A program made the position numbers and the translations under genes. This document shows, one piece after another, positions 1 through 64,000 of a DNA stretch of 64,000 nucleotides. Source of the stretch: a virus; UHGV virus genome UHGV-1351772, one strand, 5' to 3'. The notes beneath the pieces are model-generated. The model ran no database searches, had not been told where the DNA came from, and worked only from the letters and a program-made list of their open reading frames with translations. Numbering within the stretch: the stretch's first letter is position 1; the number at the start of each line of letters is the position of its first letter.

Positions 1-1184
1 TCGACGAGTGTCATACCGTGGACGAATTTTCGGTCAAACGTTTTAGGAAGTTCTTCAATATCGTAGAACACCTTAAAATGTTTGGTGTCTTGGTAAACCA
101 ACGCAACGTAGTGGGTGTCGTCCAACATAATCGGCTGATGGCGAAGCCCGCGAGCTTCCATTCGGTTGATTAAGGATTCAATCCCATCGTCGGTGGTGAA
201 GGTGTCGTATACACGACCACCTACTTCCAAGAATTCACGTTTAAGGGTTTTGGTGTTTACGCCGTAAAGGTTGCCATCACCGGCACGGATGTTACCGAGG
301 TAACGTTCACGTATCTGGTATTGGGCGACAGGGAGTAATGCTTTTAAACCCTGGTATAAACCAATTTTGGTGTCGGTAGGACGAATAGCGTCTTCACGAC
401 CCATGCACTTAGACCCCGTCGAGAACGAGGACAGTACGTTACGTGTCCCGTTCATTAATTTACGAGACGTCACTTTACGACGTTGGAAACCCCCTTTACC
501 GTCTTGGATGTTAAAGAAATACATCCAGATATCGTTGAAGGTTTGTTGCAGCTTCCAGCGTACGGGGTTAGTTAATTCAACACGGGTTGCCCGGTCAGGG
601 ATCGCCCTGGCGAGAGATACCAACCGACGATACATCCCGCCGATTTCTTCTTCCTGTTCTCTACCATCTTGTCGAATTACTAAATCGCGTAAACCCGCGG
701 GTAACACGAGAACGTATCGACTAAGACTAACGGGACGGAATTTCAAAAAGAAATCCACGGTTTCGTCACGTTGTAGGGACTCGTTACGCTTAGGTTTTAA
801 ATCGTTATAGTGATTGAGGAAGAAGTTAAAACCGGTATCTGCGCCTGGGTCTCCCGGCAAGGCCGGTTCGAAATCTTTTTCTTTTTCGCTCCACGTTGCG
901 TAGCGTTTTCCAGAACAAATTTCTTCGTAGAGTTGTTTGAGTTGGAATAACGCCAAACACACTGTCGGCGAAATGATATCGAGTTTAATATCGATATAAG
1001 AGAAAGTAGAGTCTCGCGCTTCACTCCCCGTGAGTCCAAATATCTCTGTAGAGTAAAGACCTTCGGGGTGAAAGTTTTTTGTTAACCCCTGGAAAGTATC
1101 CGTGGTCGTGACGGGTCGTAATCGCGACACAAGAGACTTGTTTACATTGAGCAGATAAAAGTCAACCCAATTAAGTTTATTCAC
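1..1184 (-). CDS. RNA polymerase beta-prime-like subunit, N-terminal part (partial; gene continues beyond position 1)
   Basis: Absent from ORF track because it runs off the window. Minus-strand GTG at 1184 with AGGAG 8 nt upstream (1192-1196); in-frame stop just upstream; open to position 1. Translation MNKLNWVDFYLL...; segments VLVLPAGLRDLVIRQDGRE..GGMYRRLV and DGKGGFQRRKVTSRKLMNGTRNVL align by eye to bacterial RpoC [27 protein letters not shown] and [24 protein letters not shown]. Confidence 0.6.
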   Translation of the reverse strand, partial: MNKLNWVDFYLLNVNKSLVSRLRPVTTTDTFQGLTKNFHPEGLYSTEIFGLTGSEARDSTFSYIDIKLDIISPTVCLALFQLKQLYEEICSGKRYATWSEKEKDFEPALPGDPGADTGFNFFLNHYNDLKPKRNESLQRDETVDFFLKFRPVSLSRYVLVLPAGLRDLVIRQDGREQEEEIGGMYRRLVSLARAIPDRATRVELTNPVRWKLQQTFNDIWMYFFNIQDGKGGFQRRKVTSRKLMNGTRNVLSSFSTGSKCMGREDAIRPTDTKIGLYQGLKALLPVAQYQIRERYLGNIRAGDGNLYGVNTKTLKREFLEVGGRVYDTFTTDDGIESLINRMEARGLRHQPIMLDDTHYVALVYQDTKHFKVFYDIEELPKTFDRKFVHGMTLV

Positions 1185-1260
1185 GCTAAATCTCCTGATA
1201 CGGATTAAACGTTATGGCTAAAAAGGTAAAGATGATTTCGATGAAATCGATCTTGATAAC

Positions 1261-4200
1261 ATGGACGACTGGGACGATTTTGATGAGCCCCCTCGTCAAC
1301 AAGACCAATCGCGTAACCCGGTCATGGACACATTTCGTGCTGCCCGTAAGTCGGCGTTGTCGACTATCTGGCCCGAAAACAAACGTGATCAGGTTATTTT
1401 AAAAGGGATGCCTAAACCTGCGGCAGAAGCCTACGAAGGCTATCAAAACGTTAAAGCTGCAGGTCAAGACATTCTGGCCCATACGAAAGACGAGATTGAA
1501 AAGACGTCTCGCGTCGTCAAGATGCAAGCGAGACAGTTAGGTCCAACACTGAAACGGTATTTACCGGAATCCGTAACACGGAAAATCGACAAGTGGGCAC
1601 GTAACGATCAAATCGACTATGGGAATTACGATCCTAAACAAGCGATGATGGATCGTGAGCTGGACAGCGTGTTCTCAGGCGCACCGCAAACAGCGGACCA
1701 GCAACGTGAGGCGCAAGAGGGGATGGTTGAAGACCGCTTGCGCGACACGATTAAGGACATGAAGTCCGACGCACTGTTCCAGACCGTAATCGGTATTGCA
1801 AAAGACGTCAACTTAACGACTAGCCTAAGTCGTGGCGTGTTGTTGAATGTTCAGCGTAAGCAGTTAGAGCTGCAATATCGGACGCTGTTTGCTTTGCAGG
1901 ATATTGCGAAACTCAAACAAGACGAGTTTGCACGCAACACCCCGGCATTAGAAGCCATCGTTAAGAACACGGCACTACCCGACTACGCGAAGGAAGAGTT
2001 TTCTGAAATTCGTTGGGCTAATGTAAAACGTAAAGCTGCGGAGTGGATGAACCCCTTACACTACGCAGATAATTTCATTGGCCAGATTCGCGAAAACGCG
2101 AAGAAGAAAATCTCGAACATCTTTAGTGATGGTCGTGGGATTCTAGAACAAGTTCTAGGGATGGCTCAGGAAGATGACTTTGACATGTCGGACAGCTCAT
2201 CGTTGTCTCCTGACCGTCGTAACACAAACTCGCGTAATAAAGCGGCAGGTTTTGCAGGTGGTTGGTTAGCAAAACGTCTCTTACAACCCCAGATCGAACG
2301 ACTTCAGAACTGGACGCGTGGCGAGCTAGAGAAAAACCCAGAAGTCATGAAACGCCTACAGTTGGCGAAGTATGGCTTTGGAAATTTGTCGTCTATTTCT
2401 AACTCGGCAATAGCGGGAGAAACAAGCGGTCCGTTAGCTGATCTGTTTCGACTAATGCACGATTTGGGACTAGTTAACCCGCTACGTCGCGAAACCTTAG
2501 CATTAGACGATCGTTCTGCGGAATCTCTTTCTGCGGCGGCGAAGTTCGATCGTAAAGCTTACCTTAGTATCACAGAAGTTATTCCGACGTTACTGTCCGA
2601 GATTAACAAATCTATTCGTCGTGGGTATGGCGAACACCACGATCAGGTTTATGACCTGACCACGCGCGGTATGGTGGATCGCAAAGTTATTGGTAATCGT
2701 GTACGTAAGGCCGTTGCTAATGACGATCAGCGCAAACGTTTACAGACGTACATCAACGACACTGTCGACTTTATCGATAAAGATAAAACGCTCGATAGGA
2801 AAACACGTCAAGCGTTAGCGGACTACATCGAGTCTCGTGCCTCGGAAGGGAAAGCGTTCGATGTAGGGTCTTTATTGAAAGACCCGATGCACATGTATCG
2901 ATACATGAACGCAAACGCTGTGGAAGCGATTCAGGGTGTTTTAGAAGCCCGTTCTGCGGAACTGGTTGGCGGACACCATGAACTGAGTAATGCGATTTCA
3001 AACAAAATCGCCGCTATCCAGTCAACGATTCGTGCACGTCAAGACACGGTTGATGCTGCGTCTGTGATTTACGGCGAGAACGCACTTCGTGATTCCGGTA
3101 TTTTTAAATACGATGCGAAGAAAGACATTTTCGAGGTCGATAAGGACATTAACGATCCCTATACGTTATTTAATGACCTGTCGATGGGTAAGACCCGCTC
3201 TGGACGTTCGTTAACCCGTGAGCAAGAGATTCAGCGTAAATTGCAAAACGGTTCTGCGCTGGGTGATTACTTGCGACGGATGGGTGCAGGCGCAGAGCCG
3301 AGCTTTGAAGACAAAGAACTGTCCAATGTACGTGGCGGTGGAAAAGGAGGTCGTGGTCGCGGTTTAAGCGCACGCCAACTCGCTGCGGTACTTTATGGAG
3401 AGAAATCCACTAACTTTGTTGAACTGTTAAGCAGTCGTCCAGACACGAACGCCGGGTTGGAACAGCAATTCGACCGTTTGATTGATGCTGTACGTAAACA
3501 GCCCGAATCTAGCACAGTGCAAGATATCCTCAAACACGTTAAGAACATGGATGAGGAAGGTATTCTCCTAGCCAGTTTAGGCGGTAGTCGTGATGACGGT
3601 GACGAATCTGAAAGTTCGAGTGACTCGGGTCGTAAACGTCGTCGTAAACGCAAACGTATTGTGCTAGGCGAGACAGGCTTGTTACGCCGTTGGGCTGGGG
3701 TGCTTTGGGATACCGGTTCAGGTGTAGGGCGGTTTGGTAAGAATCTGTTCCTACGTGGGAAAGATCGTCTGCAGGCTTTAGGTGGTTTTATCCGTGGGAA
3801 ATTCTCAGGCGGCTCCTCCGAAGGACCCGGTGTATTTAGCCGACTGAAAGGGTTAGTAACAGGTACTCTATCGACAGGTTGGAATTCTGCTGTAGCTTTC
3901 GGTAAAGGCGTTTTAGGTGTTCGTGATATTTACGATGAACGTGGCAACGTCGTATTACAAGGAAGTCGTTTAGAAGCTGGGGAATATTACCAGGCTGACC
4001 CGAAAACTGAGAAGCTGATTCAACTTAAAACCCTCGACGATATTAAACTGGGACGTGATATTGTCGATGAAGCGGGTAATTTAATCTTAGCTGCTGCTGA
4101 TTTGGCTGCCGCAGGTAAACTGCGTTTCTACAAAGGTGGTAAAGTTCAAGCGCTTTTCCAGTACATTTCTGGGAAAGCAGGAACGGCGGTAAACAAAGCT

Positions 4201-7200
4201 GTGACTTTACCGAAGAAACTTTTAGGCTTCATTTCACCTAAAGCGGCTTCGTTGTTCGAGAAAGCACGTGAGTGGCTAAATGAGGTTCCAGAGGGCGCAG
4301 AGAAAACCCGTTTACAAAGCATGATTTCCCGTGTAACGGGAATGCCAGCGCGTTTGTGGAACAATGCAAAACGCGGGTTTGAGAAGCTCAAAGAGTTGGC
4401 TTCTGATAACCCTCTGACACGTTGGTGGCAGAACCGTAAGGAAGGGGGTTCTGGTGGTGGGTTTAGTGTGTTCTCATGGTCGAACGGCCGTAAAACTAAC
4501 CACATCTTAATCCGTATCTACAAACTCCTTAACCGGAGATTGCCAGGTGAACCAGAAGATGATACCTGGACAGAACAGATGGAGCGGAATACGGGAGCCA
4601 GTTCAGTTAAAGGATTATTCCAACGTGCTAAAGACATACGCGATGGGTTCCGTGAACATTTTCAGGGGTTCCGGGATTGGCGCGGTCGGATGCGTGACAG
4701 AATGTCCCGTTATCGCGGTGCGGTAGGCGATCGTCTTTCTCGTTGGGGCGGTACCGCACGTGGTTGGTTTGATCGTTTCCGTGGCCGTGCAAGCGATATG
4801 GTCGATACTTTCCGCGATCCGCGTTACGATATCGGCACACGTTATCGAATGGAGAGTCGTTTAGCAGGACGCGATGACGATGTTGCTGAGTTTTATCGTC
4901 AACACATCTACGCAAGAGGTAAGGTGTCTAAAACACGTATCATCGATGCGGCAAAAGAAGACTTAGACACCGTAACGGATAGCGCTGGACGTGTGATTAA
5001 TAAAGGGAAACAGAAAGCCCGTAGCGTTGGGTCAGCTTTACTGGAACGCCTGAACCGAATGGTTAATCTTCAGGAAATGTCATGGTTTAACACCATGCGT
5101 GATTCTGCGGAAAAAGCAGGTGCTTCGGATGGTTTGTTAAGAACTATGTTCAGTAAGTTCGGCCAACGCAATAAACCGCCTGCCAGTGATGAAAAACGTG
5201 ATTACTTCCAGTTCTTCCGACGCCGTCGTCGTTCTAAGGAAGAGGAAAAGGCTAAGAAAGAAGCCGAGAAGAAAGGTGGTAAGCGCGGGGTGATGGATTT
5301 CCTTAAAGGACTGCCGTTGGTAGGACCGATTGTGAGTATTTTAGGCACAGTAGGTTCAATCTTAGGTAAAGTCGCGAAATGGGGAATCTTTAAGCCGGTT
5401 GGGTTTGCAGGCAAAGCGTTGTGGAACGTTGGTAAGTTTGCTGTGACTCGTTTGGCTGTCCCTGCGGTGAGTGCTGTCGCGACGGCAGCATCTGCAGTGG
5501 TAACTGCGGTTGGCTGGCCGATTATCGGTTTGGTCGCTGCAGGCGCTGCGCTATCTTGGTTTGCATATAAAACTGCAACCCGTGTGAATGCTCAGTATTT
5601 GGATAACATGCGATTGGCACAGTACGGATTTAGAGATCACGATGAGTGGTCTTCCGACGATGGCGCAAAAGCACGTTATTTAGAAGACAACTTGAAACCG
5701 TACATCTCTTATACAGAGAATGGCCAAGCACAGTTGCGTGGTTTGTCCGGTGACGACGTGAAGAAACTGGCCGAAGGGTTTGGTACTAACGTAGAAGACA
5801 AAGGCGAAATGCTGGCGTTTAGTGCGTTTATGCTACAACGTTTTGTGCCGATCTATTTACGTTGGATTACGGCACTGAAATCCATGGATAATGATATCGC
5901 GTTAGCAGATGTCGGTAATCCTGCGAAAGTGTCGAAGGCAGACATGTTGAATATCTTCAACAAAATGAAGATGTCGAAAGATGCGCCTGCATTCCGTGCA
6001 TTAGAAGATCCCCGCAAGGTTAACCAAGGTTGGTTCTCTAAAGCGTGGGATTTCGTAACGTTTACCCCGGCCGAGTTTTTGTCAGGCGAAGAAGTCGTTG
6101 AAGCGCAAGAACGCGTGCTTCGTTCGATTAACATGCGTCGTGATGAAAAACGTAAGGATGTAAATGCTACAGGCGGTGTGGCCGAAGGACACAAAGTTGC
6201 TTCTGTGGCAGAATCGACCCAAGCGTTGGCTCAAGCGGATGCGGAACGCAACAAAGAAGTTGCGAAAGTCGAAGGTTGGGAAGACGGCACCGAACAAGTT
6301 CAGGTTCAAGTCGACTGGAGAAGCTTACCTAAAGAAACCGATCTCCGTGATTTGGAGTCCGTAAGGTTGAAAGCTTATGGTGCGGTGAGTATTACTCAAA
6401 CAACCCGTAACCTCTATACGCTCTTGGAACGTCAAGTGTTGCAAGACACCGATGTGAAAAGCTGTACGTATAAAGGCGACTGGAAACGTGCGATTGCGGT
6501 GATTGCGCCTGACGCCATTGGTGGGCCAAAAGAAGATCGGTACAAGAACTGGTTCTATAACCGCTTCTTACCTGTCTTCATGACGTACGTGGTTGGGGTG
6601 AAACGTTATGTCCCTGCTGCCGATCCGATGGACCTACGCGTTACGGGTGGGTTCTTGTATGAAATCGCACTGATGATGCGTGGTGCATACAACCTGAAAG
6701 GGGGTATTCGTCAGTCAGTGTGGGAGGTACCGTTTAACCCGTTAGGGGGAGACGCTAACACCGACGCCGGTTCAGTTGCAACGGAGTTAGAGAACCTGAA
6801 AGAACTGTCTAAGGAAGCTGATTTGGCAGTACGTAAAACGCTGCGTGCTACGCCTTCTGCGGGTTTCCGTGTGAACTGGCAGCGAAAAGATCGCGCGACT
6901 CAGATGTTCTTGACCGACGATGAGAAGGAGCAACCGTCTCGACCACAGATGAACACCTCCTCCTCTTATCGTGACCTATTGCAACCAGCGGCAAACGACG
7001 GTGGGAATTACGGCACACCAAACGATTTGGCCGGTGCTTACGGTCAGATGGGAGCTAAGAATTACGCTGCATTTACTACCGGTAACTTCGGCGTGAAACT
7101 TGGCGATATGCAAGACGGTGACTATAAAACGTTAGCGGCTAAGTATCCAATTTCAACGTTGGGTGACGGATTGAAGCCTAACTTGAATGCGGTTGCAGCA

Positions 7201-8337
7201 CTGATTACAGACGTAGCGAAGATGATGGGTGTTCCTCCAGCGTTAGCACTGGGAATGGCACAAGCAGAATCTGGGCTTAGATACGGTATCAAAGCTAAAG
7301 GAAGTTCTGCGGCTGGCTTGTTCCAGTTCATCAACGATACCTGGGGTGCGCAGATGAAAGCTTATGCGAGACGTTATGGTATCCCGCAAACCAACCAGTA
7401 TGACCCGTGGGCGAATGCTCTGCTTGGCGTCCGTCATATTCGTGATAATATCGAGAAAGCCAGAAAGGATTTAGGTGGTATCGATCCTCCAGGTGCAGCT
7501 GTTTACCTCTACCACTTCTTAGGACAAGGTGGCGGTAAGAAATTCCTGCAAGAATGGAAGCGTGATCCGAACGGGCCATCGTCGCGTGGTGCGTCGGCCG
7601 ATCAAATCGCGGCAAACAGCACAATTTTCTACAAGAATGGAAAATTGCGTAGTTTGGATGAAGTGCTCAACATCATGGGTGGTAAGATTGGTGCTGTAGG
7701 AACAAACGCGATCGCGGCTAACCAGGCATCGCTGAAAGACTTGACGACAGGCGTAACACCAATGCCGTCTTCCCCGGCTATCGCTGCAGGCGCTGCTAAC
7801 GATCCGTCTATCACAGGCCCGGCAGATAACCTGCCAGCCGCGAACGAGGCGAATCGCGACTCCGCTTTAGCAGACAAAGGCGCGATGGGTGCTGAAGATA
7901 TTAAAGCTGCAACTGGTGGTGGTCCGGCTGTGCCGAGTCCTGGCGGCGATGTCACGCCGAGCGATGCGTCAGTTGTTGTAGAGACGGTGGGTCAAAATGC
8001 ACGTGCTGATGGCCTGGCCGAAGAAGAGGTTGCTAAAGTAAAAGAAGGTGCTAGACAGCAGATGGAGAAATCGGCCCGTCCTGCACCAACGGTAACTTCC
8101 GATGCTCAGAGCGGTTCTACAGTGAACAGTGGTGATCCGATCAGTGTACAACAGCTGGCGGTTGCAAAAGAGTCTGCAGGCTATCTGAAAGAGATTGTAA
8201 CAATTCTTCGCCAGCGGCCACAGGCTATGCAAAACGGTCCGGCTAACCCGGCGTCAACCGCTCCGGGTTCGGCGTCACGTAACGTGTCAATAACTCAACC
8301 CGCGCCGCAACTCGACGTTAGTCGTAAATCAGCGTAA
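1261..8337 (+). CDS. Giant virion-associated protein (2358 aa) with lytic transglycosylase domain; tail lysin / tape-measure-like
   Basis: Single uninterrupted ORF. Long helical N-terminal half with Gly-rich and basic RKRRRKRKR segments, hydrophobic cluster about aa 1335-1440, SLT motif near aa 1980-2100, Ala/Pro/Gly-rich C-terminus. Size and domain order resemble phiKZ gp181-type tail lysins (from memory, not searched). Confidence 0.8.
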   Translation: MDDWDDFDEPPRQQDQSRNPVMDTFRAARKSALSTIWPENKRDQVILKGMPKPAAEAYEGYQNVKAAGQDILAHTKDEIEKTSRVVKMQARQLGPTLKRYLPESVTRKIDKWARNDQIDYGNYDPKQAMMDRELDSVFSGAPQTADQQREAQEGMVEDRLRDTIKDMKSDALFQTVIGIAKDVNLTTSLSRGVLLNVQRKQLELQYRTLFALQDIAKLKQDEFARNTPALEAIVKNTALPDYAKEEFSEIRWANVKRKAAEWMNPLHYADNFIGQIRENAKKKISNIFSDGRGILEQVLGMAQEDDFDMSDSSSLSPDRRNTNSRNKAAGFAGGWLAKRLLQPQIERLQNWTRGELEKNPEVMKRLQLAKYGFGNLSSISNSAIAGETSGPLADLFRLMHDLGLVNPLRRETLALDDRSAESLSAAAKFDRKAYLSITEVIPTLLSEINKSIRRGYGEHHDQVYDLTTRGMVDRKVIGNRVRKAVANDDQRKRLQTYINDTVDFIDKDKTLDRKTRQALADYIESRASEGKAFDVGSLLKDPMHMYRYMNANAVEAIQGVLEARSAELVGGHHELSNAISNKIAAIQSTIRARQDTVDAASVIYGENALRDSGIFKYDAKKDIFEVDKDINDPYTLFNDLSMGKTRSGRSLTREQEIQRKLQNGSALGDYLRRMGAGAEPSFEDKELSNVRGGGKGGRGRGLSARQLAAVLYGEKSTNFVELLSSRPDTNAGLEQQFDRLIDAVRKQPESSTVQDILKHVKNMDEEGILLASLGGSRDDGDESESSSDSGRKRRRKRKRIVLGETGLLRRWAGVLWDTGSGVGRFGKNLFLRGKDRLQALGGFIRGKFSGGSSEGPGVFSRLKGLVTGTLSTGWNSAVAFGKGVLGVRDIYDERGNVVLQGSRLEAGEYYQADPKTEKLIQLKTLDDIKLGRDIVDEAGNLILAAADLAAAGKLRFYKGGKVQALFQYISGKAGTAVNKAVTLPKKLLGFISPKAASLFEKAREWLNEVPEGAEKTRLQSMISRVTGMPARLWNNAKRGFEKLKELASDNPLTRWWQNRKEGGSGGGFSVFSWSNGRKTNHILIRIYKLLNRRLPGEPEDDTWTEQMERNTGASSVKGLFQRAKDIRDGFREHFQGFRDWRGRMRDRMSRYRGAVGDRLSRWGGTARGWFDRFRGRASDMVDTFRDPRYDIGTRYRMESRLAGRDDDVAEFYRQHIYARGKVSKTRIIDAAKEDLDTVTDSAGRVINKGKQKARSVGSALLERLNRMVNLQEMSWFNTMRDSAEKAGASDGLLRTMFSKFGQRNKPPASDEKRDYFQFFRRRRRSKEEEKAKKEAEKKGGKRGVMDFLKGLPLVGPIVSILGTVGSILGKVAKWGIFKPVGFAGKALWNVGKFAVTRLAVPAVSAVATAASAVVTAVGWPIIGLVAAGAALSWFAYKTATRVNAQYLDNMRLAQYGFRDHDEWSSDDGAKARYLEDNLKPYISYTENGQAQLRGLSGDDVKKLAEGFGTNVEDKGEMLAFSAFMLQRFVPIYLRWITALKSMDNDIALADVGNPAKVSKADMLNIFNKMKMSKDAPAFRALEDPRKVNQGWFSKAWDFVTFTPAEFLSGEEVVEAQERVLRSINMRRDEKRKDVNATGGVAEGHKVASVAESTQALAQADAERNKEVAKVEGWEDGTEQVQVQVDWRSLPKETDLRDLESVRLKAYGAVSITQTTRNLYTLLERQVLQDTDVKSCTYKGDWKRAIAVIAPDAIGGPKEDRYKNWFYNRFLPVFMTYVVGVKRYVPAADPMDLRVTGGFLYEIALMMRGAYNLKGGIRQSVWEVPFNPLGGDANTDAGSVATELENLKELSKEADLAVRKTLRATPSAGFRVNWQRKDRATQMFLTDDEKEQPSRPQMNTSSSYRDLLQPAANDGGNYGTPNDLAGAYGQMGAKNYAAFTTGNFGVKLGDMQDGDYKTLAAKYPISTLGDGLKPNLNAVAALITDVAKMMGVPPALALGMAQAESGLRYGIKAKGSSAAGLFQFINDTWGAQMKAYARRYGIPQTNQYDPWANALLGVRHIRDNIEKARKDLGGIDPPGAAVYLYHFLGQGGGKKFLQEWKRDPNGPSSRGASADQIAANSTIFYKNGKLRSLDEVLNIMGGKIGAVGTNAIAANQASLKDLTTGVTPMPSSPAIAAGAANDPSITGPADNLPAANEANRDSALADKGAMGAEDIKAATGGGPAVPSPGGDVTPSDASVVVETVGQNARADGLAEEEVAKVKEGARQQMEKSARPAPTVTSDAQSGSTVNSGDPISVQQLAVAKESAGYLKEIVTILRQRPQAMQNGPANPASTAPGSASRNVSITQPAPQLDVSRKSA
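5305..5570 (+). other. Hydrophobic/transmembrane-like segment cluster inside the giant protein
   Basis: GLPLVGPIVSILGTVGSILGKVAKWGIF...AVPAVSAVATAASAVVTAVGWPIIGLVAAGAALSWFAY: several consecutive hydrophobic helices. Confidence 0.5.
7198..7572 (+). other. SLT (family 1 lytic transglycosylase) domain within giant protein
   Basis: GMAQAESGLRYGIKAKGSSAAGLFQFINDTWGAQMKAYARRYGIP ... LYHFLGQGGG: E-S catalytic motif and GLFQF..TW pattern typical of lysozyme-like lytic transglycosylases. Confidence 0.7.
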
Positions 8338-8345
8338 TAACAACA

Positions 8346-8373
8346 GGGGGGTAGGAAACTACCCCCGTTTTTT
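8346..8373 (+). terminator. Rho-independent terminator after giant gene
   Basis: GGGGGTAG-GAAA-CTACCCCC stem-loop followed by TTTTTT. Confidence 0.7.
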
Positions 8374-8384
8374 AGAGGTATAAC

Positions 8385-10556
8385 GTGGACGCTAGATCAG
8401 CTAACGACTCAAGCTGGGTCAGAAATCTATTTAAGGGAGAGTTGGAAGGCCGAGATGAACGTTTTCTGGCCTTGCGACGCTACTCTAACGGTATGATGTC
8501 TTTTGAAGATACGACCATGGGCGGTAGCAAAGCGATTAATAGCCCTCCACAGTTTACGTGGTTTGCAGACCCCCCATCAACAGGGGCATTTGCACGACCC
8601 GGTAATCGTGAAGCGGAGAAAAAGGCGTTGGCTAACGGTATGCCAACCTCTTCTTATCGCTTAGGGACGTATTATTACGAAAGCATTAACCAAAATTCGT
8701 TTTACGTACATTGTCGCTTCGGCAAGCCGAAATATCTGGGAATGGCCGCATTCTTTGCGAATATGTACGATTCCAACTTAGCGTATTTAGCGCGTACGGG
8801 CGATTATCCGGGAATGATCCGCACGATAGCAAGTTATATCGGTGCGGCAGCGATATGGGCCACTGTAGGCACTGTCGCTTTTGCGGTAATTTTAATTACT
8901 CCTCGCATTCTCGCAGCAGCGTTGAATAAACAAACGTCGCGTTACTATTACGTTAAACCGACGATGCATCTGTATTTGCGTGCTGTACAGAACATCTTGA
9001 ATACGCAGCTTGTTTATCGTCGTTTGGTTCCCACGGGTATCTTAGGTACCTTCCAGGTTAGTCAAGACGGCGATGGAAAAGGGAACAAAAAAGCACGTGA
9101 TGATGCTTTTGAAGCGTTGCCGGAGGTTTGGAAAAAAGACGGTGAATTCGATGTCTTTAAGATGATCAACCGTTATCAAACCCTGGCGAACTATCAGAAT
9201 CAACGTTTAAAAGAACTTCGTAAGCAGTCCTCAAGTGACGATGATTTCGCCGAGCGGATACGAAATTTCTATTTGGACAGCACATATGGTGCGGCTTCGT
9301 ATTCTGACGATGTGAGAAATTACGAAGTTTCTTTGCAAGACATGGAGCGGTTAGCTGCATCCGAGCGCGGTGGCTATGCGGCGAAAGACGCGTCGGGCAA
9401 AGATATTAATAGTGTTGATGAACTGGAAAAAGGGGTTCTCGATGCGTTTAGTTCCGGGCTACAAACTGGGGGAACGGCAAGCGACCTAGAGGCGCAGGCG
9501 GCAGAAATCCAAAACAAAATGAACGAGGATTTGGAAAATGCCGATGCGAGTAACCTCACCGAGGGACAACAGATTACGATACAGTCCTGGGCGGATAAAG
9601 GTAAAGAATCGACTATGGAGACGTTCTTCGGCGACTTTGTTAAAGTGGTTGGCGAACAGATTGAAGGGATTAAAGCACAGGCGCTGTCCGAAATCTACAA
9701 CGGTTCTCAGTGGGTAACCTGGAGAATCGATGGGAAGGACACCGTCTCTCGTTCGTTCTCTAACTCTACAAAAGAGCCGGAGATCTCTAGCACAGTTAAC
9801 TCAATGACAGCGAAAGCTCGTCAACTTGAAGTAAACTTGTCCGGCGGGCAAACCGGCTTCAACGCGGTCGATTCATTAATTACGGGCTTTAAGTCCGTAA
9901 TGCGTGGGTTAGCAGATACGTTGCATCTAACGGGGATTATGTCGTTATATAATTCATCCGTCATTGACTTCCCAGAGGTGTGGGACAGTTCAGATGCCTC
10001 GGGCGATGATATTAACTTGACAATACCTTTACGTGCATGGTCTGGAAGTGACCTGGATATCTTCCAGGAAATTCTAGTGCCACTATCCTTTTGGATCGCC
10101 GCAGTATGTCCAATTGCGACAGGTAAACAATCGTTCACTCATCCGTTTTATCTGGAGTGTTACTCGCAAGGTCGATTCTCGTTCCGTAATGCTATCGTAA
10201 CATCTTTGTCTTTACAATTCGGTGTGGGTGGTTTAGGTTGGCGACCAGGTGATTCTGTTCCACTGTCTTGTGATATCAATGTTACCATCCGTGATTTGTC
10301 GCGTGTGATGTATATGCCCATCGTTACAGACACAGGTGTTTGGGACGACGATAATAAATTCAGTGAGTTTATGGCGTGTTTGGGTGCAGCGACGTTGTAC
10401 GAACGTACGAACGGTATAGAGCGTGCCAAGATCCAAGGAAGCATTTGGGCGCAGAACTGGGCATCTGCGTGGTCACAGGGCAGTTTTATTAACTCTGCGT
10501 TTGATGTGCTTCCAGCACGCCAGATCGCGAACATCTTCTTGCCGCAAGCACGTTAA
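8385..10556 (+). CDS. Hypothetical protein, 723 aa, probable virion/tail protein (one predicted TM segment)
   Basis: GTG start at 8385 with AGAGG upstream; long ORF co-directional with and immediately after the giant virion gene; hydrophobic stretch AAIWATVGTVAFAVILITPRILAAAL. Confidence 0.65.
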   Translation: MDARSANDSSWVRNLFKGELEGRDERFLALRRYSNGMMSFEDTTMGGSKAINSPPQFTWFADPPSTGAFARPGNREAEKKALANGMPTSSYRLGTYYYESINQNSFYVHCRFGKPKYLGMAAFFANMYDSNLAYLARTGDYPGMIRTIASYIGAAAIWATVGTVAFAVILITPRILAAALNKQTSRYYYVKPTMHLYLRAVQNILNTQLVYRRLVPTGILGTFQVSQDGDGKGNKKARDDAFEALPEVWKKDGEFDVFKMINRYQTLANYQNQRLKELRKQSSSDDDFAERIRNFYLDSTYGAASYSDDVRNYEVSLQDMERLAASERGGYAAKDASGKDINSVDELEKGVLDAFSSGLQTGGTASDLEAQAAEIQNKMNEDLENADASNLTEGQQITIQSWADKGKESTMETFFGDFVKVVGEQIEGIKAQALSEIYNGSQWVTWRIDGKDTVSRSFSNSTKEPEISSTVNSMTAKARQLEVNLSGGQTGFNAVDSLITGFKSVMRGLADTLHLTGIMSLYNSSVIDFPEVWDSSDASGDDINLTIPLRAWSGSDLDIFQEILVPLSFWIAAVCPIATGKQSFTHPFYLECYSQGRFSFRNAIVTSLSLQFGVGGLGWRPGDSVPLSCDINVTIRDLSRVMYMPIVTDTGVWDDDNKFSEFMACLGAATLYERTNGIERAKIQGSIWAQNWASAWSQGSFINSAFDVLPARQIANIFLPQAR

Positions 10557-10572
10557 TGTTTGAGAGGAAATA

Positions 10573-11136
10573 ATGGCTAATACGCTATTAGGTAAATCAG
10601 GAAAACAACTGGTTTATGAGTTATTAGTAAAAAAGAATCCTGGTTTGGTAGAGAAAGGTATTACAATCGATAAGTTGAATTTTGGTACACCGTCACATAT
10701 TCCTGCGGTAGAAACACCAGAAACCCAATTTACACGATTAAATACCCAACTTAGCGTCCAGGGAATTATTGAACAGAAAACGTTTGGTAAAATCGACGTT
10801 ATTTATCGTCGATTGGATTTAGAGCACCTCTTAGGTGACTTTGTAGTTTCTGTTGCGGGTGTTAATGCGGCTACGGTATCTGAGGTACTACAGCTTTTCC
10901 GCAATAAGTACAATTTACAGATTACCGACGATGAAGTTGAGAACCCAACAGCTGCACCAGACAGCAAAGATAAAACCATCATTATCATGAATGGGACATC
11001 TTTGGCATGGACAGGGCGGCTGGAAGTGTACTTAACAGAGCTGCCGTCCGACGGTAAGGATATTTCGAAGTTGATTAAAGTCACTGAACTTGACGGTTTG
11101 ACGTATATCTCTTCTGGGATTGTTCCAGGCGCTTAA
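10573..11136 (+). CDS. Hypothetical protein, 187 aa
   Basis: ATG with GAGG upstream, 16 nt after previous stop; last gene of plus-strand module before terminator. Confidence 0.65.
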   Translation: MANTLLGKSGKQLVYELLVKKNPGLVEKGITIDKLNFGTPSHIPAVETPETQFTRLNTQLSVQGIIEQKTFGKIDVIYRRLDLEHLLGDFVVSVAGVNAATVSEVLQLFRNKYNLQITDDEVENPTAAPDSKDKTIIIMNGTSLAWTGRLEVYLTELPSDGKDISKLIKVTELDGLTYISSGIVPGA

Positions 11137-11157
11137 AAAAGAAAAAAAATAAGAAAG

Positions 11158-11192
11158 TCTACCTACCTCCGAAAGGAGGTAGGTACTTTTAT
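11158..11192. terminator. Bidirectional rho-independent terminator between convergent modules
   Basis: TACCTACCTCC-GAAA-GGAGGTAGGTA stem with T-run on plus side (CTTTTATTTATTT) and A-run upstream (U-run on minus strand). Confidence 0.75.
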
Positions 11193-12023
11193 TTATTTCG
11201 CCAGATCTGCTTCTTTTACAAAGATACCGTCGGCGTTCAGATAACCTTTACGGTCTTTGATTTCGTGCCAGGCCAAAGAGAAACAATGGCGAATGTTAAG
11301 ACGATAATAGAGAGCGAGTCGCGCAAGACGATGTAAAGCCCAACCTAACGTAACAGTACCCAGTTCAGTACGTAAGAACGCAGTAGCGAAGATTTCGGTA
11401 GCCTCTAAATACAACTGGTGTGGATATTTGGTATCGTTTAAACGTTCTTCAACGTCAGCGACATCATCTACCTGCAATTGTAAACCGCGTTCGATGACTT
11501 CAGCGGTTGTCATTCCGCCAGTCACTCTGTCCTTATCCAGTTCCAGGATGTTTACCAGAACCACCAACGCATCGCCGATGCCGTCCATGATCAGTTCAGG
11601 TTTGTTTTTGCTGATACCTGTTGCAATCTCACCAAATTCTTCATAGAACTTTGTGATTTGAGTTTCCAGTTTACCGTTGTCGAGAATACCACGTTCTTTA
11701 GACCAACCTTTAACACGTTCTACACAGTTTTCAATAGAGTAGACCGGAACAGATTCTGTATGCATTACCGTGCCGTTGTAAACAGCATCGGTAAGCTTAA
11801 TAGGCGCTACAATTGTTTCGATGTCCAGTTCTTGATTACCGGTGTGACGTTTACCTTCTACACGAATACGGTTGGTACCAGGGTTTACACCAATTGTGTA
11901 AATAGCATCGAACTGTACTGCATTCTCATTCAGAGCGCGCAGTTGTGCGTTAACTTCTTCCAGGTGCTGACCAGGATTAACCACGATGTTGTAAATAGTG
12001 TTGATGTCAAAACGTTCGCCCAT
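11193..12023 (-). CDS. Putative MazG-like all-alpha nucleoside triphosphate pyrophosphohydrolase
   Basis: 276 aa; EEFGE ... DGIGDALVVLVNILE resembles the EExxE...D motifs of the MazG/dimeric dUTPase-like family; GGAG SD upstream of ATG 12023. Confidence 0.45.
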   Translation of the reverse strand: MGERFDINTIYNIVVNPGQHLEEVNAQLRALNENAVQFDAIYTIGVNPGTNRIRVEGKRHTGNQELDIETIVAPIKLTDAVYNGTVMHTESVPVYSIENCVERVKGWSKERGILDNGKLETQITKFYEEFGEIATGISKNKPELIMDGIGDALVVLVNILELDKDRVTGGMTTAEVIERGLQLQVDDVADVEERLNDTKYPHQLYLEATEIFATAFLRTELGTVTLGWALHRLARLALYYRLNIRHCFSLAWHEIKDRKGYLNADGIFVKEADLAK

Positions 12024-12044
12024 CTTAAAACTCCATTAGTTTAA

Positions 12045-12084
12045 ACAAAAAGAATAAGGATTAGGGGTGCTACATAAGCACCCC
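12045..12084 (-). terminator. Rho-independent terminator (minus strand)
   Basis: GGGGTGC-TACATAA-GCACCCC hairpin followed on minus strand by a U-rich tract. Confidence 0.55.
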
Positions 12085-12092
12085 ATGAACTG

Positions 12093-12455
12093 TTAAATTT
12101 TGCAAGCCCCGCCTGAGCAGTTATCGTCTTCCGTGGTTGGATCAGCACCCTTCTCTACGGTAGCTTCCGGGTCTAACCCAGGGATTGCAAATTCGTCAGT
12201 TTCTTTAACGTTTTCTACTTTAACTTCTTCAGACATTTTAGTTCCCAAATTTCTTACAAAGGGGTTAACAGTTTTGATTTTAAGATTGGCAAATGGTGAT
12301 AGTAGCATTGCCAACCGTGGTAGACTTGGCGGTGCCTCTTTATATTGTACAACGCGCACCTTCGACCTACCAGGACCCTTACGTACACGGTTGTAGCCAA
12401 TAAAATATACAGTACCTGTAAAGTATCTAAGGCTGTGAAAGCGTGGTTTCTTCAT
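12093..12455 (-). CDS. Hypothetical small protein (120 aa from ATG 12455; alternative start 12236 gives 47 aa)
   Basis: AAGGAAG SD upstream of ATG 12455; basic N-terminal half, acidic C-terminal half ending CSGGACKI. Start uncertain. Confidence 0.35.
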   Translation of the reverse strand: MKKPRFHSLRYFTGTVYFIGYNRVRKGPGRSKVRVVQYKEAPPSLPRLAMLLSPFANLKIKTVNPFVRNLGTKMSEEVKVENVKETDEFAIPGLDPEATVEKGADPTTEDDNCSGGACKI

Positions 12456-12575
12456 CGCACTTCCTTTTCGACAACTAACCCATTAAATGTATTACGACGT
12501 CTTTAGTTACTGAGTTTGCCAGTAAGCGGAAGAACTTCATGTAACGGAAAATGCTAAAGAAAACCCCAGCGTTAT

Positions 12576-12920
12576 CTACAATAACAAGACTGTATTTTTC
12601 TTTTCTGTACCCATTTGGTAACCGATGATTTGAGTGATACTCTTCGGTAAGTCTTCGAGACCCAAACGGAATAGCACATCGTCCTCTAAGAACCCTTTTG
12701 GATTAACGAACAATACTTTCCCTTTATGGTTCTTAGCTAACTCGACAGCAAAGTCTGTAAGTCCTGTCTGTCTACCTGTACCGTAGCGGATAGTACGGAA
12801 CTCAGATAAAGCTTTGGCTCCATAACGATCGGTAAACGGATTATCTTTAGAATCCAGATCAGTTAAACCTTTTGATAATTCTTCTACTACGATGTTATAG
12901 TTAACATGAGTTTTAGACAT
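12576..12920 (-). CDS. Hypothetical protein, 114 aa
   Basis: ATG 12920 with AAAGGA SD; no recognised motif. Confidence 0.6.
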   Translation of the reverse strand: MSKTHVNYNIVVEELSKGLTDLDSKDNPFTDRYGAKALSEFRTIRYGTGRQTGLTDFAVELAKNHKGKVLFVNPKGFLEDDVLFRLGLEDLPKSITQIIGYQMGTEKKNTVLLL

Positions 12921-12954
12921 TTCATTGTTCCTTTTAATTACAAGCGAAATAACT

Positions 12955-13251
12955 TTATTGAAAATCTCGTTTGGCCTTGCTGATGATTTGAGATATTCGG
13001 CTTGGCGTCACTCCGTGTATTTCGGCCAATTTCTTGTTACTTAGGCCACCCAATTTACCAACAAGAATATTCAATACACGTAAGTCTTTTAACGTTGCCG
13101 AAATCTTTTCTAAGATTTCGATATCAGCTTGATCAAACTTACCTTTGGTCTGCAATGCTATCCCAGCACGCTCGGTAATAGTTTTTAGCTCAGCTAATCG
13201 ACTAATGCCGAAAGAAGTTAACTCCGCGTACGATTTCTCATTAATCATCAT
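12955..13251 (-). CDS. Small helix-turn-helix protein with sigma-70 region-4-like motif (putative transcription regulator)
   Basis: 98 aa; C-terminal LSNKKLAEIHGVTPSRISQIISKAKRD resembles the region 4.2 HTH of sigma-70 family and LuxR-type regulators. Confidence 0.5.
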   Translation of the reverse strand: MMINEKSYAELTSFGISRLAELKTITERAGIALQTKGKFDQADIEILEKISATLKDLRVLNILVGKLGGLSNKKLAEIHGVTPSRISQIISKAKRDFQ

Positions 13252-13258
13252 GTACCCC

Positions 13259-14293
13259 TTAGACAGCTATGGGAGCTTTAATTGTGTCGTGCGATTGATA
13301 TCCAACCAATTCGAAGTCTTCGAATTTGTAATCGAAGATGGAATCAGGTTTACGTTTGATAACCAGTTTAGGTAGCGGGTAAGGTTCGCGAGTAAGTTGA
13401 AGTTTTGCCTGCTCCAGATGGTTAGAGTAAAGATGAACATCTACGCCACTATAAACCAACTCGTCTGGAACCATATTGAGTTGTTGAGCAATCATGTGAG
13501 TTAACAACGCGTAAGAAGCGACGTTAAACGGTGCGCCAAGTAGGTAATCGTTGCTCCGCATCATGTAAAAACACGAAAGTTTACGACGAGGGATACCTTC
13601 ACGATCTAAGGTTTCATGAAGTCGTTCTTCGTTATCGATATCTTCGTGGTTAATAAGCGGTGCGTTCGCAAACTTTTCCGGTTCGTTTACTTCGTACCAA
13701 TCCAGTCGTTCAAGCAACGTCATTTCTGTTGTGTAAAATTGGAAATAGTTGTGACATGGATTGAGTGCCATATCGTCCAGGTCACCTACATTCCAGGCAC
13801 TAACGATAATACGGCGGGAGTCAGGGTCTTCACGAAGTTGTTGGATAACTTTACTGATCTGGTCATGTGCTTTTTCATAAACCAAATACGTCGTACTATC
13901 TTCCTTCATATTCCCGATATACTTGTAACCCCGCTGCATTAGTTGTTGTGTACGTCTTACGTCATGACACTCCACAACTTTACAGTCGCGCCATTCCCGC
14001 CACTGGTGTCCGTAGACAGGACCTAAATTCCCTTCTTCATTCGCCCAAGCATCCCAGATTTTTACCCCGTTCTCTTGCAGGTACTTCACGTTAGTGTCAC
14101 CGTTTAAGAACCACAATAGTTCATGAATGATACTTTTCAGGTGAACCTTTTTCGTAGTAACTAATGGGAAACCTTCTTTCAGGTCAAAACGTAGTTGACG
14201 ACCAAATACAGAAAGTGTCCCTACACCTGTGCGGTCTTTCTTGACAACACCGTTATCCAGAATGTCTTGCATTAACGCTAAATACTGTTTCAT
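13259..14293 (-). CDS. thyA: Thymidylate synthase family enzyme (ThyA-like) with two ~40-aa insertions
   Basis: 344 aa; near-colinear with E. coli ThyA: [37 protein letters not shown] catalytic Cys, [20 protein letters not shown] (Asn of PFN retained), C-terminal KAPIAV. Extra segments after HQWREW and after FQFYTTEM. Confidence 0.9.
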
Positions 14294-14610
14294 TTGTTAT
14301 TATTCCCCATTCGTTTCGTTAAAATGTCTAAATTACGTTGCGCTTGCTCAGGACTAAAAATAATGTTTTCCTGGCTATACGTTACATGGAAATGTTTTTT
14401 GTTAACAATCTCAACCTTAAGGCCACGAACTTCGAATTGCCGTTTAGCCTCTTCAACCTTTTTTGGTGAGATTCTAAGAAGACCCGGAAATAGTTCGTCT
14501 GCAGGAACGTAGTATTTGATTTCCTTAGTTTCGGGAATTAATTCGATTCTATCTAAACTGACGCTTATAATCTCGTCAATCTTTTTCTTTATATTGTCGT
14601 TCACAGTCAT
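14290..14610 (-). CDS. Hypothetical protein, 106 aa
   Basis: ATGA start/stop overlap with thyA-like gene (translational coupling). Confidence 0.6.
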
Positions 14611-14918
14611 TAGATTTTGTCCTTTTCGAGTTCAGTTAAAATTTCAAATAGGTCTGCGTTGGACTGCAGTACGATTTCACTGCCTTCTGCTACAACGGTA
14701 ATTGAAGGCTTCTTACCACGTAGCAAGAACTCCCAACGCATTGTTCTTACGTGGCTGTCGAGTAACTGCTTTAATTTGTGGTTAACTTCGACTTCCAATT
14801 TGCCCAGTAACTGAGGTGTAATAGCTTCGCCTGAGTTTTTGTTATAAAGTGTACGCACTAAAGAACGTAAAGAATAACCAATGCACTGCGAAATTGCCCA
14901 ACCCGAATAGTTTTCCAT
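14610..14918 (-). CDS. Hypothetical protein, 102 aa
   Basis: AAGGA SD; TAATG overlap with downstream gene. Confidence 0.6.
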   Translation of the reverse strand: MENYSGWAISQCIGYSLRSLVRTLYNKNSGEAITPQLLGKLEVEVNHKLKQLLDSHVRTMRWEFLLRGKKPSITVVAEGSEIVLQSNADLFEILTELEKDKI

Positions 14919-14919
14919 G

Positions 14920-15465
14920 TTAATCCTTCAAAATGTCTTTAAGCTTTAGTTTTGTATAGAACGGAGAACTGCTTAGTTCTTCTGTCCAACTTATACGTCC
15001 GTTCTGTAGAACCCGGTCGAAGATTAGGCCGTTCATCTTTACAATTCTAGCCAACTGATAAAAGAGCGTCGTGAGGTGTAGTCGACGCTCCATTTGTGCG
15101 CGTGCGGTACAACTACGTACCGCTTTGATAGCAAGTACCGCTTCCGGCATCAACGTCACCGCGATTGTCTCAGGATGTTCGTTTTTCCATTTCTTAATGG
15201 CTAGTAGTCTGTGTAACGATTTTTCAAGGGGACGTAAATCCCCGTTATTCATCACGTAAACCAAAGCAGCAAGATCCCACAAGGCAATACCTACTGCTTT
15301 AGCAACAAACAGCCCGTCGTGTGTTGTCGTGGATTCACAGACTTTGCCAATACTTCCGTAAACACGTGCAGTCCATGCGTCTGTCTGTTCGCCAGGTTTT
15401 ATACCCGCGTTATCCAGAAAGTGTTTAAACGCATTAACGTGTTCAGTTAACTGTATTTGTTTCAT
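14920..15465 (-). CDS. Hypothetical protein, 181 aa
   Basis: ORF in co-directional array; weak SD. Confidence 0.55.
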   Translation of the reverse strand: MKQIQLTEHVNAFKHFLDNAGIKPGEQTDAWTARVYGSIGKVCESTTTHDGLFVAKAVGIALWDLAALVYVMNNGDLRPLEKSLHRLLAIKKWKNEHPETIAVTLMPEAVLAIKAVRSCTARAQMERRLHLTTLFYQLARIVKMNGLIFDRVLQNGRISWTEELSSSPFYTKLKLKDILKD

Positions 15466-15479
15466 TTCCGATACCCGAT

Positions 15480-15944
15480 TTAGTCACGAGACTTTATTTT
15501 AAGGTACGCAACCGCAGCTCCCATGATTGCAATACCGGCACCCCAACCTATCTTTTCTATTACACTCATATCGTCCCATCTTTTCTCTACGTTACGTCGT
15601 TTGGCCTCTTCTGCCCGTTCTCTCCACATCGCTTCGCGTTCCAGACAGCTGGGATTTATTTCCTCTTCACAACGACGTTTCCGTTCTTCTTCCCCAATCA
15701 GTTCTTCTAAATAGAGTCTCGTTTCTTCCACAGCTTGTTCATAGACGTCTATGTGATCAGGAAGAACTCTCCTGTGAGCGGCTTTGTTGCGAACGGAAGC
15801 AATCATGTGGAGTTTCCGTTCGTATTTTGGTTCGAGAAGATGAGCTATGCTTTTGGTCTTCCCATGAAGCCCATGACCGGTACCGCCGAGTTTTTCCACA
15901 AGTTCTTCTACAGAAATTGCAAGATCGAGAATATATCCACGCAT
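15480..15944 (-). CDS. Putative HEPN-like protein with C-terminal transmembrane anchor
   Basis: Start moved to ATG 15944 (GGAG SD; MRGYILDLAIS...). Contains LHMIASVRNKAAHRR (R-x4-H as in HEPN RNase motifs), a charged coiled-coil-like stretch and C-terminal IGWGAGIAIMGAAVAYLKI. Confidence 0.35.
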   Translation of the reverse strand: MRGYILDLAISVEELVEKLGGTGHGLHGKTKSIAHLLEPKYERKLHMIASVRNKAAHRRVLPDHIDVYEQAVEETRLYLEELIGEEERKRRCEEEINPSCLEREAMWRERAEEAKRRNVEKRWDDMSVIEKIGWGAGIAIMGAAVAYLKIKSRD

Positions 15945-16004
15945 AATTGTTTCTCCGCTTAAACGTAGTCTTGGGAGACATAAGTTTGTTCCCAACTGTA
16001 AAAA

Positions 16005-16373
16005 TCATTTCAACAAAACAAGATGAATTTGGTATTCGTCATCCGCAGGAGAAGAATAATCGCCAGTTACAGGTAACGTTATATCTTCCAGTAGAGCGTG
16101 GAAGGGTAATCCACGAGCAGCCTCAACAATTCGTACAAGCGGAAAACCCGTTCTTTTAATCCAATTGTAATCGACAAACATAACACCGCCAGGATTTTCC
16201 GAACCTTCCCACACACGAATTTCCACAGTCTTTCCCGAAAAGTTGGCCAGAACGGTGCGCAGTCCTAATTGCACATAACGGGGGAAGGGTACTTCAATAA
16301 CTTGTTTTGGTAAAACAAATTCAGGGAATTTAAAACCGAAACCTTTGGGTGTACTAAAAAACTGAGCTTGCAT
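16005..16373 (-). CDS. Hypothetical protein, 122 aa
   Basis: ATG 16373 with AAGGAG SD. Confidence 0.6.
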   Translation of the reverse strand: MQAQFFSTPKGFGFKFPEFVLPKQVIEVPFPRYVQLGLRTVLANFSGKTVEIRVWEGSENPGGVMFVDYNWIKRTGFPLVRIVEAARGLPFHALLEDITLPVTGDYSSPADDEYQIHLVLLK

Positions 16374-16404
16374 GATAATTCTCCTTTAGGGTAAAAAATG
16401 AAAA

Positions 16405-16432
16405 TACCCTACTCCTAGTCAGGAGTAGGGTA
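16405..16432 (-). terminator. Rho-independent terminator, CCCTACTCC-stem family
   Basis: TACCCTACTCCT-AGTC-AGGAGTAGGGTA hairpin, U-run on minus strand downstream; sits 5 nt after stop of 16437-17096. Confidence 0.7.
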
Positions 16433-16436
16433 GATG

Positions 16437-17096
16437 TTACATACGGGTAACTGAATCCCAGTAATCACGAAGATATTCTTGGTCTTCTGGGTCTTTCGGT
16501 GTAGCAGGGATATGACCGTCAAACTCAAACGGAATCACAGACAGAACATCGGCAATCTCGTAACGTTCGACTTCCAGTTCAACTTTCACCCAGTCACCGA
16601 CGCTGGTACTGCTACGCATTTCGGTGAGGAGATCGTTAAAGTCACCCGAAACCTCAATTGCTGGGTGTCCGGTGGTGACAGTGAAAATATCAATATCCCA
16701 ATGCTTAGCACCCTTATCGGCTAATTCACCCGGTTCTAAGTGAATACGTTTCACCAGGTGCGCCAAATAACCGTCCTTGTAAAAAGAGAGTGCAGAACTA
16801 ATCCCGATATCCGAATTCTCTTCAACCTTTCCGTCCAGGAATTTACGCTTAAGCGTTAGCTGTGCTGTACCGTCTTCTTTAATACGGATACGGCGACGCC
16901 CACCTTCTATCGGCATGAGAATGTCCATGAACATCTTAGTGGACTGTGCGTGTAGCCAATCCCATCCCGCTTGCGTAGGTTTAACCCAGACGCAATATTC
17001 CTTTTCCACTTCGCGTTTAATGGATTCGCCCGCAACGCGAATAACCTCTTCTTCCTGCGCTTTTTCCAATTGCGCAAGGGTATCGAATAATCCCAT
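16437..17096 (-). CDS. Hypothetical protein, 219 aa
   Basis: ORF in array; TAATG overlap with upstream gene. Confidence 0.6.
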   Translation of the reverse strand: MGLFDTLAQLEKAQEEEVIRVAGESIKREVEKEYCVWVKPTQAGWDWLHAQSTKMFMDILMPIEGGRRRIRIKEDGTAQLTLKRKFLDGKVEENSDIGISSALSFYKDGYLAHLVKRIHLEPGELADKGAKHWDIDIFTVTTGHPAIEVSGDFNDLLTEMRSSTSVGDWVKVELEVERYEIADVLSVIPFEFDGHIPATPKDPEDQEYLRDYWDSVTRM

Positions 17097-17916
17097 TAGA
17101 TTAATCCCATACTTTCACTGACGCTCGTAATGTCGAACGTTGTGTCGTTAAAGTCGATGTTTTCTACAATAGAAACCACCAGATTAGGAAGCCATTCCGA
17201 ATGGGGTGGTGTAATAACCCGGCCGTTCATAACGTAGTAATGCAAGAACGGTAATCCCATCGAATGGCAGTACGATAACACATTACCTAAGCAGCTTCCG
17301 TCAAACTTCAAGAGTCGGAGCTTACGCAATAATGCGTTTTGAAATGCACCGTTCGCGTAATCGCTAAACTCGCCAGGCCGATAATCCGTGCCCCCGTAGA
17401 TACTCGCCTTTAATCGTCGTCCGTGTTGTATACATTCAGCCCCAGTCAGGGTGCGTAATAAACGGATGTCAGGATATTCAGTTTCCAAACGACCCAAAGC
17501 GTTTATTCCGTAGCCTTTGTAGAACAGATAGTCTACGATCCTTAAATAATGATAGTAGCCTTCTAACGTTAAAAACTGACCGTGAATTGTGTCGAATTTC
17601 GCACCGTTAGGTTGCGCGTAGAAGTTACTGATCATTTTCCCTACGGTAGTACGACCGTTAGAGTAAAGGTTAAGATGGTTGATACCATCGGTAAAAGGGA
17701 GTTTTTCGGGTAACGCACAAACGTAGCCTAAACGACGAAGGTATAGGACATAAACAAAGCGCTCATCAGGAGTAAGCACGATGTTTGACGCGTTAACGTA
17801 TCCATTAGGATTATTTCGCCCAGGTTGATAACCCAGCGTTAATGCCAAAGCTTGATTGTCTTCGCCCTGGCTTTTGATCTTCTTTAATACGGAACGCAGT
17901 AATTGTGGTTCGGACA
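17096..17916 (-). CDS. Putative NADAR (YbiA/DUF1768-like) domain protein
   Basis: Start moved to ATG 17916 (AAGAGG SD; MSEPQLL...). Segment VGKMISNFYAQPNGAKFDTIHGQFLTLEGYYHYLRI and later YANGAFQNALLRKLR resemble by eye the NADAR pattern G.FSNF..P....G..F.T.EHYFQA.K ... G.N.LG..LM.LR. Confidence 0.4.
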
Positions 17917-17927
17917 TAACCGGCCTC

Positions 17928-19202
17928 TTAAATTGCAAAATAGTCTTCCACGATTTTATCGGTAGACTGGTAACTTACACTGCCTGCAGCAATCACGTAA
18001 TTACGTTTCTCGGTGGTTAGTAGCGCCTGAATCGCATTTACGCCCGCATAGGTGTAAAGTTTAAGTTCAGTCATTTCTGGCGTGATGTTTTTCGCTTTGT
18101 CCCATTTTGCATCTAATCCTTTAAATAGCGTTAATAGACGAGTGCCATACGTTTTGAAACTGACACCGGGTTCAACCCGAAGGTTAGCCATAAGGTTCTG
18201 GATAACGGTGGTTGCGATCTGAGTCCCTTGCCCCGGTTGGAGTTTATCCAGATAGTATTCCGTTGAATCCAGATTACCTGTCGCTGCTGCCTGAATCATC
18301 AGCTCGCCGTACAGTACCTCTTTCGCTTGTGCATCAGTAATCGCTTGAAGCATCGGTTCGATTTTAGCCGGTAAACCATAACTGTTCAGTTTAGTAGACA
18401 GGCCATAAATCAGCGCTGAAGAGGTATTAATGTCTAACGTGGAGAAACTGTTGCTGCCTTTAAAGCTGTTAATCAGGTTATCGATGGCTAGGAAGTCGTC
18501 TAAGTCTTTGTAGCTGTCGAAAGTATGCTGTACGTCATCAACGATCGAGGTGATTTGATAACGCATACTGTTGACTTCGGACATAAAGCCGTTGACTTCT
18601 TGACTAACTTCCGAGGGGAGTTTAGCCAGTTGCCCAGCAATGTTCATCGTCCCTTCGAGACGTTTTTTCACTGAGTTAAAGTCGGTGCCGATACCTGATA
18701 AAACAGAGTCGGTTAAGCTGCCGATGCTGTCCCACCCTTTATTTAACAGTTTCCCCATCCCACCCGGACTTAGGTAGTCTAGCGCTTTTAGACCATCTTC
18801 ATCCTTTTTCTTAAAAGGTTCAGAAACGTCACGCTTTTGTGGATCGAGGACAGGAAGTGTTTCTTTGGTATTAGATGCAAACCCGGGAACTTTTTGTCCC
18901 GGAGATACACCGGAAGCCGAACTCCCAGCAGTCTTACTTCCGCCAACACTGGCGGTATCACTACCGCCAAAAAGGTTACCAATTTTGCTGGTCAGTTCGT
19001 TACCACCGCCAATCAGTTTGTTGAATGTTTCACCCGCACGTTCTGACAATCGGTTGACGCTATCGACCGTGCTTTTAATACCACGCTCCGCATTCTCCAC
19101 CGTCGATTGTACGCGGTTTGCGGCGTTCTTTGCCGTATTAACGGAATTATCGATTGCTGACTGACCTTTATTTATCTGACTGGTTATTTGGTCGATTTTC
19201 AT
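17928..19202 (-). CDS. Hypothetical protein, ~424 aa (Ser/Gly/Thr-rich N-terminal region)
   Basis: Start placed at ATG 19202 (GGAGA SD; MKIDQITSQ...); ORF track start 19229 is a non-ATG codon further upstream. Confidence 0.55.
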   Translation of the reverse strand: MKIDQITSQINKGQSAIDNSVNTAKNAANRVQSTVENAERGIKSTVDSVNRLSERAGETFNKLIGGGNELTSKIGNLFGGSDTASVGGSKTAGSSASGVSPGQKVPGFASNTKETLPVLDPQKRDVSEPFKKKDEDGLKALDYLSPGGMGKLLNKGWDSIGSLTDSVLSGIGTDFNSVKKRLEGTMNIAGQLAKLPSEVSQEVNGFMSEVNSMRYQITSIVDDVQHTFDSYKDLDDFLAIDNLINSFKGSNSFSTLDINTSSALIYGLSTKLNSYGLPAKIEPMLQAITDAQAKEVLYGELMIQAAATGNLDSTEYYLDKLQPGQGTQIATTVIQNLMANLRVEPGVSFKTYGTRLLTLFKGLDAKWDKAKNITPEMTELKLYTYAGVNAIQALLTTEKRNYVIAAGSVSYQSTDKIVEDYFAI

Positions 19203-20010
19203 TCTGGTCTCCAATTTGGTATTCGTCAAGGTTTACCGTGACCTGAACTTCGTAGATTTTATTGTCTTTCTGACGCCTTAAGGTCAGAAGGATTTCGAAA
19301 CTACGAACATCAATTGCCTTGAGTACCCTCATAAACCATTTCCAGGAAAACTTCTTTTTTAACCTTAGATTGTGCTGCATGTTGTGCCGCAAATCATTTC
19401 GTTTCGACGGTGTCTGCTCACAGTTAGCAGGATCGTTAACGAAGTTTGTGGAAAGACGGTACCACCAATCCGCATTCATTTTCATGTTTGCGAAGATAGT
19501 CCAAGTTAGCCGAGATAACGGATGCACCATCATCTTTGCGGTCTCACCACAGTTCTGGAAATAACGGTTCAATTGCGCAGTTGCAGACTCTTTAGGTCGT
19601 TCGTCGTTATCTTCGAACAAATCCCGAGCGAGATCTTCACGCACGCGTGTGGTAATTTCAGATACGGTTTTTGTTTTGAAGTGTCCTCGGTAAGTGGTTA
19701 CACAAATCCGCAGTGTCTCCACTCCGGTAATCACCAACCCTTCTGTAAAACCTCGCCAGGTAAGATCGACAGGTAGTGCAGGAATGTTACCTGAACTCAG
19801 CTTCGTGGAGATACGTTGTATTCGATCGTCCATCGTTGCTTTTGAACGTGTTTTAAATTCCGGAGACAGAATATGTTTGGCGACGGCGAGTTTATAATCC
19901 GAAGGCTTCCATCCGATCAATTCTTTATAATTCCAATATAGTGTTTGAAGTGGTCCGCCTGCACGTTCGTCTTCAGCGTCCACGACCACACTTACTTTTT
20001 TGCTATCCAT
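19168..20010 (-). CDS. Hypothetical protein, ~280 aa
   Basis: ATG 20010 with AAGGTGA SD; 3' end overlaps next gene start by ~35 nt. Confidence 0.55.
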   Translation of the reverse strand: MDSKKVSVVVDAEDERAGGPLQTLYWNYKELIGWKPSDYKLAVAKHILSPEFKTRSKATMDDRIQRISTKLSSGNIPALPVDLTWRGFTEGLVITGVETLRICVTTYRGHFKTKTVSEITTRVREDLARDLFEDNDERPKESATAQLNRYFQNCGETAKMMVHPLSRLTWTIFANMKMNADWWYRLSTNFVNDPANCEQTPSKRNDLRHNMQHNLRLKKKFSWKWFMRVLKAIDVRSFEILLTLRRQKDNKIYEVQVTVNLDEYQIGDQNENRPNNQSDK

Positions 20011-20043
20011 CACATCACCTTGTTACAAGGGGTTACTGGTTTA

Positions 20044-20592
20044 TTAAATAGGACGTTCTAAAAGGTAGTGTTCAATCAACGTTTCCAACTCCCGGAATAA
20101 ATGCGCAGTTTGATTTACCAGCGCTTTGTCTTCGTCGGACTCCGGTTTAAGGAACGCCGATTCATAGGGTTGAATTAGCGCGAGTAATTTACCCAGCTTA
20201 TAAGCGGCAACCTCAGGACTGGACGTCCCAAAATAAGTGTCTAGCCATCGGTATTCCGCCAAGTCGTTTCGTTTATTTAAAGCGTCAGGTAATGGCAGCC
20301 ATTCGATTGAACTCCTGTTAATTGCTCGTTGGTATTCATTAATGAGAAATGCCAAACGTTGATAAACGAGGTCAATGTTATTGATACGCAATTCGAGGAA
20401 ACCGCGAAGGCTGGGACGAAAGGGTTCTTCATTTATGTTTAAAGGCAACGTAAGCAATTGTAAGCCGGTAAAGACTCTGACATAGGGGTTGTGGGTGTTC
20501 TTATGGAACTCCTGCTTCAGAGACTCTCTGAGGGCTTTTAAACGATTATTCTCTAACCGTTGTTTAAAACGAGTTATTATTCCTGTTAACAT
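20044..20592 (-). CDS. Hypothetical protein, 182 aa
   Basis: ATG 20592 with AGGAG SD; first gene leftward of a 72-bp divergent intergenic region. Confidence 0.6.
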   Translation of the reverse strand: MLTGIITRFKQRLENNRLKALRESLKQEFHKNTHNPYVRVFTGLQLLTLPLNINEEPFRPSLRGFLELRINNIDLVYQRLAFLINEYQRAINRSSIEWLPLPDALNKRNDLAEYRWLDTYFGTSSPEVAAYKLGKLLALIQPYESAFLKPESDEDKALVNQTAHLFRELETLIEHYLLERPI

Positions 20593-20620
20593 AATTCACT
20601 CCTAAAGAATGTCTCACGTA

Positions 20621-20630
20621 GATAATATCT
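20621..20630. promoter_or_regulatory. GATAATATCT element in divergent intergenic region (candidate -10-like promoter element)
   Basis: Exact 10-mer also at 29737 and 39226; lies 29-38 nt upstream of minus-strand ATG 20592 and 34-43 nt upstream of plus-strand ATG 20664. Confidence 0.35.
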
Positions 20631-20663
20631 GTCTGACTTCTTTTTGAAATTGAGGTAGTAAGA

Positions 20664-21128
20664 ATGGCTGACGAAGAAGTGAAATATCAGGCGTTTGATG
20701 GAGATGTGGACGACGAAGAATCGCTTCTCCGCCAAACGCAACAAGCCCGTGTACGGATTGTGAATCTCATCTTAGACGATCCACAAGCACACAAAGACTT
20801 GAAAACGGTAGACCGATTAGGGTCTTTGCTTAACGACGTTGACAAACAAATCATTTCCAAACGTCGCGTCGCTGCTGCACAGAAAAACAGCGAAGCTAAC
20901 CAAGATTTGGCGAATGCACTTAATAGCATCCTCATGCAACGTGGTAATATCAAAATACGTCGTCACGATGAGGAAGTCGAAGAAACCCAGGGCTACCAGC
21001 CCCCCGTTCCTGTTATTCCGGATGTTGAAGTAACAGAAGGGGAGCTGGCACCAGTAGGCGAACAAATCGATGTTAGGTCCATTATGACGGCGGCGTTTGC
21101 ACGTCCTGAGCAGGGCGAGCAAGACTAA
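20664..21128 (+). CDS. Acidic hypothetical protein, 154 aa (plus-strand gene embedded in minus-strand array)
   Basis: GAGGTAG SD; N-terminus MADEEVKYQAFDGDVDDEESLL and acidic C-terminus; 3' end overlaps convergent gene 21082-21804 by 47 nt. Confidence 0.6.
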   Translation: MADEEVKYQAFDGDVDDEESLLRQTQQARVRIVNLILDDPQAHKDLKTVDRLGSLLNDVDKQIISKRRVAAAQKNSEANQDLANALNSILMQRGNIKIRRHDEEVEETQGYQPPVPVIPDVEVTEGELAPVGEQIDVRSIMTAAFARPEQGEQD

Positions 21129-21804
21129 ATAAAGCGGCATCTCGTGGGTCGACACCGACCCACTCTGCCATAAACCGGATATGTTCCTTAAACGGGTTAA
21201 CCCCGTCTTGTTTGATTTGTTCAACCAATTCCCCGGTCAGTTCTGGTGTGAGCATGGCAGGGTGTGTGATGGTAAAGCTCGGAATCGGTTTTTTCAAGTG
21301 CGTAGCATTAAGCTTAATCCACTCGAACCAATCGTACATTATCCAGCAATCCCACGCCAACGACAATCTCCCCGGTGTGAGATCTTCTAACGACCAAGAC
21401 ACTAATTCAACTTGTACGTTATTGTAGTACATCCGAAACAGATTCAAAAAGGCTTGAAGTTCTTCGCCCGTTAAATCCGTATAAGGCCACGTATTGATGG
21501 TCAGAGTGGGTTTTTCAATTGGCGAATGCATTTCGATTTCAAGCAACATACACTCGAATTCGTTTTTCATTGTTGCCAATAATTCAGTAGGCTGCGCATT
21601 AATCAACGCGCGCTTATCCCGCTTCCGCCACACTTCATCCCATTTTTCAAATCCAAGTACGCCAGCCCAAGCTTCTGTATAGCGACGACGATAAACGTCG
21701 TAGTCTAGCAATGTTAAGCTTTCAGGCTTAACGGCTTTTACCCAACCTAAACGCGTATCAAATAACGTATCAATATCGATTAAGAAACGCCGAGATAATC
21801 TCAT
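21082..21804 (-). CDS. Hypothetical protein, 240 aa
   Basis: ATGA coupling with upstream gene. Confidence 0.55.
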   Translation of the reverse strand: MRLSRRFLIDIDTLFDTRLGWVKAVKPESLTLLDYDVYRRRYTEAWAGVLGFEKWDEVWRKRDKRALINAQPTELLATMKNEFECMLLEIEMHSPIEKPTLTINTWPYTDLTGEELQAFLNLFRMYYNNVQVELVSWSLEDLTPGRLSLAWDCWIMYDWFEWIKLNATHLKKPIPSFTITHPAMLTPELTGELVEQIKQDGVNPFKEHIRFMAEWVGVDPRDAALFSLARPAQDVQTPPS

Positions 21805-22469
21805 GACGGATGGCCTATGTTGTTACCGATATGCATCGCTTTTAGGTACGCCGACCACGTACGCGTTGCTTTAGAACTCGTTCGCTCCGCCCCAGGCAAA
21901 TCAATACGCCCTTTACCGGTTTGGCGTAGCGACTGATAGAAAGCACGTTGTAATGCGTCGTTACCACCACGCGCCCACAAGAACTCTTTCAGCGTCCAGT
22001 CGTGACCATCGGAATACATGATGTATGCTTCTGGGAAGGACACCCCAGATGCTTTGGAAGGACCAACGACTTGACCGGAGAGCTTATCGCGGACTTTGTC
22101 GTTTTTCGCAACCGCCATTTTCTTTTCTTGCATCTGTGTCTGACGACGGACAGGCAAGCGTAAGACTAAGTGAGGGTAACGAGTACGGTGATAGACACCC
22201 GTTTTTGGTTCTGTTAACCAGAGTCGTTGCTCCAGGTTTACCCCGAGAATTTTGCACACCTCGATATTGCGCAGGTGGTCAATTTCGACTTTACTTCCCA
22301 CCGGGTTGTAAATAGGTAAACCGTTACGAAGTCGATTAAACTGTTCGTCGGTCATTCGTGCGAAGGCTTTCTTCGCGGCTTCAGCATTAATGCCAGAAGG
22401 GTCTACCAACTTTAAGATTTGTAAGGCGTAGGCTTCCGCCTTTTTACGCCGTGCTGGTTCGAGTTTCAT
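21801..22469 (-). CDS. Hypothetical protein, 222 aa
   Basis: ATG 22469 with AAGGCGG SD. Confidence 0.55.
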   Translation of the reverse strand: MKLEPARRKKAEAYALQILKLVDPSGINAEAAKKAFARMTDEQFNRLRNGLPIYNPVGSKVEIDHLRNIEVCKILGVNLEQRLWLTEPKTGVYHRTRYPHLVLRLPVRRQTQMQEKKMAVAKNDKVRDKLSGQVVGPSKASGVSFPEAYIMYSDGHDWTLKEFLWARGGNDALQRAFYQSLRQTGKGRIDLPGAERTSSKATRTWSAYLKAMHIGNNIGHPS

Positions 22470-22743
22470 TGTCTACCGCCTTACGTAAATTGGATAACGT
22501 TTCTGCTTCAAGCAGGTCAATCCAGTAGCTGATAGCTTCCGTGTTTTCAGGAAGTTCGGAACGTACTGGCGCATACCCGTAACGTACTAATAGATTCGAG
22601 TAATACTCAGCGACCTTTAAACAAAAAGATTCCAGATCGGGAAACGGAAGAGTGAAGGCTTCACGAAATTCGGCCGCTGTTTCTAAATTAACACTTGCCA
22701 ATCCTTCACTTAAGCGTTCCACAATCTCCGTTTGATAACGCAT
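22444..22743 (-). CDS. Hypothetical protein, 99 aa
   Basis: ATG 22743 with AAGGAG SD. Confidence 0.55.
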   Translation of the reverse strand: MRYQTEIVERLSEGLASVNLETAAEFREAFTLPFPDLESFCLKVAEYYSNLLVRYGYAPVRSELPENTEAISYWIDLLEAETLSNLRKAVDNETRTSTA

Positions 22744-22754
22744 GATGACTCCTT

Positions 22755-22783
22755 AGGTCGGGTAGGGTTTACCCTACCCGAGC
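22755..22783. other. GC-rich hairpin GGTCGGGTAGGG-TTTA-CCCTACCCGAGCC
   Basis: 12-bp stem between two minus-strand genes; T-rich tract follows on the plus strand only (TATTTATTTCTTTTT), so it looks like a plus-orientation terminator inside a minus-strand array. Confidence 0.5.
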
Positions 22784-22787
22784 CTAT

Positions 22788-24284
22788 TTATTTCTTTTTC
22801 GTCAGGAACTTCGGTTCTAGTCCATCGACAGCCATACCCAGAATGGTACGTGCAGTCAGTGTACGTTTACCACCTTTGGTTTCCTGGTCTTTAAACATCC
22901 AGTATTCTACCGTGTTGTCCAGAATTTCATTCCAGTCCCACTTCTCGTCAATCATTTTGTAAATCTCACCCATGCTGAGATGATACTTCATTTCAAGACG
23001 ATGGTAGTTGTTTTGCATATAAGCAATTGCCGCCGTGATCTCTAAAGCGCGACGTAAGCGTGCGTTATCAGAAATCATATCACGGATTGTCGTGCGTTGG
23101 AATTTCACACCAGGTAGAATGTCCAGTTCTTTGATGGAGCCGCCACTACCGCTTGACGTAAAACCAAAGTCTGACTTCTTCAGCGTGTCACTTAAATAGT
23201 GCCACAGGCTCAGGTGATATAACAGACCCATTTCCTGAGAGAAGATCATCTGGAATTTCACACCAGTGTGACCACCCTTCGCACGATACTGAGTAAAGGT
23301 GATAATCTTCAAGTCGTTTACCGAAGCATTCATCGCTTTAGAACGTGACGTCGGATAAAGTTCTTCGTTAACACCGGTCTGCGCGTTATAGCTCTGGTCT
23401 TTTTTCAGCTCCCCTGATTTCGTCGCGACGATAAAAGAGTTTGTTAAAAAGCTAAGCTGACGGCGAGGAATACCTGCGAATTTTAAATCGTCGTTGGCAT
23501 CGTCAAGAATTTTCGCATTTGCTTTTTGTGCCTGACGGCCACCTGCCATCGCTTTCCCAGAGTCATCGGCCATCTGTGCCACGAAGCCCATGTAAAAACC
23601 ACCACGTGCAAACGCAGACGGCCAGCGGCTCATCATATTCGATTTTTGCAGCGCATCGTGGGCGTTCAGGATGTTCTGATCAGAATCCCCAATATCCGTT
23701 TTTGCGTGCTTGTCTTCCAGCGAACTGGAATGCCACTCTGACAGGGAGTCGATAGAATAAAGCCAGGGGTCCAGGATTTCTTTTAACTTACGACGAACCG
23801 GATCGGGGAACGGTGTTACGCGGGTTTTACCAGACATATACTGTTTGAAGCGTTTTTCAACTTCATCACGAATATAATCACTGTAATACTGTTCCCCAGG
23901 CATTACGTCAGAACCGACCAGGTTATAACGACCTTCGTGGATAAGTTCCAGTACGGATGTTCCGTCGTCGATACCGTTGGCGTTCATGGCAGAGATGTAC
24001 CCAGTTTCTAAACGATCGAGGGCAGCTGACACTTCTGTATCGTACTTAGAACCCCACTCTGCTTTATAACGTTGCAGGATTTGGAAAATACAGAAATCTA
24101 ACAAGGTGGATTTAAAAGTGTTACCGCGCCCTGCGAAACCCATGATGTGGGCAAAACCACCGTTAAGGTAGTACAAACCATCTTCACCTTTTTCGTAGTT
24201 ACCTAAGGCATGATCCATGATGGTGTAAACGTTAAAACGTGGACGAATTACTTCACCGATAACTTGCTTAGTTGGGCCTGCCAT
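22788..24284 (-). CDS. Hypothetical protein, 498 aa
   Basis: ATG 24284 with GGAG SD; GRGNTFKST is not a canonical Walker A; no confident assignment. Confidence 0.65.
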   Translation of the reverse strand: MAGPTKQVIGEVIRPRFNVYTIMDHALGNYEKGEDGLYYLNGGFAHIMGFAGRGNTFKSTLLDFCIFQILQRYKAEWGSKYDTEVSAALDRLETGYISAMNANGIDDGTSVLELIHEGRYNLVGSDVMPGEQYYSDYIRDEVEKRFKQYMSGKTRVTPFPDPVRRKLKEILDPWLYSIDSLSEWHSSSLEDKHAKTDIGDSDQNILNAHDALQKSNMMSRWPSAFARGGFYMGFVAQMADDSGKAMAGGRQAQKANAKILDDANDDLKFAGIPRRQLSFLTNSFIVATKSGELKKDQSYNAQTGVNEELYPTSRSKAMNASVNDLKIITFTQYRAKGGHTGVKFQMIFSQEMGLLYHLSLWHYLSDTLKKSDFGFTSSGSGGSIKELDILPGVKFQRTTIRDMISDNARLRRALEITAAIAYMQNNYHRLEMKYHLSMGEIYKMIDEKWDWNEILDNTVEYWMFKDQETKGGKRTLTARTILGMAVDGLEPKFLTKKK

Positions 24285-24299
24285 TTAGCGCTCCGATAA

Positions 24300-24599
24300 T
24301 TAACGATTCTTGGTCGGAAGAAGAAGACGGCGGTTGTGCCAGAATTCAAAGTAGGTCTCTACCCACTCAGTAACTTCTTCCGCATTTTCAGGATAAGGGT
24401 TTTCAATAGACTCGAAACGGCGTTTATTACGCTCGTCAATTTCCAGTTCCATAACACGTTTACCGCTCGGGCACGACGTTACGCTCAAGACTTTTCCAAC
24501 TTGAATAGGTTTACCGTTCTGACCTTTTTTAACAGGGGTCAGATAAATTTCCGGTTCTAAACGCGGTGTGGTGTTTCGAGTCAGTAATTTGATTTTCAT
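24300..24599 (-). CDS. Hypothetical protein, 99 aa
   Basis: ATG 24599 with AAAGG SD. Confidence 0.55.
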   Translation of the reverse strand: MKIKLLTRNTTPRLEPEIYLTPVKKGQNGKPIQVGKVLSVTSCPSGKRVMELEIDERNKRRFESIENPYPENAEEVTEWVETYFEFWHNRRLLLPTKNR

Positions 24600-24697
24600 C
24601 GAGCTTTACCTTTATGGAAGAGTCTCGGTCATAAGGTTTGGGTGAACTGTAAAAAGACTTTACTATGTAACCCTGACTTATAATCCGAGGTTTTAGA

Positions 24698-25486
24698 ATG
24701 AATGTAAATCCACTTGCAGCGTTATCTAGCTTCGCCGCTAAAGCGTCTGCAATCTTACCGAAAGGGTTTAGTGGCCCTCAACAAGAGATTGCATTAACCA
24801 CTTATGACGAGATGTCGGACGTTTCCAAGTGGATGCAACAAGAAAAATTCCTACACTTTGCGGGAATGTTGGTTATCGTTCCACCTGGGTTTAATACCTA
24901 CGTGATGGATCACTTGAACCGCTTAGAATCTGTATGGAGTTCACTACAAAACATCTATACGGGTATTCTGCTACCGGTCGATAAACAACTTTCGGCCCTT
25001 ACACATGATGTGGGGGTACTGTCATTACCGATTGGTTTCCGTTACAAAAACGTTAATTTACCGTTACGTAATGTTAACCCGAAAGACCTGGTTAACTTAT
25101 TAGCGAAATCGTACACTAATAACGTTATTGACCAGCGACCAATTGAGAAGACGTACCACAGCGCGTCTGAGATTGACGTTGCGTTCAATCGTGCTAAAGC
25201 CCTGAACGTTGAAATTACGAAACGTTTACGGACGAATATCGACAAGTCAATCGAGTCCATTCGCACTACGTCAGAAATCTTGTCCGAACAAAACATTCAT
25301 CCGAATGTAGCAAAAGAACTGACGATGATGTTAGATTTTGCATCCGATTGGGTGGAGCTGTTTGGTCTGTTCATGAAACAGGTTAACGAGTTAATCGAAT
25401 GCCTGAACGTTACTGCCGAACGCTTAAAAGCGCTTAAGGCAAACAAAAATAAAAAAGTAAAGTTACCCCTAGACCGTGTGGTCTAG
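24698..25486 (+). CDS. Hypothetical protein, 262 aa (plus-strand gene embedded in minus array)
   Basis: GAGG SD; TTATAAT -10-like box about 15 nt upstream of the SD; stop codon lies inside terminator hairpin. Confidence 0.6.
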   Translation: MNVNPLAALSSFAAKASAILPKGFSGPQQEIALTTYDEMSDVSKWMQQEKFLHFAGMLVIVPPGFNTYVMDHLNRLESVWSSLQNIYTGILLPVDKQLSALTHDVGVLSLPIGFRYKNVNLPLRNVNPKDLVNLLAKSYTNNVIDQRPIEKTYHSASEIDVAFNRAKALNVEITKRLRTNIDKSIESIRTTSEILSEQNIHPNVAKELTMMLDFASDWVELFGLFMKQVNELIECLNVTAERLKALKANKNKKVKLPLDRVV

Positions 25487-25490
25487 GGGT
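25465..25490. terminator. Hairpin terminator between convergent genes
   Basis: ACCCCTAGACC-GTGT-GGTCTAGGGGT; U-run on minus strand (rc of 25441-25464). Confidence 0.6.
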
Positions 25491-25497
25491 AAACTAT

Positions 25498-26397
25498 TTA
25501 TTTCCCACGATAAAATCCAGAAATGTAACTCGGCGCTATCCATCGCCATTCGCGCCAGCGCATTTCTGACATCTTACCACACCATACACGCTTCCAATGC
25601 GCACGACGGATATGTGCGGCGCAATAAATCGCCAAACAAACCTCGTGTCCTTCCTTGCGTTGCTGTTCTATATCTTCCCATTGTACCGGACTTACATCTA
25701 AAACGACTGCTTCACTACGTGGGCGAATCTCTGTATCGGGAACATAACGAATGGTCCTTCCGCGAAATTCTTTCTTCTCACGTTCAGTACGTTTAATTCG
25801 TGACGAAAGGTATAGTCCGATATAGACAGCGTCGAGTAGTCGTTGATTCTCCTTAACCGAAATAAGGAGCGGCTTTAGCTCGACGAAATCATCTTTACTT
25901 TTATCGATTTTGTAAATCTCAAACTCCATGTATACCGATTCTTCACGTTCTTCGCATGACATCACAAAGAGAACTTCTTCGCCTTCGTAAAGACGTCTTC
26001 CGATAAATAACGTGATTGGACTTTCGTCGAGATTTACAGTAACCGAGAAAGTAAATGAAGGGATGGTTTCTATCCAGAAGTACGGGATGTTTTTTAGTCT
26101 CTCAGTTTTTGCTAAGAGTGCCATCAGTTCTTCATCCGAGATGATTTCAACAGCAGCGTATTGCCATCCTAGTCCCAGGGACTGCTTAATCAGTCTGGGA
26201 ATCTGTTCGGTAACGCCATACTCTCGATAGGTCGGATCTTTAACTGGCATAAACGTTACGGGTATTTGACGTTTATGCTCGTTAATGAACCGAATAAAGC
26301 GGCACTGATCTAATCCGTGAATTGTTTGGTGTGCCTTTTCTATTTGTTCGCTCATGCGTCTTAGCGCTTTCCCGTAAAGTCTATTATTCGTTGTCAT
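25498..26397 (-). CDS. Hypothetical protein, paralog A of a basic Trp-rich C-terminus family
   Basis: Start moved to ATG 26397 (AGGAG SD; MTTNNRLYG...). C-terminus AAHIRRAHWKRVWCGKMSEMRWREWRWIAPSYISGF matches paralog B. Confidence 0.6.
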   Translation of the reverse strand: MTTNNRLYGKALRRMSEQIEKAHQTIHGLDQCRFIRFINEHKRQIPVTFMPVKDPTYREYGVTEQIPRLIKQSLGLGWQYAAVEIISDEELMALLAKTERLKNIPYFWIETIPSFTFSVTVNLDESPITLFIGRRLYEGEEVLFVMSCEEREESVYMEFEIYKIDKSKDDFVELKPLLISVKENQRLLDAVYIGLYLSSRIKRTEREKKEFRGRTIRYVPDTEIRPRSEAVVLDVSPVQWEDIEQQRKEGHEVCLAIYCAAHIRRAHWKRVWCGKMSEMRWREWRWIAPSYISGFYRGK

Positions 26398-26422
26398 TTT
26401 AATACTCCTAAACACTTTTAGC

Positions 26423-27349
26423 TTAATTGTGGGGTACGTAGCCACGGACAAATGTAGGTGGAATCCAACAAAGTTTTCTCTTTCTTTCACCATTTCTAGG
26501 GCCGACCCAATATCTGCGCCAGTGAGCGCGACGGATGTGGGCAGCCTTAGCATGTTTGATACCCTGCATGGTTTTCAAGTCAGTGTTAAACCCTTTTAGA
26601 TAATTCACTTGTCCTGGCGTGATATCTATCTTAACATCGCGTTCACGAGGTTTAACGTCGTAGCTAATACTACCGTTCTTTTTGATTTCTTTGAACTTAA
26701 TATCATTAAAAGACTCCCTGTAATTGGGCGGGATTAGCGTACACAGAAATATCATCGAAGTAGCGGCTTTGGCCAGAGATAACCATAGCATCTTTTCTTG
26801 TTCGTTCTCCACACCGTCGGCATAGTCGATTTCCACAAGCCCGTTTCCTGCGCTACGAAGCTCTAACGAACAAGTGGCAATTGTGGTAACGCCTTCTGTT
26901 AACCCGTAATCAGTATTTGTAGCAATTATAATAAACCTTCTCTTCCCGTTTTTTCGATAGCCGAGAAAGAAAGTCTCATCCTCTTTACCTACGTCGATTG
27001 CTACAGTCCAAGTAGGTATAAAGTCCAACCATTCTTCAGGGAATTTACTGGGCATCTCAGTCTCGAAAACAAGTTCTCTAAGTGCTTGGTTGGATATTAA
27101 GGAAGCACCACCGTATAGCCATCCAATTGCCAATGTTTGAGCGTGAAGGGAACGGGGATCTTTGAGACCTAACTCAGCGTCGTAAGGTATAAAGGCATTG
27201 GTTAAATGGTTACGATTCTTTTTTATCCATTTCGAGACAGGATTTTCCTTTATTCGGTTTTCTTCCATGACATTTTCAAGATGCTGAGACCCCATTTGTC
27301 TAAGGCAGTCTTTAATACCTTTTACTTTTTTACTTTTGTACAAATACAT
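26423..27349 (-). CDS. Hypothetical protein, paralog B of a basic Trp-rich C-terminus family
   Basis: ATG 27349 with AGGAG SD; C-terminus AAHIRRAHWRRYWVGPRNGERKRKLCWIPPTFVRGY; internal similarity to paralog A. Confidence 0.6.
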   Translation of the reverse strand: MYLYKSKKVKGIKDCLRQMGSQHLENVMEENRIKENPVSKWIKKNRNHLTNAFIPYDAELGLKDPRSLHAQTLAIGWLYGGASLISNQALRELVFETEMPSKFPEEWLDFIPTWTVAIDVGKEDETFFLGYRKNGKRRFIIIATNTDYGLTEGVTTIATCSLELRSAGNGLVEIDYADGVENEQEKMLWLSLAKAATSMIFLCTLIPPNYRESFNDIKFKEIKKNGSISYDVKPRERDVKIDITPGQVNYLKGFNTDLKTMQGIKHAKAAHIRRAHWRRYWVGPRNGERKRKLCWIPPTFVRGYVPHN

Positions 27350-27365
27350 GGTTTATTCTCCTAAA

Positions 27366-27402
27366 ATGGTTAAAAATAAAGTAACCCTAGCCGAAGCTAG
27401 GG
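27366..27402 (-). terminator. Rho-independent terminator (minus strand)
   Basis: CCCTAGC-CGAA-GCTAGGG hairpin with U-run on minus strand. Confidence 0.55.
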
Positions 27403-27408
27403 TGTCTA

Positions 27409-27894
27409 TTAATCGATTTGGACGTAGTTCGGATAATTGGCTTTTAACCACTCCCACAACTGATATGCAAGTTGACTTTGATCGGCACTGATAAGAGCTA
27501 CTATTTCAAGATAAACGCTTTCATTACTCCAAATCTGGCTATAAAAGCGTCGCCATTCAGGAGCAGTGTAGGGTACTATTACGTCAGGCATGTACCCGTT
27601 GTGCCAGCCATTAACTATCGAACGTAGGGTTTCGATACGGATGTCGTAAAACCGACGTCTGATAGAAGTCCATGTAATAGGCCCTGGCTGATCGAAGAAA
27701 TTGTCCAGATTCATTAGTAATGTCGCACGATATCTCGCAACGATAACGCCAGCTGCCTGTGAAGCTATCCAAACAGCGTCCACTGTTTTTGGAGCTAACA
27801 AGTTACGTATCGACTGTTCCATGCGATCGCAGTGGTTCAGAAACTCATGGACAATGTCGCTATTAGAGAGATTGATAATTGCATTTACGTTCAT
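27409..27894 (-). CDS. Hypothetical protein, 161 aa
   Basis: ORF in array. Confidence 0.55.
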   Translation of the reverse strand: MNVNAIINLSNSDIVHEFLNHCDRMEQSIRNLLAPKTVDAVWIASQAAGVIVARYRATLLMNLDNFFDQPGPITWTSIRRRFYDIRIETLRSIVNGWHNGYMPDVIVPYTAPEWRRFYSQIWSNESVYLEIVALISADQSQLAYQLWEWLKANYPNYVQID

Positions 27895-27895
27895 T

Positions 27896-28420
27896 TTATT
27901 GTCCTAAAATTGGGGAGAGTTTGTCTGCGGTGTTTAACAACGCTTTTGTAATTTCGTGGTTGGTCTCTTTTAGGATGGCGCAACAGAGAGTGGTATAAAC
28001 CTCGATTGCTAACGCGATTTCTTGTTCAGTCAGGCACGGTTCGGTACCGTCAATCCCGTAACGTTGCGCCGCATATTCAATTTCAAGTTTCAAACGTTTT
28101 CGTAGTGCCTCATCGTTAGTTAAACGCGTACACGCCCGATCGAAACGTCTATTGTAAGCCTCGATCTTGTGGACAATTTCGCGTCGCAGTTGGTCGACAT
28201 TTACGTTATCATCAAGAGTGATGGTGACGTTGTCAACTAAACAGTAATGTACTGTGTGTCGTAAGTTGTGTAATGTGGCGACAGTAACGACCCGCTCCTG
28301 ATGGTCGCTAAAGCCATGAGCACCACAGAGCTTGCGTGCAACCGCGCCAGAGATTTTCTCCTCTAACGCTATCGGCGTGGCAATGGTTGTTTTCTTACGA
28401 AGCTGAATTAAAATATCCAC
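27896..28420 (-). CDS. Hypothetical protein, 174 aa
   Basis: GTG 28420 with AAGGAG SD. Confidence 0.55.
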   Translation of the reverse strand: MDILIQLRKKTTIATPIALEEKISGAVARKLCGAHGFSDHQERVVTVATLHNLRHTVHYCLVDNVTITLDDNVNVDQLRREIVHKIEAYNRRFDRACTRLTNDEALRKRLKLEIEYAAQRYGIDGTEPCLTEQEIALAIEVYTTLCCAILKETNHEITKALLNTADKLSPILGQ

Positions 28421-28422
28421 GA

Positions 28423-28965
28423 TTATACTCCTTTAGGTTGACCGTATTTTGATGACAGGTAGATGAGCTCGGCATGGCAGATTTTCTCAACTAACCCGAG
28501 TGTTTCAAGGAAAATATCCCGGATACGGGACATTGTTTCGTTGGTAAGAATATCGCTCCAACACGTTGTGTCTATTATATCCGTCGTTGAAGATTGCCGC
28601 TGCAATATGGCGACATACACTTCGTCGAGGGTATCTGGAGCATTATTCTGTAAGTAATGCGCGGCATGTAGAAAGGCTTTCTCAAGAATCAGGTGAATAT
28701 CCGTATCGGGATCAGTTACCCGCACCAAATGTGGGTATGTCATGGCCGAATGGATTTTTCGCTCTAACTGTTCAATGAGATTATTCACCATCGCTTCTGA
28801 ATCCAGGATAGTAATTTCGACCCCACTGTGTTCTTCAGAAATCTTGTTCTCATGTACTGCTATCGCGTCGTGCAGTTCAAACGCAACGCGGCTACGCATC
28901 CCACTTAACAGTTTGTTTAATTTACCCCGTGACTCGCTGAGTGAGAAATCGATAAGTATTTTCAT
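28423..28965 (-). CDS. Hypothetical protein, 180 aa
   Basis: TAATG overlap with upstream gene. Confidence 0.55.
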   Translation of the reverse strand: MKILIDFSLSESRGKLNKLLSGMRSRVAFELHDAIAVHENKISEEHSGVEITILDSEAMVNNLIEQLERKIHSAMTYPHLVRVTDPDTDIHLILEKAFLHAAHYLQNNAPDTLDEVYVAILQRQSSTTDIIDTTCWSDILTNETMSRIRDIFLETLGLVEKICHAELIYLSSKYGQPKGV

Positions 28966-29708
28966 TATGCATATTCCTGATAAATTGCCCGACCCCGATC
29001 TTCTCGAATCTGGCAGTAAGTTACAACAGCACCATTAGGGATTTGTGCTCCGCTGTCTTCAAGGTAAATAACGCCCGTAGCTTCACAGAGATAAAACGAC
29101 CACAATCGTGAGATACCAAGCCGTGCGTTCTCGTAGTCACTGAATGGCCAGAAACCACAGTGAAGCTCAACATAGTCTCCACGTTCTATCCCGTAAGCAA
29201 TCAATTCTTTTTCCCACAACGTACATTCGGCGTCGTAAATCGAAAACCAGAAACCAACGAGGTTCTTTGTTTGTTTAACGTTGAGCAAGTCGTTATAAAT
29301 GGGGAAGAGTGCTTTATTGAAACTTTCTAACATCTCTGGAGAGAATAGAAAATTCATGTAGTATTCTAGCCATTGATAAACGGCCTCCCAGACATCTTCA
29401 GAAGAGAAATGTTCGAATACAGCGTCATCGCAATCGTAGTTATCGAAGATCCCTGAGAGATCTATTTCGACTACGCCGCGAAGGTCAAAGTTTCGGTTGG
29501 TATTGACAGCCTCGATAACTTCGGAGATGAGACGAGTAAAGACGATTGTGCAAGCCGTCTGTGCGGTATAAAAGAATTCTCCTTGTACGGTTGACCACTT
29601 CGGGTCCTTCAAGTGTTCATTGAAGTATTGTGGCCAAATTTTATAAAAGATTCCCTCGAACAACGAGGGATTGATACGTTGTAATTGAGGGACATAAACT
29701 TTTAGCAT
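28965..29708 (-). CDS. Hypothetical protein, 247 aa
   Basis: ATG 29708 with GGAG SD; GATAATATCT element 29-38 nt upstream. Confidence 0.55.
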   Translation of the reverse strand: MLKVYVPQLQRINPSLFEGIFYKIWPQYFNEHLKDPKWSTVQGEFFYTAQTACTIVFTRLISEVIEAVNTNRNFDLRGVVEIDLSGIFDNYDCDDAVFEHFSSEDVWEAVYQWLEYYMNFLFSPEMLESFNKALFPIYNDLLNVKQTKNLVGFWFSIYDAECTLWEKELIAYGIERGDYVELHCGFWPFSDYENARLGISRLWSFYLCEATGVIYLEDSGAQIPNGAVVTYCQIREDRGRAIYQEYA

Positions 29709-29736
29709 TTTAATAACTCCAATGGTGTTACACCTG

Positions 29737-29746
29737 GATAATATCT
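29737..29746. promoter_or_regulatory. GATAATATCT element (candidate promoter -10 region for gene starting at 29708)
   Basis: Exact 10-mer; same spacing to the minus-strand ATG as at 20621. Confidence 0.35.
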
Positions 29747-30413
29747 ATCTAAGAATATTTTTAGCGAAAAAAGGATCGACTGTAAACTCCCTCACCTGTG
29801 AGTCATAACCCGAATGTATCTGATCGCTACTGAGCAAATACCCGTCTAAATCGTGTGGAAGAATCCAAGAATCGCCTTGTTTAAAAATACCATAATCTGT
29901 TGTTCCAGAGGAAAAAACGATTTCCTCTGGAGACGAATAGATGTGGCGTAAGGCAAGATCTGACGGCTTTAACACGATTAATCGAACGGGATGTTGACTG
30001 ACTGCCTCTTTAATAAACTGTTCACGATTAAACCAAATTATTTTTTCGGGGTAAGTTTCGAATTCAGCCCATGTCCGCGTGATAACTAATTTGGAAATCT
30101 TTCTCAATTCTTCAGAATGCTCTGCGTAGCCGATACACTCCTTGCGCACTTCATGATTTTCTACCGATGCTGTGAATTTTTGGAATAGGTGTTGTTGGAA
30201 AAAGCCGTTCTCCGGGATATCACAACCCGCGTTGTATAGTGCAATGATCTCCCACAACAACGAAAGAGAAAACACAAATGCTAACTTTTCCACAACTTCC
30301 CAATCTTCGGAGTAAGGGGCTTTAAAGCCCCAATACTGCCGTGCGTTATACATAAAGTGAGTTTGTAAAAACCGAGGGGCTTTTGACAAGACCTCACTAT
30401 AAACGATCAGCAT
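29745..30413 (-). CDS. Hypothetical protein, 222 aa
   Basis: ORF in array; 7-nt overlap with upstream gene. Confidence 0.55.
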   Translation of the reverse strand: MLIVYSEVLSKAPRFLQTHFMYNARQYWGFKAPYSEDWEVVEKLAFVFSLSLLWEIIALYNAGCDIPENGFFQQHLFQKFTASVENHEVRKECIGYAEHSEELRKISKLVITRTWAEFETYPEKIIWFNREQFIKEAVSQHPVRLIVLKPSDLALRHIYSSPEEIVFSSGTTDYGIFKQGDSWILPHDLDGYLLSSDQIHSGYDSQVREFTVDPFFAKNILR

Positions 30414-31927
30414 TCAAGCTCCTTATCCGTCAATATTCGTTTGTTTGAATAATAGCCGCACCACAACCCATGATATTTTTCCCCAATATAAACCAACGCG
30501 TACTCGATATACTGCCGTTCTGGACGCCGTACCGCCACGTAGAATCGTCCTTCTGGTTCTTTCATACGGTTGATTTCCGTACGCGTCGGTATGTCGATAC
30601 CACGAGTAAGGATAGTTTTAACCTTGTTTTTACTACCAGGGATATGGATGGTTACGTCAAAACCTTTATCTACGTTACGATAAAAATCTTTCTTCGGCTT
30701 ACCTTTCTCATCGTAAAGCAGGTCAGTAATGTCGTTCATCACGACTGAGTTTTTCCCTTCCATGGCATCGCGTAACCAACCTGCAAGCTCATCACGAATC
30801 GTAATGCAGCGATAAGACAATAACGCGGGACGAAGAATTCGTGTAATCGAAAGATCTTCAAACATCCATAGGTTTTTGTCTTCGCTAAAATGCATCCGAT
30901 CGACAGGAATACCGTTACCTGCGGCTTCTGCGAACTTCTTACGTTTTACGAATAAGTTAAAAACAACGGCGATGGGATCAAACTGACGTAAACGGGGCAC
31001 CCCTTCCCACGCTTTCGCAGAGTGGGTATTTACCAACTCGTATACGTTGTTCCATGGTTCTTTGGTAAACATTACGCAGAATTGCGCGTCTGGAATGTAC
31101 TTACCAACGAAGACGATATCGTCCTTCTGTTTTGCATGGTTCCCACCGAACATGTAATAAAGTTTATTACCGTTAACTGTAACAGTGGGATGCGGTTCGT
31201 TCACCATCGGGTAACAGAACTTCGTAACACAGATATCGGGAAAAGCAGACAAATTGACGCCTTCACCAACAACTTCTGGTTGCTGATCTTCCTCAGGCAT
31301 CTCGTCTTTTGACCAATACGGTGTATAGTCTAGCCCATCGCCTCGTGCCGAGATACTTGAACCCTTCCGTGCTAACTCGTCGGCACGCTCGTTTCCATAA
31401 CGTCCTGAATGCCCTTTAATTTTAAGGACACGAACACCTTTCCCTTCTTTCTTTAACCGCTGTTTAACCTCCCACATCCGTTGGATTAATTCCAAGTTCG
31501 CAATGGGCGTACCGTCTGCGCGACGCCAACCGCGTGCAGCCCAACCATCAATCCAATCGTTATACGTGTTGACAACGTAAGATGCGTCGATATAGATAAC
31601 ATAGTTTTTAGCAACGAAAGGTGCATGTTCGAAAACGGTCAGGAAAGCCACGAGTTCTGCAACGTCGGAGTGTGACATTTTTGGTACAGGCACAACACCG
31701 TCAATAAACTCCACAGCTTCTGGTAAAGATGGAAGTTTTTCATCCTTGTTTATCTGGCGGTATCCTGACGTCGTAATCCCCTCGGGAATAGAGGGATGGC
31801 GGTAAACCCGACCATCCTCAATCGTTTCACGATTAAATAAGTATCCATGAATCCCCGCTCCTGTACCGAGCGGGGAGGTCAAATGGCTACCATCCGTGTA
31901 AATTACTGCAACATCAACGTTCTTCAT
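30407..31927 (-). CDS. RNase HI domain fused to a ~310-aa C-terminal domain of unknown function
   Basis: 506 aa; N-terminal VAVIYTDGSHL..GTGAGIHGY, SDVAELVAF, IDASYVVNTYNDWIDGWAARGWRRADGTPIANLELIQR, KGHSGRYGNERADELARKG match the RNase HI DEDD plus His catalytic set and surrounding motifs. Confidence 0.85.
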   Translation of the reverse strand: MKNVDVAVIYTDGSHLTSPLGTGAGIHGYLFNRETIEDGRVYRHPSIPEGITTSGYRQINKDEKLPSLPEAVEFIDGVVPVPKMSHSDVAELVAFLTVFEHAPFVAKNYVIYIDASYVVNTYNDWIDGWAARGWRRADGTPIANLELIQRMWEVKQRLKKEGKGVRVLKIKGHSGRYGNERADELARKGSSISARGDGLDYTPYWSKDEMPEEDQQPEVVGEGVNLSAFPDICVTKFCYPMVNEPHPTVTVNGNKLYYMFGGNHAKQKDDIVFVGKYIPDAQFCVMFTKEPWNNVYELVNTHSAKAWEGVPRLRQFDPIAVVFNLFVKRKKFAEAAGNGIPVDRMHFSEDKNLWMFEDLSITRILRPALLSYRCITIRDELAGWLRDAMEGKNSVVMNDITDLLYDEKGKPKKDFYRNVDKGFDVTIHIPGSKNKVKTILTRGIDIPTRTEINRMKEPEGRFYVAVRRPERQYIEYALVYIGEKYHGLWCGYYSNKRILTDKELEC

Positions 31928-31929
31928 TC

Positions 31930-32664
31930 TTAATCCCTGGTTAATTGATCACGAATCTGCGGCGCAACATACTCGCCCGTTTTCAGTTCTTCGTGACAGG
32001 CTTTGGCGCGTTCAAACCCGTATTGGCGAGTGACCAAAGCGAGGTGATAAATACGTGCCGTGGTGTAGGCTTCTTTTGCTGCATCCCACATAGCGTGGTG
32101 CTCAAAAGCGGGCTTACCGCGTGTCCAGTAAATTTGCTCTACGGTTAGGTCAGGCTCGAAACCAAATGCAAAGGCTAAACGTTCTGCGGTACGATCGCTA
32201 TCCAGTGCACTGAATTTACGGAACTTCCCTGGCGGAATATCACATTGTGCGAACGCGTTCATGAAAATAGGTGCATCGAAGTCAGGACCACGCATGGTAA
32301 TAACAAACTCATGTTTTGCGGTGATCTCCCCGAGCCATTTTTGCATCGCCCACAGCGCGTCTGGCAATGCTGTCGTCCCACCCCATGCTTCCGCATAGGC
32401 TTCACGAGACGGTGCGTATTCGGGTTCGCCTTTACCTTCCCACCAACCAACGGTTTGTGGGTCTTCGTGGAAAATGGCTTTTGCTTTAGGATCGTTAGGA
32501 TCGATCCTGATGTATGAGGAACCGACCATTTTCAATGTAGGGACGTCAAAAGCCACTAAACCTGCACTTAACAGATAAGCATCGGGACGTAATGATTTGG
32601 TTTCAGCATCAGCGCCAATAACCAGCGTCGGTGTGTACGGGGTGACAATTTTTGGGTAGGTCAT
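31930..32664 (-). CDS. Putative DnaQ-like (DEDDh) 3'-5' exonuclease
   Basis: 244 aa; LVIGADAETKSL (Exo I-like D-x-E) and HHAMWDAAKEAYTTARIYH (Exo III-like H..DA); AGGAG SD. Confidence 0.5.
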   Translation of the reverse strand: MTYPKIVTPYTPTLVIGADAETKSLRPDAYLLSAGLVAFDVPTLKMVGSSYIRIDPNDPKAKAIFHEDPQTVGWWEGKGEPEYAPSREAYAEAWGGTTALPDALWAMQKWLGEITAKHEFVITMRGPDFDAPIFMNAFAQCDIPPGKFRKFSALDSDRTAERLAFAFGFEPDLTVEQIYWTRGKPAFEHHAMWDAAKEAYTTARIYHLALVTRQYGFERAKACHEELKTGEYVAPQIRDQLTRD

Positions 32665-32702
32665 GTTGAATTCTCCTGTTAGTCTACATTAAAATAGTTG
32701 CA

Positions 32703-32750
32703 AACGTTAAAAAGAAAGACCCTCCTGTACCACGAAAGGGTACAGGAGGG
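32703..32750 (-). terminator. Rho-independent terminator (minus strand)
   Basis: CCCTCCTGTACC-loop-GGTACAGGAGGG hairpin followed on minus strand by UCUUUCUUUUU. Confidence 0.65.
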
Positions 32751-32754
32751 GGTG

Positions 32755-33210
32755 TCAGTACAAACACGATGTCAAGTATTGGTTGTACGAATCGAGTAGT
32801 GTCTGACGGTCGGAGCGGTAATTCCACAACAAATTATTGAGTTTACGCGATAGGTCACGGCTAATCTCCTGGGGCGTTAAAGAGCTTTCGTCAAGAGATA
32901 AGCGTTCAGGTACAACATGTAACTTCGGTAACTCATAACGCTCACAAAGTGGAGCCAGCATTGGTGGGCTCCAGCCACGTTTAACGGCTTGTTGGTTTAA
33001 ATTTCGGGTGTAGACATAAACGTAGTAAGCATAGGTGTTGACATCCGCAACATACTCACGCATTGCGTTATTGTCAATTTTCCAATTCACCATTATTGGT
33101 GGTGTAGGAGGAAGTTCCAGTGGCCTATAAGCTGGACGTTTAACTTCGTCGCCGTAGCTATTACTCACCAACCCCACGAACACCATCATGATGAATAACA
33201 GCATTTTCAT
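32755..33210 (-). CDS. Secreted proline-rich protein (signal peptide, no lipobox)
   Basis: Start at ATG 33210 (AAGGAG SD): MKMLLFIMMVFVGLVSNSYG then PAYRPLELPPTPP. Confidence 0.6.
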   Translation of the reverse strand: MKMLLFIMMVFVGLVSNSYGDEVKRPAYRPLELPPTPPIMVNWKIDNNAMREYVADVNTYAYYVYVYTRNLNQQAVKRGWSPPMLAPLCERYELPKLHVVPERLSLDESSLTPQEISRDLSRKLNNLLWNYRSDRQTLLDSYNQYLTSCLY

Positions 33211-33213
33211 CAA

Positions 33214-33717
33214 TCACTCCTTAGAAGACGTTAACGTCTTTATGATCTCCTGTCGAAAACTGTTCGCATTTAAATTGCCAACAGGTCTCGCCGAAGCCTC
33301 TTTACGTTGTTCTGGTGTTGAAGCTGGATTAACAGGAGTTTCTGGTTTTGTCGAAGACAGATCCTTCGCCGTACCGCTCGCTTTCGATGAATTAAACGTG
33401 CTTTCATATGGCGGTTTCTGGCCGAGGCAAACGAAGAGCCTGTCGTATAACTTCCCATTATCTTCTTTTAGTTTATCTCGATCTTGTTTCATCTCTTGGT
33501 AAGACTGCGACATATACGTGTCATGAGACTGCACTGCAACGAGCGCGTGAAACTGTTGTACATAGGCGTAGGAGACGAAGCCAGAATACGACAACAAGAT
33601 CGTGATGATTAAAGTCATTATCTTGCTTGCTCTTGATACGTTTTCTCCTTCTCCTGGTTTAAATGCTTCCATTAACATCTGAAGGAAGAACGGAAGCACT
33701 TTAAAAAATGAACCCAT
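33214..33717 (-). CDS. Membrane protein with N-terminal TM helix and periplasmic coiled-coil-like domain (i-spanin-like architecture)
   Basis: 167 aa; TM IMTLIITILLSYSGFVSYAYV; then QEMKQDRDKLKEDNGKLYDRL; GAGGTGA SD. Confidence 0.55.
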   Translation of the reverse strand: MGSFFKVLPFFLQMLMEAFKPGEGENVSRASKIMTLIITILLSYSGFVSYAYVQQFHALVAVQSHDTYMSQSYQEMKQDRDKLKEDNGKLYDRLFVCLGQKPPYESTFNSSKASGTAKDLSSTKPETPVNPASTPEQRKEASARPVGNLNANSFRQEIIKTLTSSKE

Positions 33718-33742
33718 TGCTCACCTCGGAGTATTTTTAATT

Positions 33743-35116
33743 ATGTTAGACTTACAAGGTTTTATTCAGATACCGGCACTGTTTGACAATCAGGACGGCG
33801 TCACCGCTCCGGTGGGCGAGCTGTCGGATTTGACACTCTCGTACGCGAAGAGTAAACAGACGTTTACTAAAACCAATTTGCAAGTTCAATTGGTGACTTT
33901 TACGTCTAAACGAGAAAAACAGACGGTTGTTGTACCAGCCGAATTTTCTGATCATATTCTAACCGTTTCTCAATGGATTTACCAGCAAGCCATCTTGGGG
34001 AATCTGAGAAATGACGAACTCGAATTCCAGCGCCTGTTATTAGGCCAATTCCAATCAACCATTTCTGGTGTTCAGTCTGGTGCGATGATACAGACGAACA
34101 GTAACTGGTTCCCACGTTGGGTGAGCTGGAAATATGAAGTAACGGCAGATCAAGTACAAGATGACACTGATGTAGATAATCAGATCATTGTTTGGTTCTC
34201 GGATGAAGACTTCGATCAAGATTACACAGGGTTCGAAATCGAAGTACAGATGCCGATTTCGCCAATCGACACATTTTTGTCGACCAAGTCAGTCGTTGAA
34301 AAGGCGATGGAAGGGTTTAACCTTACCGAACACCATAAGAAAATCAATGAGTTAATGGCAGGGTTTCCTTATACCGCCATCCAAACCAACTACTATACTT
34401 GGCACGATCAAGAAAACTACGAGTCTACCCTAGTTGTCCCAATGTCGGTTATTATCTACGGACGTGCGGGAAAAAACCCAACGAAAATAAAGCAAGCGTT
34501 GCGAGAACATATTCTCGCTAATTCTAGCTTTACTGTCCCTATCGGGGTAAAAGTATTTCCCGAAATTTTCACTACCACGAAATTTACAATTGTCCCTGGA
34601 TGGAAAATTCGTGGGATACCCAATGAGGAAGATGTGGCGGCGCTTTATTCCCCCATCCTTCCATATGATTTCTGGGTCAAAGCTATCAGTCGGTTTGGAG
34701 AATGGGCAGACCAGACGGTAGCAGAAAGAAATACTAAAACGATCAGTAAACCTACAACAGACGTAACTGACTTACCAACAGTTTATAAATCATTAAACTG
34801 TGTTGTAATCAGTGGGCCGGAAAACGATACACGGAAAGCGACCTTACACGAAACTATCCCGGATTATGCGTTAATTGCGACGACTAACCCTGATATTGCG
34901 CGTATGTCGAAAACAACGACCGAATGGTTGGCGTTATTCTTCCAGGCACTTATTGCTGCGGAAGAATACCACCCGTATCAAACCAGCTTAGATGTTGTAA
35001 AACTGGTCGATGAGGCTGACCCTGATAACTACTTCTGGGTGTTTGAATACGACAACGTAGAATATCGTATCCTGTCTCGGAAAGCGAAATGGTACACCGA
35101 GTTAGACGAGGAGTAA
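33743..35116 (+). CDS. Hypothetical protein, 457 aa
   Basis: Plus-strand ORF starting 25 nt from divergent minus gene; no recognised motif. Confidence 0.6.
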   Translation: MLDLQGFIQIPALFDNQDGVTAPVGELSDLTLSYAKSKQTFTKTNLQVQLVTFTSKREKQTVVVPAEFSDHILTVSQWIYQQAILGNLRNDELEFQRLLLGQFQSTISGVQSGAMIQTNSNWFPRWVSWKYEVTADQVQDDTDVDNQIIVWFSDEDFDQDYTGFEIEVQMPISPIDTFLSTKSVVEKAMEGFNLTEHHKKINELMAGFPYTAIQTNYYTWHDQENYESTLVVPMSVIIYGRAGKNPTKIKQALREHILANSSFTVPIGVKVFPEIFTTTKFTIVPGWKIRGIPNEEDVAALYSPILPYDFWVKAISRFGEWADQTVAERNTKTISKPTTDVTDLPTVYKSLNCVVISGPENDTRKATLHETIPDYALIATTNPDIARMSKTTTEWLALFFQALIAAEEYHPYQTSLDVVKLVDEADPDNYFWVFEYDNVEYRILSRKAKWYTELDEE

Positions 35117-35119
35117 TGA

Positions 35120-35644
35120 ATGGCTACGCGTTTACCACTCCAGGTACCAGTCAACACCACGGGACTGTTTAAAGTAAAAACACCATTTACTTTGGCCGAG
35201 ACCGTCATTTATACGGTAGAAGCGTCACGTACCTTCCCAGATTTAGTACGTCAGAATATTGACGTTTATAACTCGTATTACCAGCCAGTAGGGCTAGGAC
35301 GTGAAGAATATTTAGCAGATGCGAATGTTAGTGCGTCGATTCTGACATTTAAATCTCGGGACGGTCAAGTTGTATACATACCTGACACCTACCTGGAATC
35401 ATACCCAGGTTTATCCGGGATCACGTATCAACGAAATGTGTTAGTGGTAGATTTGGCACTGGTACCGGATTACGTGAAAGTGTCGTCTATAACAAAAGAC
35501 GTTTCAGATATTCTCACGCATACACTAGGGATTGAGCCGAAAGTTGAAATTACAACGCTCGAGTATGAGGGGAAGGTAACGGAGGAACAACACTTGCAGA
35601 TGGAAGCGGCACGAAAAATAAAATTCGTGAATCTATTCCATTAG
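35120..35644 (+). CDS. Hypothetical protein, 174 aa
   Basis: Starts 4 nt after previous stop. Confidence 0.6.
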   Translation: MATRLPLQVPVNTTGLFKVKTPFTLAETVIYTVEASRTFPDLVRQNIDVYNSYYQPVGLGREEYLADANVSASILTFKSRDGQVVYIPDTYLESYPGLSGITYQRNVLVVDLALVPDYVKVSSITKDVSDILTHTLGIEPKVEITTLEYEGKVTEEQHLQMEAARKIKFVNLFH

Positions 35645-35748
35645 GTGAGAAAGTTGCTGCGTTGACAGAAGAGAACAAAAATTAAAAGAGTTAAACAACC
35701 AAATGTTAGAGATTCTTAAAGCTAACGGGTTAGTTAACTAAAAAAGAT

Positions 35749-35780
35749 TACCCTACTCCTTCGGGAGTAGGGTAGCTTTT
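35749..35780. terminator. Bidirectional terminator, CCCTACTCC-stem family
   Basis: TACCCTACTCC-TTCG-GGAGTAGGGTA followed by GCTTTTATTTT; A-run upstream gives a U-run on the minus strand. Confidence 0.75.
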
Positions 35781-35783
35781 ATT

Positions 35784-36335
35784 TTAAATGTCAACTTCTA
35801 GTTTACGGTAATCGATGACGCCTTGAGCAATCATAGCAGCAACATCGTTCCAGGTACGAAAAATGAAGTAAACTGTGTCTCCGTTTAAAAAGATGTTAGA
35901 TTCTTTATCCGGAAAATCGTCTTCGCTGAGGTAGTAGTAGGGTTTGTCGAAAGGGAAGTCGCGCTCATCAGAGGAACCAAGTACCGCATAACGATTGCCA
36001 CAATCAAAAAGAATCTTCCAACCAGACATTTCACTATTAGCGTCAATACGATCGTCGATTTCAACGGTAATAGGAGAACGATCAAGAAAGCTGATTGTAA
36101 CCTCCCCGTTATGCTGTCGTTTAAATCGACGAATATCCGTAGGCACAATTTCAGATGCTGCTATAAGGGAATAAAGTTGTGTTACGGTGATCTTTTTGTA
36201 AACACTATCGCCATCCCACAAACGATCAAATAAGAAATTAGCCAGGAAATTTATATCCTTTAAACGTGAACGGAAAACAGAACCACGACGAATACCGTAA
36301 GCCAGATGAGTTAAATATTCAGACGATGGAAACAT
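35784..36335 (-). CDS. Hypothetical protein, 183 aa (paralog of 36397-37329)
   Basis: MFPSSEYLTHLAYGIRRG vs MTFPSEVIYELANTLRRR; LNGDTVYFIFRTW vs LNGGVVYFILSNW; AGGAG SD. Confidence 0.6.
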   Translation of the reverse strand: MFPSSEYLTHLAYGIRRGSVFRSRLKDINFLANFLFDRLWDGDSVYKKITVTQLYSLIAASEIVPTDIRRFKRQHNGEVTISFLDRSPITVEIDDRIDANSEMSGWKILFDCGNRYAVLGSSDERDFPFDKPYYYLSEDDFPDKESNIFLNGDTVYFIFRTWNDVAAMIAQGVIDYRKLEVDI

Positions 36336-36362
36336 TTTAATACTCCTAAGGTGGAAAAAGAA

Positions 36363-36392
36363 TTAACCCTACTCCCGGAGGAGTAGGGGATT
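36363..36392 (-). terminator. Rho-independent terminator, CCCTACTCC-stem family
   Basis: CCCTACTCC-CGGA-GGAGTAGGG, U-run on minus strand. Confidence 0.7.
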
Positions 36393-36396
36393 TAAA

Positions 36397-37329
36397 TTAC
36401 TTTTTGGTTTGACCCAGGTTTTCAAGAACCAGTTCACGAATGTACTTCTGAGTACGTTTCTTCGGCGGTAAAGCCATAAGGGTGTCAACGATTCCCTGCC
36501 CACCGATAACCTTGCTGACGAGTTGTTGAACTTGGAAGAGTTCTGCTTCTTCGTCACTGATTTCATTAGCTTGGTCTTTCTGACACAATGCTTCTACCAG
36601 GTCAGCTACGGATATTTCATTTTCGTCACCAGGGAAATCCAGGTTTAACGATTCGAAAACATCACGCTTAACGAGCACAGATTTCAGATCATCGTAGTTT
36701 TCACAAACGGCGACTTCTGTGCCAGGTACCGTTTCTTCTTCGTCTTGATCTTCATTCTCAGCGGAGAGGTAACTTACTTCTGTTGCGTGGAATGTTGCGT
36801 CAGCTTTTCTCAGGACGTAGCTCACATGCGACCAATTGCTCAGGATGAAGTAGACAACACCCCCATTTAATCCGATATTGCCCTGGCGAAGTTCGAGAGC
36901 AATTTCCAGGCGGCGTGAAATCTGCCCCAAGTCAAAGAAAGACTCGTCGCGTGCCGCAACAACTTCGTACTGATTCACCCCTTGTTCTACAACAACGAAC
37001 CAGTTATCCGGGAGAGGATACGGGTTGCGCATGAAAGAAAGTTCGTTCCCTACGCCTGGGTCAACAGTAACGGATGTATGGCGCATTCCCATGGAGAAGT
37101 TGAACGTATCCCCATTTAGAACCGCAATTGCACCGTCAATCGGAAGAATTTTGGTGGTACGATCAATAGAGAAAATCTCTTTCTGCGTAATTGAAGGCTG
37201 ATTACTGCCTAGGAAGTGATTACGCAGAAAAGCAGCGGTTGGGCCTACGCTGGCTTGCAGTATATGGTGGTTATAACGACGACGCAGTGTGTTAGCCAGT
37301 TCGTAAATTACTTCTGATGGAAAAGTCAT
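36397..37329 (-). CDS. Hypothetical protein, 310 aa (paralog of 35784-36335), acidic C-terminal tail
   Basis: See paralog evidence; ATG 37329. Confidence 0.6.
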   Translation of the reverse strand: MTFPSEVIYELANTLRRRYNHHILQASVGPTAAFLRNHFLGSNQPSITQKEIFSIDRTTKILPIDGAIAVLNGDTFNFSMGMRHTSVTVDPGVGNELSFMRNPYPLPDNWFVVVEQGVNQYEVVAARDESFFDLGQISRRLEIALELRQGNIGLNGGVVYFILSNWSHVSYVLRKADATFHATEVSYLSAENEDQDEEETVPGTEVAVCENYDDLKSVLVKRDVFESLNLDFPGDENEISVADLVEALCQKDQANEISDEEAELFQVQQLVSKVIGGQGIVDTLMALPPKKRTQKYIRELVLENLGQTKK

Positions 37330-37382
37330 TTTAATAGTCCTCTTTTAGGTTTGTTCAAATCAACTAAGGGTTATGTAAAAAG

Positions 37383-37862
37383 TTAAAATAATGGCAAGTT
37401 ACGCCATTGTCCTACCGAGTAAAAAGCTTTTGGATGTTTACGGATATACGCTTTCGCTTCTTCTGGCAACCAACGGTCACCTACCAGTTTTTGTTGTGCA
37501 ACAATTACTGCCATCAACAAATAAGGGTTTTTCGCACCGGGAAACTTTGCATTGGTTTCTAGCGCAATATCCAACATTGACGACCAGCCCAGTAATTTAT
37601 GCTGCGCCGGTAAACGTTCTTCAATATACATCAGCCAGTTCATGATTTGTTTAGGTTTATACGGACAGGTATAATTCGCCCAACACACCATGACGAACTT
37701 AATAGCCTTCGCAATCACCCATACAGGGACAGTCACGAAAAGGCAGAAAATAGCCAACTGCGATGCGGGCGCTTCGACAAAAGTAATCGCCACAAGGACC
37801 ATAAACAATTCAAGTACCACAAACCAAAAACGCGTTGGATAACGCCAAATGAACTTTATCAT
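37383..37862 (-). CDS. Integral membrane protein, 159 aa
   Basis: Multiple hydrophobic helices (FWFVVLELFMVLVAITFV, LAIFCLFVTVPVWVIAKAIKFVMVCWA); AGGAG SD. Confidence 0.6.
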   Translation of the reverse strand: MIKFIWRYPTRFWFVVLELFMVLVAITFVEAPASQLAIFCLFVTVPVWVIAKAIKFVMVCWANYTCPYKPKQIMNWLMYIEERLPAQHKLLGWSSMLDIALETNAKFPGAKNPYLLMAVIVAQQKLVGDRWLPEEAKAYIRKHPKAFYSVGQWRNLPLF

Positions 37863-37895
37863 AACTCTGCTCCTTTAGGGAATGAAAATAAAAGT

Positions 37896-37930
37896 ACCCC
37901 TTACTCCACAAAGGGTAAGGGGTAGGGATT
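37896..37930 (-). terminator. Rho-independent terminator (minus strand)
   Basis: CCCTTAC-loop-GTAAGGG hairpin, U-run on minus strand. Confidence 0.55.
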
Positions 37931-38438
37931 AGAAGAACGGCTGATTTGGAATGACAGCGTACTCTAAAATGAACATGTGTTCTGGGGCGTCTTCTTTACG
38001 CCAGACCTTGTGTGTCGACACAAGTTTTTCCAGAATCGTTAGAAAACTACGCTGGCAGTATGTGTTTTCACCAAGCAGTAGATTTTGAAGTTCTACAGTA
38101 GCGTCCATATACGCCTGTTTAAAGACTAAATTACGGTTATACTGCCCGGTAAAATTCCAAAGCAAGACTTTCCCTTCTTCGGTTTCTTTTACCGTTGGTC
38201 GTAAACCACAAATCCACAGTAAGGCAAGGTTGACGTTCCAGTCAAACTCTAAACCTTCTTCTTCGTCATCACCGAATGCTGTGGGTAAAGCATCGTAAAA
38301 TTCGTGTTTCTCTGCGAATTCTTCATCCGACTTAATCTCGTCTTCGATACTGCTTCGGACGATACTGTAAACGTCTTTCGCGGTCAATTGTGCGGCTTTT
38401 GTAATGCCTTTATACCAATCGGTTACTACGATGCTCAA
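37929..38438 (-). CDS. Hypothetical acidic protein, 169 aa (TTG start)
   Basis: TTG 38438 with GAGGAG SD; TTGA overlap with upstream stop; no ATG until aa ~122. Confidence 0.5.
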   Translation of the reverse strand: MSIVVTDWYKGITKAAQLTAKDVYSIVRSSIEDEIKSDEEFAEKHEFYDALPTAFGDDEEEGLEFDWNVNLALLWICGLRPTVKETEEGKVLLWNFTGQYNRNLVFKQAYMDATVELQNLLLGENTYCQRSFLTILEKLVSTHKVWRKEDAPEHMFILEYAVIPNQPFF

Positions 38439-39133
38439 AGGGTAACTCCTCTATTGATTGGAAAACTCGTGTTTATCGTATCCCAAATTCTACTAACTTC
38501 CGCCAGTTGAATCTGACGTGGTGTTTTCTTCGCAAACGCAAGCTGACGTGGGGCCGAGCCCACAACAACAGGCACATCGATTTTCGCGCTATAGAACGCG
38601 GCGTCTTTCATAAAGCCTGCCATTTCTCGTTGTGCTGCTCGAGATTTGCTTTTGATTCGCGTGTGAGCGCCACTTTCACCCCAGTGGTAAGCTAACGCAA
38701 TTTCAGCCATGGTGGGCTTGCGTTTGAGTCGTTTGGTTAACCCCTTCTCAAGATGTTTAACATACGCGGCAGCCAGCAAAACAGCATTACGCGGATTATA
38801 TAAATCGGCGTTCTGACTAAGACCTAATTCTTTTCCATAAAGCCTTAGCAGATTACGCTTGGTACTTGGAAGCATCTGTACCAGGCTGTGTGCTCGTGAG
38901 CTTTTGTTGTAAGCCTTGGGATCAAAACGTGATTCGCGATAAATCAGCGTAATCATCAGCTTAGGATCAACGCCTTGCTTTCGTGAGATTTCCACAATTA
39001 ACGGGCTGACTTTTTCGAACCGATGTTGGATTTGTGCAAACTCACGCTGATGCTTAGAATGTGGCGTTGACGTTGACGCCTGTGCGTTAAACGCGAAAAG
39101 TGTTACCAGTAAAAGAAAGAAGATACGAAACAT
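38435..39133 (-). CDS. Secreted lytic transglycosylase (signal peptide plus SLT domain)
   Basis: Start moved to ATG 39133 (GGAG SD): MFRIFFLLLVTLFAFNAQA signal peptide; ESRFDPKAYNKSSRAHSLVQMLPST ... YNPRNAVLLAAAYVKHL. Confidence 0.6.
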   Translation of the reverse strand: MFRIFFLLLVTLFAFNAQASTSTPHSKHQREFAQIQHRFEKVSPLIVEISRKQGVDPKLMITLIYRESRFDPKAYNKSSRAHSLVQMLPSTKRNLLRLYGKELGLSQNADLYNPRNAVLLAAAYVKHLEKGLTKRLKRKPTMAEIALAYHWGESGAHTRIKSKSRAAQREMAGFMKDAAFYSAKIDVPVVVGSAPRQLAFAKKTPRQIQLAEVSRIWDTINTSFPINRGVTL

Positions 39134-39225
39134 TTTGTTTCTCCAGTTGGATTTATACATTTCCGTATTCCGTAAGACGAAATGACGGCGCGGACAGCTA
39201 ATACTCCTTTGTTGTGTGCCCTAAT

Positions 39226-39235
39226 GATAATATCT
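39226..39235. promoter_or_regulatory. GATAATATCT element
   Basis: Third exact copy of the 10-mer, upstream of the secreted lytic transglycosylase gene. Confidence 0.3.
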
Positions 39236-39731
39236 ATTTAAAAGAGTTTGGAATTAATGACTCTGCTTCTTGATACAACTTATCAGGTAAGTATAACGTG
39301 TAGCGTTGCCTCCTCGGTTCAAGTTTTTTGTAAAGCCACAAAAAGATTTCTTGTCTTTCCCAGGAATCTAACCACCCGTTTGCCATTCCAAGTGGAGGGA
39401 TAGCAACGCTGGTATCCAGATCCTCAGCACAATCCGCCAGTGCGGTAATGCCCGCAGTAACATAAGAAACCTGGGACTTTAAGCGCCAATGGGTTTTCGT
39501 GGGGAGCAAGATACACTTTTCGTCAGAGTAAACGTAAACGTTTCCAATCTTAATTTCGTTTTCACGACACCGCTTACGATAATTCTGGTAAAGGTTGGGG
39601 TAGCGTTCACGACACGCGAGTGCAATGCCGCGACCCATCGCTCCTACGCAGTTAATGGTAACGACTTTATAGTCTTCGGGCGCATTAAAAAGATCGTTAT
39701 CAATTTCAGATTCTTTACGTACCGTTAACAT
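39234..39731 (-). CDS. Macro domain protein, TARG1/OARD1-like
   Basis: Start moved to ATG 39731 (MLTVRKE...). NDLF...VVTINCVGAMGRGIALACRERYP and VAIPPLGMANGWLDSWERQEIF resemble by eye TARG1 GDLF..[25 protein letters not shown] and LSMPRIGCGLDRLQWENV. Confidence 0.55.
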   Translation of the reverse strand: MLTVRKESEIDNDLFNAPEDYKVVTINCVGAMGRGIALACRERYPNLYQNYRKRCRENEIKIGNVYVYSDEKCILLPTKTHWRLKSQVSYVTAGITALADCAEDLDTSVAIPPLGMANGWLDSWERQEIFLWLYKKLEPRRQRYTLYLPDKLYQEAESLIPNSFK

Positions 39732-39818
39732 AACGAAACGCCCGGAGTTGATGTGTAGTATTAAAACGTGTACCGCCGATTGATAGCTCGACAAGTATAG
39801 CGATATATGTTTTACCCA

Positions 39819-40187
39819 TTATCGATTTTTCGTAATCCATTGCTTGACCGCCGCTTCTAAACCCTCGTGTTGTAAGCCCAGGCGTTGCATAGTCAGTGCC
39901 AAGTTAAGCGTGTGTACGACCTGCTCACGGAACCGATGATCGTTCATACGGTCCCAGACCTTCTCTACTGAAATATTGTGTTTCCAGAGCAAATAAGCTT
40001 CACGACACGATGCACGACGAACTAAGCTAGGTTTAACAAAAGGCAACTCGATTTCAGGCAAGTAACCTAAAAGCTTAACTAACGGCGTTACTTGTGTCTT
40101 ACCGAAGTCGCCACACTGATAACAAATTTGTAGAATATCAATTTCATTCAACGGTATACCGTAAATTGATGGGTTCTCTGTGAACAT
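39819..40187 (-). CDS. Hypothetical protein, 122 aa
   Basis: ATG 40187 with GAGGAG SD. Confidence 0.55.
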   Translation of the reverse strand: MFTENPSIYGIPLNEIDILQICYQCGDFGKTQVTPLVKLLGYLPEIELPFVKPSLVRRASCREAYLLWKHNISVEKVWDRMNDHRFREQVVHTLNLALTMQRLGLQHEGLEAAVKQWITKNR

Positions 40188-40389
40188 TCATATTCTCCTC
40201 AGGCTCGAAATGTGTTTCGGGTGGCAACGTCCCTAAAGCCCCTTGGATACAAGCCGTCAGTGAAGGTTTGCCGAAACAGACCTTACCTATTGTCCCCACA
40301 TTGGGATGCTGTAAGAACGCTTTCGCACGTTCGTATTCCTTCCAACAAATACTCGTATCCAAACCACCCACTCCGTACGATTTTAACAT
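40144..40389 (-). CDS. Hypothetical protein, 81 aa (3' end overlaps next gene by 44 nt)
   Basis: ATG 40389 with AGGAGAG SD. Confidence 0.5.
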   Translation of the reverse strand: MLKSYGVGGLDTSICWKEYERAKAFLQHPNVGTIGKVCFGKPSLTACIQGALGTLPPETHFEPEENMNVHREPINLRYTVE

Positions 40390-40455
40390 AATTAGCTCTC
40401 CTGACGTAAATTTCTCACACTCATAGTGAGGTACGCCAAGAGAGCTTTATTGTTT

Positions 40456-40899
40456 TTAGAATGTTTTGCTAAAATCGACCCACTCACGATCGCGTGAGTA
40501 AACCGCCTGATAGCCGCGTCGGATGAAATACTCTTTTGCTTCTTTACATTTCGCATACATGCCAGTAACAATCTCGCCGAAAACTTCATCAGCTGCAATT
40601 GCTTTGAAAATCTCTTTCATTACACCCCGTTGACGATAGTCTGGGAGCACGTATACCGAACGTATCTTAAGTGAACCGTTACGATTCCGATAACTACAGT
40701 ATCCTACCGCGACATCATCCTGATACACCAGAACTATGCAGTTACCTTCGATCAGCTGTCGCGCATTTAACTTCGGCACCGACGTTTTGATTTTCAGTAA
40801 CGTGGCCTGGTGGTCTAAGTAACGGTAGTGTAGTTTGAGTAAATCGGCAGCTTGTCGCTCACCGACTTTAGAAGATGCGTTCAACAAATAAATTTCCAT
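40456..40899 (-). CDS. Putative GNAT-family N-acetyltransferase
   Basis: Start at ATG 40899; VGYCSYRNRNGSLKIRSVYVLPDYRQRGVMKEIF resembles GNAT motif A. Confidence 0.5.
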   Translation of the reverse strand: MEIYLLNASSKVGERQAADLLKLHYRYLDHQATLLKIKTSVPKLNARQLIEGNCIVLVYQDDVAVGYCSYRNRNGSLKIRSVYVLPDYRQRGVMKEIFKAIAADEVFGEIVTGMYAKCKEAKEYFIRRGYQAVYSRDREWVDFSKTF

Positions 40900-40930
40900 T
40901 TGCAAACCTTAGAGACGCAAAAAAAGTAAA

Positions 40931-41059
40931 ATTAAAACCAACGCGCGATGACGAAAGCCGCAGCGGCTAATATGGCTGTGGTGATTATTAATCCACCCCA
41001 TGAAAGTTCCGCGTCGTATAGTGCGGATATCGCTACATTCGTAGCGTTTATCGTGGTCA
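40931..41059 (-). CDS. Small membrane peptide, 42 aa (not in ORF track)
   Basis: ATG 41059 with AGGAG SD; MTTINATNVAISALYDAELSWGGLIITTAILAAAAFVIARWF. Confidence 0.45.
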
Positions 41060-41117
41060 TTTTCTGCTCCTGTCAATACCCTCACACCGGAGGGTATCTT
41101 CTGGATTATCTGGGTGG

Positions 41118-41216
41118 TTAATCTTCGAATGCCCAACGGTGACGTTTAATCAGCCAGTTTAAACCTTTACCAATTAACCACAACGAGCCAAGTGTTAACA
41201 GAACCCCTACAACCAT
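41118..41216 (-). CDS. Small membrane peptide, 32 aa (not in ORF track)
   Basis: ATG 41216 with AGGAGAG SD; MVVGVLLTLGSLWLIGKGLNWLIKRHRWAFED. Confidence 0.45.
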   Translation of the reverse strand: MVVGVLLTLGSLWLIGKGLNWLIKRHRWAFED

Positions 41217-41226
41217 ATTCCCTCTC

Positions 41227-41406
41227 CTAATTCCGCCATTCGCATTCGCGTTGACGCCAAATTGAACCCCACGATAGTTTAATCAGATAAGATGAAACTA
41301 CCCATAAAATCATCACCACACAAAACATGACATAAAGAACCGCTAGAATGGACATGAAGCCAAACCCTGCCGCATCCACAATATGACGGAACCAATCAGT
41401 TTGCAT
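41227..41406 (-). CDS. Small membrane peptide, 59 aa
   Basis: ATG 41406 (AAGGAG upstream); MQTDWFRHIVDAAGFGFMSILAVLYVMFCVVMILWVVSSYLIK...; overlaps stop of ATPase gene. Confidence 0.5.
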   Translation of the reverse strand: MQTDWFRHIVDAAGFGFMSILAVLYVMFCVVMILWVVSSYLIKLSWGSIWRQRECEWRN

Positions 41407-43900
41407 AAACAATTTTTACTCCTTCGTTATACACCGCAGGCAATGTCACCCCTTCCGGTTCGATGACACAGTACGATGCTTCATTAAGTTTAGAATGAAC
41501 CTCGGCTTCGTGGGAGACTACCAACAGTTGAGAAAATTCTCCCGAGTTTGCTAACGTTTTAATAAAGCCGACCAGGTTGTTACGGTGCTCCTCATCCATG
41601 CCTTCCGAAGGCTCATCCAAAAGCAATGGAAACTGATGCAACTTCAGCGCTTTGTACGCAGTCAGCCTGAACATCAGATTAAATATCGCACGCTGCGCCT
41701 TAGACCCTTTACGCACGTCAGGAACAGGCTCAGGATGCGTTTTTAGCTGGACAGGAAAAGTATAATCCAAATCGCCGTCAGTGAGGTCACAAGGCATAAC
41801 GCGCATGGGGTACGTCCAGACCTGTTCGATATAACGCGTCATTAACTCTGTGATTCTAACGATAGCGTTGTAAAAATACTTTCTAAGTACACCCTTTTCT
41901 GGAGAGAAGGCTTGAATCATCAGTTTGTTATTGAACTGCTGGGCTTGTAAGTCAGCAAGTTCGCGTTCCAAACTGTTGAGCTGATTCAATTCATTTTCCA
42001 TCTGACGATAACGTTCGCGTGCGGTTGTAAAAGCATCCAGCTTCCCTTCTCGTGCACGTAAGAGTTCCTCGACGACCGTATTTGTCAACGTAACCTTAAC
42101 ATCACTCTCTAACCGTTCGAATAACGCACTGAAATCATCTACAGCACGTTTAACATTCACCAGATAGGTAAGTGTCGTGTTAGCCAGTTCGTGCTCTCTA
42201 CGACGCATTGAGAGCATTTCTGTGGCTTTACCTAATCGTGACTGTTGGAAAGCGATTTTCTGTTGTAAAGCACCATCGACGTTACCAACGGCCGCCACGG
42301 CATCCTGCCATTCTTTTTCCGCCTTCACTAACCGTTGTCGGGTTTCATGGTACTCAATAGCAGAGTACAACTCGCTGTCAAACGCTGCGCATAGACTCCC
42401 GAACTGTTCACGTGATTCTGTGAAAACGTTACGTTCTTGCAAACGCTTAAAGAACATGCTCAATACCGGGTCCTTTGAATACGTCAGTACAATCTCACGA
42501 ACCTGCCGCATATAAGTTACATCAGATTCTAATTCAACACGATCGCGTAATAAGGTCTCTAACTGCGTTTGCAGTTCCGTGCGCTGCTGTTGTTGTCCGC
42601 GAATCGAAGACTCAAGTTCAGGTAAAGAACGCGTAACACCAGGCCGAAACTTAAACCGACACTGCGGGCAATCCACTTCCGCTGTTTCTAAGTAGTGATT
42701 ACGTTCGTGATTTAAATTCTGTAAAACGTTCTCCACTCGCTGGAGTCTATCCCGCAACCCTGCGGTTTTTTGATCCATCACCAGAAGCCGTTCTTCCAAA
42801 ACATTGAGTTTTTCAGTTGAATGAATTGCGTCCAGTGTTGTTCCTAACCGTTGCCCCCAGACACGCGCATCGGTAGCCGCACGAAGTTGGTCTAAATTGA
42901 CGTTGTCGTTAAATAGACCCGGAAAGAGATGCTCGGTGTCCCATTTGGTAAGTAACTCACGTAAACGCGCCAATGTATTCTTGAGACCTTCGTGATTCCG
43001 CATCAGGTAGTCTTGTCGTGTCGATTCATCCATCAATAACGACAAGTCTTTATTCAACATCGATACCTCTGTTTCAGTAGACACGACAGCTTCGCGGGCC
43101 GTCGCTTCGTTTTGTCGCGCGGCCAGTATCTGTTCATCAGTAGGCAGTCCACCACGATGTTGTAATATTGCGTCGATGGTTGGGCCCAAGCTGTTTAATA
43201 ACGCTTGGATTGTTTCGATGGTGACGGCACGATTTAATCCTGGCAACTGTTCGATTTCTCGGTTCAGTTCACGTAAATCCGATTCCAAACCTTTTAATCT
43301 CGTCGCCAACTGCTGCCGTTCTTCCTCGTTCTCAATAACACGCGTCCGCAATTCGGCGATTTTACGGCTGGTGATTTCAATACCCCCATTTAAGGCAGTA
43401 AGGTTTTTACGTAAACGTTGATAAAACCCTAACGCGTAGGTGAGGTCAGAGGTACTTAAACGGTAAAACCACTTACGACGCAGTTCCGTTCCTGCATCCG
43501 TTAAAAGCACTTCTCCGTTCAGTAGTTCTTTAATCTCTTTTGTAATGCCTGTGATTTCTTCAACACGGGAGTTGTAGACTTTCGCATTACCTTGCTCGAC
43601 GATCTTTGCCCCCGTGGTCAAGTTCTCAATATCACAAACCAGTGAGTTCCCTTTACGGGCAACTTTGAATCGATAGCGTTGATCACCAACTAAACAGTAG
43701 TTCGTGTAAGAACCGCCGTCCCTGAATTCGGTTTTGGCCGGTGCTAAGGGTAAGAATACAGACAGTAGACTGGTTTTCCCGCAACCGTTTCCACCCAGGA
43801 TAATTGTTGTTGGGGACTGGATAGTGAAATCGAATGTTTCAATTTCATGTAACCCCATCCCCGTAAAACCTTTGAGTATAATGCGTTCAACTTTTAGCAT
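41396..43900 (-). CDS. SbcC/Rad50-like SMC-family ATPase with coiled coil and CxxC zinc hook
   Basis: Start moved to ATG 43900 (GGAGGTG SD). Walker A GGNGCGKTSLL, long coiled coil, hook EVDCPQCRF, signature-like SKAQR, Walker B LLLDEP, H-loop VVSHEAE. Confidence 0.75.
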   Translation of the reverse strand: MLKVERIILKGFTGMGLHEIETFDFTIQSPTTIILGGNGCGKTSLLSVFLPLAPAKTEFRDGGSYTNYCLVGDQRYRFKVARKGNSLVCDIENLTTGAKIVEQGNAKVYNSRVEEITGITKEIKELLNGEVLLTDAGTELRRKWFYRLSTSDLTYALGFYQRLRKNLTALNGGIEITSRKIAELRTRVIENEEERQQLATRLKGLESDLRELNREIEQLPGLNRAVTIETIQALLNSLGPTIDAILQHRGGLPTDEQILAARQNEATAREAVVSTETEVSMLNKDLSLLMDESTRQDYLMRNHEGLKNTLARLRELLTKWDTEHLFPGLFNDNVNLDQLRAATDARVWGQRLGTTLDAIHSTEKLNVLEERLLVMDQKTAGLRDRLQRVENVLQNLNHERNHYLETAEVDCPQCRFKFRPGVTRSLPELESSIRGQQQQRTELQTQLETLLRDRVELESDVTYMRQVREIVLTYSKDPVLSMFFKRLQERNVFTESREQFGSLCAAFDSELYSAIEYHETRQRLVKAEKEWQDAVAAVGNVDGALQQKIAFQQSRLGKATEMLSMRRREHELANTTLTYLVNVKRAVDDFSALFERLESDVKVTLTNTVVEELLRAREGKLDAFTTARERYRQMENELNQLNSLERELADLQAQQFNNKLMIQAFSPEKGVLRKYFYNAIVRITELMTRYIEQVWTYPMRVMPCDLTDGDLDYTFPVQLKTHPEPVPDVRKGSKAQRAIFNLMFRLTAYKALKLHQFPLLLDEPSEGMDEEHRNNLVGFIKTLANSGEFSQLLVVSHEAEVHSKLNEASYCVIEPEGVTLPAVYNEGVKIVYAN

Positions 43901-43927
43901 ACCCACCTCCATAAAGACGGAGTGTGG

Positions 43928-43973
43928 TGTAAAAAGAAAAAAATAAAGAAAGGGAGAACCCGAAGGTTCTCCC
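43928..43973 (-). terminator. Strong rho-independent terminator (minus strand) upstream of ATPase gene
   Basis: GGGAGAACC-CGAA-GGTTCTCCC hairpin followed on minus strand by UUUCUUUAUUUUUUUCUUUUU. Confidence 0.75.
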
Positions 43974-43978
43974 AAACG

Positions 43979-44587
43979 TTATTTGGTGTACAGGTGATAA
44001 CCCATTGAAGTCCAATAATCGACGTTCTTCGTGTTTTCTACCCAAACCTGTCCCGCCTTTGTGGCTAAGACTTCCATTGTCAATGTACAGATCAGATTTG
44101 TTACCGGGATACAATTTCCAGGTGTAACATCATCCAGATAAACCGGATATAAAAACGGCGATTTAATGGATTGGTACGGGTAAGAATAGTGGCTACCGAC
44201 CTTCCACCCTTCTTCTACAGGACAGAGATTAAAAGTGCGTGTTTCAGGAACTGCGTTTTCAGAGATCCAGTTAACAACATCGGCTTTAATTCGATCGTGG
44301 TCGATATAGTAGAACACAACACGTTGTGGGATACTTGTGGTACCAGCCGGGTCTAAAGCCTCCAGCGCCTTGAAAGGCGACGTCAACAACGTTGTACTGT
44401 TTTCAAGCGCGTAAACCAACTTTTCGTAAGCGGTCGGCGTTTTGCGTTTAAAATATTCCCGTAAGCGAGGGTATGCCAGGAAGCCCTCTACTTCTTCTTC
44501 CATTAAGTCAATGAATAAAGGCGTATGTGAAAAGCGCTCTGCATTTTGCATCGCTTCAAGAAAACGAACTAATGTAATTTCGTTCAT
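43979..44587 (-). CDS. Hypothetical protein, 202 aa
   Basis: ATG 44587 with AAAGGA SD. Confidence 0.6.
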   Translation of the reverse strand: MNEITLVRFLEAMQNAERFSHTPLFIDLMEEEVEGFLAYPRLREYFKRKTPTAYEKLVYALENSTTLLTSPFKALEALDPAGTTSIPQRVVFYYIDHDRIKADVVNWISENAVPETRTFNLCPVEEGWKVGSHYSYPYQSIKSPFLYPVYLDDVTPGNCIPVTNLICTLTMEVLATKAGQVWVENTKNVDYWTSMGYHLYTK

Positions 44588-44602
44588 CTGGTCTTTCCTT
44601 TT

Positions 44603-44636
44603 AGATCAAAAAAAGAAGCCCCGAGTAAACGGGGCC
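44603..44636 (-). terminator. Rho-independent terminator (minus strand)
   Basis: GCCCCG-AGTAAA-CGGGGC hairpin plus U-run on minus strand. Confidence 0.6.
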
Positions 44637-44643
44637 GGGCTAA

Positions 44644-45120
44644 TTACAGCCCTAAGTGCGTGAGTGATAAAATAGGTTGTGTTTCACCTTTAATCGTCGC
44701 GAAGGAACGATACATTTCTGCGTTACTTGAAAAAACTTCGTTAGCAACGATACATTCACCCGTCTCTAAAGAAAGGAGATAAATGTAGTCGCTCCATACG
44801 CTTTGTACCAATACCCACTCAAGTGCGGTGTCATTTTCGCGTGTTGTTCGCAGGTGATGAAAGTAAGGACGGATCGCATCAACTGCCGCATTAAAACGAC
44901 GGTGATAAATTCGGGTTAAATCAAAGGTCCAGATTGTTTCCAGGTCGACTGGATGTAGTGTGCGCACCGTTTCGATAATTGTCGACTGATCGTTAAGGCG
45001 CGAGGCTTCGGCGATACGCAGCAGTTTCCAGGCCACCGTTAAGTTGTGGCGAATTTGTTCAGGTTTAGCCGACAGGTCATGATGAAATTGCGCAGCTTGG
45101 TAAACGTTAGATAATTGCAT
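44644..45120 (-). CDS. Hypothetical protein, 158 aa
   Basis: ATG 45120 with AAAGGAG SD. Confidence 0.6.
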   Translation of the reverse strand: MQLSNVYQAAQFHHDLSAKPEQIRHNLTVAWKLLRIAEASRLNDQSTIIETVRTLHPVDLETIWTFDLTRIYHRRFNAAVDAIRPYFHHLRTTRENDTALEWVLVQSVWSDYIYLLSLETGECIVANEVFSSNAEMYRSFATIKGETQPILSLTHLGL

Positions 45121-45144
45121 TTTAATACTCCTTTAGGTAAACAT

Positions 45145-45177
45145 GTCGTAAAAAGGACCCCGGACGTACCGGGGTCA
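45145..45177 (-). terminator. Hairpin terminator (minus strand)
   Basis: GACCCCGG-ACGTA-CCGGGGTC hairpin, short U-run. Confidence 0.5.
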
Positions 45178-45186
45178 AGACTACAC

Positions 45187-45576
45187 TCAATGATCTAATT
45201 CAATAGCACCAGCCATCTTGCCCCGTTCTTCGATAACAATCAGATAACGGTCGCGAGATTTGCTTTTAGCGAGAGTTAAGACAACAGTAGGGTCGCATGT
45301 TTTCGTGGTGATAGGAAGAACCTCTCTTTCGACGGAATCGAGCAGAAAGTAATAACCTGCGGGACACATTGTGCCACCGTCAGCTTTTACCAGAATATAG
45401 CGCCCGTCTGCGCCGACTTCTTGGCAGATTGTTTCACCGACTTCGCAAACTTCAAACCCCGGAGGATTGTACTGATAATCGGTATTGTTGTTTGGGGTTA
45501 GCAGTAAATCGTTAACTTGAGTAGATGCTGCTACACTCAGGGAGAAGAAGAATGCTAAAACGCAGACGAGACGCAT
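45187..45576 (-). CDS. Small secreted Cys-containing protein 1 (signal peptide)
   Basis: MRLVCVLAFFFSLSVAAS signal; CEVGETICQEVGADGRYILVKADGGTMC; AAGGAG SD. Confidence 0.65.
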   Translation of the reverse strand: MRLVCVLAFFFSLSVAASTQVNDLLLTPNNNTDYQYNPPGFEVCEVGETICQEVGADGRYILVKADGGTMCPAGYYFLLDSVEREVLPITTKTCDPTVVLTLAKSKSRDRYLIVIEERGKMAGAIELDH

Positions 45577-45586
45577 GAGTTACTCC

Positions 45587-45997
45587 TTAAATTTTAAGTT
45601 TATCCATAGCTACAACGATAGGTTTTTCCGAAGTGTCTAATATCCCTACCATTGGCACACCATCTACGACTTCGAAGAATGGTTTGTTATTACCAGAGCA
45701 TAGACGTTTGTCGTTGTATTCGAGACGTTGGGCCTTCCACGTTTCGAGGTTGAGTACAGACATTGGGCTGTCGTAGCACCAGGCACCACCTTGCTCAACG
45801 ATGAATACGTATCTGCTACCTTTGTATTTAAACAGACTCTTCGCCTGACAGTACAACCCGTCAATTTCCGTACAATAGAAATCATCGGTGCTATTGACGT
45901 ACTTAATATTGTCTGGCAACTGTATTGTCTTTGCTGTAGCGTTGACAGAGAACAGAACAGCCATTGCAATGAGAAGAGTATTAATGATAGTTTTCAT
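45587..45997 (-). CDS. Small secreted Cys-containing protein 2 (paralog of protein 1)
   Basis: MKTIINTLLIAMAVLFSVNATA signal; CTEIDGLYCQAKSLFKYKGSRYVFIVEQGGAWC. Confidence 0.65.
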   Translation of the reverse strand: MKTIINTLLIAMAVLFSVNATAKTIQLPDNIKYVNSTDDFYCTEIDGLYCQAKSLFKYKGSRYVFIVEQGGAWCYDSPMSVLNLETWKAQRLEYNDKRLCSGNNKPFFEVVDGVPMVGILDTSEKPIVVAMDKLKI

Positions 45998-46008
45998 GAT
46001 AAAAGTCC

Positions 46009-46494
46009 TTAGTATTTAGATTGTTCTACGTACTTCTTAACCAGGTAAGCGAATTCGGCAACACCGATATCACCGAACCAAATCAGGTAACCGGGGTCGA
46101 TGTTGTAGTAATAACCGACGAGTTTCTTGGTGTGTGGGTTGTATAGCGTTACGATGTATTCCCAACCACAAGCGTTAGCTTTACAACCACCGCTTTCAAT
46201 CCAGATTTTGTTGTTGATGTTTACCGGATACATGTTACCGCCAGGGCCATCCATGTAACCTTTAGAGCCGAACATACCATCCAGTCCCACAGGGTCTAGT
46301 GTTTTATCAACAACGGCTTTAAACGACTTATCGGTATCGTACAAGTCGTTGATGTTTGGGCACGCATTTGGCTGACCTTCCCAAGCGTTTCCATCACAGG
46401 TAAGCAATTCGTCTGCGGAGGCCGCATCTACAGTTGGTGTGACACCGATAAACAAGAAAACCAGAAAGAACATCAGTGCATGTAAACGTTTCAT
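46009..46494 (-). CDS. Small secreted Cys-containing protein 3
   Basis: MKRLHALMFFLVFLFIGVTPTVDAAS signal; six Cys in mature part; AAAGGAG SD. Confidence 0.65.
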   Translation of the reverse strand: MKRLHALMFFLVFLFIGVTPTVDAASADELLTCDGNAWEGQPNACPNINDLYDTDKSFKAVVDKTLDPVGLDGMFGSKGYMDGPGGNMYPVNINNKIWIESGGCKANACGWEYIVTLYNPHTKKLVGYYYNIDPGYLIWFGDIGVAEFAYLVKKYVEQSKY

Positions 46495-46512
46495 TGTAAC
46501 TACTCCTTTAGA

Positions 46513-46905
46513 TTATTCAGCAGGGCGATTCAAGGTAACACGTCCGATTAATTCGGCGTTGTGAAAGAAGTCCACAGCGGTATAGTTACCAACGGATAGC
46601 GGATGGATACTAACTGACATTACTTTTGGTTGTTCGCAGGCGATATCCGTCAGACGTTGGTAGACTTGCGCACGGGTGTCAGCAATGAGTAACCCCGTAC
46701 ACGCTTCACCACGCACTAAACGATAAACTTGCAGTTTACCGAAACTGCGCATTAACGTAGGCGTCTCATCCGGGTTGATAATCGGTGAGTCAGGAGCCGG
46801 TTCGTAATAGCGGACATCCGAATCACCGAAAGCATAAGTGCCAGTAATTCCGACCGCACAGAAAATAATGATGGTATAAAGTATAGTTCTGATATTCATT
46901 TTCAC
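46513..46905 (-). CDS. Small secreted protein 4
   Basis: M(K)MNIRTILYTIIIFCAVGITGTYA signal; start GTG 46905 or ATG 46899. Confidence 0.55.
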   Translation of the reverse strand: MKMNIRTILYTIIIFCAVGITGTYAFGDSDVRYYEPAPDSPIINPDETPTLMRSFGKLQVYRLVRGEACTGLLIADTRAQVYQRLTDIACEQPKVMSVSIHPLSVGNYTAVDFFHNAELIGRVTLNRPAE

Positions 46906-46927
46906 GCACTCTAAAAAAGATTAATAG

Positions 46928-47389
46928 TTATTTGTTAGGACGGGTGTGTCCACAGTTCTGGAAGAAAGTTTCAGACAGACGTTCGCCTTCTACGGTAAAG
47001 TTAGCGGTGTCGTTACCATTGATACTCACACTGAAAGTTTTGGCATTACCGATAGCATTAACGAAAGCAACCCAAGCGTGTTCTGCTTTGTCACTACCGT
47101 CCACGGTAGGGATGTTATAGGTCTTGCCGTTTACGACAATATCCAACGTGTTATCTTCCGCGTTAGTTGCACCTACGGGTTCACCGTAATACCAAACCAT
47201 GTGACCGTAAAATTTGCGATTCGCAGTTTCTGTGTCACAGTTGATAGACAGTCCGTTTCCGGCGGTGTCTTCAATTTCGTAAACTGCCTGGCCAGGGTTT
47301 TGTATTTGTTCCCAGCTGTTGATAGCGGCGTGTGCGCTATTGAGGCCGAAAGTTAAAATGGTTATTAAGAAAGTGATAAAGGTTTTCAT
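46928..47389 (-). CDS. Small secreted protein 5
   Basis: MKTFITFLITILTFGLNSAHA signal; AAGGAG SD. Confidence 0.65.
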   Translation of the reverse strand: MKTFITFLITILTFGLNSAHAAINSWEQIQNPGQAVYEIEDTAGNGLSINCDTETANRKFYGHMVWYYGEPVGATNAEDNTLDIVVNGKTYNIPTVDGSDKAEHAWVAFVNAIGNAKTFSVSINGNDTANFTVEGERLSETFFQNCGHTRPNK

Positions 47390-47435
47390 TGAAATGCTCC
47401 TTCGGGTTATGGGGAAATTCCCACAAATTATGAAA

Positions 47436-47807
47436 TTAAATAACTGTGTTGGGTAATGCTTTAATCTGTGTATAACTATCTCCGATACCTCTTATCATTT
47501 CCAGACGCTCTTCTGTAGAAAGGCTTTGGTTAATGTCTTTGTCAAGATTGAACAGTGTCAAGAGTTTTGCAATTGCAACCGTCAAGTTGTCGGACAGCTC
47601 GTTGTTTTTACGCCATTCTTCGTTACGGAAAATAGAGATAAGGTCTTTCGCCTGGCCTTCAGCGTGCGGTTTGGCTAACTGCGCGTCACGCTGTTCGATA
47701 AGGTATGCTTCGTTAGTAAGTAAACGTTTCAGGTTTTCTGGGTTAGTGGCAGCGCGAGTAACGATCATTAATACAACAAACGGGTCTTTAAATAATTCGT
47801 TTTTCAT
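47436..47807 (-). CDS. Hypothetical protein, 123 aa
   Basis: ATG 47807 with AGGAG SD; conserved hairpin plus 21-mer module upstream. Confidence 0.6.
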   Translation of the reverse strand: MKNELFKDPFVVLMIVTRAATNPENLKRLLTNEAYLIEQRDAQLAKPHAEGQAKDLISIFRNEEWRKNNELSDNLTVAIAKLLTLFNLDKDINQSLSTEERLEMIRGIGDSYTQIKALPNTVI

Positions 47808-47860
47808 CTTTAGTTCTCCTAAAATGGTTTTCGTTAAGTGAGAGCTTTTGTACTCTCACC

Positions 47861-47881
47861 TAAGTAATATATATCTGAAAT
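47861..47881. promoter_or_regulatory. Conserved 21-mer TAAGTAATATATATCTGAAAT preceded by hairpin (47838-47859)
   Basis: 20 of 21 nt identical to 52147-52167; contains GTAATATATA; lies 54 nt upstream of minus gene start 47807. Confidence 0.45.
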
Positions 47882-47896
47882 TATTTTTAATAATAA

Positions 47897-47932
47897 CGAA
47901 CAAAAAATAAAAGGTGGGGGTAAACCCCCACC
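47897..47932 (-). terminator. Rho-independent terminator (minus strand)
   Basis: GGTGGGGG-TAAA-CCCCCACC hairpin with U-run on minus strand. Confidence 0.7.
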
Positions 47933-47936
47933 GATG

Positions 47937-48515
47937 TTATACATCGAACCGGTACTGCCGGGAGTTAATGAGGAACTCGGTATTCAGCTCAATCCATTCG
48001 AGTAAATCGCCCAACGGTAATCGGTTTGGGTTTTCTAACTCAATAGACGCTACCGGATAAGAGTTTACTAATTCCGTAATTGCCTCAATACCCTCTTGCG
48101 TTCCATCGTCTTCTAAGGTGATTGTAAACGGCATATCGGTACGATCCGCATTAGGATTGTACAAACTGACTTTCGTTGCTTGGACAAACGCAGTCAGGTC
48201 GTCACGTATAATGCGTGTATCAGGCGCTAGAACTACCCAGAGATGTTGTCCAGGCTGGAGTTTACGTTTTGCGTAGTTTAAGAACGGATTAGCCGGTAAG
48301 CTTTCCAAACCACTGCAAATGTTCCGTAAATGAATACCTCGTGGGTCTTTATAGTCCACGCTGAAGATTCCTACCGGTTCCTTCGCTGCCTGTTTTATCA
48401 GAAAGACCAATACCGTGTCCGCTCTTTCTGGTAAGGAAAGCTCTATTCCCTCAAGCTCCCCATCGACGAGGTTTTCCAACCAAACGTCTTTTCGCATTTC
48501 TATTAATCGGTACAC
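47937..48515 (-). CDS. Hypothetical protein, 192 aa
   Basis: GTG 48515 with GAGGTGG SD. Confidence 0.55.
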   Translation of the reverse strand: MYRLIEMRKDVWLENLVDGELEGIELSLPERADTVLVFLIKQAAKEPVGIFSVDYKDPRGIHLRNICSGLESLPANPFLNYAKRKLQPGQHLWVVLAPDTRIIRDDLTAFVQATKVSLYNPNADRTDMPFTITLEDDGTQEGIEAITELVNSYPVASIELENPNRLPLGDLLEWIELNTEFLINSRQYRFDV

Positions 48516-48527
48516 GGTACCACCTCA

Positions 48528-49301
48528 CTATTGATTAAGTTTTACATCGGCAATAAACAGCAATTGTTTACCATGTTGCTGCACTTCTTTCCAACCCAGT
48601 TTCATAGCAGCGTCAACAACATCTAACATGCTGTAACGGGACATCAACGCGGTTGATTTTGTTCCTGACATTAAATAAAGTGGCTCATTAGGGCAACGGT
48701 CTCGAGCATCAGGAAGTTCTCGAATAACCACTGAGCCTTCGGGTACGGTAACAACATGAATCACGGTAAATGGTCTCTTGTGTGTTAAGTAGATACGGAA
48801 CCCAACGTGTTCAGATTCATGAAAGATTTTCTTCACGACCACATCTTTCAGTGTCGTCTGAACATCAGCCCCAGGTAATATCGTGGTTTCACGTGAAACG
48901 AAGCAACGACTATTTTCAATCGTGGAGAAATAATTACGTATCGGCAAACTGGCGTTATGATCGCGCAGTTTTTTGCTCAGTAGATCGAAGTTCAGTTCTT
49001 TAACTTTTTCTAACCACTCTTTGGCTTGTTGAATGTAATAACTACCGACAGCGCGATAAGTTAATACCTTACCTGTGCTCACTTGCCAAAGCTTGATGCT
49101 TAGTGAATTTGGCTTATAGCGACGATACTCACCCCGCGTATGGTTGATGCGCTCGTAACGCTCTACATCATCAACGGGTGCAGATTCGACCGATTGTAAT
49201 TGCAGCGTACGATCTAATCTATCGGCAAATAGTAGTGATGTTAGCGAACCTTCGATCATATACGGTTCGGTTTTAAAGATATCGTCTAAATGGACTTTCA
49301 T
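48528..49301 (-). CDS. Paralog family member 1 (C-terminal GW..V...G.QLLF motif)
   Basis: 257 aa; ends KLGWKEVQQHGKQLLFIADVKLNQ; N-terminus MKVHLDDIF similar to member 4 MRELLDDIF. Confidence 0.65.
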   Translation of the reverse strand: MKVHLDDIFKTEPYMIEGSLTSLLFADRLDRTLQLQSVESAPVDDVERYERINHTRGEYRRYKPNSLSIKLWQVSTGKVLTYRAVGSYYIQQAKEWLEKVKELNFDLLSKKLRDHNASLPIRNYFSTIENSRCFVSRETTILPGADVQTTLKDVVVKKIFHESEHVGFRIYLTHKRPFTVIHVVTVPEGSVVIRELPDARDRCPNEPLYLMSGTKSTALMSRYSMLDVVDAAMKLGWKEVQQHGKQLLFIADVKLNQ

Positions 49302-49309
49302 TTCTATTT

Positions 49310-49342
49310 CCTTCTTAACAAAAGCCGCGACTAAAGCGCGGC
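49310..49342 (-). terminator. Hairpin terminator (minus strand)
   Basis: GCCGCG-ACTAAA-CGCGGC hairpin plus U-rich tract on minus strand. Confidence 0.5.
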
Positions 49343-49368
49343 AGTTAGAGAAAGTGTAGTTTCACTTA

Positions 49369-50520
49369 TTAAATGTTGGCAACAAACAACAGTTGGCTGC
49401 CGTATTTTTGCACGTCAGCCCAACCGTAGTCTTTCCCGATTATAGGTAGATGTAAAGCATCCAGCTTCTCGTCTTTCGCCTTCAGTTTCGCCACTAACGC
49501 ATTGGACTCCTCAGCACCGAGCAGTAATGCGGGTTCTTTTTCAGTACGTCCTTCTGCGGTCGGGAAGAAATCGTAATAGCTGCGAGTAGGTAAATCGACA
49601 GAAAAACTACGATTGCCTATTGTGATGAAGAACGCAACTCCTTCACAGTTAACATCTACACTACACGACCACCCCGCCTCTGTTAAAAGGTCTTTTAACA
49701 GACACCACACTTTAAGTTGGTTCTTAGAAAGTGTACGGTAGATAGCAAGATGGTCAGGAAGTAAATGCACCGCCATAATCATGTTTTCACATTTCTCGTC
49801 AAGCAACCTTGGATGTTGAATCGGGAACAATAATTCACTGATACCCACGTTATCAATTTTGTTAACAAAATCAGTTAATTCATCTTTTAAGGTACGCACG
49901 GATTTTTCTCCTTCGACTTCAATAATCTGGTGGGGTTCGCCGCTAATTAAAATGTGGTAAACGATGTCGTCGGTAGAACGGTAAGTGAGTTTGATAGCTT
50001 TATCACTTAACATTTCGTAGCGGAAGAAACTTTCGTACCAAGTTGACCCGAAATCGTTTCGTGTAAGTTCCTGCTCAACTTTGATGGTTTTTGCTTCAAA
50101 GCCGATTAACCCGCTTAATAACGCGAGTTCTGGTTTAGTTAAAATGCCCGCACCGTGAAAGGGCACTTTCTCAAGCTGAAAACATAAATTACTGACTTTA
50201 CCACTTGGGAAGACCTTAAACATAATCTTCCGGCTGCTACTCTTTTCCCTAACAACGAGTTTACGGTAATTTAGTCCACAATTTGTGTAAACCGCGAACT
50301 TGTAACCTTCAATTTCTTCATCGTAAGTACAGACATCGACAGGTGCGATAATCTCATTGTATTCAGTAAGTACACAGCAGCCCAAGTTATAACCAAACAA
50401 CTCACGTTGTAATGAAGACTCGATGGTTAAGCTTGGTAGTGACCAAACCCGATTATAGCATCTGTCCATCAGTTCTTTTAGGATCTTGGCATGTCCTGGT
50501 TTAGAAATAATATTACGCAT
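49369..50520 (-). CDS. Paralog family member 2
   Basis: 383 aa; ends KDYGWADVQKYGSQLLFVANI; AAAGGAG SD. Confidence 0.65.
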   Translation of the reverse strand: MRNIISKPGHAKILKELMDRCYNRVWSLPSLTIESSLQRELFGYNLGCCVLTEYNEIIAPVDVCTYDEEIEGYKFAVYTNCGLNYRKLVVREKSSSRKIMFKVFPSGKVSNLCFQLEKVPFHGAGILTKPELALLSGLIGFEAKTIKVEQELTRNDFGSTWYESFFRYEMLSDKAIKLTYRSTDDIVYHILISGEPHQIIEVEGEKSVRTLKDELTDFVNKIDNVGISELLFPIQHPRLLDEKCENMIMAVHLLPDHLAIYRTLSKNQLKVWCLLKDLLTEAGWSCSVDVNCEGVAFFITIGNRSFSVDLPTRSYYDFFPTAEGRTEKEPALLLGAEESNALVAKLKAKDEKLDALHLPIIGKDYGWADVQKYGSQLLFVANI

Positions 50521-50550
50521 TTTTACTCTCCTTTAGTGTTTTTTCGTTAC

Positions 50551-51105
50551 TTAAGCAGGGTAAGCTAAGAACAACAGCTGCTGGCCGATTTTACGTACGG
50601 TATACCAACCGTGGGCTTTAGCGACCGCGATCAACGTTTCCCAGTCGTCAACATCGCACTGTTCATTCCGAAGTCTTGTAAAGAGTGCCTCGGCTTCGCT
50701 TTGGTTTAATAACTTACCTGGGTTGTCTGGGGTGCAGTCAGTAGGGGTTGGAAAGAAAGTATACTGACGCGCTAGGAGAAAATCGACCAGATACTTGGTA
50801 TTTTCTTTATAAACCAGCGTGGAAGACTTTCCTTCGTGGAAGAAGCTGCCTGTTTTCCAAGCGCTATCCCCCAGTAAGCTCTGAAGGTAATCTGTAAAGC
50901 CCGTTCTGAAAGGGATATGGTTTTTACGTGTGATGTTACGACGCAGCGGGGTTTCCTCTACAGCTTGTACACTTACCCCTACTATCATCGCACCTGGCTG
51001 AATAATGCTATTGGTCAGTACGGTATAAGGACGGACAAAGAAATGTTCGCCTACGCCCTTTTCAAGGGTTTGGATAATTTCATTTTTCAGTTCAGTTTGA
51101 AACAT
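50551..51105 (-). CDS. Paralog family member 3
   Basis: 184 aa; ends KAHGWYTVRKIGQQLLFLAYPA. Confidence 0.65.
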   Translation of the reverse strand: MFQTELKNEIIQTLEKGVGEHFFVRPYTVLTNSIIQPGAMIVGVSVQAVEETPLRRNITRKNHIPFRTGFTDYLQSLLGDSAWKTGSFFHEGKSSTLVYKENTKYLVDFLLARQYTFFPTPTDCTPDNPGKLLNQSEAEALFTRLRNEQCDVDDWETLIAVAKAHGWYTVRKIGQQLLFLAYPA

Positions 51106-51136
51106 GGTATATTCTCCTTTTTTTCGGTTTTCTTAA

Positions 51137-51874
51137 TTACGCAGTTTTAATTAACAGCAGATAGTCCTTCGTAATCTCAGCACAACTCCACCCTCTCATC
51201 GTGGCGATTTTACGAAGATCAATTTTCTCGTGATATTTCAATAAGGGATCGTCCGGGTTAATTTCAACCAGGTGTGTGGCTTTAGAAATCGTTTCCACAT
51301 CTGGGATCTGTTTTGCTAAGTCGGATGCAATCAGTTCAATAACGCGGTATCCCTTTAACACAGAAACATAGATGCGCAAGCCATATAGCGTGCCCTCGTC
51401 TTCTAATGGACAAAGATCGATGCCGGGTCCAAGCAGTGATAACTCGACGTTATCGGGAAGGTTTTCTGCATTTCGGAGTAACCCTATCCCATTTCTAAAC
51501 AGAGGGAAGTAAGAGAATAGTGGTGGTAAAGGCCAACCGTTCCCAATAAGCACATCATCGATACTAGTAGGCGTGTTCGCAAGAAGACGAATGTGGTCAG
51601 CCACAACTTCAAGTTCGGCATCACTGATCAACTTATAGATTAACATGACGCTGGTTTCGGTATTAAAAACAAAGAAGACGCGGTTGGCGTAACTACCTAT
51701 CACGTATTCGTCAATCAAGCAGTCGATAACGTCACTGTCTGGATAATCTTCAGGTTTAATTGTTCCAGCATCGATTAACTTAGCAGGTTGCGATTGTTTT
51801 ATTAGTTCGTTAACCACCGTAGAAGAAAGTTCTAAACTGGTATTGGTAAAGATATCGTCTAATAATTCTCTCAT
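51137..51874 (-). CDS. Paralog family member 4
   Basis: 245 aa; ends TMRGWSCAEITKDYLLLIKTA; first gene leftward of the divergent regulatory region. Confidence 0.6.
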   Translation of the reverse strand: MRELLDDIFTNTSLELSSTVVNELIKQSQPAKLIDAGTIKPEDYPDSDVIDCLIDEYVIGSYANRVFFVFNTETSVMLIYKLISDAELEVVADHIRLLANTPTSIDDVLIGNGWPLPPLFSYFPLFRNGIGLLRNAENLPDNVELSLLGPGIDLCPLEDEGTLYGLRIYVSVLKGYRVIELIASDLAKQIPDVETISKATHLVEINPDDPLLKYHEKIDLRKIATMRGWSCAEITKDYLLLIKTA

Positions 51875-51968
51875 GATTTACTCGCTAATCCCAATGAAGG
51901 GAAGGCTATTATTATGGATTGTAAAAGAGGTATAAGGAAGTCACTACGTTCCTCTGGGAAGAGTATGT

Positions 51969-52035
51969 CGGTATACTCCGTATACCTCCGCTATTTATAT
52001 CCGTATACATAATGCCCCTACCCCTACCGGTATCC
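51969..52035. repeat. Iterated palindromic GTATAC-core elements (c[cg]GTATAC x3 plus ccGGTATCC) in divergent intergenic region
   Basis: cgGTATACtccGTATACctccgctatttatatccGTATACat...ccGGTATCC; GTATAC is self-complementary. Confidence 0.5.
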
Positions 52036-52113
52036 CGAGTAGCAGAATAAAGGGTCATAATGTAATTTTTTAGTAACCTTTAACGAAAGGTACTAAAAGG
52101 GTAACGTGTCCGT

Positions 52114-52167
52114 AGGGACTGAACTGGTACTTCAGTCCCTATTCACTTAAGTAAAATATATCTGAAA
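52114..52167 (+). promoter_or_regulatory. Hairpin (AGGGACTGAA...TTCAGTCCCT) followed by conserved 21-mer TAAGTAAAATATATCTGAAAT, upstream of plus-strand tail module
   Basis: 21-mer ends 27 nt before ATG 52194; near-identical copy at 47861. Confidence 0.5.
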
Positions 52168-52193
52168 TCAATTCCGATCTAAGGAACGTCCCG

Positions 52194-53159
52194 ATGGAGA
52201 AATCCAGTGTTGATTTTTTCTCAATTGGTATCGTCGCGGAAGACAAACCCCGTGGTACAGATCGGGTAAAAGTGATACCAATTGAAACTAACTTTGCTAA
52301 CCCTACTGTGGTGCAATCTGTTTCTTCAGCAACTGAAAAGACGCATGAAACATCTGGTGCAACAGATAACCTAACCATTAAGACGGGAAACACGATAACG
52401 GCAAAGTGGTGGAAGTTTAACTCCAACCGAATTAATTCCCCTGACGTTAAACGAGAAGATTACGTTATCTTGTTACGTTTGGGGAAAACCGATATTTATT
52501 TTTGGATTGATCTGAACTTCGCTAACGTTAAGCGATTAGAAGATGCGGTTTATGCGTGGTCGGCTGACCCTGAAAACCAAATGGCGGATGACTTGTCCAA
52601 TGCGTATGTGTTGAACGTTTCGACGATTGACAAACATATCACGCTAAGAACAAGTATGGTGAACGGTGAGAAAGCGGCGTGGTTGTTTCAGTTTGATAAT
52701 GCAAACGGTACGTGGCAGTGCGTTGACCATAAAGGAAACAAGTATTACATTAACTCGGTTGAAGATGATCTCGGGTTTGAGAATGCGATGCTTTCAAAAG
52801 TGAACATCAACAAAGAAGATGCGTTCATTTATTCAAAGCGTTCTATTAACCTGGAAACGAAAACGATTAATGAAAAATGCGAAGTCCGCAATACGGAAGC
52901 AGCGAATTCCGTTACGTTTAAAACACAAACCTGGTTAACAGAAGCGGGCAGTTCGACAACGTTTAAAACGCCGAACTTTAAACAAGAAGGGAAGGAAGCG
53001 ATGTTCACCGGTAATTTGGAAGTCGCTAAGAACTTCAAATACGGTGGTACGGGTGAGGGTGTGGGTGTCTTTACGGTTAAAGATGCCGTTATTTCCGGTA
53101 TTACCTTTAGCGTTCACATTCACCAAGGTAAACATGGCCCGACATCACCTCCGCAGTAA
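52194..53159 (+). CDS. Putative virion (baseplate/tail) protein, 321 aa
   Basis: AAGGA SD; first gene of plus-strand module leading to tail fibres; no confident motif. Confidence 0.6.
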   Translation: MEKSSVDFFSIGIVAEDKPRGTDRVKVIPIETNFANPTVVQSVSSATEKTHETSGATDNLTIKTGNTITAKWWKFNSNRINSPDVKREDYVILLRLGKTDIYFWIDLNFANVKRLEDAVYAWSADPENQMADDLSNAYVLNVSTIDKHITLRTSMVNGEKAAWLFQFDNANGTWQCVDHKGNKYYINSVEDDLGFENAMLSKVNINKEDAFIYSKRSINLETKTINEKCEVRNTEAANSVTFKTQTWLTEAGSSTTFKTPNFKQEGKEAMFTGNLEVAKNFKYGGTGEGVGVFTVKDAVISGITFSVHIHQGKHGPTSPPQ

Positions 53160-53277
53160 TTCCCCTTTTTCTTACGTTGTTTTTATATATTGTGACCTGA
53201 CGTTGGTAAAGCTTTTTATCAACACTTTTCTTAAACCCATCGTTTAGTTAAGCAGGCCACTTTTTTCGCGCACTCTA

Positions 53278-53297
53278 CTCCTCCCTACGGGGAGGAG
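53278..53297. other. Hairpin CTCCTCCC-TACG-GGGAGGAG upstream of small gene
   Basis: 8-bp GC-rich stem; no U-run on either side. Confidence 0.4.
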
Positions 53298-53365
53298 CTA
53301 TCTTATGCTTCGGTTGTAACACACGTCGGTCTTAGACCACCTTCCTTTTGAAATGGAGAGCTGTT

Positions 53366-53575
53366 ATGTCTATTAAAGAGTTCTCTTCTGCTGAGCATAT
53401 TCCAGAAGAGTTTAAGAAAATCGGTAACGTTAGCGCTTTCGGCGACACCGTTGATCATGTAACGGGTAAGCTGGCTGCTGAAGCTGAAAAAATTGGCGGC
53501 GACGCATTCAAAGTTATCGGTATTTCCGGCAACAACAAACTGCACGGTAACGCAATTGTCTACAAAAAAGACTAA
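53366..53575 (+). CDS. DUF1471 (YdgH/BhsA/McbA-family) domain protein without signal peptide, 69 aa
   Basis: Start at ATG 53366 (GGAGAG SD). KKIGNVSAFGDTVDHVTGKLAAEAEKIGGDAFKVIGISGNNKLHGNAIVYK closely parallels E. coli BhsA QKVGTISANAGTNLGSLEEQLAQKADEMGAKSFRITSVTGPNTLHGTAVIYK (from memory). Confidence 0.7.
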   Translation: MSIKEFSSAEHIPEEFKKIGNVSAFGDTVDHVTGKLAAEAEKIGGDAFKVIGISGNNKLHGNAIVYKKD

Positions 53576-53591
53576 GCGAAAAAAAAACGTG

Positions 53592-53636
53592 CTACTCCTA
53601 CCCTCTTAGAGGGTAGGAGGTTACTTTATTTTTTTC
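53592..53636. terminator. Bidirectional rho-independent terminator
   Basis: CTCCTACCCTC-TTA-GAGGGTAGGAG with T-run downstream and A-run upstream; between convergent genes. Confidence 0.75.
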
Positions 53637-54888
53637 GTGCTCTAAAGCGATGCATTTCTAAATACACTTTTTCCCAGGGACCGAATGGACCGACGATTGC
53701 TTGCGCGTCGTTAATCTTCTTCTGATTATACCACCGGGCTTCACGAAAGACGTAGTTTTGACTGTCGAACTCCGTGGTGTTAAATACCCACTCACCCTCC
53801 TCCCATGTAGGCCAATAGCCCACCGTCTTTCCGAAGCGATTATTTAAGTACCCTAATGGTTTTTCAGAATCAGGATCGCTAGGGTCCTTGAGATAACAAC
53901 GTCCCCAAACTGCGTTATGTGATACACCCACAACCTCTTCTTCTAAATACGGATTATCTACCGTAAAGATAAACGAAGACTCGTGGAGTAAAAGCGCCTT
54001 TAATGTTTCGGGGTTGCGAATACGTTGGACATTAGTAGGTGTTGATAAATCCCCCACACCGATGGCGTCCCAGTCGTAATAGCGACGGGTTTCCAGAACG
54101 GTCCGTGCAAGATCAAAATTCGGTAAAGAAATCATGATCGCACGGTCGGAGAAATAACCGCCAGGAGGCAACCAACGTAATAGTCCACCGATGACGAAAC
54201 CCACCGTTTTTCCCGTGATAGATTCGGGCAGCGAAATCATTAACGTAGAGTAATAGTCGCGTGTAGTGTCGAGCTTGTTTAGGGTAAGGTTGGCAATGGG
54301 GTAAGTTTTAACATTCCCTAACTGACCAAAAACCATACAGCCGATATCTGGCGTACAGGCTCTTCGTACGATTTTACCGGCCCCGGGTAATCGGACACCT
54401 ACGGTATCTGTCTGGTGCGGTACCCATTGACCGTTAATGTTGTACAGTACACTATTACGGTATTTGTCCTTCCACTTGTCCTCACAAACGATGACAACGT
54501 CATCAGCATCGTCTAAGCTGAAATCTTGACTGTGGTGGTACCCAGGCGGACACAGATATGTTTCAACGGGTACGTCAGCATTAATCGATTGGTAATGTGC
54601 CCAACTGAATTCGAGTTTCGGCAATCCGGCTTTTAGAGTAGGGATGACGTTTCCGGCTTTTTCATTTAACCAATCTTGTAAAGTGTCTGTTCGGTTTTGT
54701 AGTTCGGCAAGATGGTATTGGCTGACTAACGTATAGTCTTTACCAAGTGCACTTAAACCGATCTCAAAGGTGTGGTAGTCTGAACACAACGTATTTAAGG
54801 GTTGCGTGACATCGATGGCTCCCCAGGTACGGGACTCTCGAGAGAAGCCAAAAGCGCTGTCGGGCCGCACTTGATAAGCAGTAGTCAC
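53626..54888 (-). CDS. Hypothetical protein, 420 aa (minus-strand gene inside tail module)
   Basis: GTG 54888 with AGAGGA SD; no recognised motif. Confidence 0.6.
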   Translation of the reverse strand: MTTAYQVRPDSAFGFSRESRTWGAIDVTQPLNTLCSDYHTFEIGLSALGKDYTLVSQYHLAELQNRTDTLQDWLNEKAGNVIPTLKAGLPKLEFSWAHYQSINADVPVETYLCPPGYHHSQDFSLDDADDVVIVCEDKWKDKYRNSVLYNINGQWVPHQTDTVGVRLPGAGKIVRRACTPDIGCMVFGQLGNVKTYPIANLTLNKLDTTRDYYSTLMISLPESITGKTVGFVIGGLLRWLPPGGYFSDRAIMISLPNFDLARTVLETRRYYDWDAIGVGDLSTPTNVQRIRNPETLKALLLHESSFIFTVDNPYLEEEVVGVSHNAVWGRCYLKDPSDPDSEKPLGYLNNRFGKTVGYWPTWEEGEWVFNTTEFDSQNYVFREARWYNQKKINDAQAIVGPFGPWEKVYLEMHRFRARKK

Positions 54889-54956
54889 AGCTCTTTTCCT
54901 CTATAGATTCAAGTCATAGTATGAACTTCGACGCCCACGGACTATAGGAGTAGAGA

Positions 54957-57900
54957 ATGGCTGTCGTCCTAGACCCACACTTCAAAAAACCGGGGAATAA
55001 AATAACCGGTGAAGCGGTCGCCGTCATTGGTACGAAATACCGAATGTTGGTACCTGCCCACGCCCCTTTTTTCACCACATCCCTGGTGGTCAAGAGCGGC
55101 GGCAAAATACTGACCTTAGGCGACGATTACGTTATTACACACCCGTACGAGACCGGTATGTTGCGCACAGCCTATCTCATTCACGGGATGATTTGGATTG
55201 TTAATGACAAATACAAATCGAATTTTACGGTAGATTACCACGCCGTTGGTTGTGGTCAGGCTACCCAACAACAGATTACCGCAGAACGCGAACTCAATAA
55301 AGATAAATACCCGTCTGCGTGTCAGTGGGACACCGTCATCGGGGACGTTTACTTTCCGCCGGTCGATATTCAGTTCGATTGGGAGAATTGGAAAGGTGAA
55401 CTGGAATTAATGCAGGCTATTGCTGGATTAGGCGATTCGTTAGGGGAAGTCGTGAGTCGGCTTAACCCCATCGCACGCAATACCCTGGATTTAGAATACC
55501 GTGCTAATAGCAAGGTTATCACTTCCGAGCAGTATGCCGTATACGACAATAAAGGTGGCTTCACCTACAACACTGCCCGTCATCGTTATAGCTTGAGTTA
55601 TAAAACTGCAACCTTTAACGACTACGCCCTGTCAGTGAAACACAGAATTCCTGCTATTCTGCCAGACATGACGAAATTGAATCCAAACGAACAGATCGAT
55701 TGGATGCTCTGTTATGCTAACGGCGGTGCAAGTATTCTACGGCTGCAGCTAAAACAGCGCAAAATCTCACTGGTCTTAACGGTCGCTATTGGTAGCGGTT
55801 CAACAAACTACGATTATACGTTAATCAACGGTTTAACTGACGATGAGTTAAAAAACGATATCGATTTTAGTGTAACCCGTCAACCCGGAAACGGTGTTTA
55901 CGTCATCGTAGTAAAAACAAATAAACAGACCATGGATTACACATTCAACGTCGATACACCGCCTGATGAGTTCTCGGCAGGGTATTCGAAAACGGATGTT
56001 GCTAAATGGTTGAAGTTTAAAACGAACATTAATTTAAACTGGTATGCGGCCGAAAACGATTATATCCAAATTCGTTCTTTACCCGGCGCACCAGAACCTG
56101 ACGTCGATAACGATGTTTACCAGTTAATAGTTAAATATCATCAGTTAGTTGAGCAGCTGTATCGTAACGCGCCTGCACACGAACACGTTACACGTAAGGA
56201 CAACCCGCACACCGATACGTGGGGTCCGATCCGTGCGTTAGAGCTGAATGGTATTGCGTCGGATGCCGCGTTAGCTTACGGGAAAACGAAACAACAGTTA
56301 ACGGATTACGTTAATGCTAAGTACCCAACACAAGCAACGTTAACCGCACAGAAAAAATTGCTTCGTGAATCGGCGAGCAAGAACGTTAACGGCACGATTA
56401 CCACACTTCCGGGTTTTACTTCGTTCACGACGGAAGTTGATCCGGTTTCGATGTCGAAATACGTGAGTCCTTATTTTAGCGAAAGCTATGTTAGTAGTGG
56501 ACACAGATATCACGGTGCGCTTCGTTACACAGGAACGAAAAACGGTTTCAGTGCTAACTTTAATGCGGTGCCTGCCAACCTGCAAGATATTGACTTTATT
56601 GTTACTGGACGTAAGACAGCATCCGGTAATGAAGCGGTCGGTAGGGTTGGTTTACGTTTCTACGAAAACCCGGGTAGTAACTCCGGTAAGTTCGTAGAGA
56701 TTACTGGCCAAATCTGGGGTGGTACCCTTACTATCAGTCTGACATTGAACGGTTACGGGAGTCCGTTACCGTCAGTACGTTATATTTCTCAAGCTCCTAA
56801 TCCGGCAATACCGGATGGGGATTTTACGCTACGTTTTCAACTGAAGCGTACAGGGAACGTGTTTAACGTCGTTATTACCGTAAACGGTAAAACGTATAGC
56901 GGTCGGATTAACTTCGATAACATGGACGCTGCGTTAGAAGCATTAGAGAATCAGCACCACTTTAAATCGCTGATCAATAATGTTGCTGACGCCGTCACTA
57001 TTAGTTCGCAAAACAAAGGTAACACGGTTACCATTAAGAAAGCACCGGATGTTGTTGATGGGGTTCGCTTAGGTGCCCAGTTTGTCGTTGATCCGAAATC
57101 CATTAAGTTTATTGGCCAAGGTTCAACTGATGTTAACGTAGGAAATAACCCCGTAACGTTCCAAGCAGGTACTAACCAGCTTATGTTGTATCCTGATGAT
57201 CGTGGGTTACAGTGGCGTGGTAAAAAACTCTTAGACCCCACCACCGTGGCCCCGTATCTACCAGGCAATACCGCAGGTGGCACAGGTTTATTCTACGCAA
57301 GTTCGACAACAACGGTTACGATCACCGGTAGCGGGATAAAAGCCTCGCCGTTCGTAGCGACCTTTATTCTTCCTACCGCGACCGATACAACAGCTCTGGC
57401 AGCTTGGCAGTTGACCGATGAGTTCGGTACCGCTGAAAACCTTGCAGCAACGCCAGCACTGATTGAAAAACTCGATGCGGAGTTCACCGGTAAGTTAGTT
57501 GCAGTTAAATCGTACATTAACGACATGCAACTTACCAGCTCGGTTACTATCGATAAGATTACCTTTGGTTTAGGTAATGTTGCGAATACGCCCGATGCCG
57601 ATTTACCGATTTCTACAGCACAGCGTGCGGAGTTAGATAAATACTCGCCTAAAGTTCACCAACACCCGTTTACCGCTTTTGGTACTGGGAACGCAACCAC
57701 AGCGCAACGTGGTCTGATTAAATTTGGTCTGGATGTGGATGATGCGACTTTAGCACTCGATGGGAGTGTGGTAATGGCGCAGACTTCTCAGATTGAAAAA
57801 TTGGAGCGCGCTGTCAGCGGTGTTGACTCGGAGGCACGTCTTGACATTATACGTTTTGGTGAGTCTGGTAACGACTTAATAGACCTTACGGTCAAAGACA

Positions 57901-59279
57901 AAATTCTGGTCACGCTTCCAGCTTCAACGTATTTTATCGGTGGTGAAACATACGACGTTCCGTTGATGACGATTAACGTCAGTGAACGTTTTCCGAAATT
58001 GAATACAGAAATCTACGCAGGGATTTTTGTTGACATCGTTGACAACAAAGCGAAGTATATTGTCCACGACAGCTACAGTCAGGCTGAAACGGATACCATG
58101 ACGCGTGTAGGGTTGATTGGTGTTAACGACATTTCTGAGGTGTTCGTTACGGAGATGCGTAATGTCACACGGTTGGGTGATTTCCGTGAACTGAAAGATC
58201 ATAAAGCCGATGACAACGCACACATTCAGCGCTCCGCGTCACGTGCAGCGCTTGGGTTAGCTAACTTAACGGTAGGCGCGCCTTGCTGGGCTTCTGGACT
58301 CCAGGCAGTAGTACGCGGTGAAGCAGATTGGCGTTATGTTGCCGGTGGGCAGTATAAAGCTTTAGACGGGGTGAAATACGACCAGCTCGCATCCAAGTGG
58401 ATTTTTGACGCGAAAGGGGTAAGCGATAACCTTCACGGGTTTATCCACAACATGTTCCCAGCTTTTAAGAACGCAGGAATGCGAGTCAGTTGGGAAACAG
58501 AAAGCAACGCAAAAACCGGCACGGTGTTAGAAACTGTTTTAGGTTGTTGGAAAAACACCGACGGCGAGTTTATGCGGTTGTCGTTACTTATCACTCGTGG
58601 TTATCGTTTAACTGACAGCAACGGTGAATATTGTTACGCAGGGTTCGGTTTGAACTTCGGTAGCGGGAAATCGGTAGTGTTAGGTTTCACACCAACGAAG
58701 CATGTTACGCCTGCACCGTGGAATACGTTACAACCTGACGTAACGTTTACCCACACCCGTGCTGCAAATAACGCAATAACGTTTAACGCAACATTGACCT
58801 TAGCGGGCACTACGTATACCATCGTGGTGTTTTTATCTGCGACTGATAAATACGTAAGTTGCACGGCAGCAGGGGGAGCTACGCAGAAAATCCCTCTAAC
58901 TGACCGTTTAACTGGGTTCAATATCGCACCTATCGTTAACGATCCGTATACCCCTATTTACTACGGTTTAGGGGGACTTTATGAGGATGAAGTTCGTGCC
59001 AACATCCGTTCTACGGCAGATAGCGCAACCGCGAATAAAGTCTATGGTACGTTGTTAGACTATATTAGCAACTATTCCTCATTAAATCGTGTGCGCGTTA
59101 TGGAATTGACCGGTGTCAGTTCAGACCCCGAAACGCTTAATGCGTTAGTGGCAACTGAATTTAATAACAACCTGGCGGATTACGCTGCGTTACCGATACC
59201 TCCTTATCTTAACAAGGAGCGCGTAATGTCGTTTATCGACACCAACAATAAAGTGCAGGCGGTAATCATTCGCGATTAA
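54957..59279 (+). CDS. Tail fibre protein, 1440 aa
   Basis: GGAG SD; N-terminal region APFFTTSLVVKSGGKILTLGDDYVITHPY shared with next two genes; internal motifs ISTAQRAELDKYSPKVHQH and TTAQRGLIKFG resemble T4 gp12/gp34-type fibre repeats. Confidence 0.7.
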   Translation: MAVVLDPHFKKPGNKITGEAVAVIGTKYRMLVPAHAPFFTTSLVVKSGGKILTLGDDYVITHPYETGMLRTAYLIHGMIWIVNDKYKSNFTVDYHAVGCGQATQQQITAERELNKDKYPSACQWDTVIGDVYFPPVDIQFDWENWKGELELMQAIAGLGDSLGEVVSRLNPIARNTLDLEYRANSKVITSEQYAVYDNKGGFTYNTARHRYSLSYKTATFNDYALSVKHRIPAILPDMTKLNPNEQIDWMLCYANGGASILRLQLKQRKISLVLTVAIGSGSTNYDYTLINGLTDDELKNDIDFSVTRQPGNGVYVIVVKTNKQTMDYTFNVDTPPDEFSAGYSKTDVAKWLKFKTNINLNWYAAENDYIQIRSLPGAPEPDVDNDVYQLIVKYHQLVEQLYRNAPAHEHVTRKDNPHTDTWGPIRALELNGIASDAALAYGKTKQQLTDYVNAKYPTQATLTAQKKLLRESASKNVNGTITTLPGFTSFTTEVDPVSMSKYVSPYFSESYVSSGHRYHGALRYTGTKNGFSANFNAVPANLQDIDFIVTGRKTASGNEAVGRVGLRFYENPGSNSGKFVEITGQIWGGTLTISLTLNGYGSPLPSVRYISQAPNPAIPDGDFTLRFQLKRTGNVFNVVITVNGKTYSGRINFDNMDAALEALENQHHFKSLINNVADAVTISSQNKGNTVTIKKAPDVVDGVRLGAQFVVDPKSIKFIGQGSTDVNVGNNPVTFQAGTNQLMLYPDDRGLQWRGKKLLDPTTVAPYLPGNTAGGTGLFYASSTTTVTITGSGIKASPFVATFILPTATDTTALAAWQLTDEFGTAENLAATPALIEKLDAEFTGKLVAVKSYINDMQLTSSVTIDKITFGLGNVANTPDADLPISTAQRAELDKYSPKVHQHPFTAFGTGNATTAQRGLIKFGLDVDDATLALDGSVVMAQTSQIEKLERAVSGVDSEARLDIIRFGESGNDLIDLTVKDKILVTLPASTYFIGGETYDVPLMTINVSERFPKLNTEIYAGIFVDIVDNKAKYIVHDSYSQAETDTMTRVGLIGVNDISEVFVTEMRNVTRLGDFRELKDHKADDNAHIQRSASRAALGLANLTVGAPCWASGLQAVVRGEADWRYVAGGQYKALDGVKYDQLASKWIFDAKGVSDNLHGFIHNMFPAFKNAGMRVSWETESNAKTGTVLETVLGCWKNTDGEFMRLSLLITRGYRLTDSNGEYCYAGFGLNFGSGKSVVLGFTPTKHVTPAPWNTLQPDVTFTHTRAANNAITFNATLTLAGTTYTIVVFLSATDKYVSCTAAGGATQKIPLTDRLTGFNIAPIVNDPYTPIYYGLGGLYEDEVRANIRSTADSATANKVYGTLLDYISNYSSLNRVRVMELTGVSSDPETLNALVATEFNNNLADYAALPIPPYLNKERVMSFIDTNNKVQAVIIRD

Positions 59280-59292
59280 GGAGATTTTTTTG

Positions 59293-62200
59293 ATGAAAGC
59301 GTATCCTTACGATCCTCGGGGGACGAAAGCCGAGAATCACTTCTTAGAGGAGCGTATCATCGGGTCAGAGAACAACAACGATCGGGTGGTGATTTTAGAC
59401 CACCGCCCGTTCTTTGAAGATTTGGTCGTCAGACAACCAGGTTCAACCACCCCACTGAGTCGTGGGGTGGACTACGAACTGCAATATCAGCTGACGGAAC
59501 TGGATGACTCGGTAGCAGCCAACGTGTATTGTGGGGTACACCTTATCAACCCATCCATCAAGGGTATCGTAACCTTTGAAGGACAAATGCTCGGCGGTAC
59601 GTTCTACGACCCGTTTGTTGATATTCTCGATGAACTGGTGAAATATTTGAATAACCCAGTCAGTGCTGACTGGCTGTTATTAGACGGTAGACCATCGTTA
59701 TATCCAGCGACGCCAGCAGCAACGTCCTGGGCGGATTTGCTGAACAAAAAATATTTAGCGTCGGCAGTTCACGATATTGAATTGAAAACCGACGACGCTA
59801 ACCAGCTAATTAAAGACAAATTAGCTGAAGTTAAAGCGTTAGTGACTGCGTTGGGTAAAGAAATCGAAGCATTTAACTACCCGGCACATATCGCAGCGAA
59901 GAACCCGCACGAAACCACATCCGCGCAGATTAACGCGCATCCTGTTAACTTGAAAACACCCGACACCTTTATGGCGTACGGGTTAAAGTTGAAAGCACTG
60001 ACGGATGAGCTGAAAGCGTTTCGTTTACCGCAGTCGGTTATCGATACGTATATCTCTCACTGGATTTCTTCGGAAGTGCGGGGCGTGTTTAACTGTACGG
60101 TGTCAGGAAACCGCGCACAGTTCCGTTCGAAAAACGGTGAGTCCGAAATCATTTTTGCCAACGATGGTTTTACGTTAAAATCCAACGGTTCTGTGGTGTT
60201 AGCGGTAGGGCATCTGGAAGGCACAGGTGCAGGACGCTATATCAACTGGCGTGCCGGTAAAAACACATTACGCATCGAGTCAACAGGCGATGCTTTAGGG
60301 ATGAACAAACTCACCCTGAACGGTAACCCGTTACTGACTACCACGGCGTTGATGGAATACCAACAAGATCCAGATGCGGGTTCTGGTGGCGGTGGCGACC
60401 CTGATGACTCGAAGGTGTACATTGAAGGTCGTAATGGGATTAGCTTTACCGGTAAAGGTTCTCGCGCCGACCCTATCGTGGGGACTATCGACCCAACAAA
60501 AGCGACAACCGCCGAAAAAGGCGTCGCTAAACTTAAAACAGGTAAAGGTACAGAAACGACTGGGGTTGCTGCAACACCGGCTTCGTTAGCACCATACTCG
60601 ACTGACCTATCGGGGTATGTGGCTAAAACGACCATGATTAACGGTAAGCCGATGAATGACGGCTCCAGGACAATCACGAAAGCTGATCTGGGGTTAGGGC
60701 AAGCGGATAACACCGCAGACGTTGACAAGCCGTTGTCTACCGAGTTAAATACGGCGCTTAGTGGTTTAGCGGATGCGGGTCACCACCACGATTGGTCGGA
60801 ACTAGGCATTTATAAAGCCTCGCAAACCGTTTACGGTATCGGTCGTTACGCAACTAACCAGAACGGTTTGGTTGAAAACCGTGCTGTGGTGCCGAACATC
60901 TTAAAAGAACTTTCGGCGCGATTAGATGTGGTTGCTGCGGCAATTGCAAACGCGAAAGAAGGATCGGTAACGGATTTCGCTGCGGTAAAAGGCGCAGACT
61001 GGCGCTTTAATAGTCAGGGTACGGCAATTTCCGTTCAGGATTTGAAATATTTTTATTTGCTGAACGGTACGAAAGCTGATAGCACCGTTACTGGAGCGAT
61101 TGACCTGCAAACTACCCCGATGTTTAACTGGTTCTCGCCGAACAACCAAATTGAGACGACGTGGCCTACGGGGAAAGTGAGCGCTGGTAAGGGTATTAAC
61201 TGGACAGGTATTGAAGAACCGCCACTAATGGGTTTCCAATCTGTTCCTGTAGGTAAAACTGCCTCACAGATGGGTGACCAGTCAGTTGTTACTGTGTTGG
61301 CAAAAACACGGGTAAGGGCACGCCAGTCGAAGCTTTGGGTTTATGCCGCAGGGGGTGGTCCGGTTACAGTTTACATTAACGGTATCCAGGCAGCCACAGG
61401 CCAGTCTCCACTCGTTGCAGTGTACGAAACATCAGCAGACGTTGAAAACTACACCGTAGCGGTTAAAGCTGAGTGTAGCGACACGGCTAAATCCGCAGCG
61501 GTGCAATTCGAAATTTACGACGGTGACTACCCCGTTTATTTCAGTGGCCCTGAAACGCACGTAGAGCTTCTCCAAGAGTTTGTTACAACACACGTAGGCA
61601 TTCGTCATTATCTGTACGTTAACATGCTCACAGGCTCTCTGTATTCGCGTACTGAGCCAATTCAGAGTATTGCAGTTGACCCTGAGCGCGGTTATATCGG
61701 CTACGTTGATATTGTTGCCGGTGAATCTTACTCGAATAAAACCGTGAGTTTTGAAACCACGTTTGATTTCGGGAAAAGTACCGAGGTTAGTGAGCACATC
61801 GACGCTCGTAAAGCACACGGACTCAGTTCTGTAGACTGGACGTTAACGGATAACCCACGGTTGCCGTTATTAAATCGTGCGATTGCTGAACCGAGAACGT
61901 GTATTTTTAGAAAAGCGTTAACGGCCGGTACTGGTGATGTTTTTCATCTGGTAAGTCGTGGTCTTTATACCTACGCACACAACCAAAACGTGAAGTCCAG
62001 TCTTCAATACGTTGTGATACCTGAGGGTGCTACACCGTATTGCTGGTTTACACCGTTTAACCCGAAAGAAAACAACGCGCCGACGTTCGAAGGTTCGTTT
62101 GCGTTCGACGTTGACGATGTCGGTGGAACACAAGCGCTCACGGCTGCACCGGATTTGGTGCTGTGTACGTCAACACAAGGTAGCAGCGTTAAACGTCGTT

Positions 62201-63474
62201 ACGTACGTATTGACCTAACTGCCAAAGCGTGTAAGCTGGGGATTGGTTCTCGTTCAGATTCTGCTGTTACGGATATCCCGTTAGTGATGGAGGAATCTGG
62301 GGAAACGGCGGTGGTGGCAACGTTTAAGGATGTGTTGTTCAACGGCGAGGAAACCAACGCAGCGATACTCGACTTGATAGGCTGGGGTCCAAATAAAGAC
62401 AAAATCTCTGCAAACCATGCGCCACGTGGTATGATTCGTTATCGTTACAACGTAAACACTCGGGTATTACGTTTAGCACTGTCATTCTCACAGTTCGGAA
62501 CGACAACAGTTAAGCAACGTCAGTTGGAAATTCAATTCCCGTTTGATTTAGTGGATTACTTCACCGGTGACGGTGTAGGGTTGTCGTTTAAAGAACTGTC
62601 TGCGAAATGCCGTGTAACGATTAGCCACGCACTGATTGATCCGGTCACGACTAAAATCGATATTGATAAGTACCATTACTTACGCTCGTTATTTGAGTCG
62701 TATTTGGACGCATCTGTTGGTTATTTGGCTGATACCAAAGACGTCGACTTTAGTCAGTCTGTGATTGACCCAGCGACTTATGAGATTAGTCAGAAATACC
62801 GCGTTACCGAAAGCATTGCGCTGCCGACCGGCCAGGGAAGTGTTGCTGTTTCCCATGACGGCCAGTTACCTGCGCAGTTCTTTGACCGTAAGCTTTCTCG
62901 TGGTGCTTTGATGGCCAAGAAAGGTGAACTTCATGCCTCCTGGAACAATGAGTGGAGTACATCCAAAGCTGCCGCAAACCGGTATCGGCATAAACTCATT
63001 CTACGCTTTGCACAAGGTGCTGATAAACAGCAGTACCGTGTTGCAAAAGTGACAGGAACGGTGAAGTGTAACTGGCCGGGTAAGGTGATTATCGGTGATG
63101 CTGGGAAGGACGCGTATGTATCAGCTATTGATAGCGTGCCGTTTGCGCTTTCGACCGCCTCTGATACAGGTAAAGCAATTACTCTTACGCCAAAGGACTT
63201 ACGTGTAGGTCAGGACATTTATATTGTCTTAGAACCACCAGGCAATAATCCAGAAGGTTACGAGCTTAACTTTACCTGTTCGTTAGATGTCACTGACGAG
63301 AAAGGTGTCCGCCAAGATCAACTCAATGCGCAGAGCTTCGAACTCCGTAGCGGCGAAAGTCAGTTCTTAATGGAAAAACGCAATCCGTACCATATCACGA
63401 GTAAAGCGTGGAAGTGGATTTTGGCTGTACTGAAACGAGAACTTAACGGGAAGCAGTTAGGGGATCGTACTTAG
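59293..63474 (+). CDS. Tail fibre protein, ~1393 aa
   Basis: ATG 59293 with AAGGAG SD (track start is TTG 59290). ATTAEKGVAKLKTGKGTETTGVAATPASL, SQTVYGIGRYATNQNGLVENRAVVPNIL and LSTELNTALSGLADAGHHHDWSELG resemble T4 gp12 short-tail-fibre repeats. Confidence 0.75.
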   Translation: MKAYPYDPRGTKAENHFLEERIIGSENNNDRVVILDHRPFFEDLVVRQPGSTTPLSRGVDYELQYQLTELDDSVAANVYCGVHLINPSIKGIVTFEGQMLGGTFYDPFVDILDELVKYLNNPVSADWLLLDGRPSLYPATPAATSWADLLNKKYLASAVHDIELKTDDANQLIKDKLAEVKALVTALGKEIEAFNYPAHIAAKNPHETTSAQINAHPVNLKTPDTFMAYGLKLKALTDELKAFRLPQSVIDTYISHWISSEVRGVFNCTVSGNRAQFRSKNGESEIIFANDGFTLKSNGSVVLAVGHLEGTGAGRYINWRAGKNTLRIESTGDALGMNKLTLNGNPLLTTTALMEYQQDPDAGSGGGGDPDDSKVYIEGRNGISFTGKGSRADPIVGTIDPTKATTAEKGVAKLKTGKGTETTGVAATPASLAPYSTDLSGYVAKTTMINGKPMNDGSRTITKADLGLGQADNTADVDKPLSTELNTALSGLADAGHHHDWSELGIYKASQTVYGIGRYATNQNGLVENRAVVPNILKELSARLDVVAAAIANAKEGSVTDFAAVKGADWRFNSQGTAISVQDLKYFYLLNGTKADSTVTGAIDLQTTPMFNWFSPNNQIETTWPTGKVSAGKGINWTGIEEPPLMGFQSVPVGKTASQMGDQSVVTVLAKTRVRARQSKLWVYAAGGGPVTVYINGIQAATGQSPLVAVYETSADVENYTVAVKAECSDTAKSAAVQFEIYDGDYPVYFSGPETHVELLQEFVTTHVGIRHYLYVNMLTGSLYSRTEPIQSIAVDPERGYIGYVDIVAGESYSNKTVSFETTFDFGKSTEVSEHIDARKAHGLSSVDWTLTDNPRLPLLNRAIAEPRTCIFRKALTAGTGDVFHLVSRGLYTYAHNQNVKSSLQYVVIPEGATPYCWFTPFNPKENNAPTFEGSFAFDVDDVGGTQALTAAPDLVLCTSTQGSSVKRRYVRIDLTAKACKLGIGSRSDSAVTDIPLVMEESGETAVVATFKDVLFNGEETNAAILDLIGWGPNKDKISANHAPRGMIRYRYNVNTRVLRLALSFSQFGTTTVKQRQLEIQFPFDLVDYFTGDGVGLSFKELSAKCRVTISHALIDPVTTKIDIDKYHYLRSLFESYLDASVGYLADTKDVDFSQSVIDPATYEISQKYRVTESIALPTGQGSVAVSHDGQLPAQFFDRKLSRGALMAKKGELHASWNNEWSTSKAAANRYRHKLILRFAQGADKQQYRVAKVTGTVKCNWPGKVIIGDAGKDAYVSAIDSVPFALSTASDTGKAITLTPKDLRVGQDIYIVLEPPGNNPEGYELNFTCSLDVTDEKGVRQDQLNAQSFELRSGESQFLMEKRNPYHITSKAWKWILAVLKRELNGKQLGDRT

Positions 63475-63511
63475 GACAGACTGCCTGCGGGCAGTTGTGT
63501 GTCCGTAGGTA

Positions 63512-63550
63512 ACCCCTCCCTGTAACGGGGAGGGGTATCCATTTTATTTA
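63512..63550 (+). terminator. Rho-independent terminator
   Basis: CCCCTCCC-TGTAAC-GGGGAGGGG followed by TATCCATTTTATTT. Confidence 0.65.
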
Positions 63551-63568
63551 AAAGTAGGAGTCTTTACG

Positions 63569-64000
63569 ATGCCGAGAGAAGACGCGGCGCAGTTTAACGG
63601 TACGTTAAGCACAGCGACGTACCCTAACCGATTTAATGTGGTCATTCCGCCTGAAGGACCTTTTTATCGTATCGGATTAAAACTCACAGTAGCCGACGAT
63701 ACCGCGCCTAACGGACGTCGTACTCTGATTGAGGGGTTGGACTACTATTTAGGCTATTACTTTAAAGAACTCGCAGAAGCTGAACAAGATCAGATTTATG
63801 GCGGGTTCATGTTGTTAACCGCAACAGAAATCGAATATGAGATTTTAGGGGCGGCACGTCAGTATCGTGTACCGCAATCTGAAATCGGAAAGTTCTTAGT
63901 TCGTACTGACCTGGAAGACCCACGTAACGTGGATTGGTCAGAGTTAATGGCGTATGCGCCAGTTATTCAACCTATCGACCCGCCCGCTAACTTAGAAGAA
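63569..64000 (+). CDS. Tail fibre-like protein, N-terminal part (3' partial; continues beyond window)
   Basis: AGGAG SD; PPEGPFYRIGLKLTVADD...LIEGLDYYLGYYF shares the N-terminal pattern of the two preceding fibre genes. Confidence 0.6.
   Translation, partial: MPREDAAQFNGTLSTATYPNRFNVVIPPEGPFYRIGLKLTVADDTAPNGRRTLIEGLDYYLGYYFKELAEAEQDQIYGGFMLLTATEIEYEILGAARQYRVPQSEIGKFLVRTDLEDPRNVDWSELMAYAPVIQPIDPPANLEE

Follow-up and report, generated by a model that had tools for sequence, protein, structure and literature searches.

The minus strand of the virus genome UHGV-1351772 encodes a protein that begins as an RNase HI and continues for about 310 residues in which no motif had been recognised, which raises the question of what this second part is and why it is joined to a nuclease. 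The preliminary description of the gene expected the additional domain to direct the RNase H to a specific substrate or complex, such as a replisome or a defence-generated RNA–DNA hybrid. The analysis covered a stretch of 64,000 nucleotides, referred to below as the window, and the coordinates of the features are collected in Table 1.

Table 1. Features of the RNase HI fusion gene and of the adjacent exonuclease gene in the window
Feature	Coordinates	Strand	Basis
Complete gene, 506 codons and stop; ortholog of PhiKZ gp155 (Nlp2 / Rhc)	30407..31927	-	ORF list, phrog_3265, BLASTP
RNase HI domain, aa 1-~208; D12, E91, D114, H173, D183; E. coli-type basic protrusion WIDGWAARGWRRADGTPIANLEL	31304..31927	-	
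Family-specific insertion of ~40 aa (aa ~32-72) between RNase H beta2 and beta3	31712..31834	-	D12-E91 spacing, model, homologs
Predicted flexible acidic linker, aa 209-235, net charge -7	31223..31303	-	Low pLDDT, pTM, homolog comparison
Predicted sliding-clamp-fold domain, aa 236-506, net charge +7	30410..31222	-	
DEDD exonuclease, 244 aa	31930-32664	-	Pfam Rv2179c-like 3'-5' exoribonuclease, E = 2.5e-11; phrog_255 'exonuclease'

The ORF list contains the whole gene as one reading frame with an ATG start, 506 aa long and without an internal stop. The DNA at the domain junction is in frame and unbroken, codes for an acidic low-complexity segment (SKDEMPEEDQQPEVVGEG), and contains neither a stop codon nor a plausible internal start. 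A homology search yielded about 55 full-length proteins of 486–552 aa, with identities down to 23% and the same single-ORF architecture, and the PHROG family phrog_3265 ("ribonuclease") matched residues 1–504 to positions 2–496 of its 496-position profile (E = 5.6e-170). The unbroken ORF, the architecture common to the homologs, and the end-to-end phrog_3265 match rule out a frameshift or a gene-calling artefact. The gene is therefore a single fused one, as first described, rather than two genes of which the C-terminal region would be the second, and the same fusion is present in all full-length homologs. Only 2 nt separate the stop codon of the upstream gene from the ATG, and the 3' end of the gene shares 7 nt with the next ORF downstream (29745..30413), indicating that the gene is part of a tightly packed operon.

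The Pfam family RNase_H (PF00075) matched aa 81–190 with E = 4.9e-21 and a score of 75.8 bits, compared with a gathering threshold of 25.8. A profile of 43 homologs was aligned to E. coli RNase HI by hhalign with a probability of 99.7% (E = 4e-25), and in this alignment E91, D114, H173, and D183 correspond to E48, D70, H124, and D134 of the E. coli enzyme, while D12, located in a TDGS motif, was placed at D10 by a phmmer alignment; the numbering of the E. coli catalytic residues is well established. The protrusion segment given in Table 1 was aligned by the profile to residues 81–103 of E. coli RNase HI. A PF00075 match above the threshold, the DEDD(H) residues, and the basic protrusion together assign the domain to RNase HI. 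The five catalytic residues are kept in 42–43 of the 43 homologs at more than 75% sequence divergence, D12 being absent only in one N-terminally truncated entry. Judging from these alignments, the RNase HI domain is catalytically complete and looks active, and the D, E, D, H, D set attributed to it in the preliminary description was borne out by Pfam, hhalign, and phmmer placement. The short strand surrounding the invariant W205 seems to pack against the RNase HI domain.

The single internal insertion noticed earlier was also found and could be located more precisely, as about 40 aa between beta2 and beta3. The spacing between D12 and E91 is 79 residues, compared with 38 in E. coli RNase HI, and ranges from 70 to 96 aa in all 43 homologs, so that the insertion is always there and adds about 32–58 residues. 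In the AlphaFold2 (AF2) model, aa ~32–72 are confidently folded (pLDDT ~95), and the BLASTP alignment shows that the insertion is shared with PHIKZ155 of phage PhiKZ. Candidate roles for it are contact with a polymerase, contact with an import factor, and substrate selection.

The segment that follows the nuclease has a pLDDT below 50 at aa 209–222, and the pTM of the AF2 model is 0.57 for the full-length protein, in which both domains are confident, compared with 0.86 for the C-terminal domain alone. Among the homologs, the length of this segment varies and its composition is acidic. The model thus points to a disordered linker through which the RNase HI and C-terminal domains would be flexibly joined.

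The C-terminal domain is invisible to sequence methods. For the remaining ~310 aa, Pfam at E ≤ 1 returned nothing beyond a noise-level match to BNR_3 and no clamp family, and PDB searches with phmmer and the 43-sequence profile found RNase H chains only and no match to the C-terminal (clamp) region, in a set without the PhiKZ Rhc cryo-EM structure. Alignment of the two C-terminal halves to each other for internal duplication was uninformative (hhalign probability 0.2%). A fold search with the model of this domain retrieved several bacterial beta-clamps, archaeal and eukaryotic PCNAs, KSHV PF-8, and HCMV UL44, with HSV-1 UL42 further down the list; only ~140–177 residues superpose on clamps, at 4 Å rmsd. 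The domain is accordingly modelled as a sliding-clamp fold of the two-domain protomer type. The C-terminal region is conserved as well as the nuclease, with invariant W205, Y239, G262, K276, L381, and T401 and many near-invariant positions, and 17 positions are conserved as K or R, including K266, K276, R329, R373, K410, R449, R454, and R497. We propose that the clamp-fold domain could serve as a processivity module binding both DNA polymerase and duplex DNA.

A search of 1.84 billion representatives with a profile of the C-terminal domain revealed 1,058 representative clusters, 822 of them at E ≤ 1e-10. Among the best 150 of the 1,058, the domain nearly always starts at residue ~200–260 of a protein of ~480–560 aa, and the shorter proteins are explained as fragments lacking their N terminus or as sequences that begin at the edge of a contig. 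As possible stand-alone clamp-like proteins, P0138 and P0177 were rejected, both starting at the edges of short contigs, as were P0074, P0093, and P0123, which retain RNase H tails; all five are fragments. No evidence for a clamp-like domain without RNase H was found among these best 150 of the 1,058 clusters. The fusion, like the RNase H active site, is conserved throughout the family and appears to be obligate. The longer proteins among the best 150 have an extra N-terminal module of the GIY-YIG / I-TevI type: in metagenomic homologs of 668–752 aa (P0077, P0091, P0162, and P0164), a GIY-YIG catalytic and/or an I-TevI-type DNA-binding domain precedes a complete RNase H–clamp protein. Either these are real fusions with a homing endonuclease, or the frame of a homing-endonuclease gene upstream simply continues into the RNase H–clamp gene.

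BLASTP against the "ribonuclease" of Phikzvirus KEN19 aligned aa 5–494 of the protein with aa 3–476 at 25% identity (E = 4e-30), and the KEN19 protein is 100% identical to PHIKZ155 of the PhiKZ reference genome AF399011. Full-length homology, an intact N-terminal RNase HI, and a flexible linkage between the domains were all found, as expected for the Rhc/gp155 family, to which, rather than to the canonical ring clamps, the protein belongs. By this homology, the gene encodes the ortholog of PhiKZ gp155 (Nlp2 / Rhc), a genuine and already explained feature. The two proteins have in common the RNase HI with its insertion, the linker, a C-terminal domain of ~270 aa, the position near a UvsX-like recombinase gene, the phage family, and an equivalent catalytic Asp: residue counting in the BLASTP alignment pairs D114 of our protein with D102 of PHIKZ155, which is altered in the D102N mutant. 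They differ in that identity is only ~25%, that the linker is longer and strongly acidic here, and that, in the clade considered here, a DEDD exonuclease gene absent from PhiKZ-like phages lies upstream of the gene and is translationally coupled to it.

PhiKZ gp155 is a bona fide RNase H that cleaves RNA–DNA hybrids in vitro (PMC12571901). The protein is located in the phage nucleus, its GFP-tagged form appearing, as PicA does, as a punctum at the edge of the nucleus, and its gene is co-transcribed with small neighbours (PMC12571901). When gp155 is knocked down, maturation of the nucleus and amplification of the phage genome both stop, the second effect being seen for the orthologs of both ΦKZ and ΦPA3; the D102N variant, although devoid of RNase H activity, rescues the knockdown completely, so that the essential function is nuclease-independent (PMC12571901). 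Import of Nlp2 (gp155) goes via Imp1 and needs specific Imp1 surface residues (bioRxiv 10.1101/2024.03.27.586873). According to the abstract of a further study (PMC13648687; bioRxiv, 1 Oct 2026), two subunits form the PhiKZ polymerase core in a 1:1 ratio, the clamp domain of Rhc binds this polymerase, and cryo-EM puts the domain on the polymerase with DNA, where Rhc, as a single subunit, holds the emerging duplex together with the polymerase thumb. The same abstract reports that Rhc strongly boosts primer extension via the clamp-domain interface, that its RNase H domain is flexibly linked, and that chimalliviruses have no identified clamp loader. It names Rhc without a gene number; we equate Rhc with gp155 because PHIKZ199, the sole other PhiKZ protein annotated as RNase H, has only 143 aa, for which reason PHIKZ199 was rejected as the published Rhc.

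The earlier remark that the C-terminal ~310 aa hold no recognisable motif remains correct for the Pfam and PDB searches, but the region can no longer be called uncharacterised, given its clamp fold and the published work on the PhiKZ ortholog; as an RNase H accessory domain it is known only as part of the gp155/Rhc fusion family, which has since been described. The fold search independently supports the clamp relationship, by structure prediction, in a clade ~25% identical to PhiKZ. RNase H activity, essentiality, complementation by D102N, nuclear import, and polymerase binding and stimulation are known from the literature on the ortholog, and we infer by analogy that they may extend to the present protein at ~25% identity.

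The "DNA polymerase" core genes PHIKZ050 and PHIKZ082 each matched 290 phage records with identical organism and host tallies, the two polymerase halves occurring together in the same records. Among these are the relatives nearest to the window, namely SPAsTU, SPFM phages, SPN3US-like phages, and many Erwinia jumbo phages; no homolog of either gene was present among the ORFs of at least 200 aa in the 64-kb window. Following the mechanism of PhiKZ gp155, the protein is probably, and we hold this with considerable confidence, the polymerase accessory subunit of this phage. It would be made in the cytoplasm and then imported into the phage nucleus, where a single copy of the C-terminal clamp-fold domain would bind the split B-family polymerase (DNAP-N and DNAP-C). 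Together with the polymerase thumb, this domain could hold the duplex DNA leaving the active site, leading to more DNA synthesis, and such binding of polymerase and duplex by the basic clamp-fold domain would be the essential role, for which nuclease activity is not needed. Held by its acidic tether, the RNase HI domain may remove RNA from RNA–DNA hybrids around the fork.

The link to the replisome foreseen in the preliminary description is thus retained, both by the clamp fold and by polymerase binding of the PhiKZ ortholog, as stated in the abstract of PMC13648687, but the logic of steering is probably inverted, because the essential function of PhiKZ155 is still provided by its D102N variant, mutated at the equivalent of D114 here (PMC12571901). 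By analogy, what is essential in the protein seems to be the clamp-like domain, with the RNase H as a tethered accessory. The opposite emphasis, in which the main job is removal of RNA from RNA–DNA hybrids, whether Okazaki primers or R-loops, and the clamp-like domain is merely a tether to the replisome or DNA, appears unlikely; for R-loops, the setting would be a compartment in which replication and transcription use the same template. Such a role agrees with the cleavage of RNA–DNA hybrids by PhiKZ155 in vitro (PMC12571901), with the retained E. coli-type basic protrusion, with the lack of broken fusions among the homologs examined, and with the near-universal catalytic residues at the divergence given above, which imply selection on catalysis. 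It is at odds with the full complementation by D102N (PMC12571901) and with the report, in the abstract of PMC13648687, that the protein itself strongly raises polymerase activity through the clamp-domain interface. This emphasis is largely compatible with a polymerase subunit and differs only over which domain is primary. Since the active site is perfectly conserved although dispensable in the laboratory, its preservation suggests that the nuclease matters under natural conditions.

A much less probable explanation is that the C-terminal domain is mainly a module for nuclear import or nucleus maturation, docking with PicA/Imp1 at the nuclear shell, and not a polymerase subunit. The Imp1 surface residues required for import of Nlp2 (bioRxiv 10.1101/2024.03.27.586873), the PicA-like punctum of tagged PhiKZ155, and the block of nucleus maturation upon knockdown (PMC12571901) would fit this role, but the arrest is accounted for by failed genome amplification (PMC12571901), and the abstract of PMC13648687 places the domain on the polymerase with DNA. 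The clamp fold, the 17 conserved basic positions, and the net charge of +7 suit binding of DNA or polymerase better than a pure import signal, and being imported as cargo does not conflict with a role within the nucleus.

Finally, it is extremely unlikely that the domain, despite its fold, is a conventional ring-forming clamp protomer of the PCNA or gp45 trimer type that encircles DNA and depends on a loader, given the limited superposition, the absence of matches to clamp Pfam families, and the three RNase H domains that would be tethered to each ring, for which we know of no precedent. In addition, the protein is not filed as a canonical clamp because its PhiKZ ortholog is described, in the abstract of PMC13648687, as one subunit that works together with the polymerase thumb and does not form a closed ring, in phages for which no clamp loader has been identified.

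For the polymerase accessory subunit proposed here, the closest working analogue would be the herpesvirus UL42-type processivity factor, which has a clamp fold and is loader-independent. There is no detectable sequence relationship to HSV-1 UL42, HCMV UL44, or KSHV PF-8, and these factors have no nuclease domain and serve single-chain rather than split polymerases. The similarity to T4 gp45, PCNA, 9-1-1, ASFV E301R, and the bacterial beta-clamp is structural and distant, and, unlike these ring clamps, the clamp-fold domain has an RNase H attached. E. coli RnhA and human RNASEH1 have the same catalytic domain, with the DEDD and His residues and the basic protrusion, while the extra ~40-aa insertion distinguishes that of our protein from cellular RNases HI. 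Like eukaryotic RNase H1, the protein is multi-domain with a flexible linker, but its accessory domain is C-terminal and clamp-like, whereas that of RNASEH1 is an N-terminal hybrid-binding domain.

Nucleus-forming jumbo phages replicate in a protein shell without a recognisable sliding clamp or clamp loader, and the RNase H–clamp fusion is the recently proposed answer to how the split polymerase gains activity. The family was characterised in 2025–2026, and the gene in the window, which raises no new question on its own, is a divergent addition to it, ~25% identical to the ΦKZ protein and 67% to that of the nearest catalogued phage. It illustrates that the clamp fold can be recovered in a distant clade from sequence and structure prediction, and that database labels such as "ribonuclease H" and "hypothetical protein" overlook the polymerase-accessory domain.

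A megablast search of 8 kb around the gene against 50,697 phage records gave no match, which indicates that no close DNA relative has been catalogued. At the protein level, the best matches were gp226 of Erwinia phage Asesino (67%), SPN3US-like Salmonella phages (64%), and Kwan (57%), followed by more distant full-length matches to RAY (25%) and PhiKZ-like Pseudomonas phages (24–25%), the PhiKZ-like records having one match apiece. A 98%-identical protein (P0001) is encoded on contigs from public assemblies, the longest being 176 kb. The genus Erskinevirus, which includes Asesino, is classified in Chimalliviridae, and the source phage appears to be an uncatalogued member of the SPN3US-like / Erskinevirus clade of this family of nucleus-forming jumbo phages. 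Jumbo-phage-type genes in the window encode a UvsX-like recombinase, an SbcC-like nuclease, thymidylate synthase, and MazG, to which the tail-fibre-like protein and the giant virion proteins described below can be added. The gene order, comprising a divergent virion structural gene, the RNase H–clamp gene, and a UvsX-like recombinase gene a few kb downstream, is common to Asesino, SPFM19, RAY, and a Phikzvirus. No support for a defence-generated RNA–DNA hybrid, one of the targets considered in the preliminary description, and no context pointing to a defence or anti-defence role were found around the gene.

The exonuclease gene immediately upstream adjoins the RNase H–clamp gene in Asesino, SPFM19, and Kwan. 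It matched only 64 phage records, belonging to an SPN3US-like / Erwinia / Cronobacter / Vibrio clade, with no PhiKZ-like phages among them. Relatives of this protein are labelled 'putative endodeoxyribonuclease', which disagrees with its Pfam family. A functional tie between the exonuclease and the clamp-like subunit is a conjecture, and we consider it rather improbable that the enzyme is a further clade-specific partner of this subunit, acting at the replisome as a trans-acting proofreader or as a trimmer of RNA primers or 3' flaps; no description of it as such a partner was found in the available literature. If true, a monomeric remnant of a clamp would carry two nucleases, the exonuclease and the tethered RNase H, as a 'tool-belt'.

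Several other features of the neighbourhood were observed. Directly downstream, packed or overlapping genes follow in the same orientation (29745–30413, 28965–29708, 28423–28965, and 27896–28420, all minus strand; phrog_9472 and phrog_8219); these had no Pfam matches, and the run 27896–30413 is syntenic with Asesino gp227–gp23x. Two ORFs at 25498–26553 and 26423–27349 (minus strand) both match phrog_6160 and form a tandem paralog pair, whose overlap of 131 nt, as listed, suggests an over-extended downstream start codon. The UvsX-like recombinase gene (22788–24284, minus strand; phrog_97, E = 1.5e-55), ~6 kb downstream, occupies the place where PhiKZ has gp152 (Nlp1, RecA-like), another import cargo of the phage nucleus. 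A search of the 64 kb for tRNA genes found none. On the plus strand, 1261–8337 encodes a 2,358-aa tail-fibre-like protein with a C-terminal transglycosylase region, and 54957–59279 and 59290–63474 encode adjacent giant paralogous virion structural proteins of 1,440 and 1,394 aa, which have phrog_7557, 8078, 7449, and 2163 in common.

Follow-up and report, generated by a model that had tools for sequence, protein, structure and literature searches.

The gene pair at 32755–33717 is best explained as a spanin-derived periplasmic complex whose outer subunit no longer carries a membrane tether. Its inner-membrane protein, A, and exported partner, B, are orthologous to a pair regarded as the separated two-component spanin candidate in SPN3US-like jumbo phages, which form a nucleus. 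To the spanin-derived reading we assign a probability of about 50%; the lysis function of the pair we infer. B lacks a lipobox while its orthologues possess one, and it is therefore the orthologue of an o-spanin without being an o-spanin by definition. The preliminary description of this DNA had noted an atypical outer partner; since the corresponding protein of sister lineages is a lipoprotein and the pair is orthologous to the spanin candidates of Cronobacter phage CR5, "atypical o-spanin" is the right description.

The Phage and the A–B Unit

The window (the whole 64 kb stretch of DNA analysed) derives from a jumbo phage related to Salmonella phage SPN3US and matches the proposed genus 'Bapsvirus'. 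Members of this genus are uncultured and occur only as ~220 kb contigs in assemblies of Salmonella, Shigella and E. coli isolates. A megablast search of a phage collection with the window returned no near-identical record; the clade of the genus was reached via protein clusters together with an E. coli 'plasmid' and an Enterobacter 'plasmid'. The E. coli replicon NZ_CP173450.1 served as a complete genome of the genus. An ORF check of the window confirmed both minus-strand genes, and the following features of the unit are discussed below (the arrow marks a cleavage site).

33214–33717 (−): gene A, 167 aa, i-spanin-like (ORF and translation; phrog_8719; orthologue of CR5_183)
33559–33621 (−): A codons 33–53, single predicted TM helix, N-in/C-out (Kyte–Doolittle scan; AlphaFold2 helix 29–97)
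33217–33222 (−): Shine–Dalgarno sequence of B, AAGGAG, within the last codons of A (sequence)
32755–33210 (−): gene B, 151 aa, predicted Sec-exported helical hairpin without a lipobox (ORF; phrog_8165; alignments; AlphaFold2)
33151–33210 (−): B codons 1–20, type-I signal peptide MKMLLFIMMVFVGLVSNSYG, predicted cut before Asp21 (…VGLVSNSYG↓DEV) (sequence)
33169–33171 (−): B codon 14, TTG (Leu), at the position of the lipoylated Cys of sister lineages (sequence, alignments, homologue N-termini)
32710–32750 (−): intrinsic-terminator-like hairpin (12-bp GC-rich stem with 8 GC pairs; loop of 7 nt) and T-run at the end of the A–B unit

Gene A starts at ATG 33717, preceded by the ribosome-binding site GAGGTG. 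Its TGA stop (33214–33216) is followed in the same frame by a TTG and then by an ATG. The TTG (33213) is the listed start of B; the ATG (33210) is the likely one, as it lies 7 nt past AAGGAG and yields a protein of 151 aa, equal in length to its database relatives. B thus begins directly after A, as first described, with a 3-nt gap between stop and start, and the two form a two-gene unit of "separated" architecture that shares a single terminator-like hairpin. Neither protein has a match in Pfam, NCBIfam or PADLOC, and both match only PHROGs families without assigned function.

Gene A Resembles an i-Spanin

A had been taken for an i-spanin-like protein with an N-terminal TM helix and a periplasmic coiled coil, which is borne out by its hydrophobicity profile, the AlphaFold2 helix 29–97 and the orthology to CR5_183. 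Positive charges lie N-terminal of the hydrophobic segment at ~33–53, and by the positive-inside rule the protein is predicted to be N-in/C-out, the topology of a type II inner-membrane protein with a single N-terminal TM helix that is expected of an i-spanin. In the AlphaFold2 model, the unbroken helix 29–97 comprises the membrane helix and ~44 periplasmic residues; it is followed by a disordered Pro/Ser/Thr linker (98–134) and helices 135–142 and 151–164. The model is consistent with the mainly helical or coiled-coil periplasmic domain and flexible linker of i-spanins. Cys97, at the end of the periplasmic helix, is nearly invariant in the family alignment, as is, in full, the motif VSYAYVxQxH flanking the TM helix; this motif, PPYE and RPVG..FRQEI are common to A and its CR5/SPN3US-type orthologues.

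Residues 2–18 of A form an N-terminal amphipathic helix within a strongly conserved cytoplasmic N-terminus. The conserved amphipathic stretch ahead of the TM helix spans ~30 residues, and the spanin census cited below flagged it with "too long N-terminus?". Such a conserved cytoplasmic N-terminal helix is not usual for i-spanins.

Gene B Encodes a Predicted Exported Helical Protein

The signal MKMLLFIMMVFVGLVSNSYG↓DEV has a short, Lys-containing n-region and a hydrophobic core of 12 residues, with Ser and Gly at −3 and −1, respectively; all three subclades of the genus share the sequence VSN[SG]YG↓[DE]. The first cysteine of B is residue 89. These data agree with the preliminary view of B as a protein with a cleavable signal peptide and no lipobox. 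The signal peptidase I cut is a rule-based prediction from the −3/−1 rule, which leaves room for the hydrophobic segment to be an uncleaved signal anchor that would place both A and B in the inner membrane. We consider this improbable: with only ~12 residues, the core (LLFIMMVFVGLV) is not long enough to span a membrane stably, and all subclades retain the polar c-region SN[SG]YG, the small residues at −3/−1 and the acidic residue at +1, although the core itself varies.

The cysteines C89 and C149 are invariant in the family alignments, and the motifs YVxxVNxYAYYV and APLCE are common to B and its CR5/SPN3US-type orthologues. The AlphaFold2 model of B (pLDDT 80.6) contains helices 47–77 and 113–148, a fold with no match to anything known, which counts against the spanin reading. 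B had also been called proline-rich; a proline cluster does exist (RPAYRPLELPPTPP), but the content of the mature protein is only moderate (12/131 residues, 9.2%). The N-terminal proline segment RxLExPP is conserved. A "disruptin"-like role of mature B was considered and rejected, as its charge and composition are undistinctive and it has no cationic amphipathic character.

Lipobox Loss and Its History

The lipobox of an o-spanin was defined here as a signal peptidase II signal with [LVI][ASTVI][GAS]C and no Asp at +2. A scan by regular expression and hydrophobicity recovered the SPN3US homologue used as positive control and found no lipoprotein signal in B, nor in any other ORF judged plausible across the 64 kb. 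For B, this agrees with the preliminary description, which had proposed lipoprotein prediction as a check. B is thus not a predicted outer-membrane lipoprotein, whereas its orthologues in sister lineages are. Their N-termini read …L[VT]G↓C with a non-Asp residue at +2, implying outer-membrane sorting, and between them and the window …LVG↓C… has become …FVG-L…. A hidden lipobox in B was rejected, as no other start or frame supplies one. Cys11 of one subclade was likewise rejected as a lipobox: it stands in M-I-L-C with Leu at −1 and is absent from the other subclades.

Outside the genus, the lipobox is present in all 22 full-length homologue clusters (22/22), in loci L008–L016 and L020, and in nearly all of the 48 clusters recovered by an exhaustive HMMER search; it is retained in relatives down to ~25% identity. 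It is absent from the window, from loci L004–L007 and L018, and from 28/28 cluster members of the genus. The only lipobox-less lineages are this genus and that of P0155 (ERR13731090), represented by a single contig. In a neighbour-joining tree, the lipobox-less clade is one lineage nested among lipobox-bearing ones. Judged from these sequences, the loss was a single event on the stem lineage of the genus, and every sequence of the genus seen here shares it, so that it is fixed. P0155 suggests a second, independent loss, and the anchor may accordingly be dispensable for whatever the family does.

Replacing Cys with Leu requires two base changes. Within the genus, dN/dS is 0.06–0.15 for B and 0.09–0.14 for A, with 0.26 in the nearly identical L006–L007 pair; between subclades, pN of B is 0.13 against a pS of 0.80. 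These values indicate that both genes have been under purifying selection after the loss. They also help to refute the notion that the missing Cys is a sequencing or annotation error or that B is degenerating, in favour of which there is nothing but the rarity of the lipobox-less state. The same state recurs in the window, five loci, the complete E. coli replicon and 28 distinct proteins on hundreds of contigs; moreover, two base changes would be needed, there is no alternative start or frame, and dN/dS is well below 1.

Neighbourhood and Search for Another Spanin Candidate

Two further genes of the window may bear on lysis.

38435–39160 (−): SLT-domain lytic transglycosylase with an N-terminal signal peptide (Pfam SLT, phrog_4067; synteny)
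37383–37862 (−): 159-aa protein with two N-terminal membrane helices, possible holin (position; phrog_20030, without assigned function)

The transglycosylase with a signal peptide reported at 38435–39133 is indeed present (Pfam SLT, phrog_4067). It is a conserved upstream member of a block with the order SLT, two inverted virion genes, A, B and exoribonuclease, which is conserved in distant relatives. Synteny of the SLT gene covers SPN3US, Asesino and metagenomic relatives; its distance from A is 4.7 kb in the window and ~2–2.5 kb in some of the others. The suggestion of a dispersed or non-canonical lysis system is supported by the orthology to the CR5 candidates, but the conserved block makes the cluster less dispersed than it looks. 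The 159-aa two-helix protein occupies the place of SPN3US gp200 (86 aa, also two-helix) next to the SLT gene and has no sequence similarity to it. A cytoplasmic GH108 lysozyme is encoded elsewhere in both SPN3US and NZ_CP173450.1.

No other pair of an inner-membrane protein and a lipoprotein was found in SPN3US or NZ_CP173450.1. Unimolecular spanins, which combine a lipobox at the N-terminus with a membrane helix at the C-terminus, are absent from the window, SPN3US and NZ_CP173450.1, and neither A nor B fits this type. A scan of NZ_CP173450.1 for a replacement anchor gave two candidates only, neither adjoining an inner-membrane partner. The first, a 159-aa lipoprotein beside GH108/M15 hydrolases, was rejected because SPN3US also has one; the second, a 47-aa membrane protein, was rejected as its VLGC is fortuitous.

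These results bear on whether the family is a spanin in any phage. It could instead be an envelope module serving superinfection exclusion, the sensing of a periplasmic cue that times lysis, or remodelling of the wall around the infection, with tethering of B helpful and not essential. If the anchor were needed as strictly as in Rz1, one would not expect two lipobox losses followed by strong purifying selection; the spanin role of the family is itself a candidate one, and both proteins are much longer than typical spanins. The highly conserved cytoplasmic N-terminal helix of A, the carrier-like persistence of these phages in host colonies, and a neighbouring SLT with a cleavable signal peptide, unlike a holin-dependent endolysin, with the GH108 lysozyme elsewhere, point the same way. 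Nevertheless, the architecture in sister lineages fits the definition of a two-component spanin point by point, two complete genomes contain no pair of this kind besides the A/B type and would otherwise have no recognisable spanin, the lipobox is kept across relatives to ~25% identity, and no match to defence or exclusion families was obtained. On balance, we regard such an envelope module as unlikely, although it is the alternative that we take most seriously.

Proposed Mechanism

A is predicted to sit in the inner membrane (N-in), with its helical stalk of ~44 residues, flexible linker and short C-terminal helix all in the periplasm, and B to be exported via the Sec pathway. In sister lineages, B is predicted to be cut by signal peptidase II and lipidated on the Cys at about position 15, which would tether it to the outer membrane. 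In the window's genus, Leu replaces the lipoyl Cys and a predicted signal peptidase I site, SYG↓D/E, located six residues downstream, has taken over; B should accordingly be set free in the periplasm in soluble form. Under the spanin-derived reading, it would presumably still bind the C-terminal end of A, since the conserved core and C-terminal helices are kept in both proteins. The complex, anchored in the inner membrane only, may act on the envelope at the end of infection, and could reach the outer membrane non-covalently, e.g., via RxLExPP of B or another outer-membrane component. Compared with an o-spanin held by a lipid anchor, it would probably disrupt the outer membrane less strongly or under narrower conditions.

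We further speculate, with rather less confidence than for the spanin-derived reading, that the outer subunit functions here without lipid anchoring, which would be a first among two-component spanins: soluble B would dock on the stalk of A and engage the outer membrane non-covalently. If so, the lipoyl tether, held indispensable since Rz1, would be replaceable. A related possibility is that tether loss serves to attenuate or condition the last step of lysis, which could contribute to the carrier-like persistence of the genus in Salmonella, Shigella and E. coli isolates.

Significance

The definition, search and annotation of spanins all rely on the outer subunit having a lipobox. In this case, an orthologue of an o-spanin candidate has exchanged a lipoprotein signal for an ordinary secretion signal throughout a genus, and purifying selection still acts on it. 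Either such complexes can do without the tether, or membrane fusion is not what the family brings about; both answers would alter the reading of the ~13% of "spanin-less" phages and the annotation of jumbo-phage lysis genes. SPN3US gp204/gp205 with the cysteine and the window pair without it constitute a natural experiment. Lytic jumbo phages appear to persist in bacterial isolate assemblies, and since this genus has been seen only in such assemblies, its lysis machinery is directly relevant to the question of persistence.

Comparison with Known Systems

The T proteins of class III holin systems offer one point of comparison. T4 T/RI, like A/B, pairs a secreted periplasmic protein with an N-in single-pass membrane protein whose cytoplasmic N-terminus is short and conserved. 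A could accordingly be a class III-type holin similar to T4 gpT and B a periplasmic antiholin similar to RI, which would time lysis or impose lysis inhibition. The topology of A with its conserved ~30-residue cytoplasmic N-terminus, the predicted solubility of B in the periplasm in this genus and the carrier-state lifestyle are compatible with this; in phiKZ, moreover, a class III-like holin works together with a regulator, and lysis inhibition may occur. We nonetheless give the idea little credence. The periplasmic domain of T is globular, while that of A is a coiled-coil stalk with a disordered linker; RI uses a signal-anchor-release domain and is never a lipoprotein in relatives, whereas B is a predicted outer-membrane-sorted lipoprotein in nearly all lineages, a misfit with an inner-membrane antiholin. 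There is no sequence similarity between A/B and T/RI or curated holin families, and a separate small two-helix membrane protein lies beside the SLT gene, the usual holin position.

Lambda Rz resembles A as a type II inner-membrane protein of helix–linker–helix layout with periplasmic cysteines, and Rz1 resembles B as an exported partner with a proline stretch; Rz/Rz1 complexes form via the C-termini. The Rz1 gene, unlike that of B, is embedded in Rz and its product has a 40-aa mature form in which the lipoylated Cys20 is strictly needed: every substitution (C20S, C20R, C20F, C20Y) is lysis-defective (PMC5295617, Table 3). An untethered B therefore fits poorly with a canonical mechanism of membrane fusion.

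T4 PseT.3/PseT.2 are closer in arrangement, being encoded by adjacent non-overlapping genes, with an i-spanin made of one N-terminal membrane helix and a coiled coil. PseT.2 shares with B its helical content, two periplasmic cysteines and a composition not dominated by proline; however, it is an 83-aa lipoprotein with no sequence similarity to B, a 151-aa helical hairpin that is not a lipoprotein.

Experimentally verified spanins are available from a related nucleus-forming jumbo phage, phiKZ (gp141/gp141.1; PMC12894885). They belong to the same phage family as A/B, have similar sizes (168 and 120 aa) and are encoded close to an SLT-type transglycosylase, but their genes overlap and gp141.1 has the lipobox LNG↓C. 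Homology to A/B was rejected, as hhalign detected signal-peptide similarity only, and the neighbourhood of the phiKZ spanins differs from the A–B block, so there is no positional orthology; the missing relationship to these verified spanins counts against the spanin reading of A/B.

The closest counterparts come from the spanin census of the Young lab (Kongari et al. 2018, PMC6139136), which lists CR5_183/CR5_184 as the best separated i-spanin/o-spanin candidates of phage CR5, marks both as unusually long ("too long?") and predicts a coiled coil at residues 66–99 of CR5_183. The census found periplasmic cysteines to be near-universal in two-component spanins (~96% of pairs). A (C97) and B (C89, C149) possess such cysteines, which would allow disulfide links between the proteins, and the B gene directly follows that of A, as in two-component spanins. 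No literature was found on SPN3US gp204/gp205, nor experiments on the family in any phage. CR5_183/184, SPN3US gp204/gp205 and Asesino gp223/gp224 are true homologues of A/B (25–60% identity) located in the same block, and share their domain layout, conserved cysteines and motifs. The difference lies in the outer protein: those of CR5, SPN3US and Asesino carry lipoprotein signals (MLTG↓C, LLTG↓C, LLVG↓C), whereas B of the window has Leu and a signal peptidase I site.

Gene Pair and Transcription Unit

Genes A and B lie in tandem and are followed by a terminator-like element:
33214–33717 (−): gene A, i-spanin-like membrane protein, 167 aa; ATG start behind a GAGGTG ribosome-binding site
32755–33210 (−): gene B, secreted partner, 151 aa; likely ATG at 33210 (listed as TTG 33213), AAGGAG 7 nt before the ATG
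32750–32720 (−): GC-rich 12-bp hairpin with a T-run, directly 3′ of B

The AAGGAG motif sits within the last codons of A, and initiation at ATG 33210 gives B the 151 residues found in all close relatives. The 3-nt gap between the TGA stop of A and this ATG, together with the hairpin and T-run, makes A and B look like a single transcription unit. Both genes share a reading frame, only TGA and TTG preceding the ATG of B (33208–33216, minus strand), and read-through at the A stop would fuse them. Phages SPN3US, Asesino and CR5 and the E. coli replicon NZ_CP173450.1 share this arrangement; L020, a locus from a more remote subfamily, does not. The shared frame is probably an inherited coincidence.

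Protein Architecture

A hydrophobicity scan finds a single hydrophobic segment in A (residues ~33–53). The AlphaFold2 model, based on 22 homologues, comprises an N-terminal helix (2–18), a continuous helix (29–97) covering the membrane span and about 44 periplasmic residues, a disordered Pro/Ser/Thr-containing stretch (98–134) and short helices at 135–142 and 151–164. A is predicted to cross the inner membrane once, N-in, and to extend into the periplasm as a helical stalk followed by a flexible linker and a C-terminal helix.

B begins with MKMLLFIMMVFVGLVSNSYG↓DEV (↓, cleavage site): its n-region contains Lys, its hydrophobic core spans 12 residues, and its c-region is polar, with Gly at −1 and Ser at −3. 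This fits a textbook signal peptidase I signal, and B is predicted to be exported. Set beside this cleavable-type signal, the alternative that the signal stays uncleaved and itself serves as an anchor carries little weight. The earliest cysteine is residue 89, and mature B is 9.2% proline with near-neutral charge. Its AlphaFold2 model (24 sequences, mean pLDDT 80.6) shows two long helices (47–77 and 113–148) forming a hairpin via a long loop, preceded by an extended proline-containing segment. The spanin-like pair with a lipobox-less secreted partner proposed in the preliminary description was therefore borne out in both ORFs, the membrane segment of A and the signal peptide of B.

Family Assignment

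Neither protein matched Pfam, NCBIfam or PADLOC; A and B match PHROGs 8719 and 8165, both of unknown function, and no solved structure or known fold resembling B was found. The supplementary tables of the spanin census by Kongari et al. (2018; PMC6139136) list CR5_183 and CR5_184 of Cronobacter phage CR5 as 'separated i-spanin' and 'separated o-spanin'. Both align as clear homologues of A and B, so the family already has an entry as a candidate two-component spanin, on bioinformatic grounds only; we found no published experiment on it. Since the census defines o-spanins by their lipobox, it could not have found an outer subunit with a type I signal, and our literature search found no spanin-type subunit of this kind. 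B lacks this defining feature and is best termed a lipobox-less orthologue of an o-spanin candidate; the label 'o-spanin' is inappropriate.

Lipobox Loss within the Genus

Orthologues of B in related phages begin with lipoprotein signals: SPN3US gp205 (MKLFLAAILVLLLTG↓C), Asesino gp224 (MKAMLLVGVLLLVG↓C) and CR5_184 (MPWVIWFLVIMLTG↓C). A lipobox is also present in L020 and at nine of nine IMG/VR loci of other lineages, and a search of 5.8 billion proteins yielded 22 full-length homologue clusters outside the window's genus, all with a Cys at about position 15 behind [GAS]. HMMER, run exhaustively against 1.84 billion representatives, gave 48 clusters, in which a few members have truncated gene calls; a lipoprotein signal, in some members a variant form (e.g., LQG↓C), occurs in all full-length sequences save those of the window's genus and a distant homologue, P0155. 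Sister-lineage B proteins are predicted to be lipidated and, with no Asp at +2, to be targeted to the outer membrane.

In place of the lipobox, the genus carries the consensus …[FCM][VMA]G-L-VSN[SG]YG↓[DE]…, found in the window, in two 95%-identical contigs (L004, L005), in a third subclade (L018/L019, P0084), in a 77%-identical subclade (L006, L007, P0002, NZ_CP173450.1) and in 28/28 listed members of two 90% clusters. A TTG leucine codon occupies the exact position of the lipoylated Cys of the sister lineages, a change of two base substitutions, and a new signal peptidase I site is predicted six residues downstream. In a neighbour-joining tree of the mature region of B only, lipobox-less sequences form one clade nested among lipobox-bearing ones, so the loss is derived and occurred a single time, on the stem lineage of the genus. 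Signal peptidase I is predicted to cut B of this genus and free it into the periplasm.

P0155, encoded on one metagenomic contig (ERR13731090_171177; locus L035, 5597–6393), appears from its sequence to be a second, independent lipobox-less family member, known from this contig only. It starts with MRYLIFLLAFSASA↓VDLNYE, a predicted type I signal without Cys, and keeps both conserved cysteines. Ahead of it lies an A-like protein of 133 aa with a membrane helix and a strong heptad-repeat/coiled-coil region.

Selection after Anchor Loss

Within the genus, dN/dS (Nei–Gojobori) is 0.06–0.15 for B and 0.09–0.14 for A, with 0.26 for the nearly identical L006–L007 pair; between subclades, pN of B is 0.13 and its pS, at 0.80, is saturated. 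B retains its conserved core intact (YVADVNxYAYYVY, GWxPPxxAPLCE and, in the C-terminal helix, SPQEISRDLSR…NYRxDR…C), and A keeps RPVG…N.FRQEI at its C-terminus. By these data, B has been maintained by selection since its anchor was lost. They exclude sequencing error and gene decay, and we consider it very unlikely that the missing lipobox is an artefact.

Search for a Replacement Spanin

A lipoprotein-signal scan that recovered SPN3US gp205 as positive control found no credible candidate in the 64 kb window. The whole SPN3US genome has three lipoprotein genes, none with a C-terminal membrane helix:
gp205: the sole one behind a type II membrane protein
163-aa lipoprotein: adjoins the GH108 lysozyme and M15 peptidase
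133-aa lipoprotein: in a secreted-protein cluster

NZ_CP173450.1, a complete genome of the window's genus, has only two candidates. The 159-aa lipoprotein neighbouring GH108 was rejected, having no adjoining inner-membrane partner. The other was rejected on the same ground and for a fortuitous VLGC:
NZ_CP173450.1 90722–90865 (−), SPN3US 65485–65628: conserved 47-aa single-pass membrane protein ending …CIDNGNSVAxCTGRG

In the E. coli replicon its lipobox-like VLG↓C lies inside the membrane helix; the SPN3US homologue has no Cys there. By these scans, the genus lacks any canonical two-component or unimolecular spanin, and A/B is its sole spanin-like pair. In both SPN3US and NZ_CP173450.1, a cytoplasmic GH108 lysozyme lies beside an M15 peptidase and a 159–163-aa lipoprotein, outside the window.

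Conserved Block and Transglycosylase Neighbourhood

Gene order in the window is that of SPN3US and Erwinia phage Asesino: macro-domain protein, SLT transglycosylase, 2–4 small genes, two opposite-strand virion genes, A, B, 3′-5′ exoribonuclease and RNase H-like nuclease. Upstream of A and the virion genes lie:
38435–39160 (−): SLT lytic transglycosylase
37383–37862 (−): 159-aa protein with two N-terminal membrane helices, two genes downstream of SLT
36397–37329 (−): 310-aa protein
35784–36335 (−): 183-aa protein

The P0155 contig carries the same block, with SLT, an inverted DUF7194 gene and 440-aa virion gene, A, B and exoribonuclease. The block recurs in two further remote lineages (SLT was seen in one; the other contig ends before its position) and in L020, where SLT is only ~2.6 kb from A. 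By this recurrence, the association of the pair with SLT is ancestral; insertion of additional genes between the two accounts for the 4.7 kb spacing in the window.

The signal peptide of SLT (…FAFNAQA↓STS) is strongly hydrophobic and appears cleavable, unlike a weak signal-anchor-release domain, so SLT export would be holin-independent. The 159-aa protein is a possible class II holin; at its position SPN3US encodes gp200 (86 aa, two helices), with no sequence similarity between them. Weak paralogy links the 310-aa and 183-aa proteins (E = 2e-7, 30% identity across 77 residues), whose genes separate the SLT cluster from the inverted virion genes; a single 377-aa gene takes this place in SPN3US. 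In L018 and L019, a gene matching PF26125 (AcrVA2-like) lies ~6 kb downstream of B, past the nucleases of the block, corresponding to roughly 26000–27500 of the window.

Phage Identity

Megablast against deposited phages gave no match to the window. Protein matches to A and B come from about 60 jumbo phages of Salmonella, Erwinia, Escherichia, Cronobacter and Proteus (25–60% identity). The window belongs to a jumbo phage of about 220–229 kb: exact or near-exact copies of A and B occur on contigs of 220–229 kb from hundreds of isolate assemblies of Salmonella, Shigella and E. coli, and on complete circular 'plasmids' of E. coli 98232 (NZ_CP173450.1, 221,873 bp, to which the window maps at 179109..221873..20378) and Enterobacter ludwigii. 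This fits the proposed uncultured genus 'Bapsvirus' (Chimalliviridae), known from bacterial assemblies only and thought to persist in a carrier-like state (PMC12768965).

Against the 95% relative L004, dS of B (0.42) is about five times that of adjoining A (0.077), indicating local mosaicism; nucleotide identity is 89% over B and 99% across A and the first part of the following gene (32815–33114 vs 33415–34014), with a stronger dip (66–75%) at 36713–37309. A/B homologues in Salmonella phage records SPFM7, 8, 10, 12, 14 and 20 (P0026–P0029, P0072–P0076) resemble shuffled segments of normal proteins, which suggests local assembly or annotation problems.

Possible Function and Comparison with Known Spanins

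Separated genes, a coiled coil, periplasmic cysteines (near-universal in spanins; PMC6139136), a conserved proline motif near the B N-terminus and a nearby murein hydrolase gene are all consistent with a spanin. We hypothesize, at roughly even odds (about 0.5), that A/B is a spanin-derived complex still serving envelope disruption. B would still bind the C-terminal end of A, and the complex would act at the final lysis step, contacting the outer membrane non-covalently or via another protein. In phage lambda Rz1, all substitutions of the lipoylated Cys20 are lysis-defective (PMC5295617), whereas B of the window has no such Cys; canonical fusion without the tether is thus not expected to work. 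Alternatively, the family might be no spanin at all, its anchor being dispensable for its real role; we find this rather unlikely. A holin/antiholin role for the pair is improbable. The SPN3US pair with a lipobox and the Bapsvirus pair without one offer a clean, testable contrast, and anchor loss may bear on jumbo-phage persistence in host colonies.

The experimentally verified phiKZ spanins gp141/gp141.1 (PMC12894885) share no sequence or profile similarity with A/B and differ in gene neighbourhood. By homology, A/B groups with the candidate spanins CR5_183/CR5_184, and by architecture its nearest counterpart is the separated-type pair PseT.3/PseT.2 of phage T4.

What the first reader, a model, noticed from the sequence alone, without database searches (positions are those of the whole stretch)
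39234..43900. Candidate transcription unit: SbcC/Rad50-like ATPase, three unannotated micro-membrane ORFs, GNAT acetyltransferase, two small ORFs and a macro domain
A strong terminator at 43928-43973 precedes a Rad50/SbcC-like ATPase (Walker A, coiled coil with CPQC zinc hook, Walker B, H-loop). No Mre11/SbcD-type phosphoesterase gene is adjacent, whereas the partner nuclease is normally encoded next door. Instead the ATPase is followed by three tiny hydrophobic ORFs of 59, 32 and 42 aa, each with its own AGGAG-type SD; two of them are absent from the ORF track. A GNAT acetyltransferase, two overlapping small ORFs and a TARG1-like macro domain follow. Co-transcription is inferred only from the lack of intervening U-tract terminators. 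An orphan Rad50-like ATPase with membrane micro-proteins and ADP-ribose/acetyl-handling enzymes is not a combination I can assign to a known pathway.
Basis: partly seen in the sequence, partly recalled or inferred. Interest (0 to 1): 0.6.

Follow-up and report, generated by a model that had tools for sequence, protein, structure and literature searches.

The report
Conserved jumbo-phage SbcC-to-AdfM gene row
This is an ordinary, inherited gene row of an SPN3US/Asesino-like nucleus-forming jumbo phage: its SbcC repair ATPase has its nuclease partner encoded far away in relatives, and its macro-domain gene matches a published anti-DarT factor, so it is not a new pathway.

Summary
The interpretation as an unassignable [quoted passage not shown] unit does not hold.

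- **Origin.** The window comes from a phiKZ-related jumbo phage. The closest named relatives are Erwinia phage Asesino and Salmonella phage SPN3US.
- **SbcC.** The ATPase is the family-wide SbcC (SPN3US gp186, genetically essential; phiKZ gp165). Its SbcD partner is always encoded elsewhere. SbcC and SbcD homologues each occur in 290 phage records with near-identical taxon counts. They lie about 87 kb apart in the closest complete relative. This split was published in 2016.
- **Macro protein.** It is 62% identical to Asesino gp217 (AdfM), a published nucleus-localised anti-DarT2 enzyme. Both catalytic residues are kept.
- **Micro-ORFs.** All three are real. They are conserved single-pass membrane proteins with in-frame dN/dS of 0.17-0.34, and most homologues are already annotated in relatives. 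Their function is unknown.
- **Gene order.** It is shared by five related genera but dissolves in phiKZ, Goslar and RAY, so it reflects descent rather than a pathway.
- **Co-transcription.** It is plausible: a conserved promoter-like motif sits upstream, and the next U-tract terminator is at 37.9 kb.
- **Possibly new.** The GNAT is invariably paired with an EF-Tu N-terminal fragment gene that sits behind a covarying Shine-Dalgarno (SD)-sequestering hairpin.

The parts
43929..43973 (-). Intrinsic terminator of the upstream 202-aa gene: a 9-bp GC-rich stem with a UUCG loop, then a T tract.
   Evidence: dG -17.4 kcal/mol, z -5.4. The same hairpin, with covarying stem sequences and a CTTCGG loop, sits upstream of SbcC in 7 relatives.
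43910..43934 (-). Promoter-like motif TTTTAC-N15-TATG. The TTAC element lies about -22 to -19 from the G of TATG.
   Evidence: Found at the same place in the seven GenBank relatives and in the E. ludwigii record; two of them (Phobos, pEa_SNUABM_38) have TATA instead of TATG. The window holds 3 copies against 0.85 expected. The layout matches phiKZ middle promoters, which have a TTAC element near -24, some also with TATG at +1 (PMC4666361). Function is inferred, not shown.
41396..43900 (-). SbcC/Rad50-like ABC ATPase, 834 aa. It is the orthologue of SPN3US gp186, Asesino gp207 and phiKZ gp165.
   Evidence: It is 71% identical to Asesino gp207. All 53 SNPs against the SRR9844200 contig are synonymous.
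41227..41412 (-). Micro-ORF 1: 61 aa from TTG 41412 or 59 aa from ATG 41406. It has one transmembrane (TM) segment, a C-terminal RECEWR motif, and overlaps the SbcC stop codon by 17 or 11 nt.
   Evidence: (dN/dS 0.34), and 90 (PHROG 16515, E 1e-4, full length). It is the homologue of SPN3US gp187 (PMC5105663).
41118..41216 (-). Micro-ORF 2: 32 aa with an N-terminal hydrophobic segment. Family motif GSLWLIGK..W.I.K.KGWAF.
   Evidence: 6 genomes, 28-56% identity; 68% identity to the closest relative, dN/dS 0.32; PHROG 13448, E 6.6e-14.
41075..41098 (-). Stable hairpin without a U tract, between micro-ORFs 2 and 3.
   Evidence: dG -16.7 kcal/mol, z -2.9. By eye, a different possible hairpin sequence, there followed by TTTTAC, sits at the same place in the E. 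ludwigii relative (not folded). Role unknown.
40932..41060 (-). Micro-ORF 3: 42 aa with a C-terminal TM segment ending RWF.
   Evidence: 44-47% identity to the SPN3US (locus tag ACQ60_gp077) and pEa_SNUABM_29 homologues; 64% identity, dN/dS 0.17. Its homologue is annotated in NZ_CP134650.1 as WP_305771813.1.
40456..40899 (-). GNAT N-acetyltransferase, 147 aa. Substrate unknown.
   Evidence: Acetyltransf_1, _7 and _10 above cut-off; PHROG 3810; 49 phage records, all SPN3US-like. The RimI model gives only 17.6 bits against a cut-off of 86.4.
40394..40446 (-). Conserved RNA stem-loop whose 3' arm contains the AGGAG Shine-Dalgarno sequence of the next gene.
   Evidence: In 7 genomes, 89% of cells are paired, against 38-54% when the partner columns are slid. 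Seven pairs have compensatory changes against 2.3 in shuffles (0 of 500 shuffles reach the observed value). No Rfam family matches.
40144..40389 (-). 81-aa protein homologous to the N-terminus of EF-Tu (tail, beta-1 strand, P-loop, helix 1). The P-loop is degenerate in this phage (GKVCFGKPS).
   Evidence: EF-Tu models, E 3e-4; HxNVGxIG invariant, plus two invariant Cys. Its family profile hits genuine EF-Tu N-termini at E about 1e-5 in 5.8 billion sequences. It is always adjacent to the GNAT.
39819..40187 (-). 122-aa protein of unknown function. It overlaps the previous ORF by 44 nt.
   Evidence: PHROG 11720, E 8e-31. Conserved in SPN3US, Asesino, pEa_SNUABM_29 and Kwan.
39715..39819 (-). 34-aa ORF with a TAATG overlap with the previous gene. 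It looks like a truncated member of the family of the 82-aa SPN3US protein ACQ60_gp071.
39234..39731 (-). AdfM-type DarG2-like macrodomain protein, 165 aa. It is predicted to remove DarT2-made ADP-ribose from thymidines in DNA.
   Evidence: 62% identity to Asesino gp217; DarG macrodomain structures 5m3i and 5m31, E 2e-25 and 1.6e-20; PADLOC DarG, E 5e-37; NCBIfam DarG, E 6e-36, macro part only. Catalytic N27 and K79 align with N22 and K80 of T. aquaticus DarG2.
38435..39160 (-). SLT-type lytic transglycosylase with an N-terminal signal-like segment. It lies downstream of the reported interval but within the same terminator-free stretch.
37929..38438 (-). 169-aa conserved protein whose start overlaps the SLT gene by 4 nt. 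It is the last gene before the next U-tract terminator.
   Evidence: PHROG 8114.
37891..37924 (-). Next terminator-like hairpin with a U tract on the minus strand.
   Evidence: dG -19.3 kcal/mol, z -3.9.

Best explanation
The interval is a stretch of conserved gene order from an SPN3US/Asesino-like jumbo phage related to phiKZ. It is not one functional system.

1. **SbcC.** The ATPase is the phage's SbcC/Rad50 subunit. It works with an SbcD/Mre11 nuclease encoded tens of kilobases away to process DNA ends for recombination-dependent replication and repair. This role is inferred from homology and from the amber-mutant lethality of SPN3US gp186.
2. **Macro protein.** It is the orthologue of AdfM. 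AdfM is imported into the phage nucleus and strips ADP-ribose that host DarT2 places on thymidines of phage DNA.
3. **Small membrane proteins.** Between these two genes lies a fast-evolving stretch of accessory genes. It includes three real single-pass membrane mini-proteins. The first is translationally coupled to SbcC.
4. **GNAT pair.** The stretch also holds a GNAT that is invariably paired with an EF-Tu N-terminal fragment gene, plus small conserved proteins of unknown function.
5. **Transcription.** The row is probably read as one middle-class transcript by the phage's own RNA polymerase. It would start at a promoter-like motif just after the upstream terminator, run through the SLT lysin gene, and end at the terminator near 37.9 kb.
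For: **Identity of the phage.** SbcC protein hits fall in 290 phiKZ-related jumbo-phage records. The best is Asesino at 71%. The same gene order is found in Asesino, SPN3US, pEa_SNUABM_29, pEa_SNUABM_8, Kwan, Phobos and pEa_SNUABM_38.

**SbcC family features.** All catalytic motifs and the CxxC hook are conserved.

**Partner encoded elsewhere.**
- SPN3US gp27 (SbcD) is at 21 kb and SbcC at 169 kb.
- 290 records carry SbcD, with near-identical taxon counts to the SbcC set.
- In NZ_CP134650.1 (75% nucleotide identity over 91% of the query; SbcC protein 87% identical) SbcC is at 16.9-19.5 kb and SbcD at 106.2-107.4 kb.
- That SbcD matches PHROG 100, SbcD-like, at E 8e-63.

**Published background.**
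- gp186 is essential, SbcC and SbcD are 'drastically separated', and a 63-aa TM ORF lies downstream (PMC5105663).
- phiKZ gp165 is listed as a core gene with a knock-down phenotype (PMC12571901).

**AdfM.** The macro protein is 62% identical to Asesino gp217, which that paper shows in the phage nucleus. DarG models give E about 1e-36, and the catalytic N and K are kept.

**Not a conserved functional set.**
- Downstream neighbours of SbcC differ in the phiKZ-like phage SL2, Goslar, RAY and Aphrodite1.
- The GNAT and the EF-Tu-like gene are absent from Phobos and pEa_SNUABM_38 while SbcC, macro and SLT stay.
- The number and kind of small ORFs vary between genera.

**Micro-ORFs are real.**

**Transcription.**
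Against: - The window's own SbcD was not seen. It is absent from these 64 kb, and I could not link it to the same contig. Its presence rests on relatives.
- No transcript, protein or activity data exist for this phage or, as far as I found, for its closest relatives. Promoter and operon statements are pattern-based.
- If TATG marks the start site here, the SbcC leader would be only about 10 nt.
- Order conserved across five genera could also reflect selection for co-expression.
- Seven of the ten ORFs in the reported interval have no known function.
- Two stable hairpins without U tracts (41098-41075 and 40446-40394) could divide the unit.
Confidence: 0.8

Rival explanations
1. The stretch between SbcC and the lysin gene is an accessory or anti-defence hotspot. 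Besides AdfM, the GNAT plus EF-Tu-fragment pair and the membrane mini-proteins would also be host-takeover or counter-defence factors. Each acts on its own and is gained and lost between genera.
For: - AdfM is a proven counter-defence gene.
- Gene content between the conserved anchors varies strongly. Three small-protein families present in SPN3US and Asesino are missing here. Kwan has two GNATs and many more small ORFs. Phobos has other genes entirely.
- The mini-proteins evolve faster than their neighbours: 60-68% identity against 85-87%, and dN/dS 0.17-0.34 against about 0.05 for the GNAT.
- The GNAT and EF-Tu-fragment genes are restricted to this clade and co-occur (49 and 48 records).
Against: - No PADLOC, Pfam or PHROG function exists for any of these genes except AdfM and the generic GNAT fold.
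- Variability alone does not show an anti-defence role.
- This view overlaps with, rather than contradicts, the best explanation.
Confidence: 0.3
2. The first mini-protein, and perhaps the others, is a membrane partner of SbcCD that anchors or regulates the nuclease. This was proposed for T4 gp47.1 and raised for SPN3US gp187.
For: - Its start overlaps or abuts the SbcC stop codon in the window and in the 8 clade relatives examined (from -17 to +10 nt). It always encodes one TM segment.
- The suggestion is already in PMC5105663.
Against: - The positional homologues are not all homologous in sequence: Phobos, Kwan and pEa_SNUABM_8 differ.
- No such ORF follows SbcC in the phiKZ-like phage SL2, Goslar, RAY or Aphrodite1.
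- In these phages replicating DNA sits inside a protein-walled nucleus, so an inner-membrane anchor makes little sense.
- Overlapping start and stop codons are common in this densely packed genome.
Confidence: 0.12
3. The whole row (SbcC, membrane peptides, GNAT, small ORFs, macro) is one new DNA-repair or DNA-modification pathway. This is what the first reader suspected.
For: - The genes share one strand, have short gaps, and have no U-tract terminator between them.
- The order is kept in five genera.
- SbcC and AdfM both act on phage DNA.
Against: - The set falls apart outside the SPN3US-like clade.
- GNAT and the EF-Tu-like gene are lost together without loss of the others.
- AdfM works alone against DarT2 in vitro and in E. 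coli.
- SbcC has a canonical partner elsewhere.
Confidence: 0.05
4. The membrane mini-proteins belong to the lysis or superinfection-exclusion machinery, together with the nearby signal-bearing SLT lysin and the two-TM 159-aa protein.
For: - The secreted-type SLT lysin lies 1.8 kb downstream in the same terminator-free stretch, and a 2-TM protein follows it.
- Small TM proteins are typical of holins, antiholins and exclusion proteins (general knowledge).
Against: - Seven other genes separate them from the lysin.
- They show no similarity to any annotated holin or spanin PHROG.
- One TM segment in 32-61 aa is not diagnostic of these roles.
Confidence: 0.12

Closest known systems
SPN3US gp186 (SbcC) with gp27 (SbcD), and phiKZ gp165
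   Same: Orthologous ATPase: 58% identity to SPN3US and 71% to Asesino gp207. It has the same length, the same motifs and the same CxxC hook. It has the same downstream TM mini-ORF. In relatives the SbcD gene is separated from it in the same way.
   Different: This is a different, previously unnamed lineage with no megablast hit among GenBank phages. It has a shorter set of small ORFs after SbcC: three of the six small-ORF families seen in relatives.
T4 gp46/gp47 and E. coli SbcCD (Mre11-Rad50 class)
   Same: ABC ATPase head split by a long coiled coil with a zinc hook. It partners a phosphoesterase nuclease. It is essential for phage DNA replication and recombination in T4 and SPN3US.
   Different: - The two subunit genes are adjacent in T4 and E. 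coli but dispersed here.
- The signature motif is degenerate (GSKAQ).
- The spacer between the ATPase halves is about 300 residues longer than in T4.
- Sequence similarity to solved Rad50 structures is marginal (E 1e-3 to 1e-5).
AdfM (phiKZ gp104, Asesino gp217) and the DarG2 macrodomain
   Same: It is 62% identical to Asesino gp217. It has a DarG-type macrodomain with the catalytic Asn and Lys, and like AdfM it lacks the DarT-binding domain of DarG.
   Different: Activity and nuclear import were not tested for this protein. In phiKZ and Goslar the gene is not near SbcC.
T4 gp47.1 and SPN3US gp187 (small TM proteins next to the Rad50-like gene)
   Same: A mini-protein of about 60 aa with one TM segment, placed directly after the ATPase gene.
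   Different: No function is shown for any of them. Here two further unrelated TM mini-proteins follow.
RimI and EF-Tu N-terminal acetylation in E. coli
   Same: A GNAT sits next to a protein that copies the N-terminus of EF-Tu, which is the substrate region of RimI (PMC9079301). Relatives' annotations call the pair 'ribosomal-protein-alanine acetyltransferase' and 'elongation factor Tu'.
   Different: - The GNAT does not reach the RimI model cut-off (17.6 against 86.4 bits).
- The small protein is only a fragment of about 40 EF-Tu-like residues with a degenerate P-loop.
- No biochemical link is shown.

Membership tests
SbcC/Rad50 (SMC-like ABC ATPase of the Mre11-Rad50 class) | N-terminal Walker A and C-terminal Walker B/D-loop and H-loop in one polypeptide | tested here: met
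   GGNGCGKTS at aa 36-44, LLLDEPSEGMD at aa 759-769, VVSHEAE at aa 794-800. All are conserved in 12 phage sequences. PHROG 77 matches at E 5e-91; Pfam SMC_N matches at E 2e-8 but below its gathering cut-off (34.3 vs 40 bits).
SbcC/Rad50 (SMC-like ABC ATPase of the Mre11-Rad50 class) | Long helical insert with a central CxxC zinc hook | tested here: met
   CPQC lies at aa 411-414 of 834, and the CxxC is invariant in all 12 sequences. The coiled-coil character of the roughly 600-residue insert was not computed. It is inferred from family membership and PMC5105663.
SbcC/Rad50 (SMC-like ABC ATPase of the Mre11-Rad50 class) | ABC signature motif (S-G-G-Q/E type) | tested here: inconclusive
   The aligned position reads GSKAQR here, and GSxxQ or SxGE in relatives. 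It is degenerate but alignable.
SbcC/Rad50 (SMC-like ABC ATPase of the Mre11-Rad50 class) | An Mre11/SbcD phosphoesterase partner encoded in the same genome | tested here: inconclusive
   - Not present in the 64-kb window.
- Present in all relatives: 290 records, SPN3US gp27, and NZ_CP134650.1 at 106 kb.
- The lineage's SbcD cluster has 248 members; most of the 15 listed sit on contigs of 100-228 kb.
- SPN3US gp27 shows the phosphoesterase motifs by eye: DIH, GDLFD, SHD, MHG, GHDH.
- The window's own genome beyond these 64 kb was not available.
AdfM / DarG2-type macrodomain (DNA ADP-ribosyl glycohydrolase) | Macro fold of the DarG/TARG1 branch | tested here: met
   Pfam Macro gives 27.6 bits against a cut-off of 22. 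PADLOC DarG matches at E 5e-37. NCBIfam DarG matches at E 6e-36 over profile positions 7-155. PDB entries 5m3i and 5m31 match at E 2e-25 and 1.6e-20.
AdfM / DarG2-type macrodomain (DNA ADP-ribosyl glycohydrolase) | Catalytic Asn and Lys (N22 and K80 of T. aquaticus DarG2) | tested here: met
   N27 (TINCVG) and K79 (PTKTHW) align with the corresponding residues of 5m31. The residue roles come from PMC13309987.
AdfM / DarG2-type macrodomain (DNA ADP-ribosyl glycohydrolase) | Stand-alone macrodomain without the DarT-binding domain of DarG; orthology to a studied AdfM | tested here: met
   The protein is 165 aa, and the NCBIfam score of 124 bits is far below the full-length DarG cut-off of 250. 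It is 62% identical to, and syntenic with, Asesino gp217.
AdfM / DarG2-type macrodomain (DNA ADP-ribosyl glycohydrolase) | Removes DarT2-made ADP-ribose from DNA and localises to the phage nucleus | not testable with these tools
   Activity is shown for phiKZ gp104, and nuclear localisation for phiKZ, PhiPA3 and Asesino AdfM. Neither is shown for this protein.
GNAT acetyltransferase | GNAT fold with an acetyl-CoA-binding core | tested here: met
   Acetyltransf_1 (32.9 bits against 20.7), Acetyltransf_7 (32.9 against 27) and Acetyltransf_10 (27.4 against 23.6) all pass. The R/Q-x-x-G-x-G/A-type motif (QRGVMK) is visible by eye in the sequence.
RimI (S18 / EF-Tu N-terminal acetyltransferase) | Score above the equivalog cut-off of TIGR01575 | tested here: not met
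   17.6 bits against a cut-off of 86.4. 'RimI-like' is only an annotation carried in relatives.
EF-Tu (translational GTPase) | Complete GTP-binding domain with an intact G1 P-loop, plus domains II and III | tested here: not met
   Only EF-Tu residues about 4-38 are matched. The protein is 81 aa. The P-loop reads GKVCFGKPS here, although it is GHVDHG(R/K)(S/T) in several relatives. It is homologous to a fragment of EF-Tu and is not an EF-Tu.
Rho-independent terminator | GC-rich hairpin directly followed by a U tract | tested here: met
   The sites at 43973-43929 and 37924-37880 meet this. The internal hairpins at 41098-41075 and 40446-40394 lack a U tract.
phiKZ-type middle/late promoter (phage non-virion RNA polymerase) | TATG with its G at +1; middle class adds a TTAC-containing element centred near -24 | tested here: inconclusive
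   The pattern is present at 43934-43910 and at the same place in the seven GenBank relatives and the E. ludwigii record (TATA for TATG in Phobos and pEa_SNUABM_38). The definition comes from PMC4666361. TATG alone is known to be insufficient, and no start-site data exist.
Chimalliviridae (nucleus-forming jumbo phages) | Encodes chimallin (ChmA) and the core gene set | not tested
   Membership is inferred. The closest named relative, Asesino, is a published nucleus-forming phage. SbcC homologues are confined to phiKZ-related phages. ChmA itself was not searched for in the window.

The most novel reading that the evidence does not exclude
Two pieces of the row may be undescribed functional modules.

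(a) The GNAT and the EF-Tu N-terminal fragment protein may form a two-gene unit. They are always adjacent. They occur in 49 and 48 phage records with near-identical taxon counts, and both are missing from the two Derbicusvirus genomes examined. They are separated by a covarying RNA stem-loop that hides the fragment's ribosome-binding site. The unit could act on host EF-Tu or on an EF-Tu-directed host defence. For example, the fragment could be a decoy or specificity subunit, and the GNAT could acetylate the EF-Tu N-terminus or the fragment itself.

(b) The SbcC-coupled single-pass membrane protein may tether or regulate the phage SbcCD complex.
Probability: 0.2. Interest if true: 0.55.

Novelty: new member of a known kind. 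Interest (0 to 1): 0.25.

Why it matters
The apparently orphan Rad50-like ATPase is explained by the scattered gene layout typical of phiKZ-related jumbo phages. That layout was published for SPN3US in 2016. The macro-domain gene is a characterised counter-defence factor published in 2026. The finding therefore does not open a new pathway.

Its residual value has three parts:
- It documents a previously unnamed ~222-kb jumbo-phage lineage that appears as a circular 'plasmid' or a large contig in Enterobacteriaceae assemblies.
- It shows that very small membrane ORFs missed by gene callers are under purifying selection.
- It points to an unstudied GNAT plus EF-Tu-fragment pair with a structured, covarying leader. 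This pair could be tested directly in Asesino or SPN3US, which already have genetic tools.

Tried and rejected
- **DNA searches for the source.** Megablast of the region against GenBank phages gave no hit. An exact 42-mer search in IMG/VR contigs also gave no hit.
- **Host-type promoters.** The sigma-70 scan was uninformative: 11 sites against 16.8 expected. These phages use their own polymerases.
- **CTTTTTAC as a motif.** It looked like a recurring motif after terminators, but 7 copies against 4.8 expected is not enriched, so I dropped it.
- **Second TTTAC-N-TATG match.** The match upstream of the EF-Tu-like gene (40410-40387) would start transcription inside the start codon. I therefore read it as part of the conserved leader structure rather than a promoter. 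This remains ambiguous.
- **Structure of the EF-Tu-like protein.** AlphaFold2 with 26 homologues gave mean pLDDT 52.7, too poor for a fold search, so none was run.
- **SbcD of this lineage.** Pfam Metallophos matched only weakly (E 0.043). No solved structure matched by sequence. The assignment rests on PHROG 100 and on motifs read by eye.
- **Linking SbcD to the same contig as this SbcC.** Cluster members could not be looked up. The cluster representative came from another sample.
- **Rfam.** Only sub-threshold matches to the terminator hairpin were found.
- **'One operon, one pathway'.** I considered and rejected this reading on comparative grounds.

Full report
**What is in the sequence**

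All genes of the finding lie on the minus strand. In order they are:

| Feature | Coordinates | Notes |
|---|---|---|
| Terminator | 43973-43929 | Hairpin 43973-43952, dG -17.4 kcal/mol, z -5.4, then a T tract |
| SbcC ATPase | 43900..41396 | 834 aa |
| Micro-ORF 1 | 41412/41406..41227 | 61 or 59 aa |
| Micro-ORF 2 | 41216..41118 | 32 aa |
| Micro-ORF 3 | 41060..40932 | 42 aa |
| GNAT | 40899..40456 | 147 aa |
| ORF | 40389..40144 | 81 aa |
| ORF | 40187..39819 | 122 aa, overlaps the previous ORF |
| ORF | 39819..39715 | 34 aa |
| Macro protein | 39731..39234 | 165 aa |

- **SbcC.** The ATPase matches PHROG 77 (SbcC-like) at E 5e-91; Pfam SMC_N matches at E 2e-8, below its gathering cut-off.
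  - It carries Walker A at aa 36-44, a CPQC hook at aa 411-414, Walker B/D-loop at aa 759-769 and an H-loop at aa 794-800.
  - All of these are conserved in 11 other phiKZ-related phages.
- **Micro-ORFs.** Each has an AGGAG-type Shine-Dalgarno (SD) sequence and a hydrophobic segment.

The start-codon corrections are in the observation check.

**Where the window comes from**

- The SbcC protein finds 290 phage records. All named ones are phiKZ-related jumbo phages.
  - The best hits are Erwinia phages Asesino, Stratton and phiEaH2 at about 71% identity.
  - Salmonella phage SPN3US is at 58%.
- There is no nucleotide-level match among GenBank phages.
- The exact SbcC protein occurs on Logan assemblies of three sequencing runs. 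One of these contigs is identical to the window over the 7.4 kb compared.
- The closest complete sequences are two ~222-kb circular replicons deposited as plasmids: Enterobacter ludwigii NZ_CP134650.1 and E. coli NZ_CP173450.1.
- The rest of the window fits this assignment. It holds:
  - a 2358-aa tail protein with a lysin domain;
  - large virion proteins;
  - a baseplate gene;
  - an RNase H-like gene;
  - a UvsX-like recombinase.

**The 'orphan' ATPase**

- No SbcD/Mre11 homologue lies in the 64 kb.
- In SPN3US the SbcD gene (gp27) is at 21 kb and SbcC at 169 kb.
- A tblastn with gp27 finds 290 phage records with near-identical taxon counts to the SbcC search.
- In NZ_CP134650.1, SbcC lies at 16,946-19,450 and SbcD at 106,244-107,389.
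  - That SbcD belongs to a 248-member cluster.
  - Most listed cluster members lie on contigs of 100-228 kb from Salmonella, E. coli and Shigella assemblies.
  - It matches PHROG 100, SbcD-like, at E 8e-63.
- Thomas et al. 2016 (PMC5105663) had already reported that:
  - gp186 is an essential SbcC subunit;
  - SbcC and SbcD are 'drastically separated' in SPN3US, phiKZ and related phages;
  - the gene after SbcC encodes a 63-aa transmembrane (TM) protein, which they compared with T4 gp47.1.
- phiKZ gp165 is listed as a core 'SbcC-like nuclease' with a knock-down phenotype (PMC12571901).
- I could not show the SbcD gene on the very contig of this window. That one step rests on relatives.

**The macro domain**

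- Its best solved relatives are the DarG macrodomains 5m3i and 5m31 (E 2e-25 and 1.6e-20).
- PADLOC and NCBIfam DarG models match at E about 1e-36, over the macro part only.
- It is 62% identical to Asesino gp217 and sits at the same position in the gene row.
- Morgan et al. 2026 (PMC13309987) named this family AdfM. They showed that:
  - phiKZ gp104 removes DarT2-made ADP-ribose from DNA and protects the phage;
  - Asesino gp217 is imported into the phage nucleus.
- The catalytic residues N22 and K80 of T. aquaticus DarG2 correspond to N27 and K79 here.
The function is already known.

**The micro-ORFs**

- Homologues exist in relatives, and most are already annotated there, for example:
  - the 63-aa SPN3US TM protein that Thomas et al. 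call gp187;
  - the SPN3US micro-ORF 3 homologue (locus tag ACQ60_gp077);
  - WP_305771813.1 in NZ_CP134650.1.
- Alignments show three distinct families of single-pass membrane proteins. Two of them are existing PHROGs of unknown function.
- Against the E. ludwigii relative, the ORFs keep their lengths.
  - They are 60%, 68% and 64% identical.
  - In-frame dN/dS is 0.34, 0.32 and 0.17, against 0.6-3.5 in the other frames.
- They evolve faster than their neighbours, which are 85-87% identical.
- Three further small-protein families seen in SPN3US and Asesino are absent here.
- In the window and the eight clade relatives examined, a one-TM ORF starts within -17 to +10 nt of the SbcC stop.
  - These ORFs are not all homologous to each other.
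  - Nothing similar follows SbcC in the phiKZ-like phage SL2, Goslar, RAY or Aphrodite1.

**Is it one system?**

- The order SbcC, small ORFs, (GNAT, EF-Tu-like ORF), small ORFs, macro, SLT lysin is shared by five genera: Erskinevirus, Seoulvirus, Machinavirus, Wellingtonvirus and Derbicusvirus.
- Derbicusvirus lacks the GNAT and its partner but keeps the rest.
- Outside the clade:
  - SbcC sits next to a divergent baseplate gene, with unrelated genes downstream;
  - AdfM is elsewhere (phiKZ gp104 versus gp165; Goslar gp83 versus gp12).
- This pattern indicates gene order inherited by descent, with a variable accessory stretch, rather than a pathway.

**Transcription**

- On the minus strand, the three genes upstream of SbcC each end with a U-tract terminator (45176, 44636, 43973). 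The next one is at 37924-37891.
- Directly after the 43973 terminator lies TTTTAC-N15-TATG (43934-43910).
- The same arrangement precedes SbcC in the seven GenBank relatives and the E. ludwigii record. It consists of:
  - a hairpin with a covarying stem and a UUCG loop;
  - a T tract and TTTTTAC;
  - 15-16 nt and then TATG, or TATA in Derbicusvirus.
- The window holds three such motifs against 0.85 expected.
- In phiKZ, middle promoters have a TTAC-containing element near -24, and late promoters (and some middle ones) have TATG with its G at +1 (PMC4666361).
- SbcC therefore probably has its own middle-type promoter, and the unit probably extends beyond the reported interval through the SLT and 169-aa genes.
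- All of this is pattern-based. Two stable hairpins without U tracts lie inside the unit.

**What may be new**

- The 81-aa ORF is homologous to the N-terminus of EF-Tu.
  - NCBIfam EF-Tu models match at E 3e-4 over EF-Tu residues 4-38.
  - The stretch HxNVGxIG is invariant in 26 family members, together with two Cys residues that EF-Tu lacks.
  - The family profile retrieves genuine EF-Tu N-termini at E about 1e-5 from 5.8 billion sequences.
  - Some relatives are already auto-annotated 'putative elongation factor Tu'.
- The GNAT occurs in 49 phage records and the EF-Tu-like ORF in 48. Both sets have near-identical taxon counts, and the two genes are adjacent in every record where both positions are listed.
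- Between them lies a stem-loop (40446-40394) whose 3' arm is the AGGAG of the EF-Tu-like ORF.
  - Across 7 genomes, 89% of cells pair, against 38-54% when the partner columns are slid.
  - Seven pairs show compensatory changes against 2.3 in shuffles (0 of 500 shuffles reach the observed value).
  - No Rfam family matches.
- RimI acetylates the EF-Tu N-terminus in E. coli (PMC9079301). However, this GNAT does not reach the RimI model cut-off.
- The structure prediction of the fragment was poor.
- The link between the GNAT and the fragment is therefore a hypothesis only.

**Verdict**

The main components are already explained in the literature. The lineage itself is new, so I rate this 'new member of a known kind' and low in interest. 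The one lead worth testing is the GNAT plus EF-Tu-fragment pair with its structured leader.

Noticed in passing
window 52167..52143 and 47880..47856 (minus strand): A 25-nt motif, TTTCAGATATATWTTACTTARGTGA, occurs exactly twice against 0 expected by chance. Each copy lies upstream of a row of small genes and is followed by a hairpin. It contains TATATTAC, which I recall as the core of phiKZ early (virion RNA polymerase) promoters. That recollection was not checked. No copy lies in 36-44 kb.
   Followed up: partly
window 40899..40144 (GNAT plus 81-aa ORF): The GNAT is always followed by a mini-protein homologous to the EF-Tu N-terminus. The pair is restricted to SPN3US-like phages (49 and 48 records), and both genes are missing from Derbicusvirus.
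   Followed up: yes
window 40446..40394 (minus strand): A conserved RNA stem-loop with compensatory changes in 7 genomes. It sequesters the Shine-Dalgarno sequence of the EF-Tu-like ORF. No Rfam family matches.
   Followed up: yes
window 39160..37383 (minus strand): This is a possible lysis cassette directly after the macro gene. It holds an SLT transglycosylase with a signal-like N-terminus (MFRIFFLLLVTLFAFNAQAS), an overlapping 169-aa acidic protein, and a 159-aa protein with N-terminal hydrophobic segments (two by eye).
   Followed up: no
L021 (NZ_CP134650.1), NZ_CP173450.1, and the protein cluster of P0006: This phage lineage is deposited as ~222-kb circular 'plasmids' in Enterobacter ludwigii and E. 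coli. Its SbcD occurs in 248 cluster members, most of those listed on contigs of 100-228 kb from Salmonella, E. coli and Shigella isolate assemblies. This suggests a carrier-state or pseudolysogenic jumbo phage that is common in isolates.
   Followed up: partly
window 43835..41531 versus L004 and L005: All 53 SNPs in SbcC between the window and two other assemblies are synonymous. They are clumped, with 15 between 43525 and 43472, which hints at a recombination mosaic. The 600 nt covering the micro-ORFs carry only 3 SNPs.
   Followed up: partly
window 41412..40906 versus L001, L002, L007-L009: The stretch after SbcC varies in content. Relatives carry up to three further small-protein families that this window lacks:
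- a 2-TM protein of about 70 aa
- a roughly 35-aa protein ending ALTQGWF
- a basic protein with EDWRGNQKRHERMWR
   Followed up: partly
window 39819..39715 (minus strand): A 34-aa ORF joined to the previous gene by a TAATG overlap. Its first 20 residues are conserved in the E. ludwigii relative. It looks like a truncated copy of the family of the 82-aa SPN3US protein ACQ60_gp071.
   Followed up: partly
window 22788..24284 and 30407..31927 (minus strand): A UvsX-like recombinase (PHROG 97) and an RNase H-like ribonuclease lie 17 kb and 10 kb from SbcC. Recombination and replication genes are scattered among structural genes, as is typical of this phage group.
   Followed up: no
window 41098..41075 (minus strand): A stable hairpin (dG -16.7 kcal/mol) without a U tract lies between micro-ORFs 2 and 3. 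The E. ludwigii relative seems, by eye, to have a different hairpin sequence at the same place, followed by TTTTAC (not folded).
   Followed up: partly
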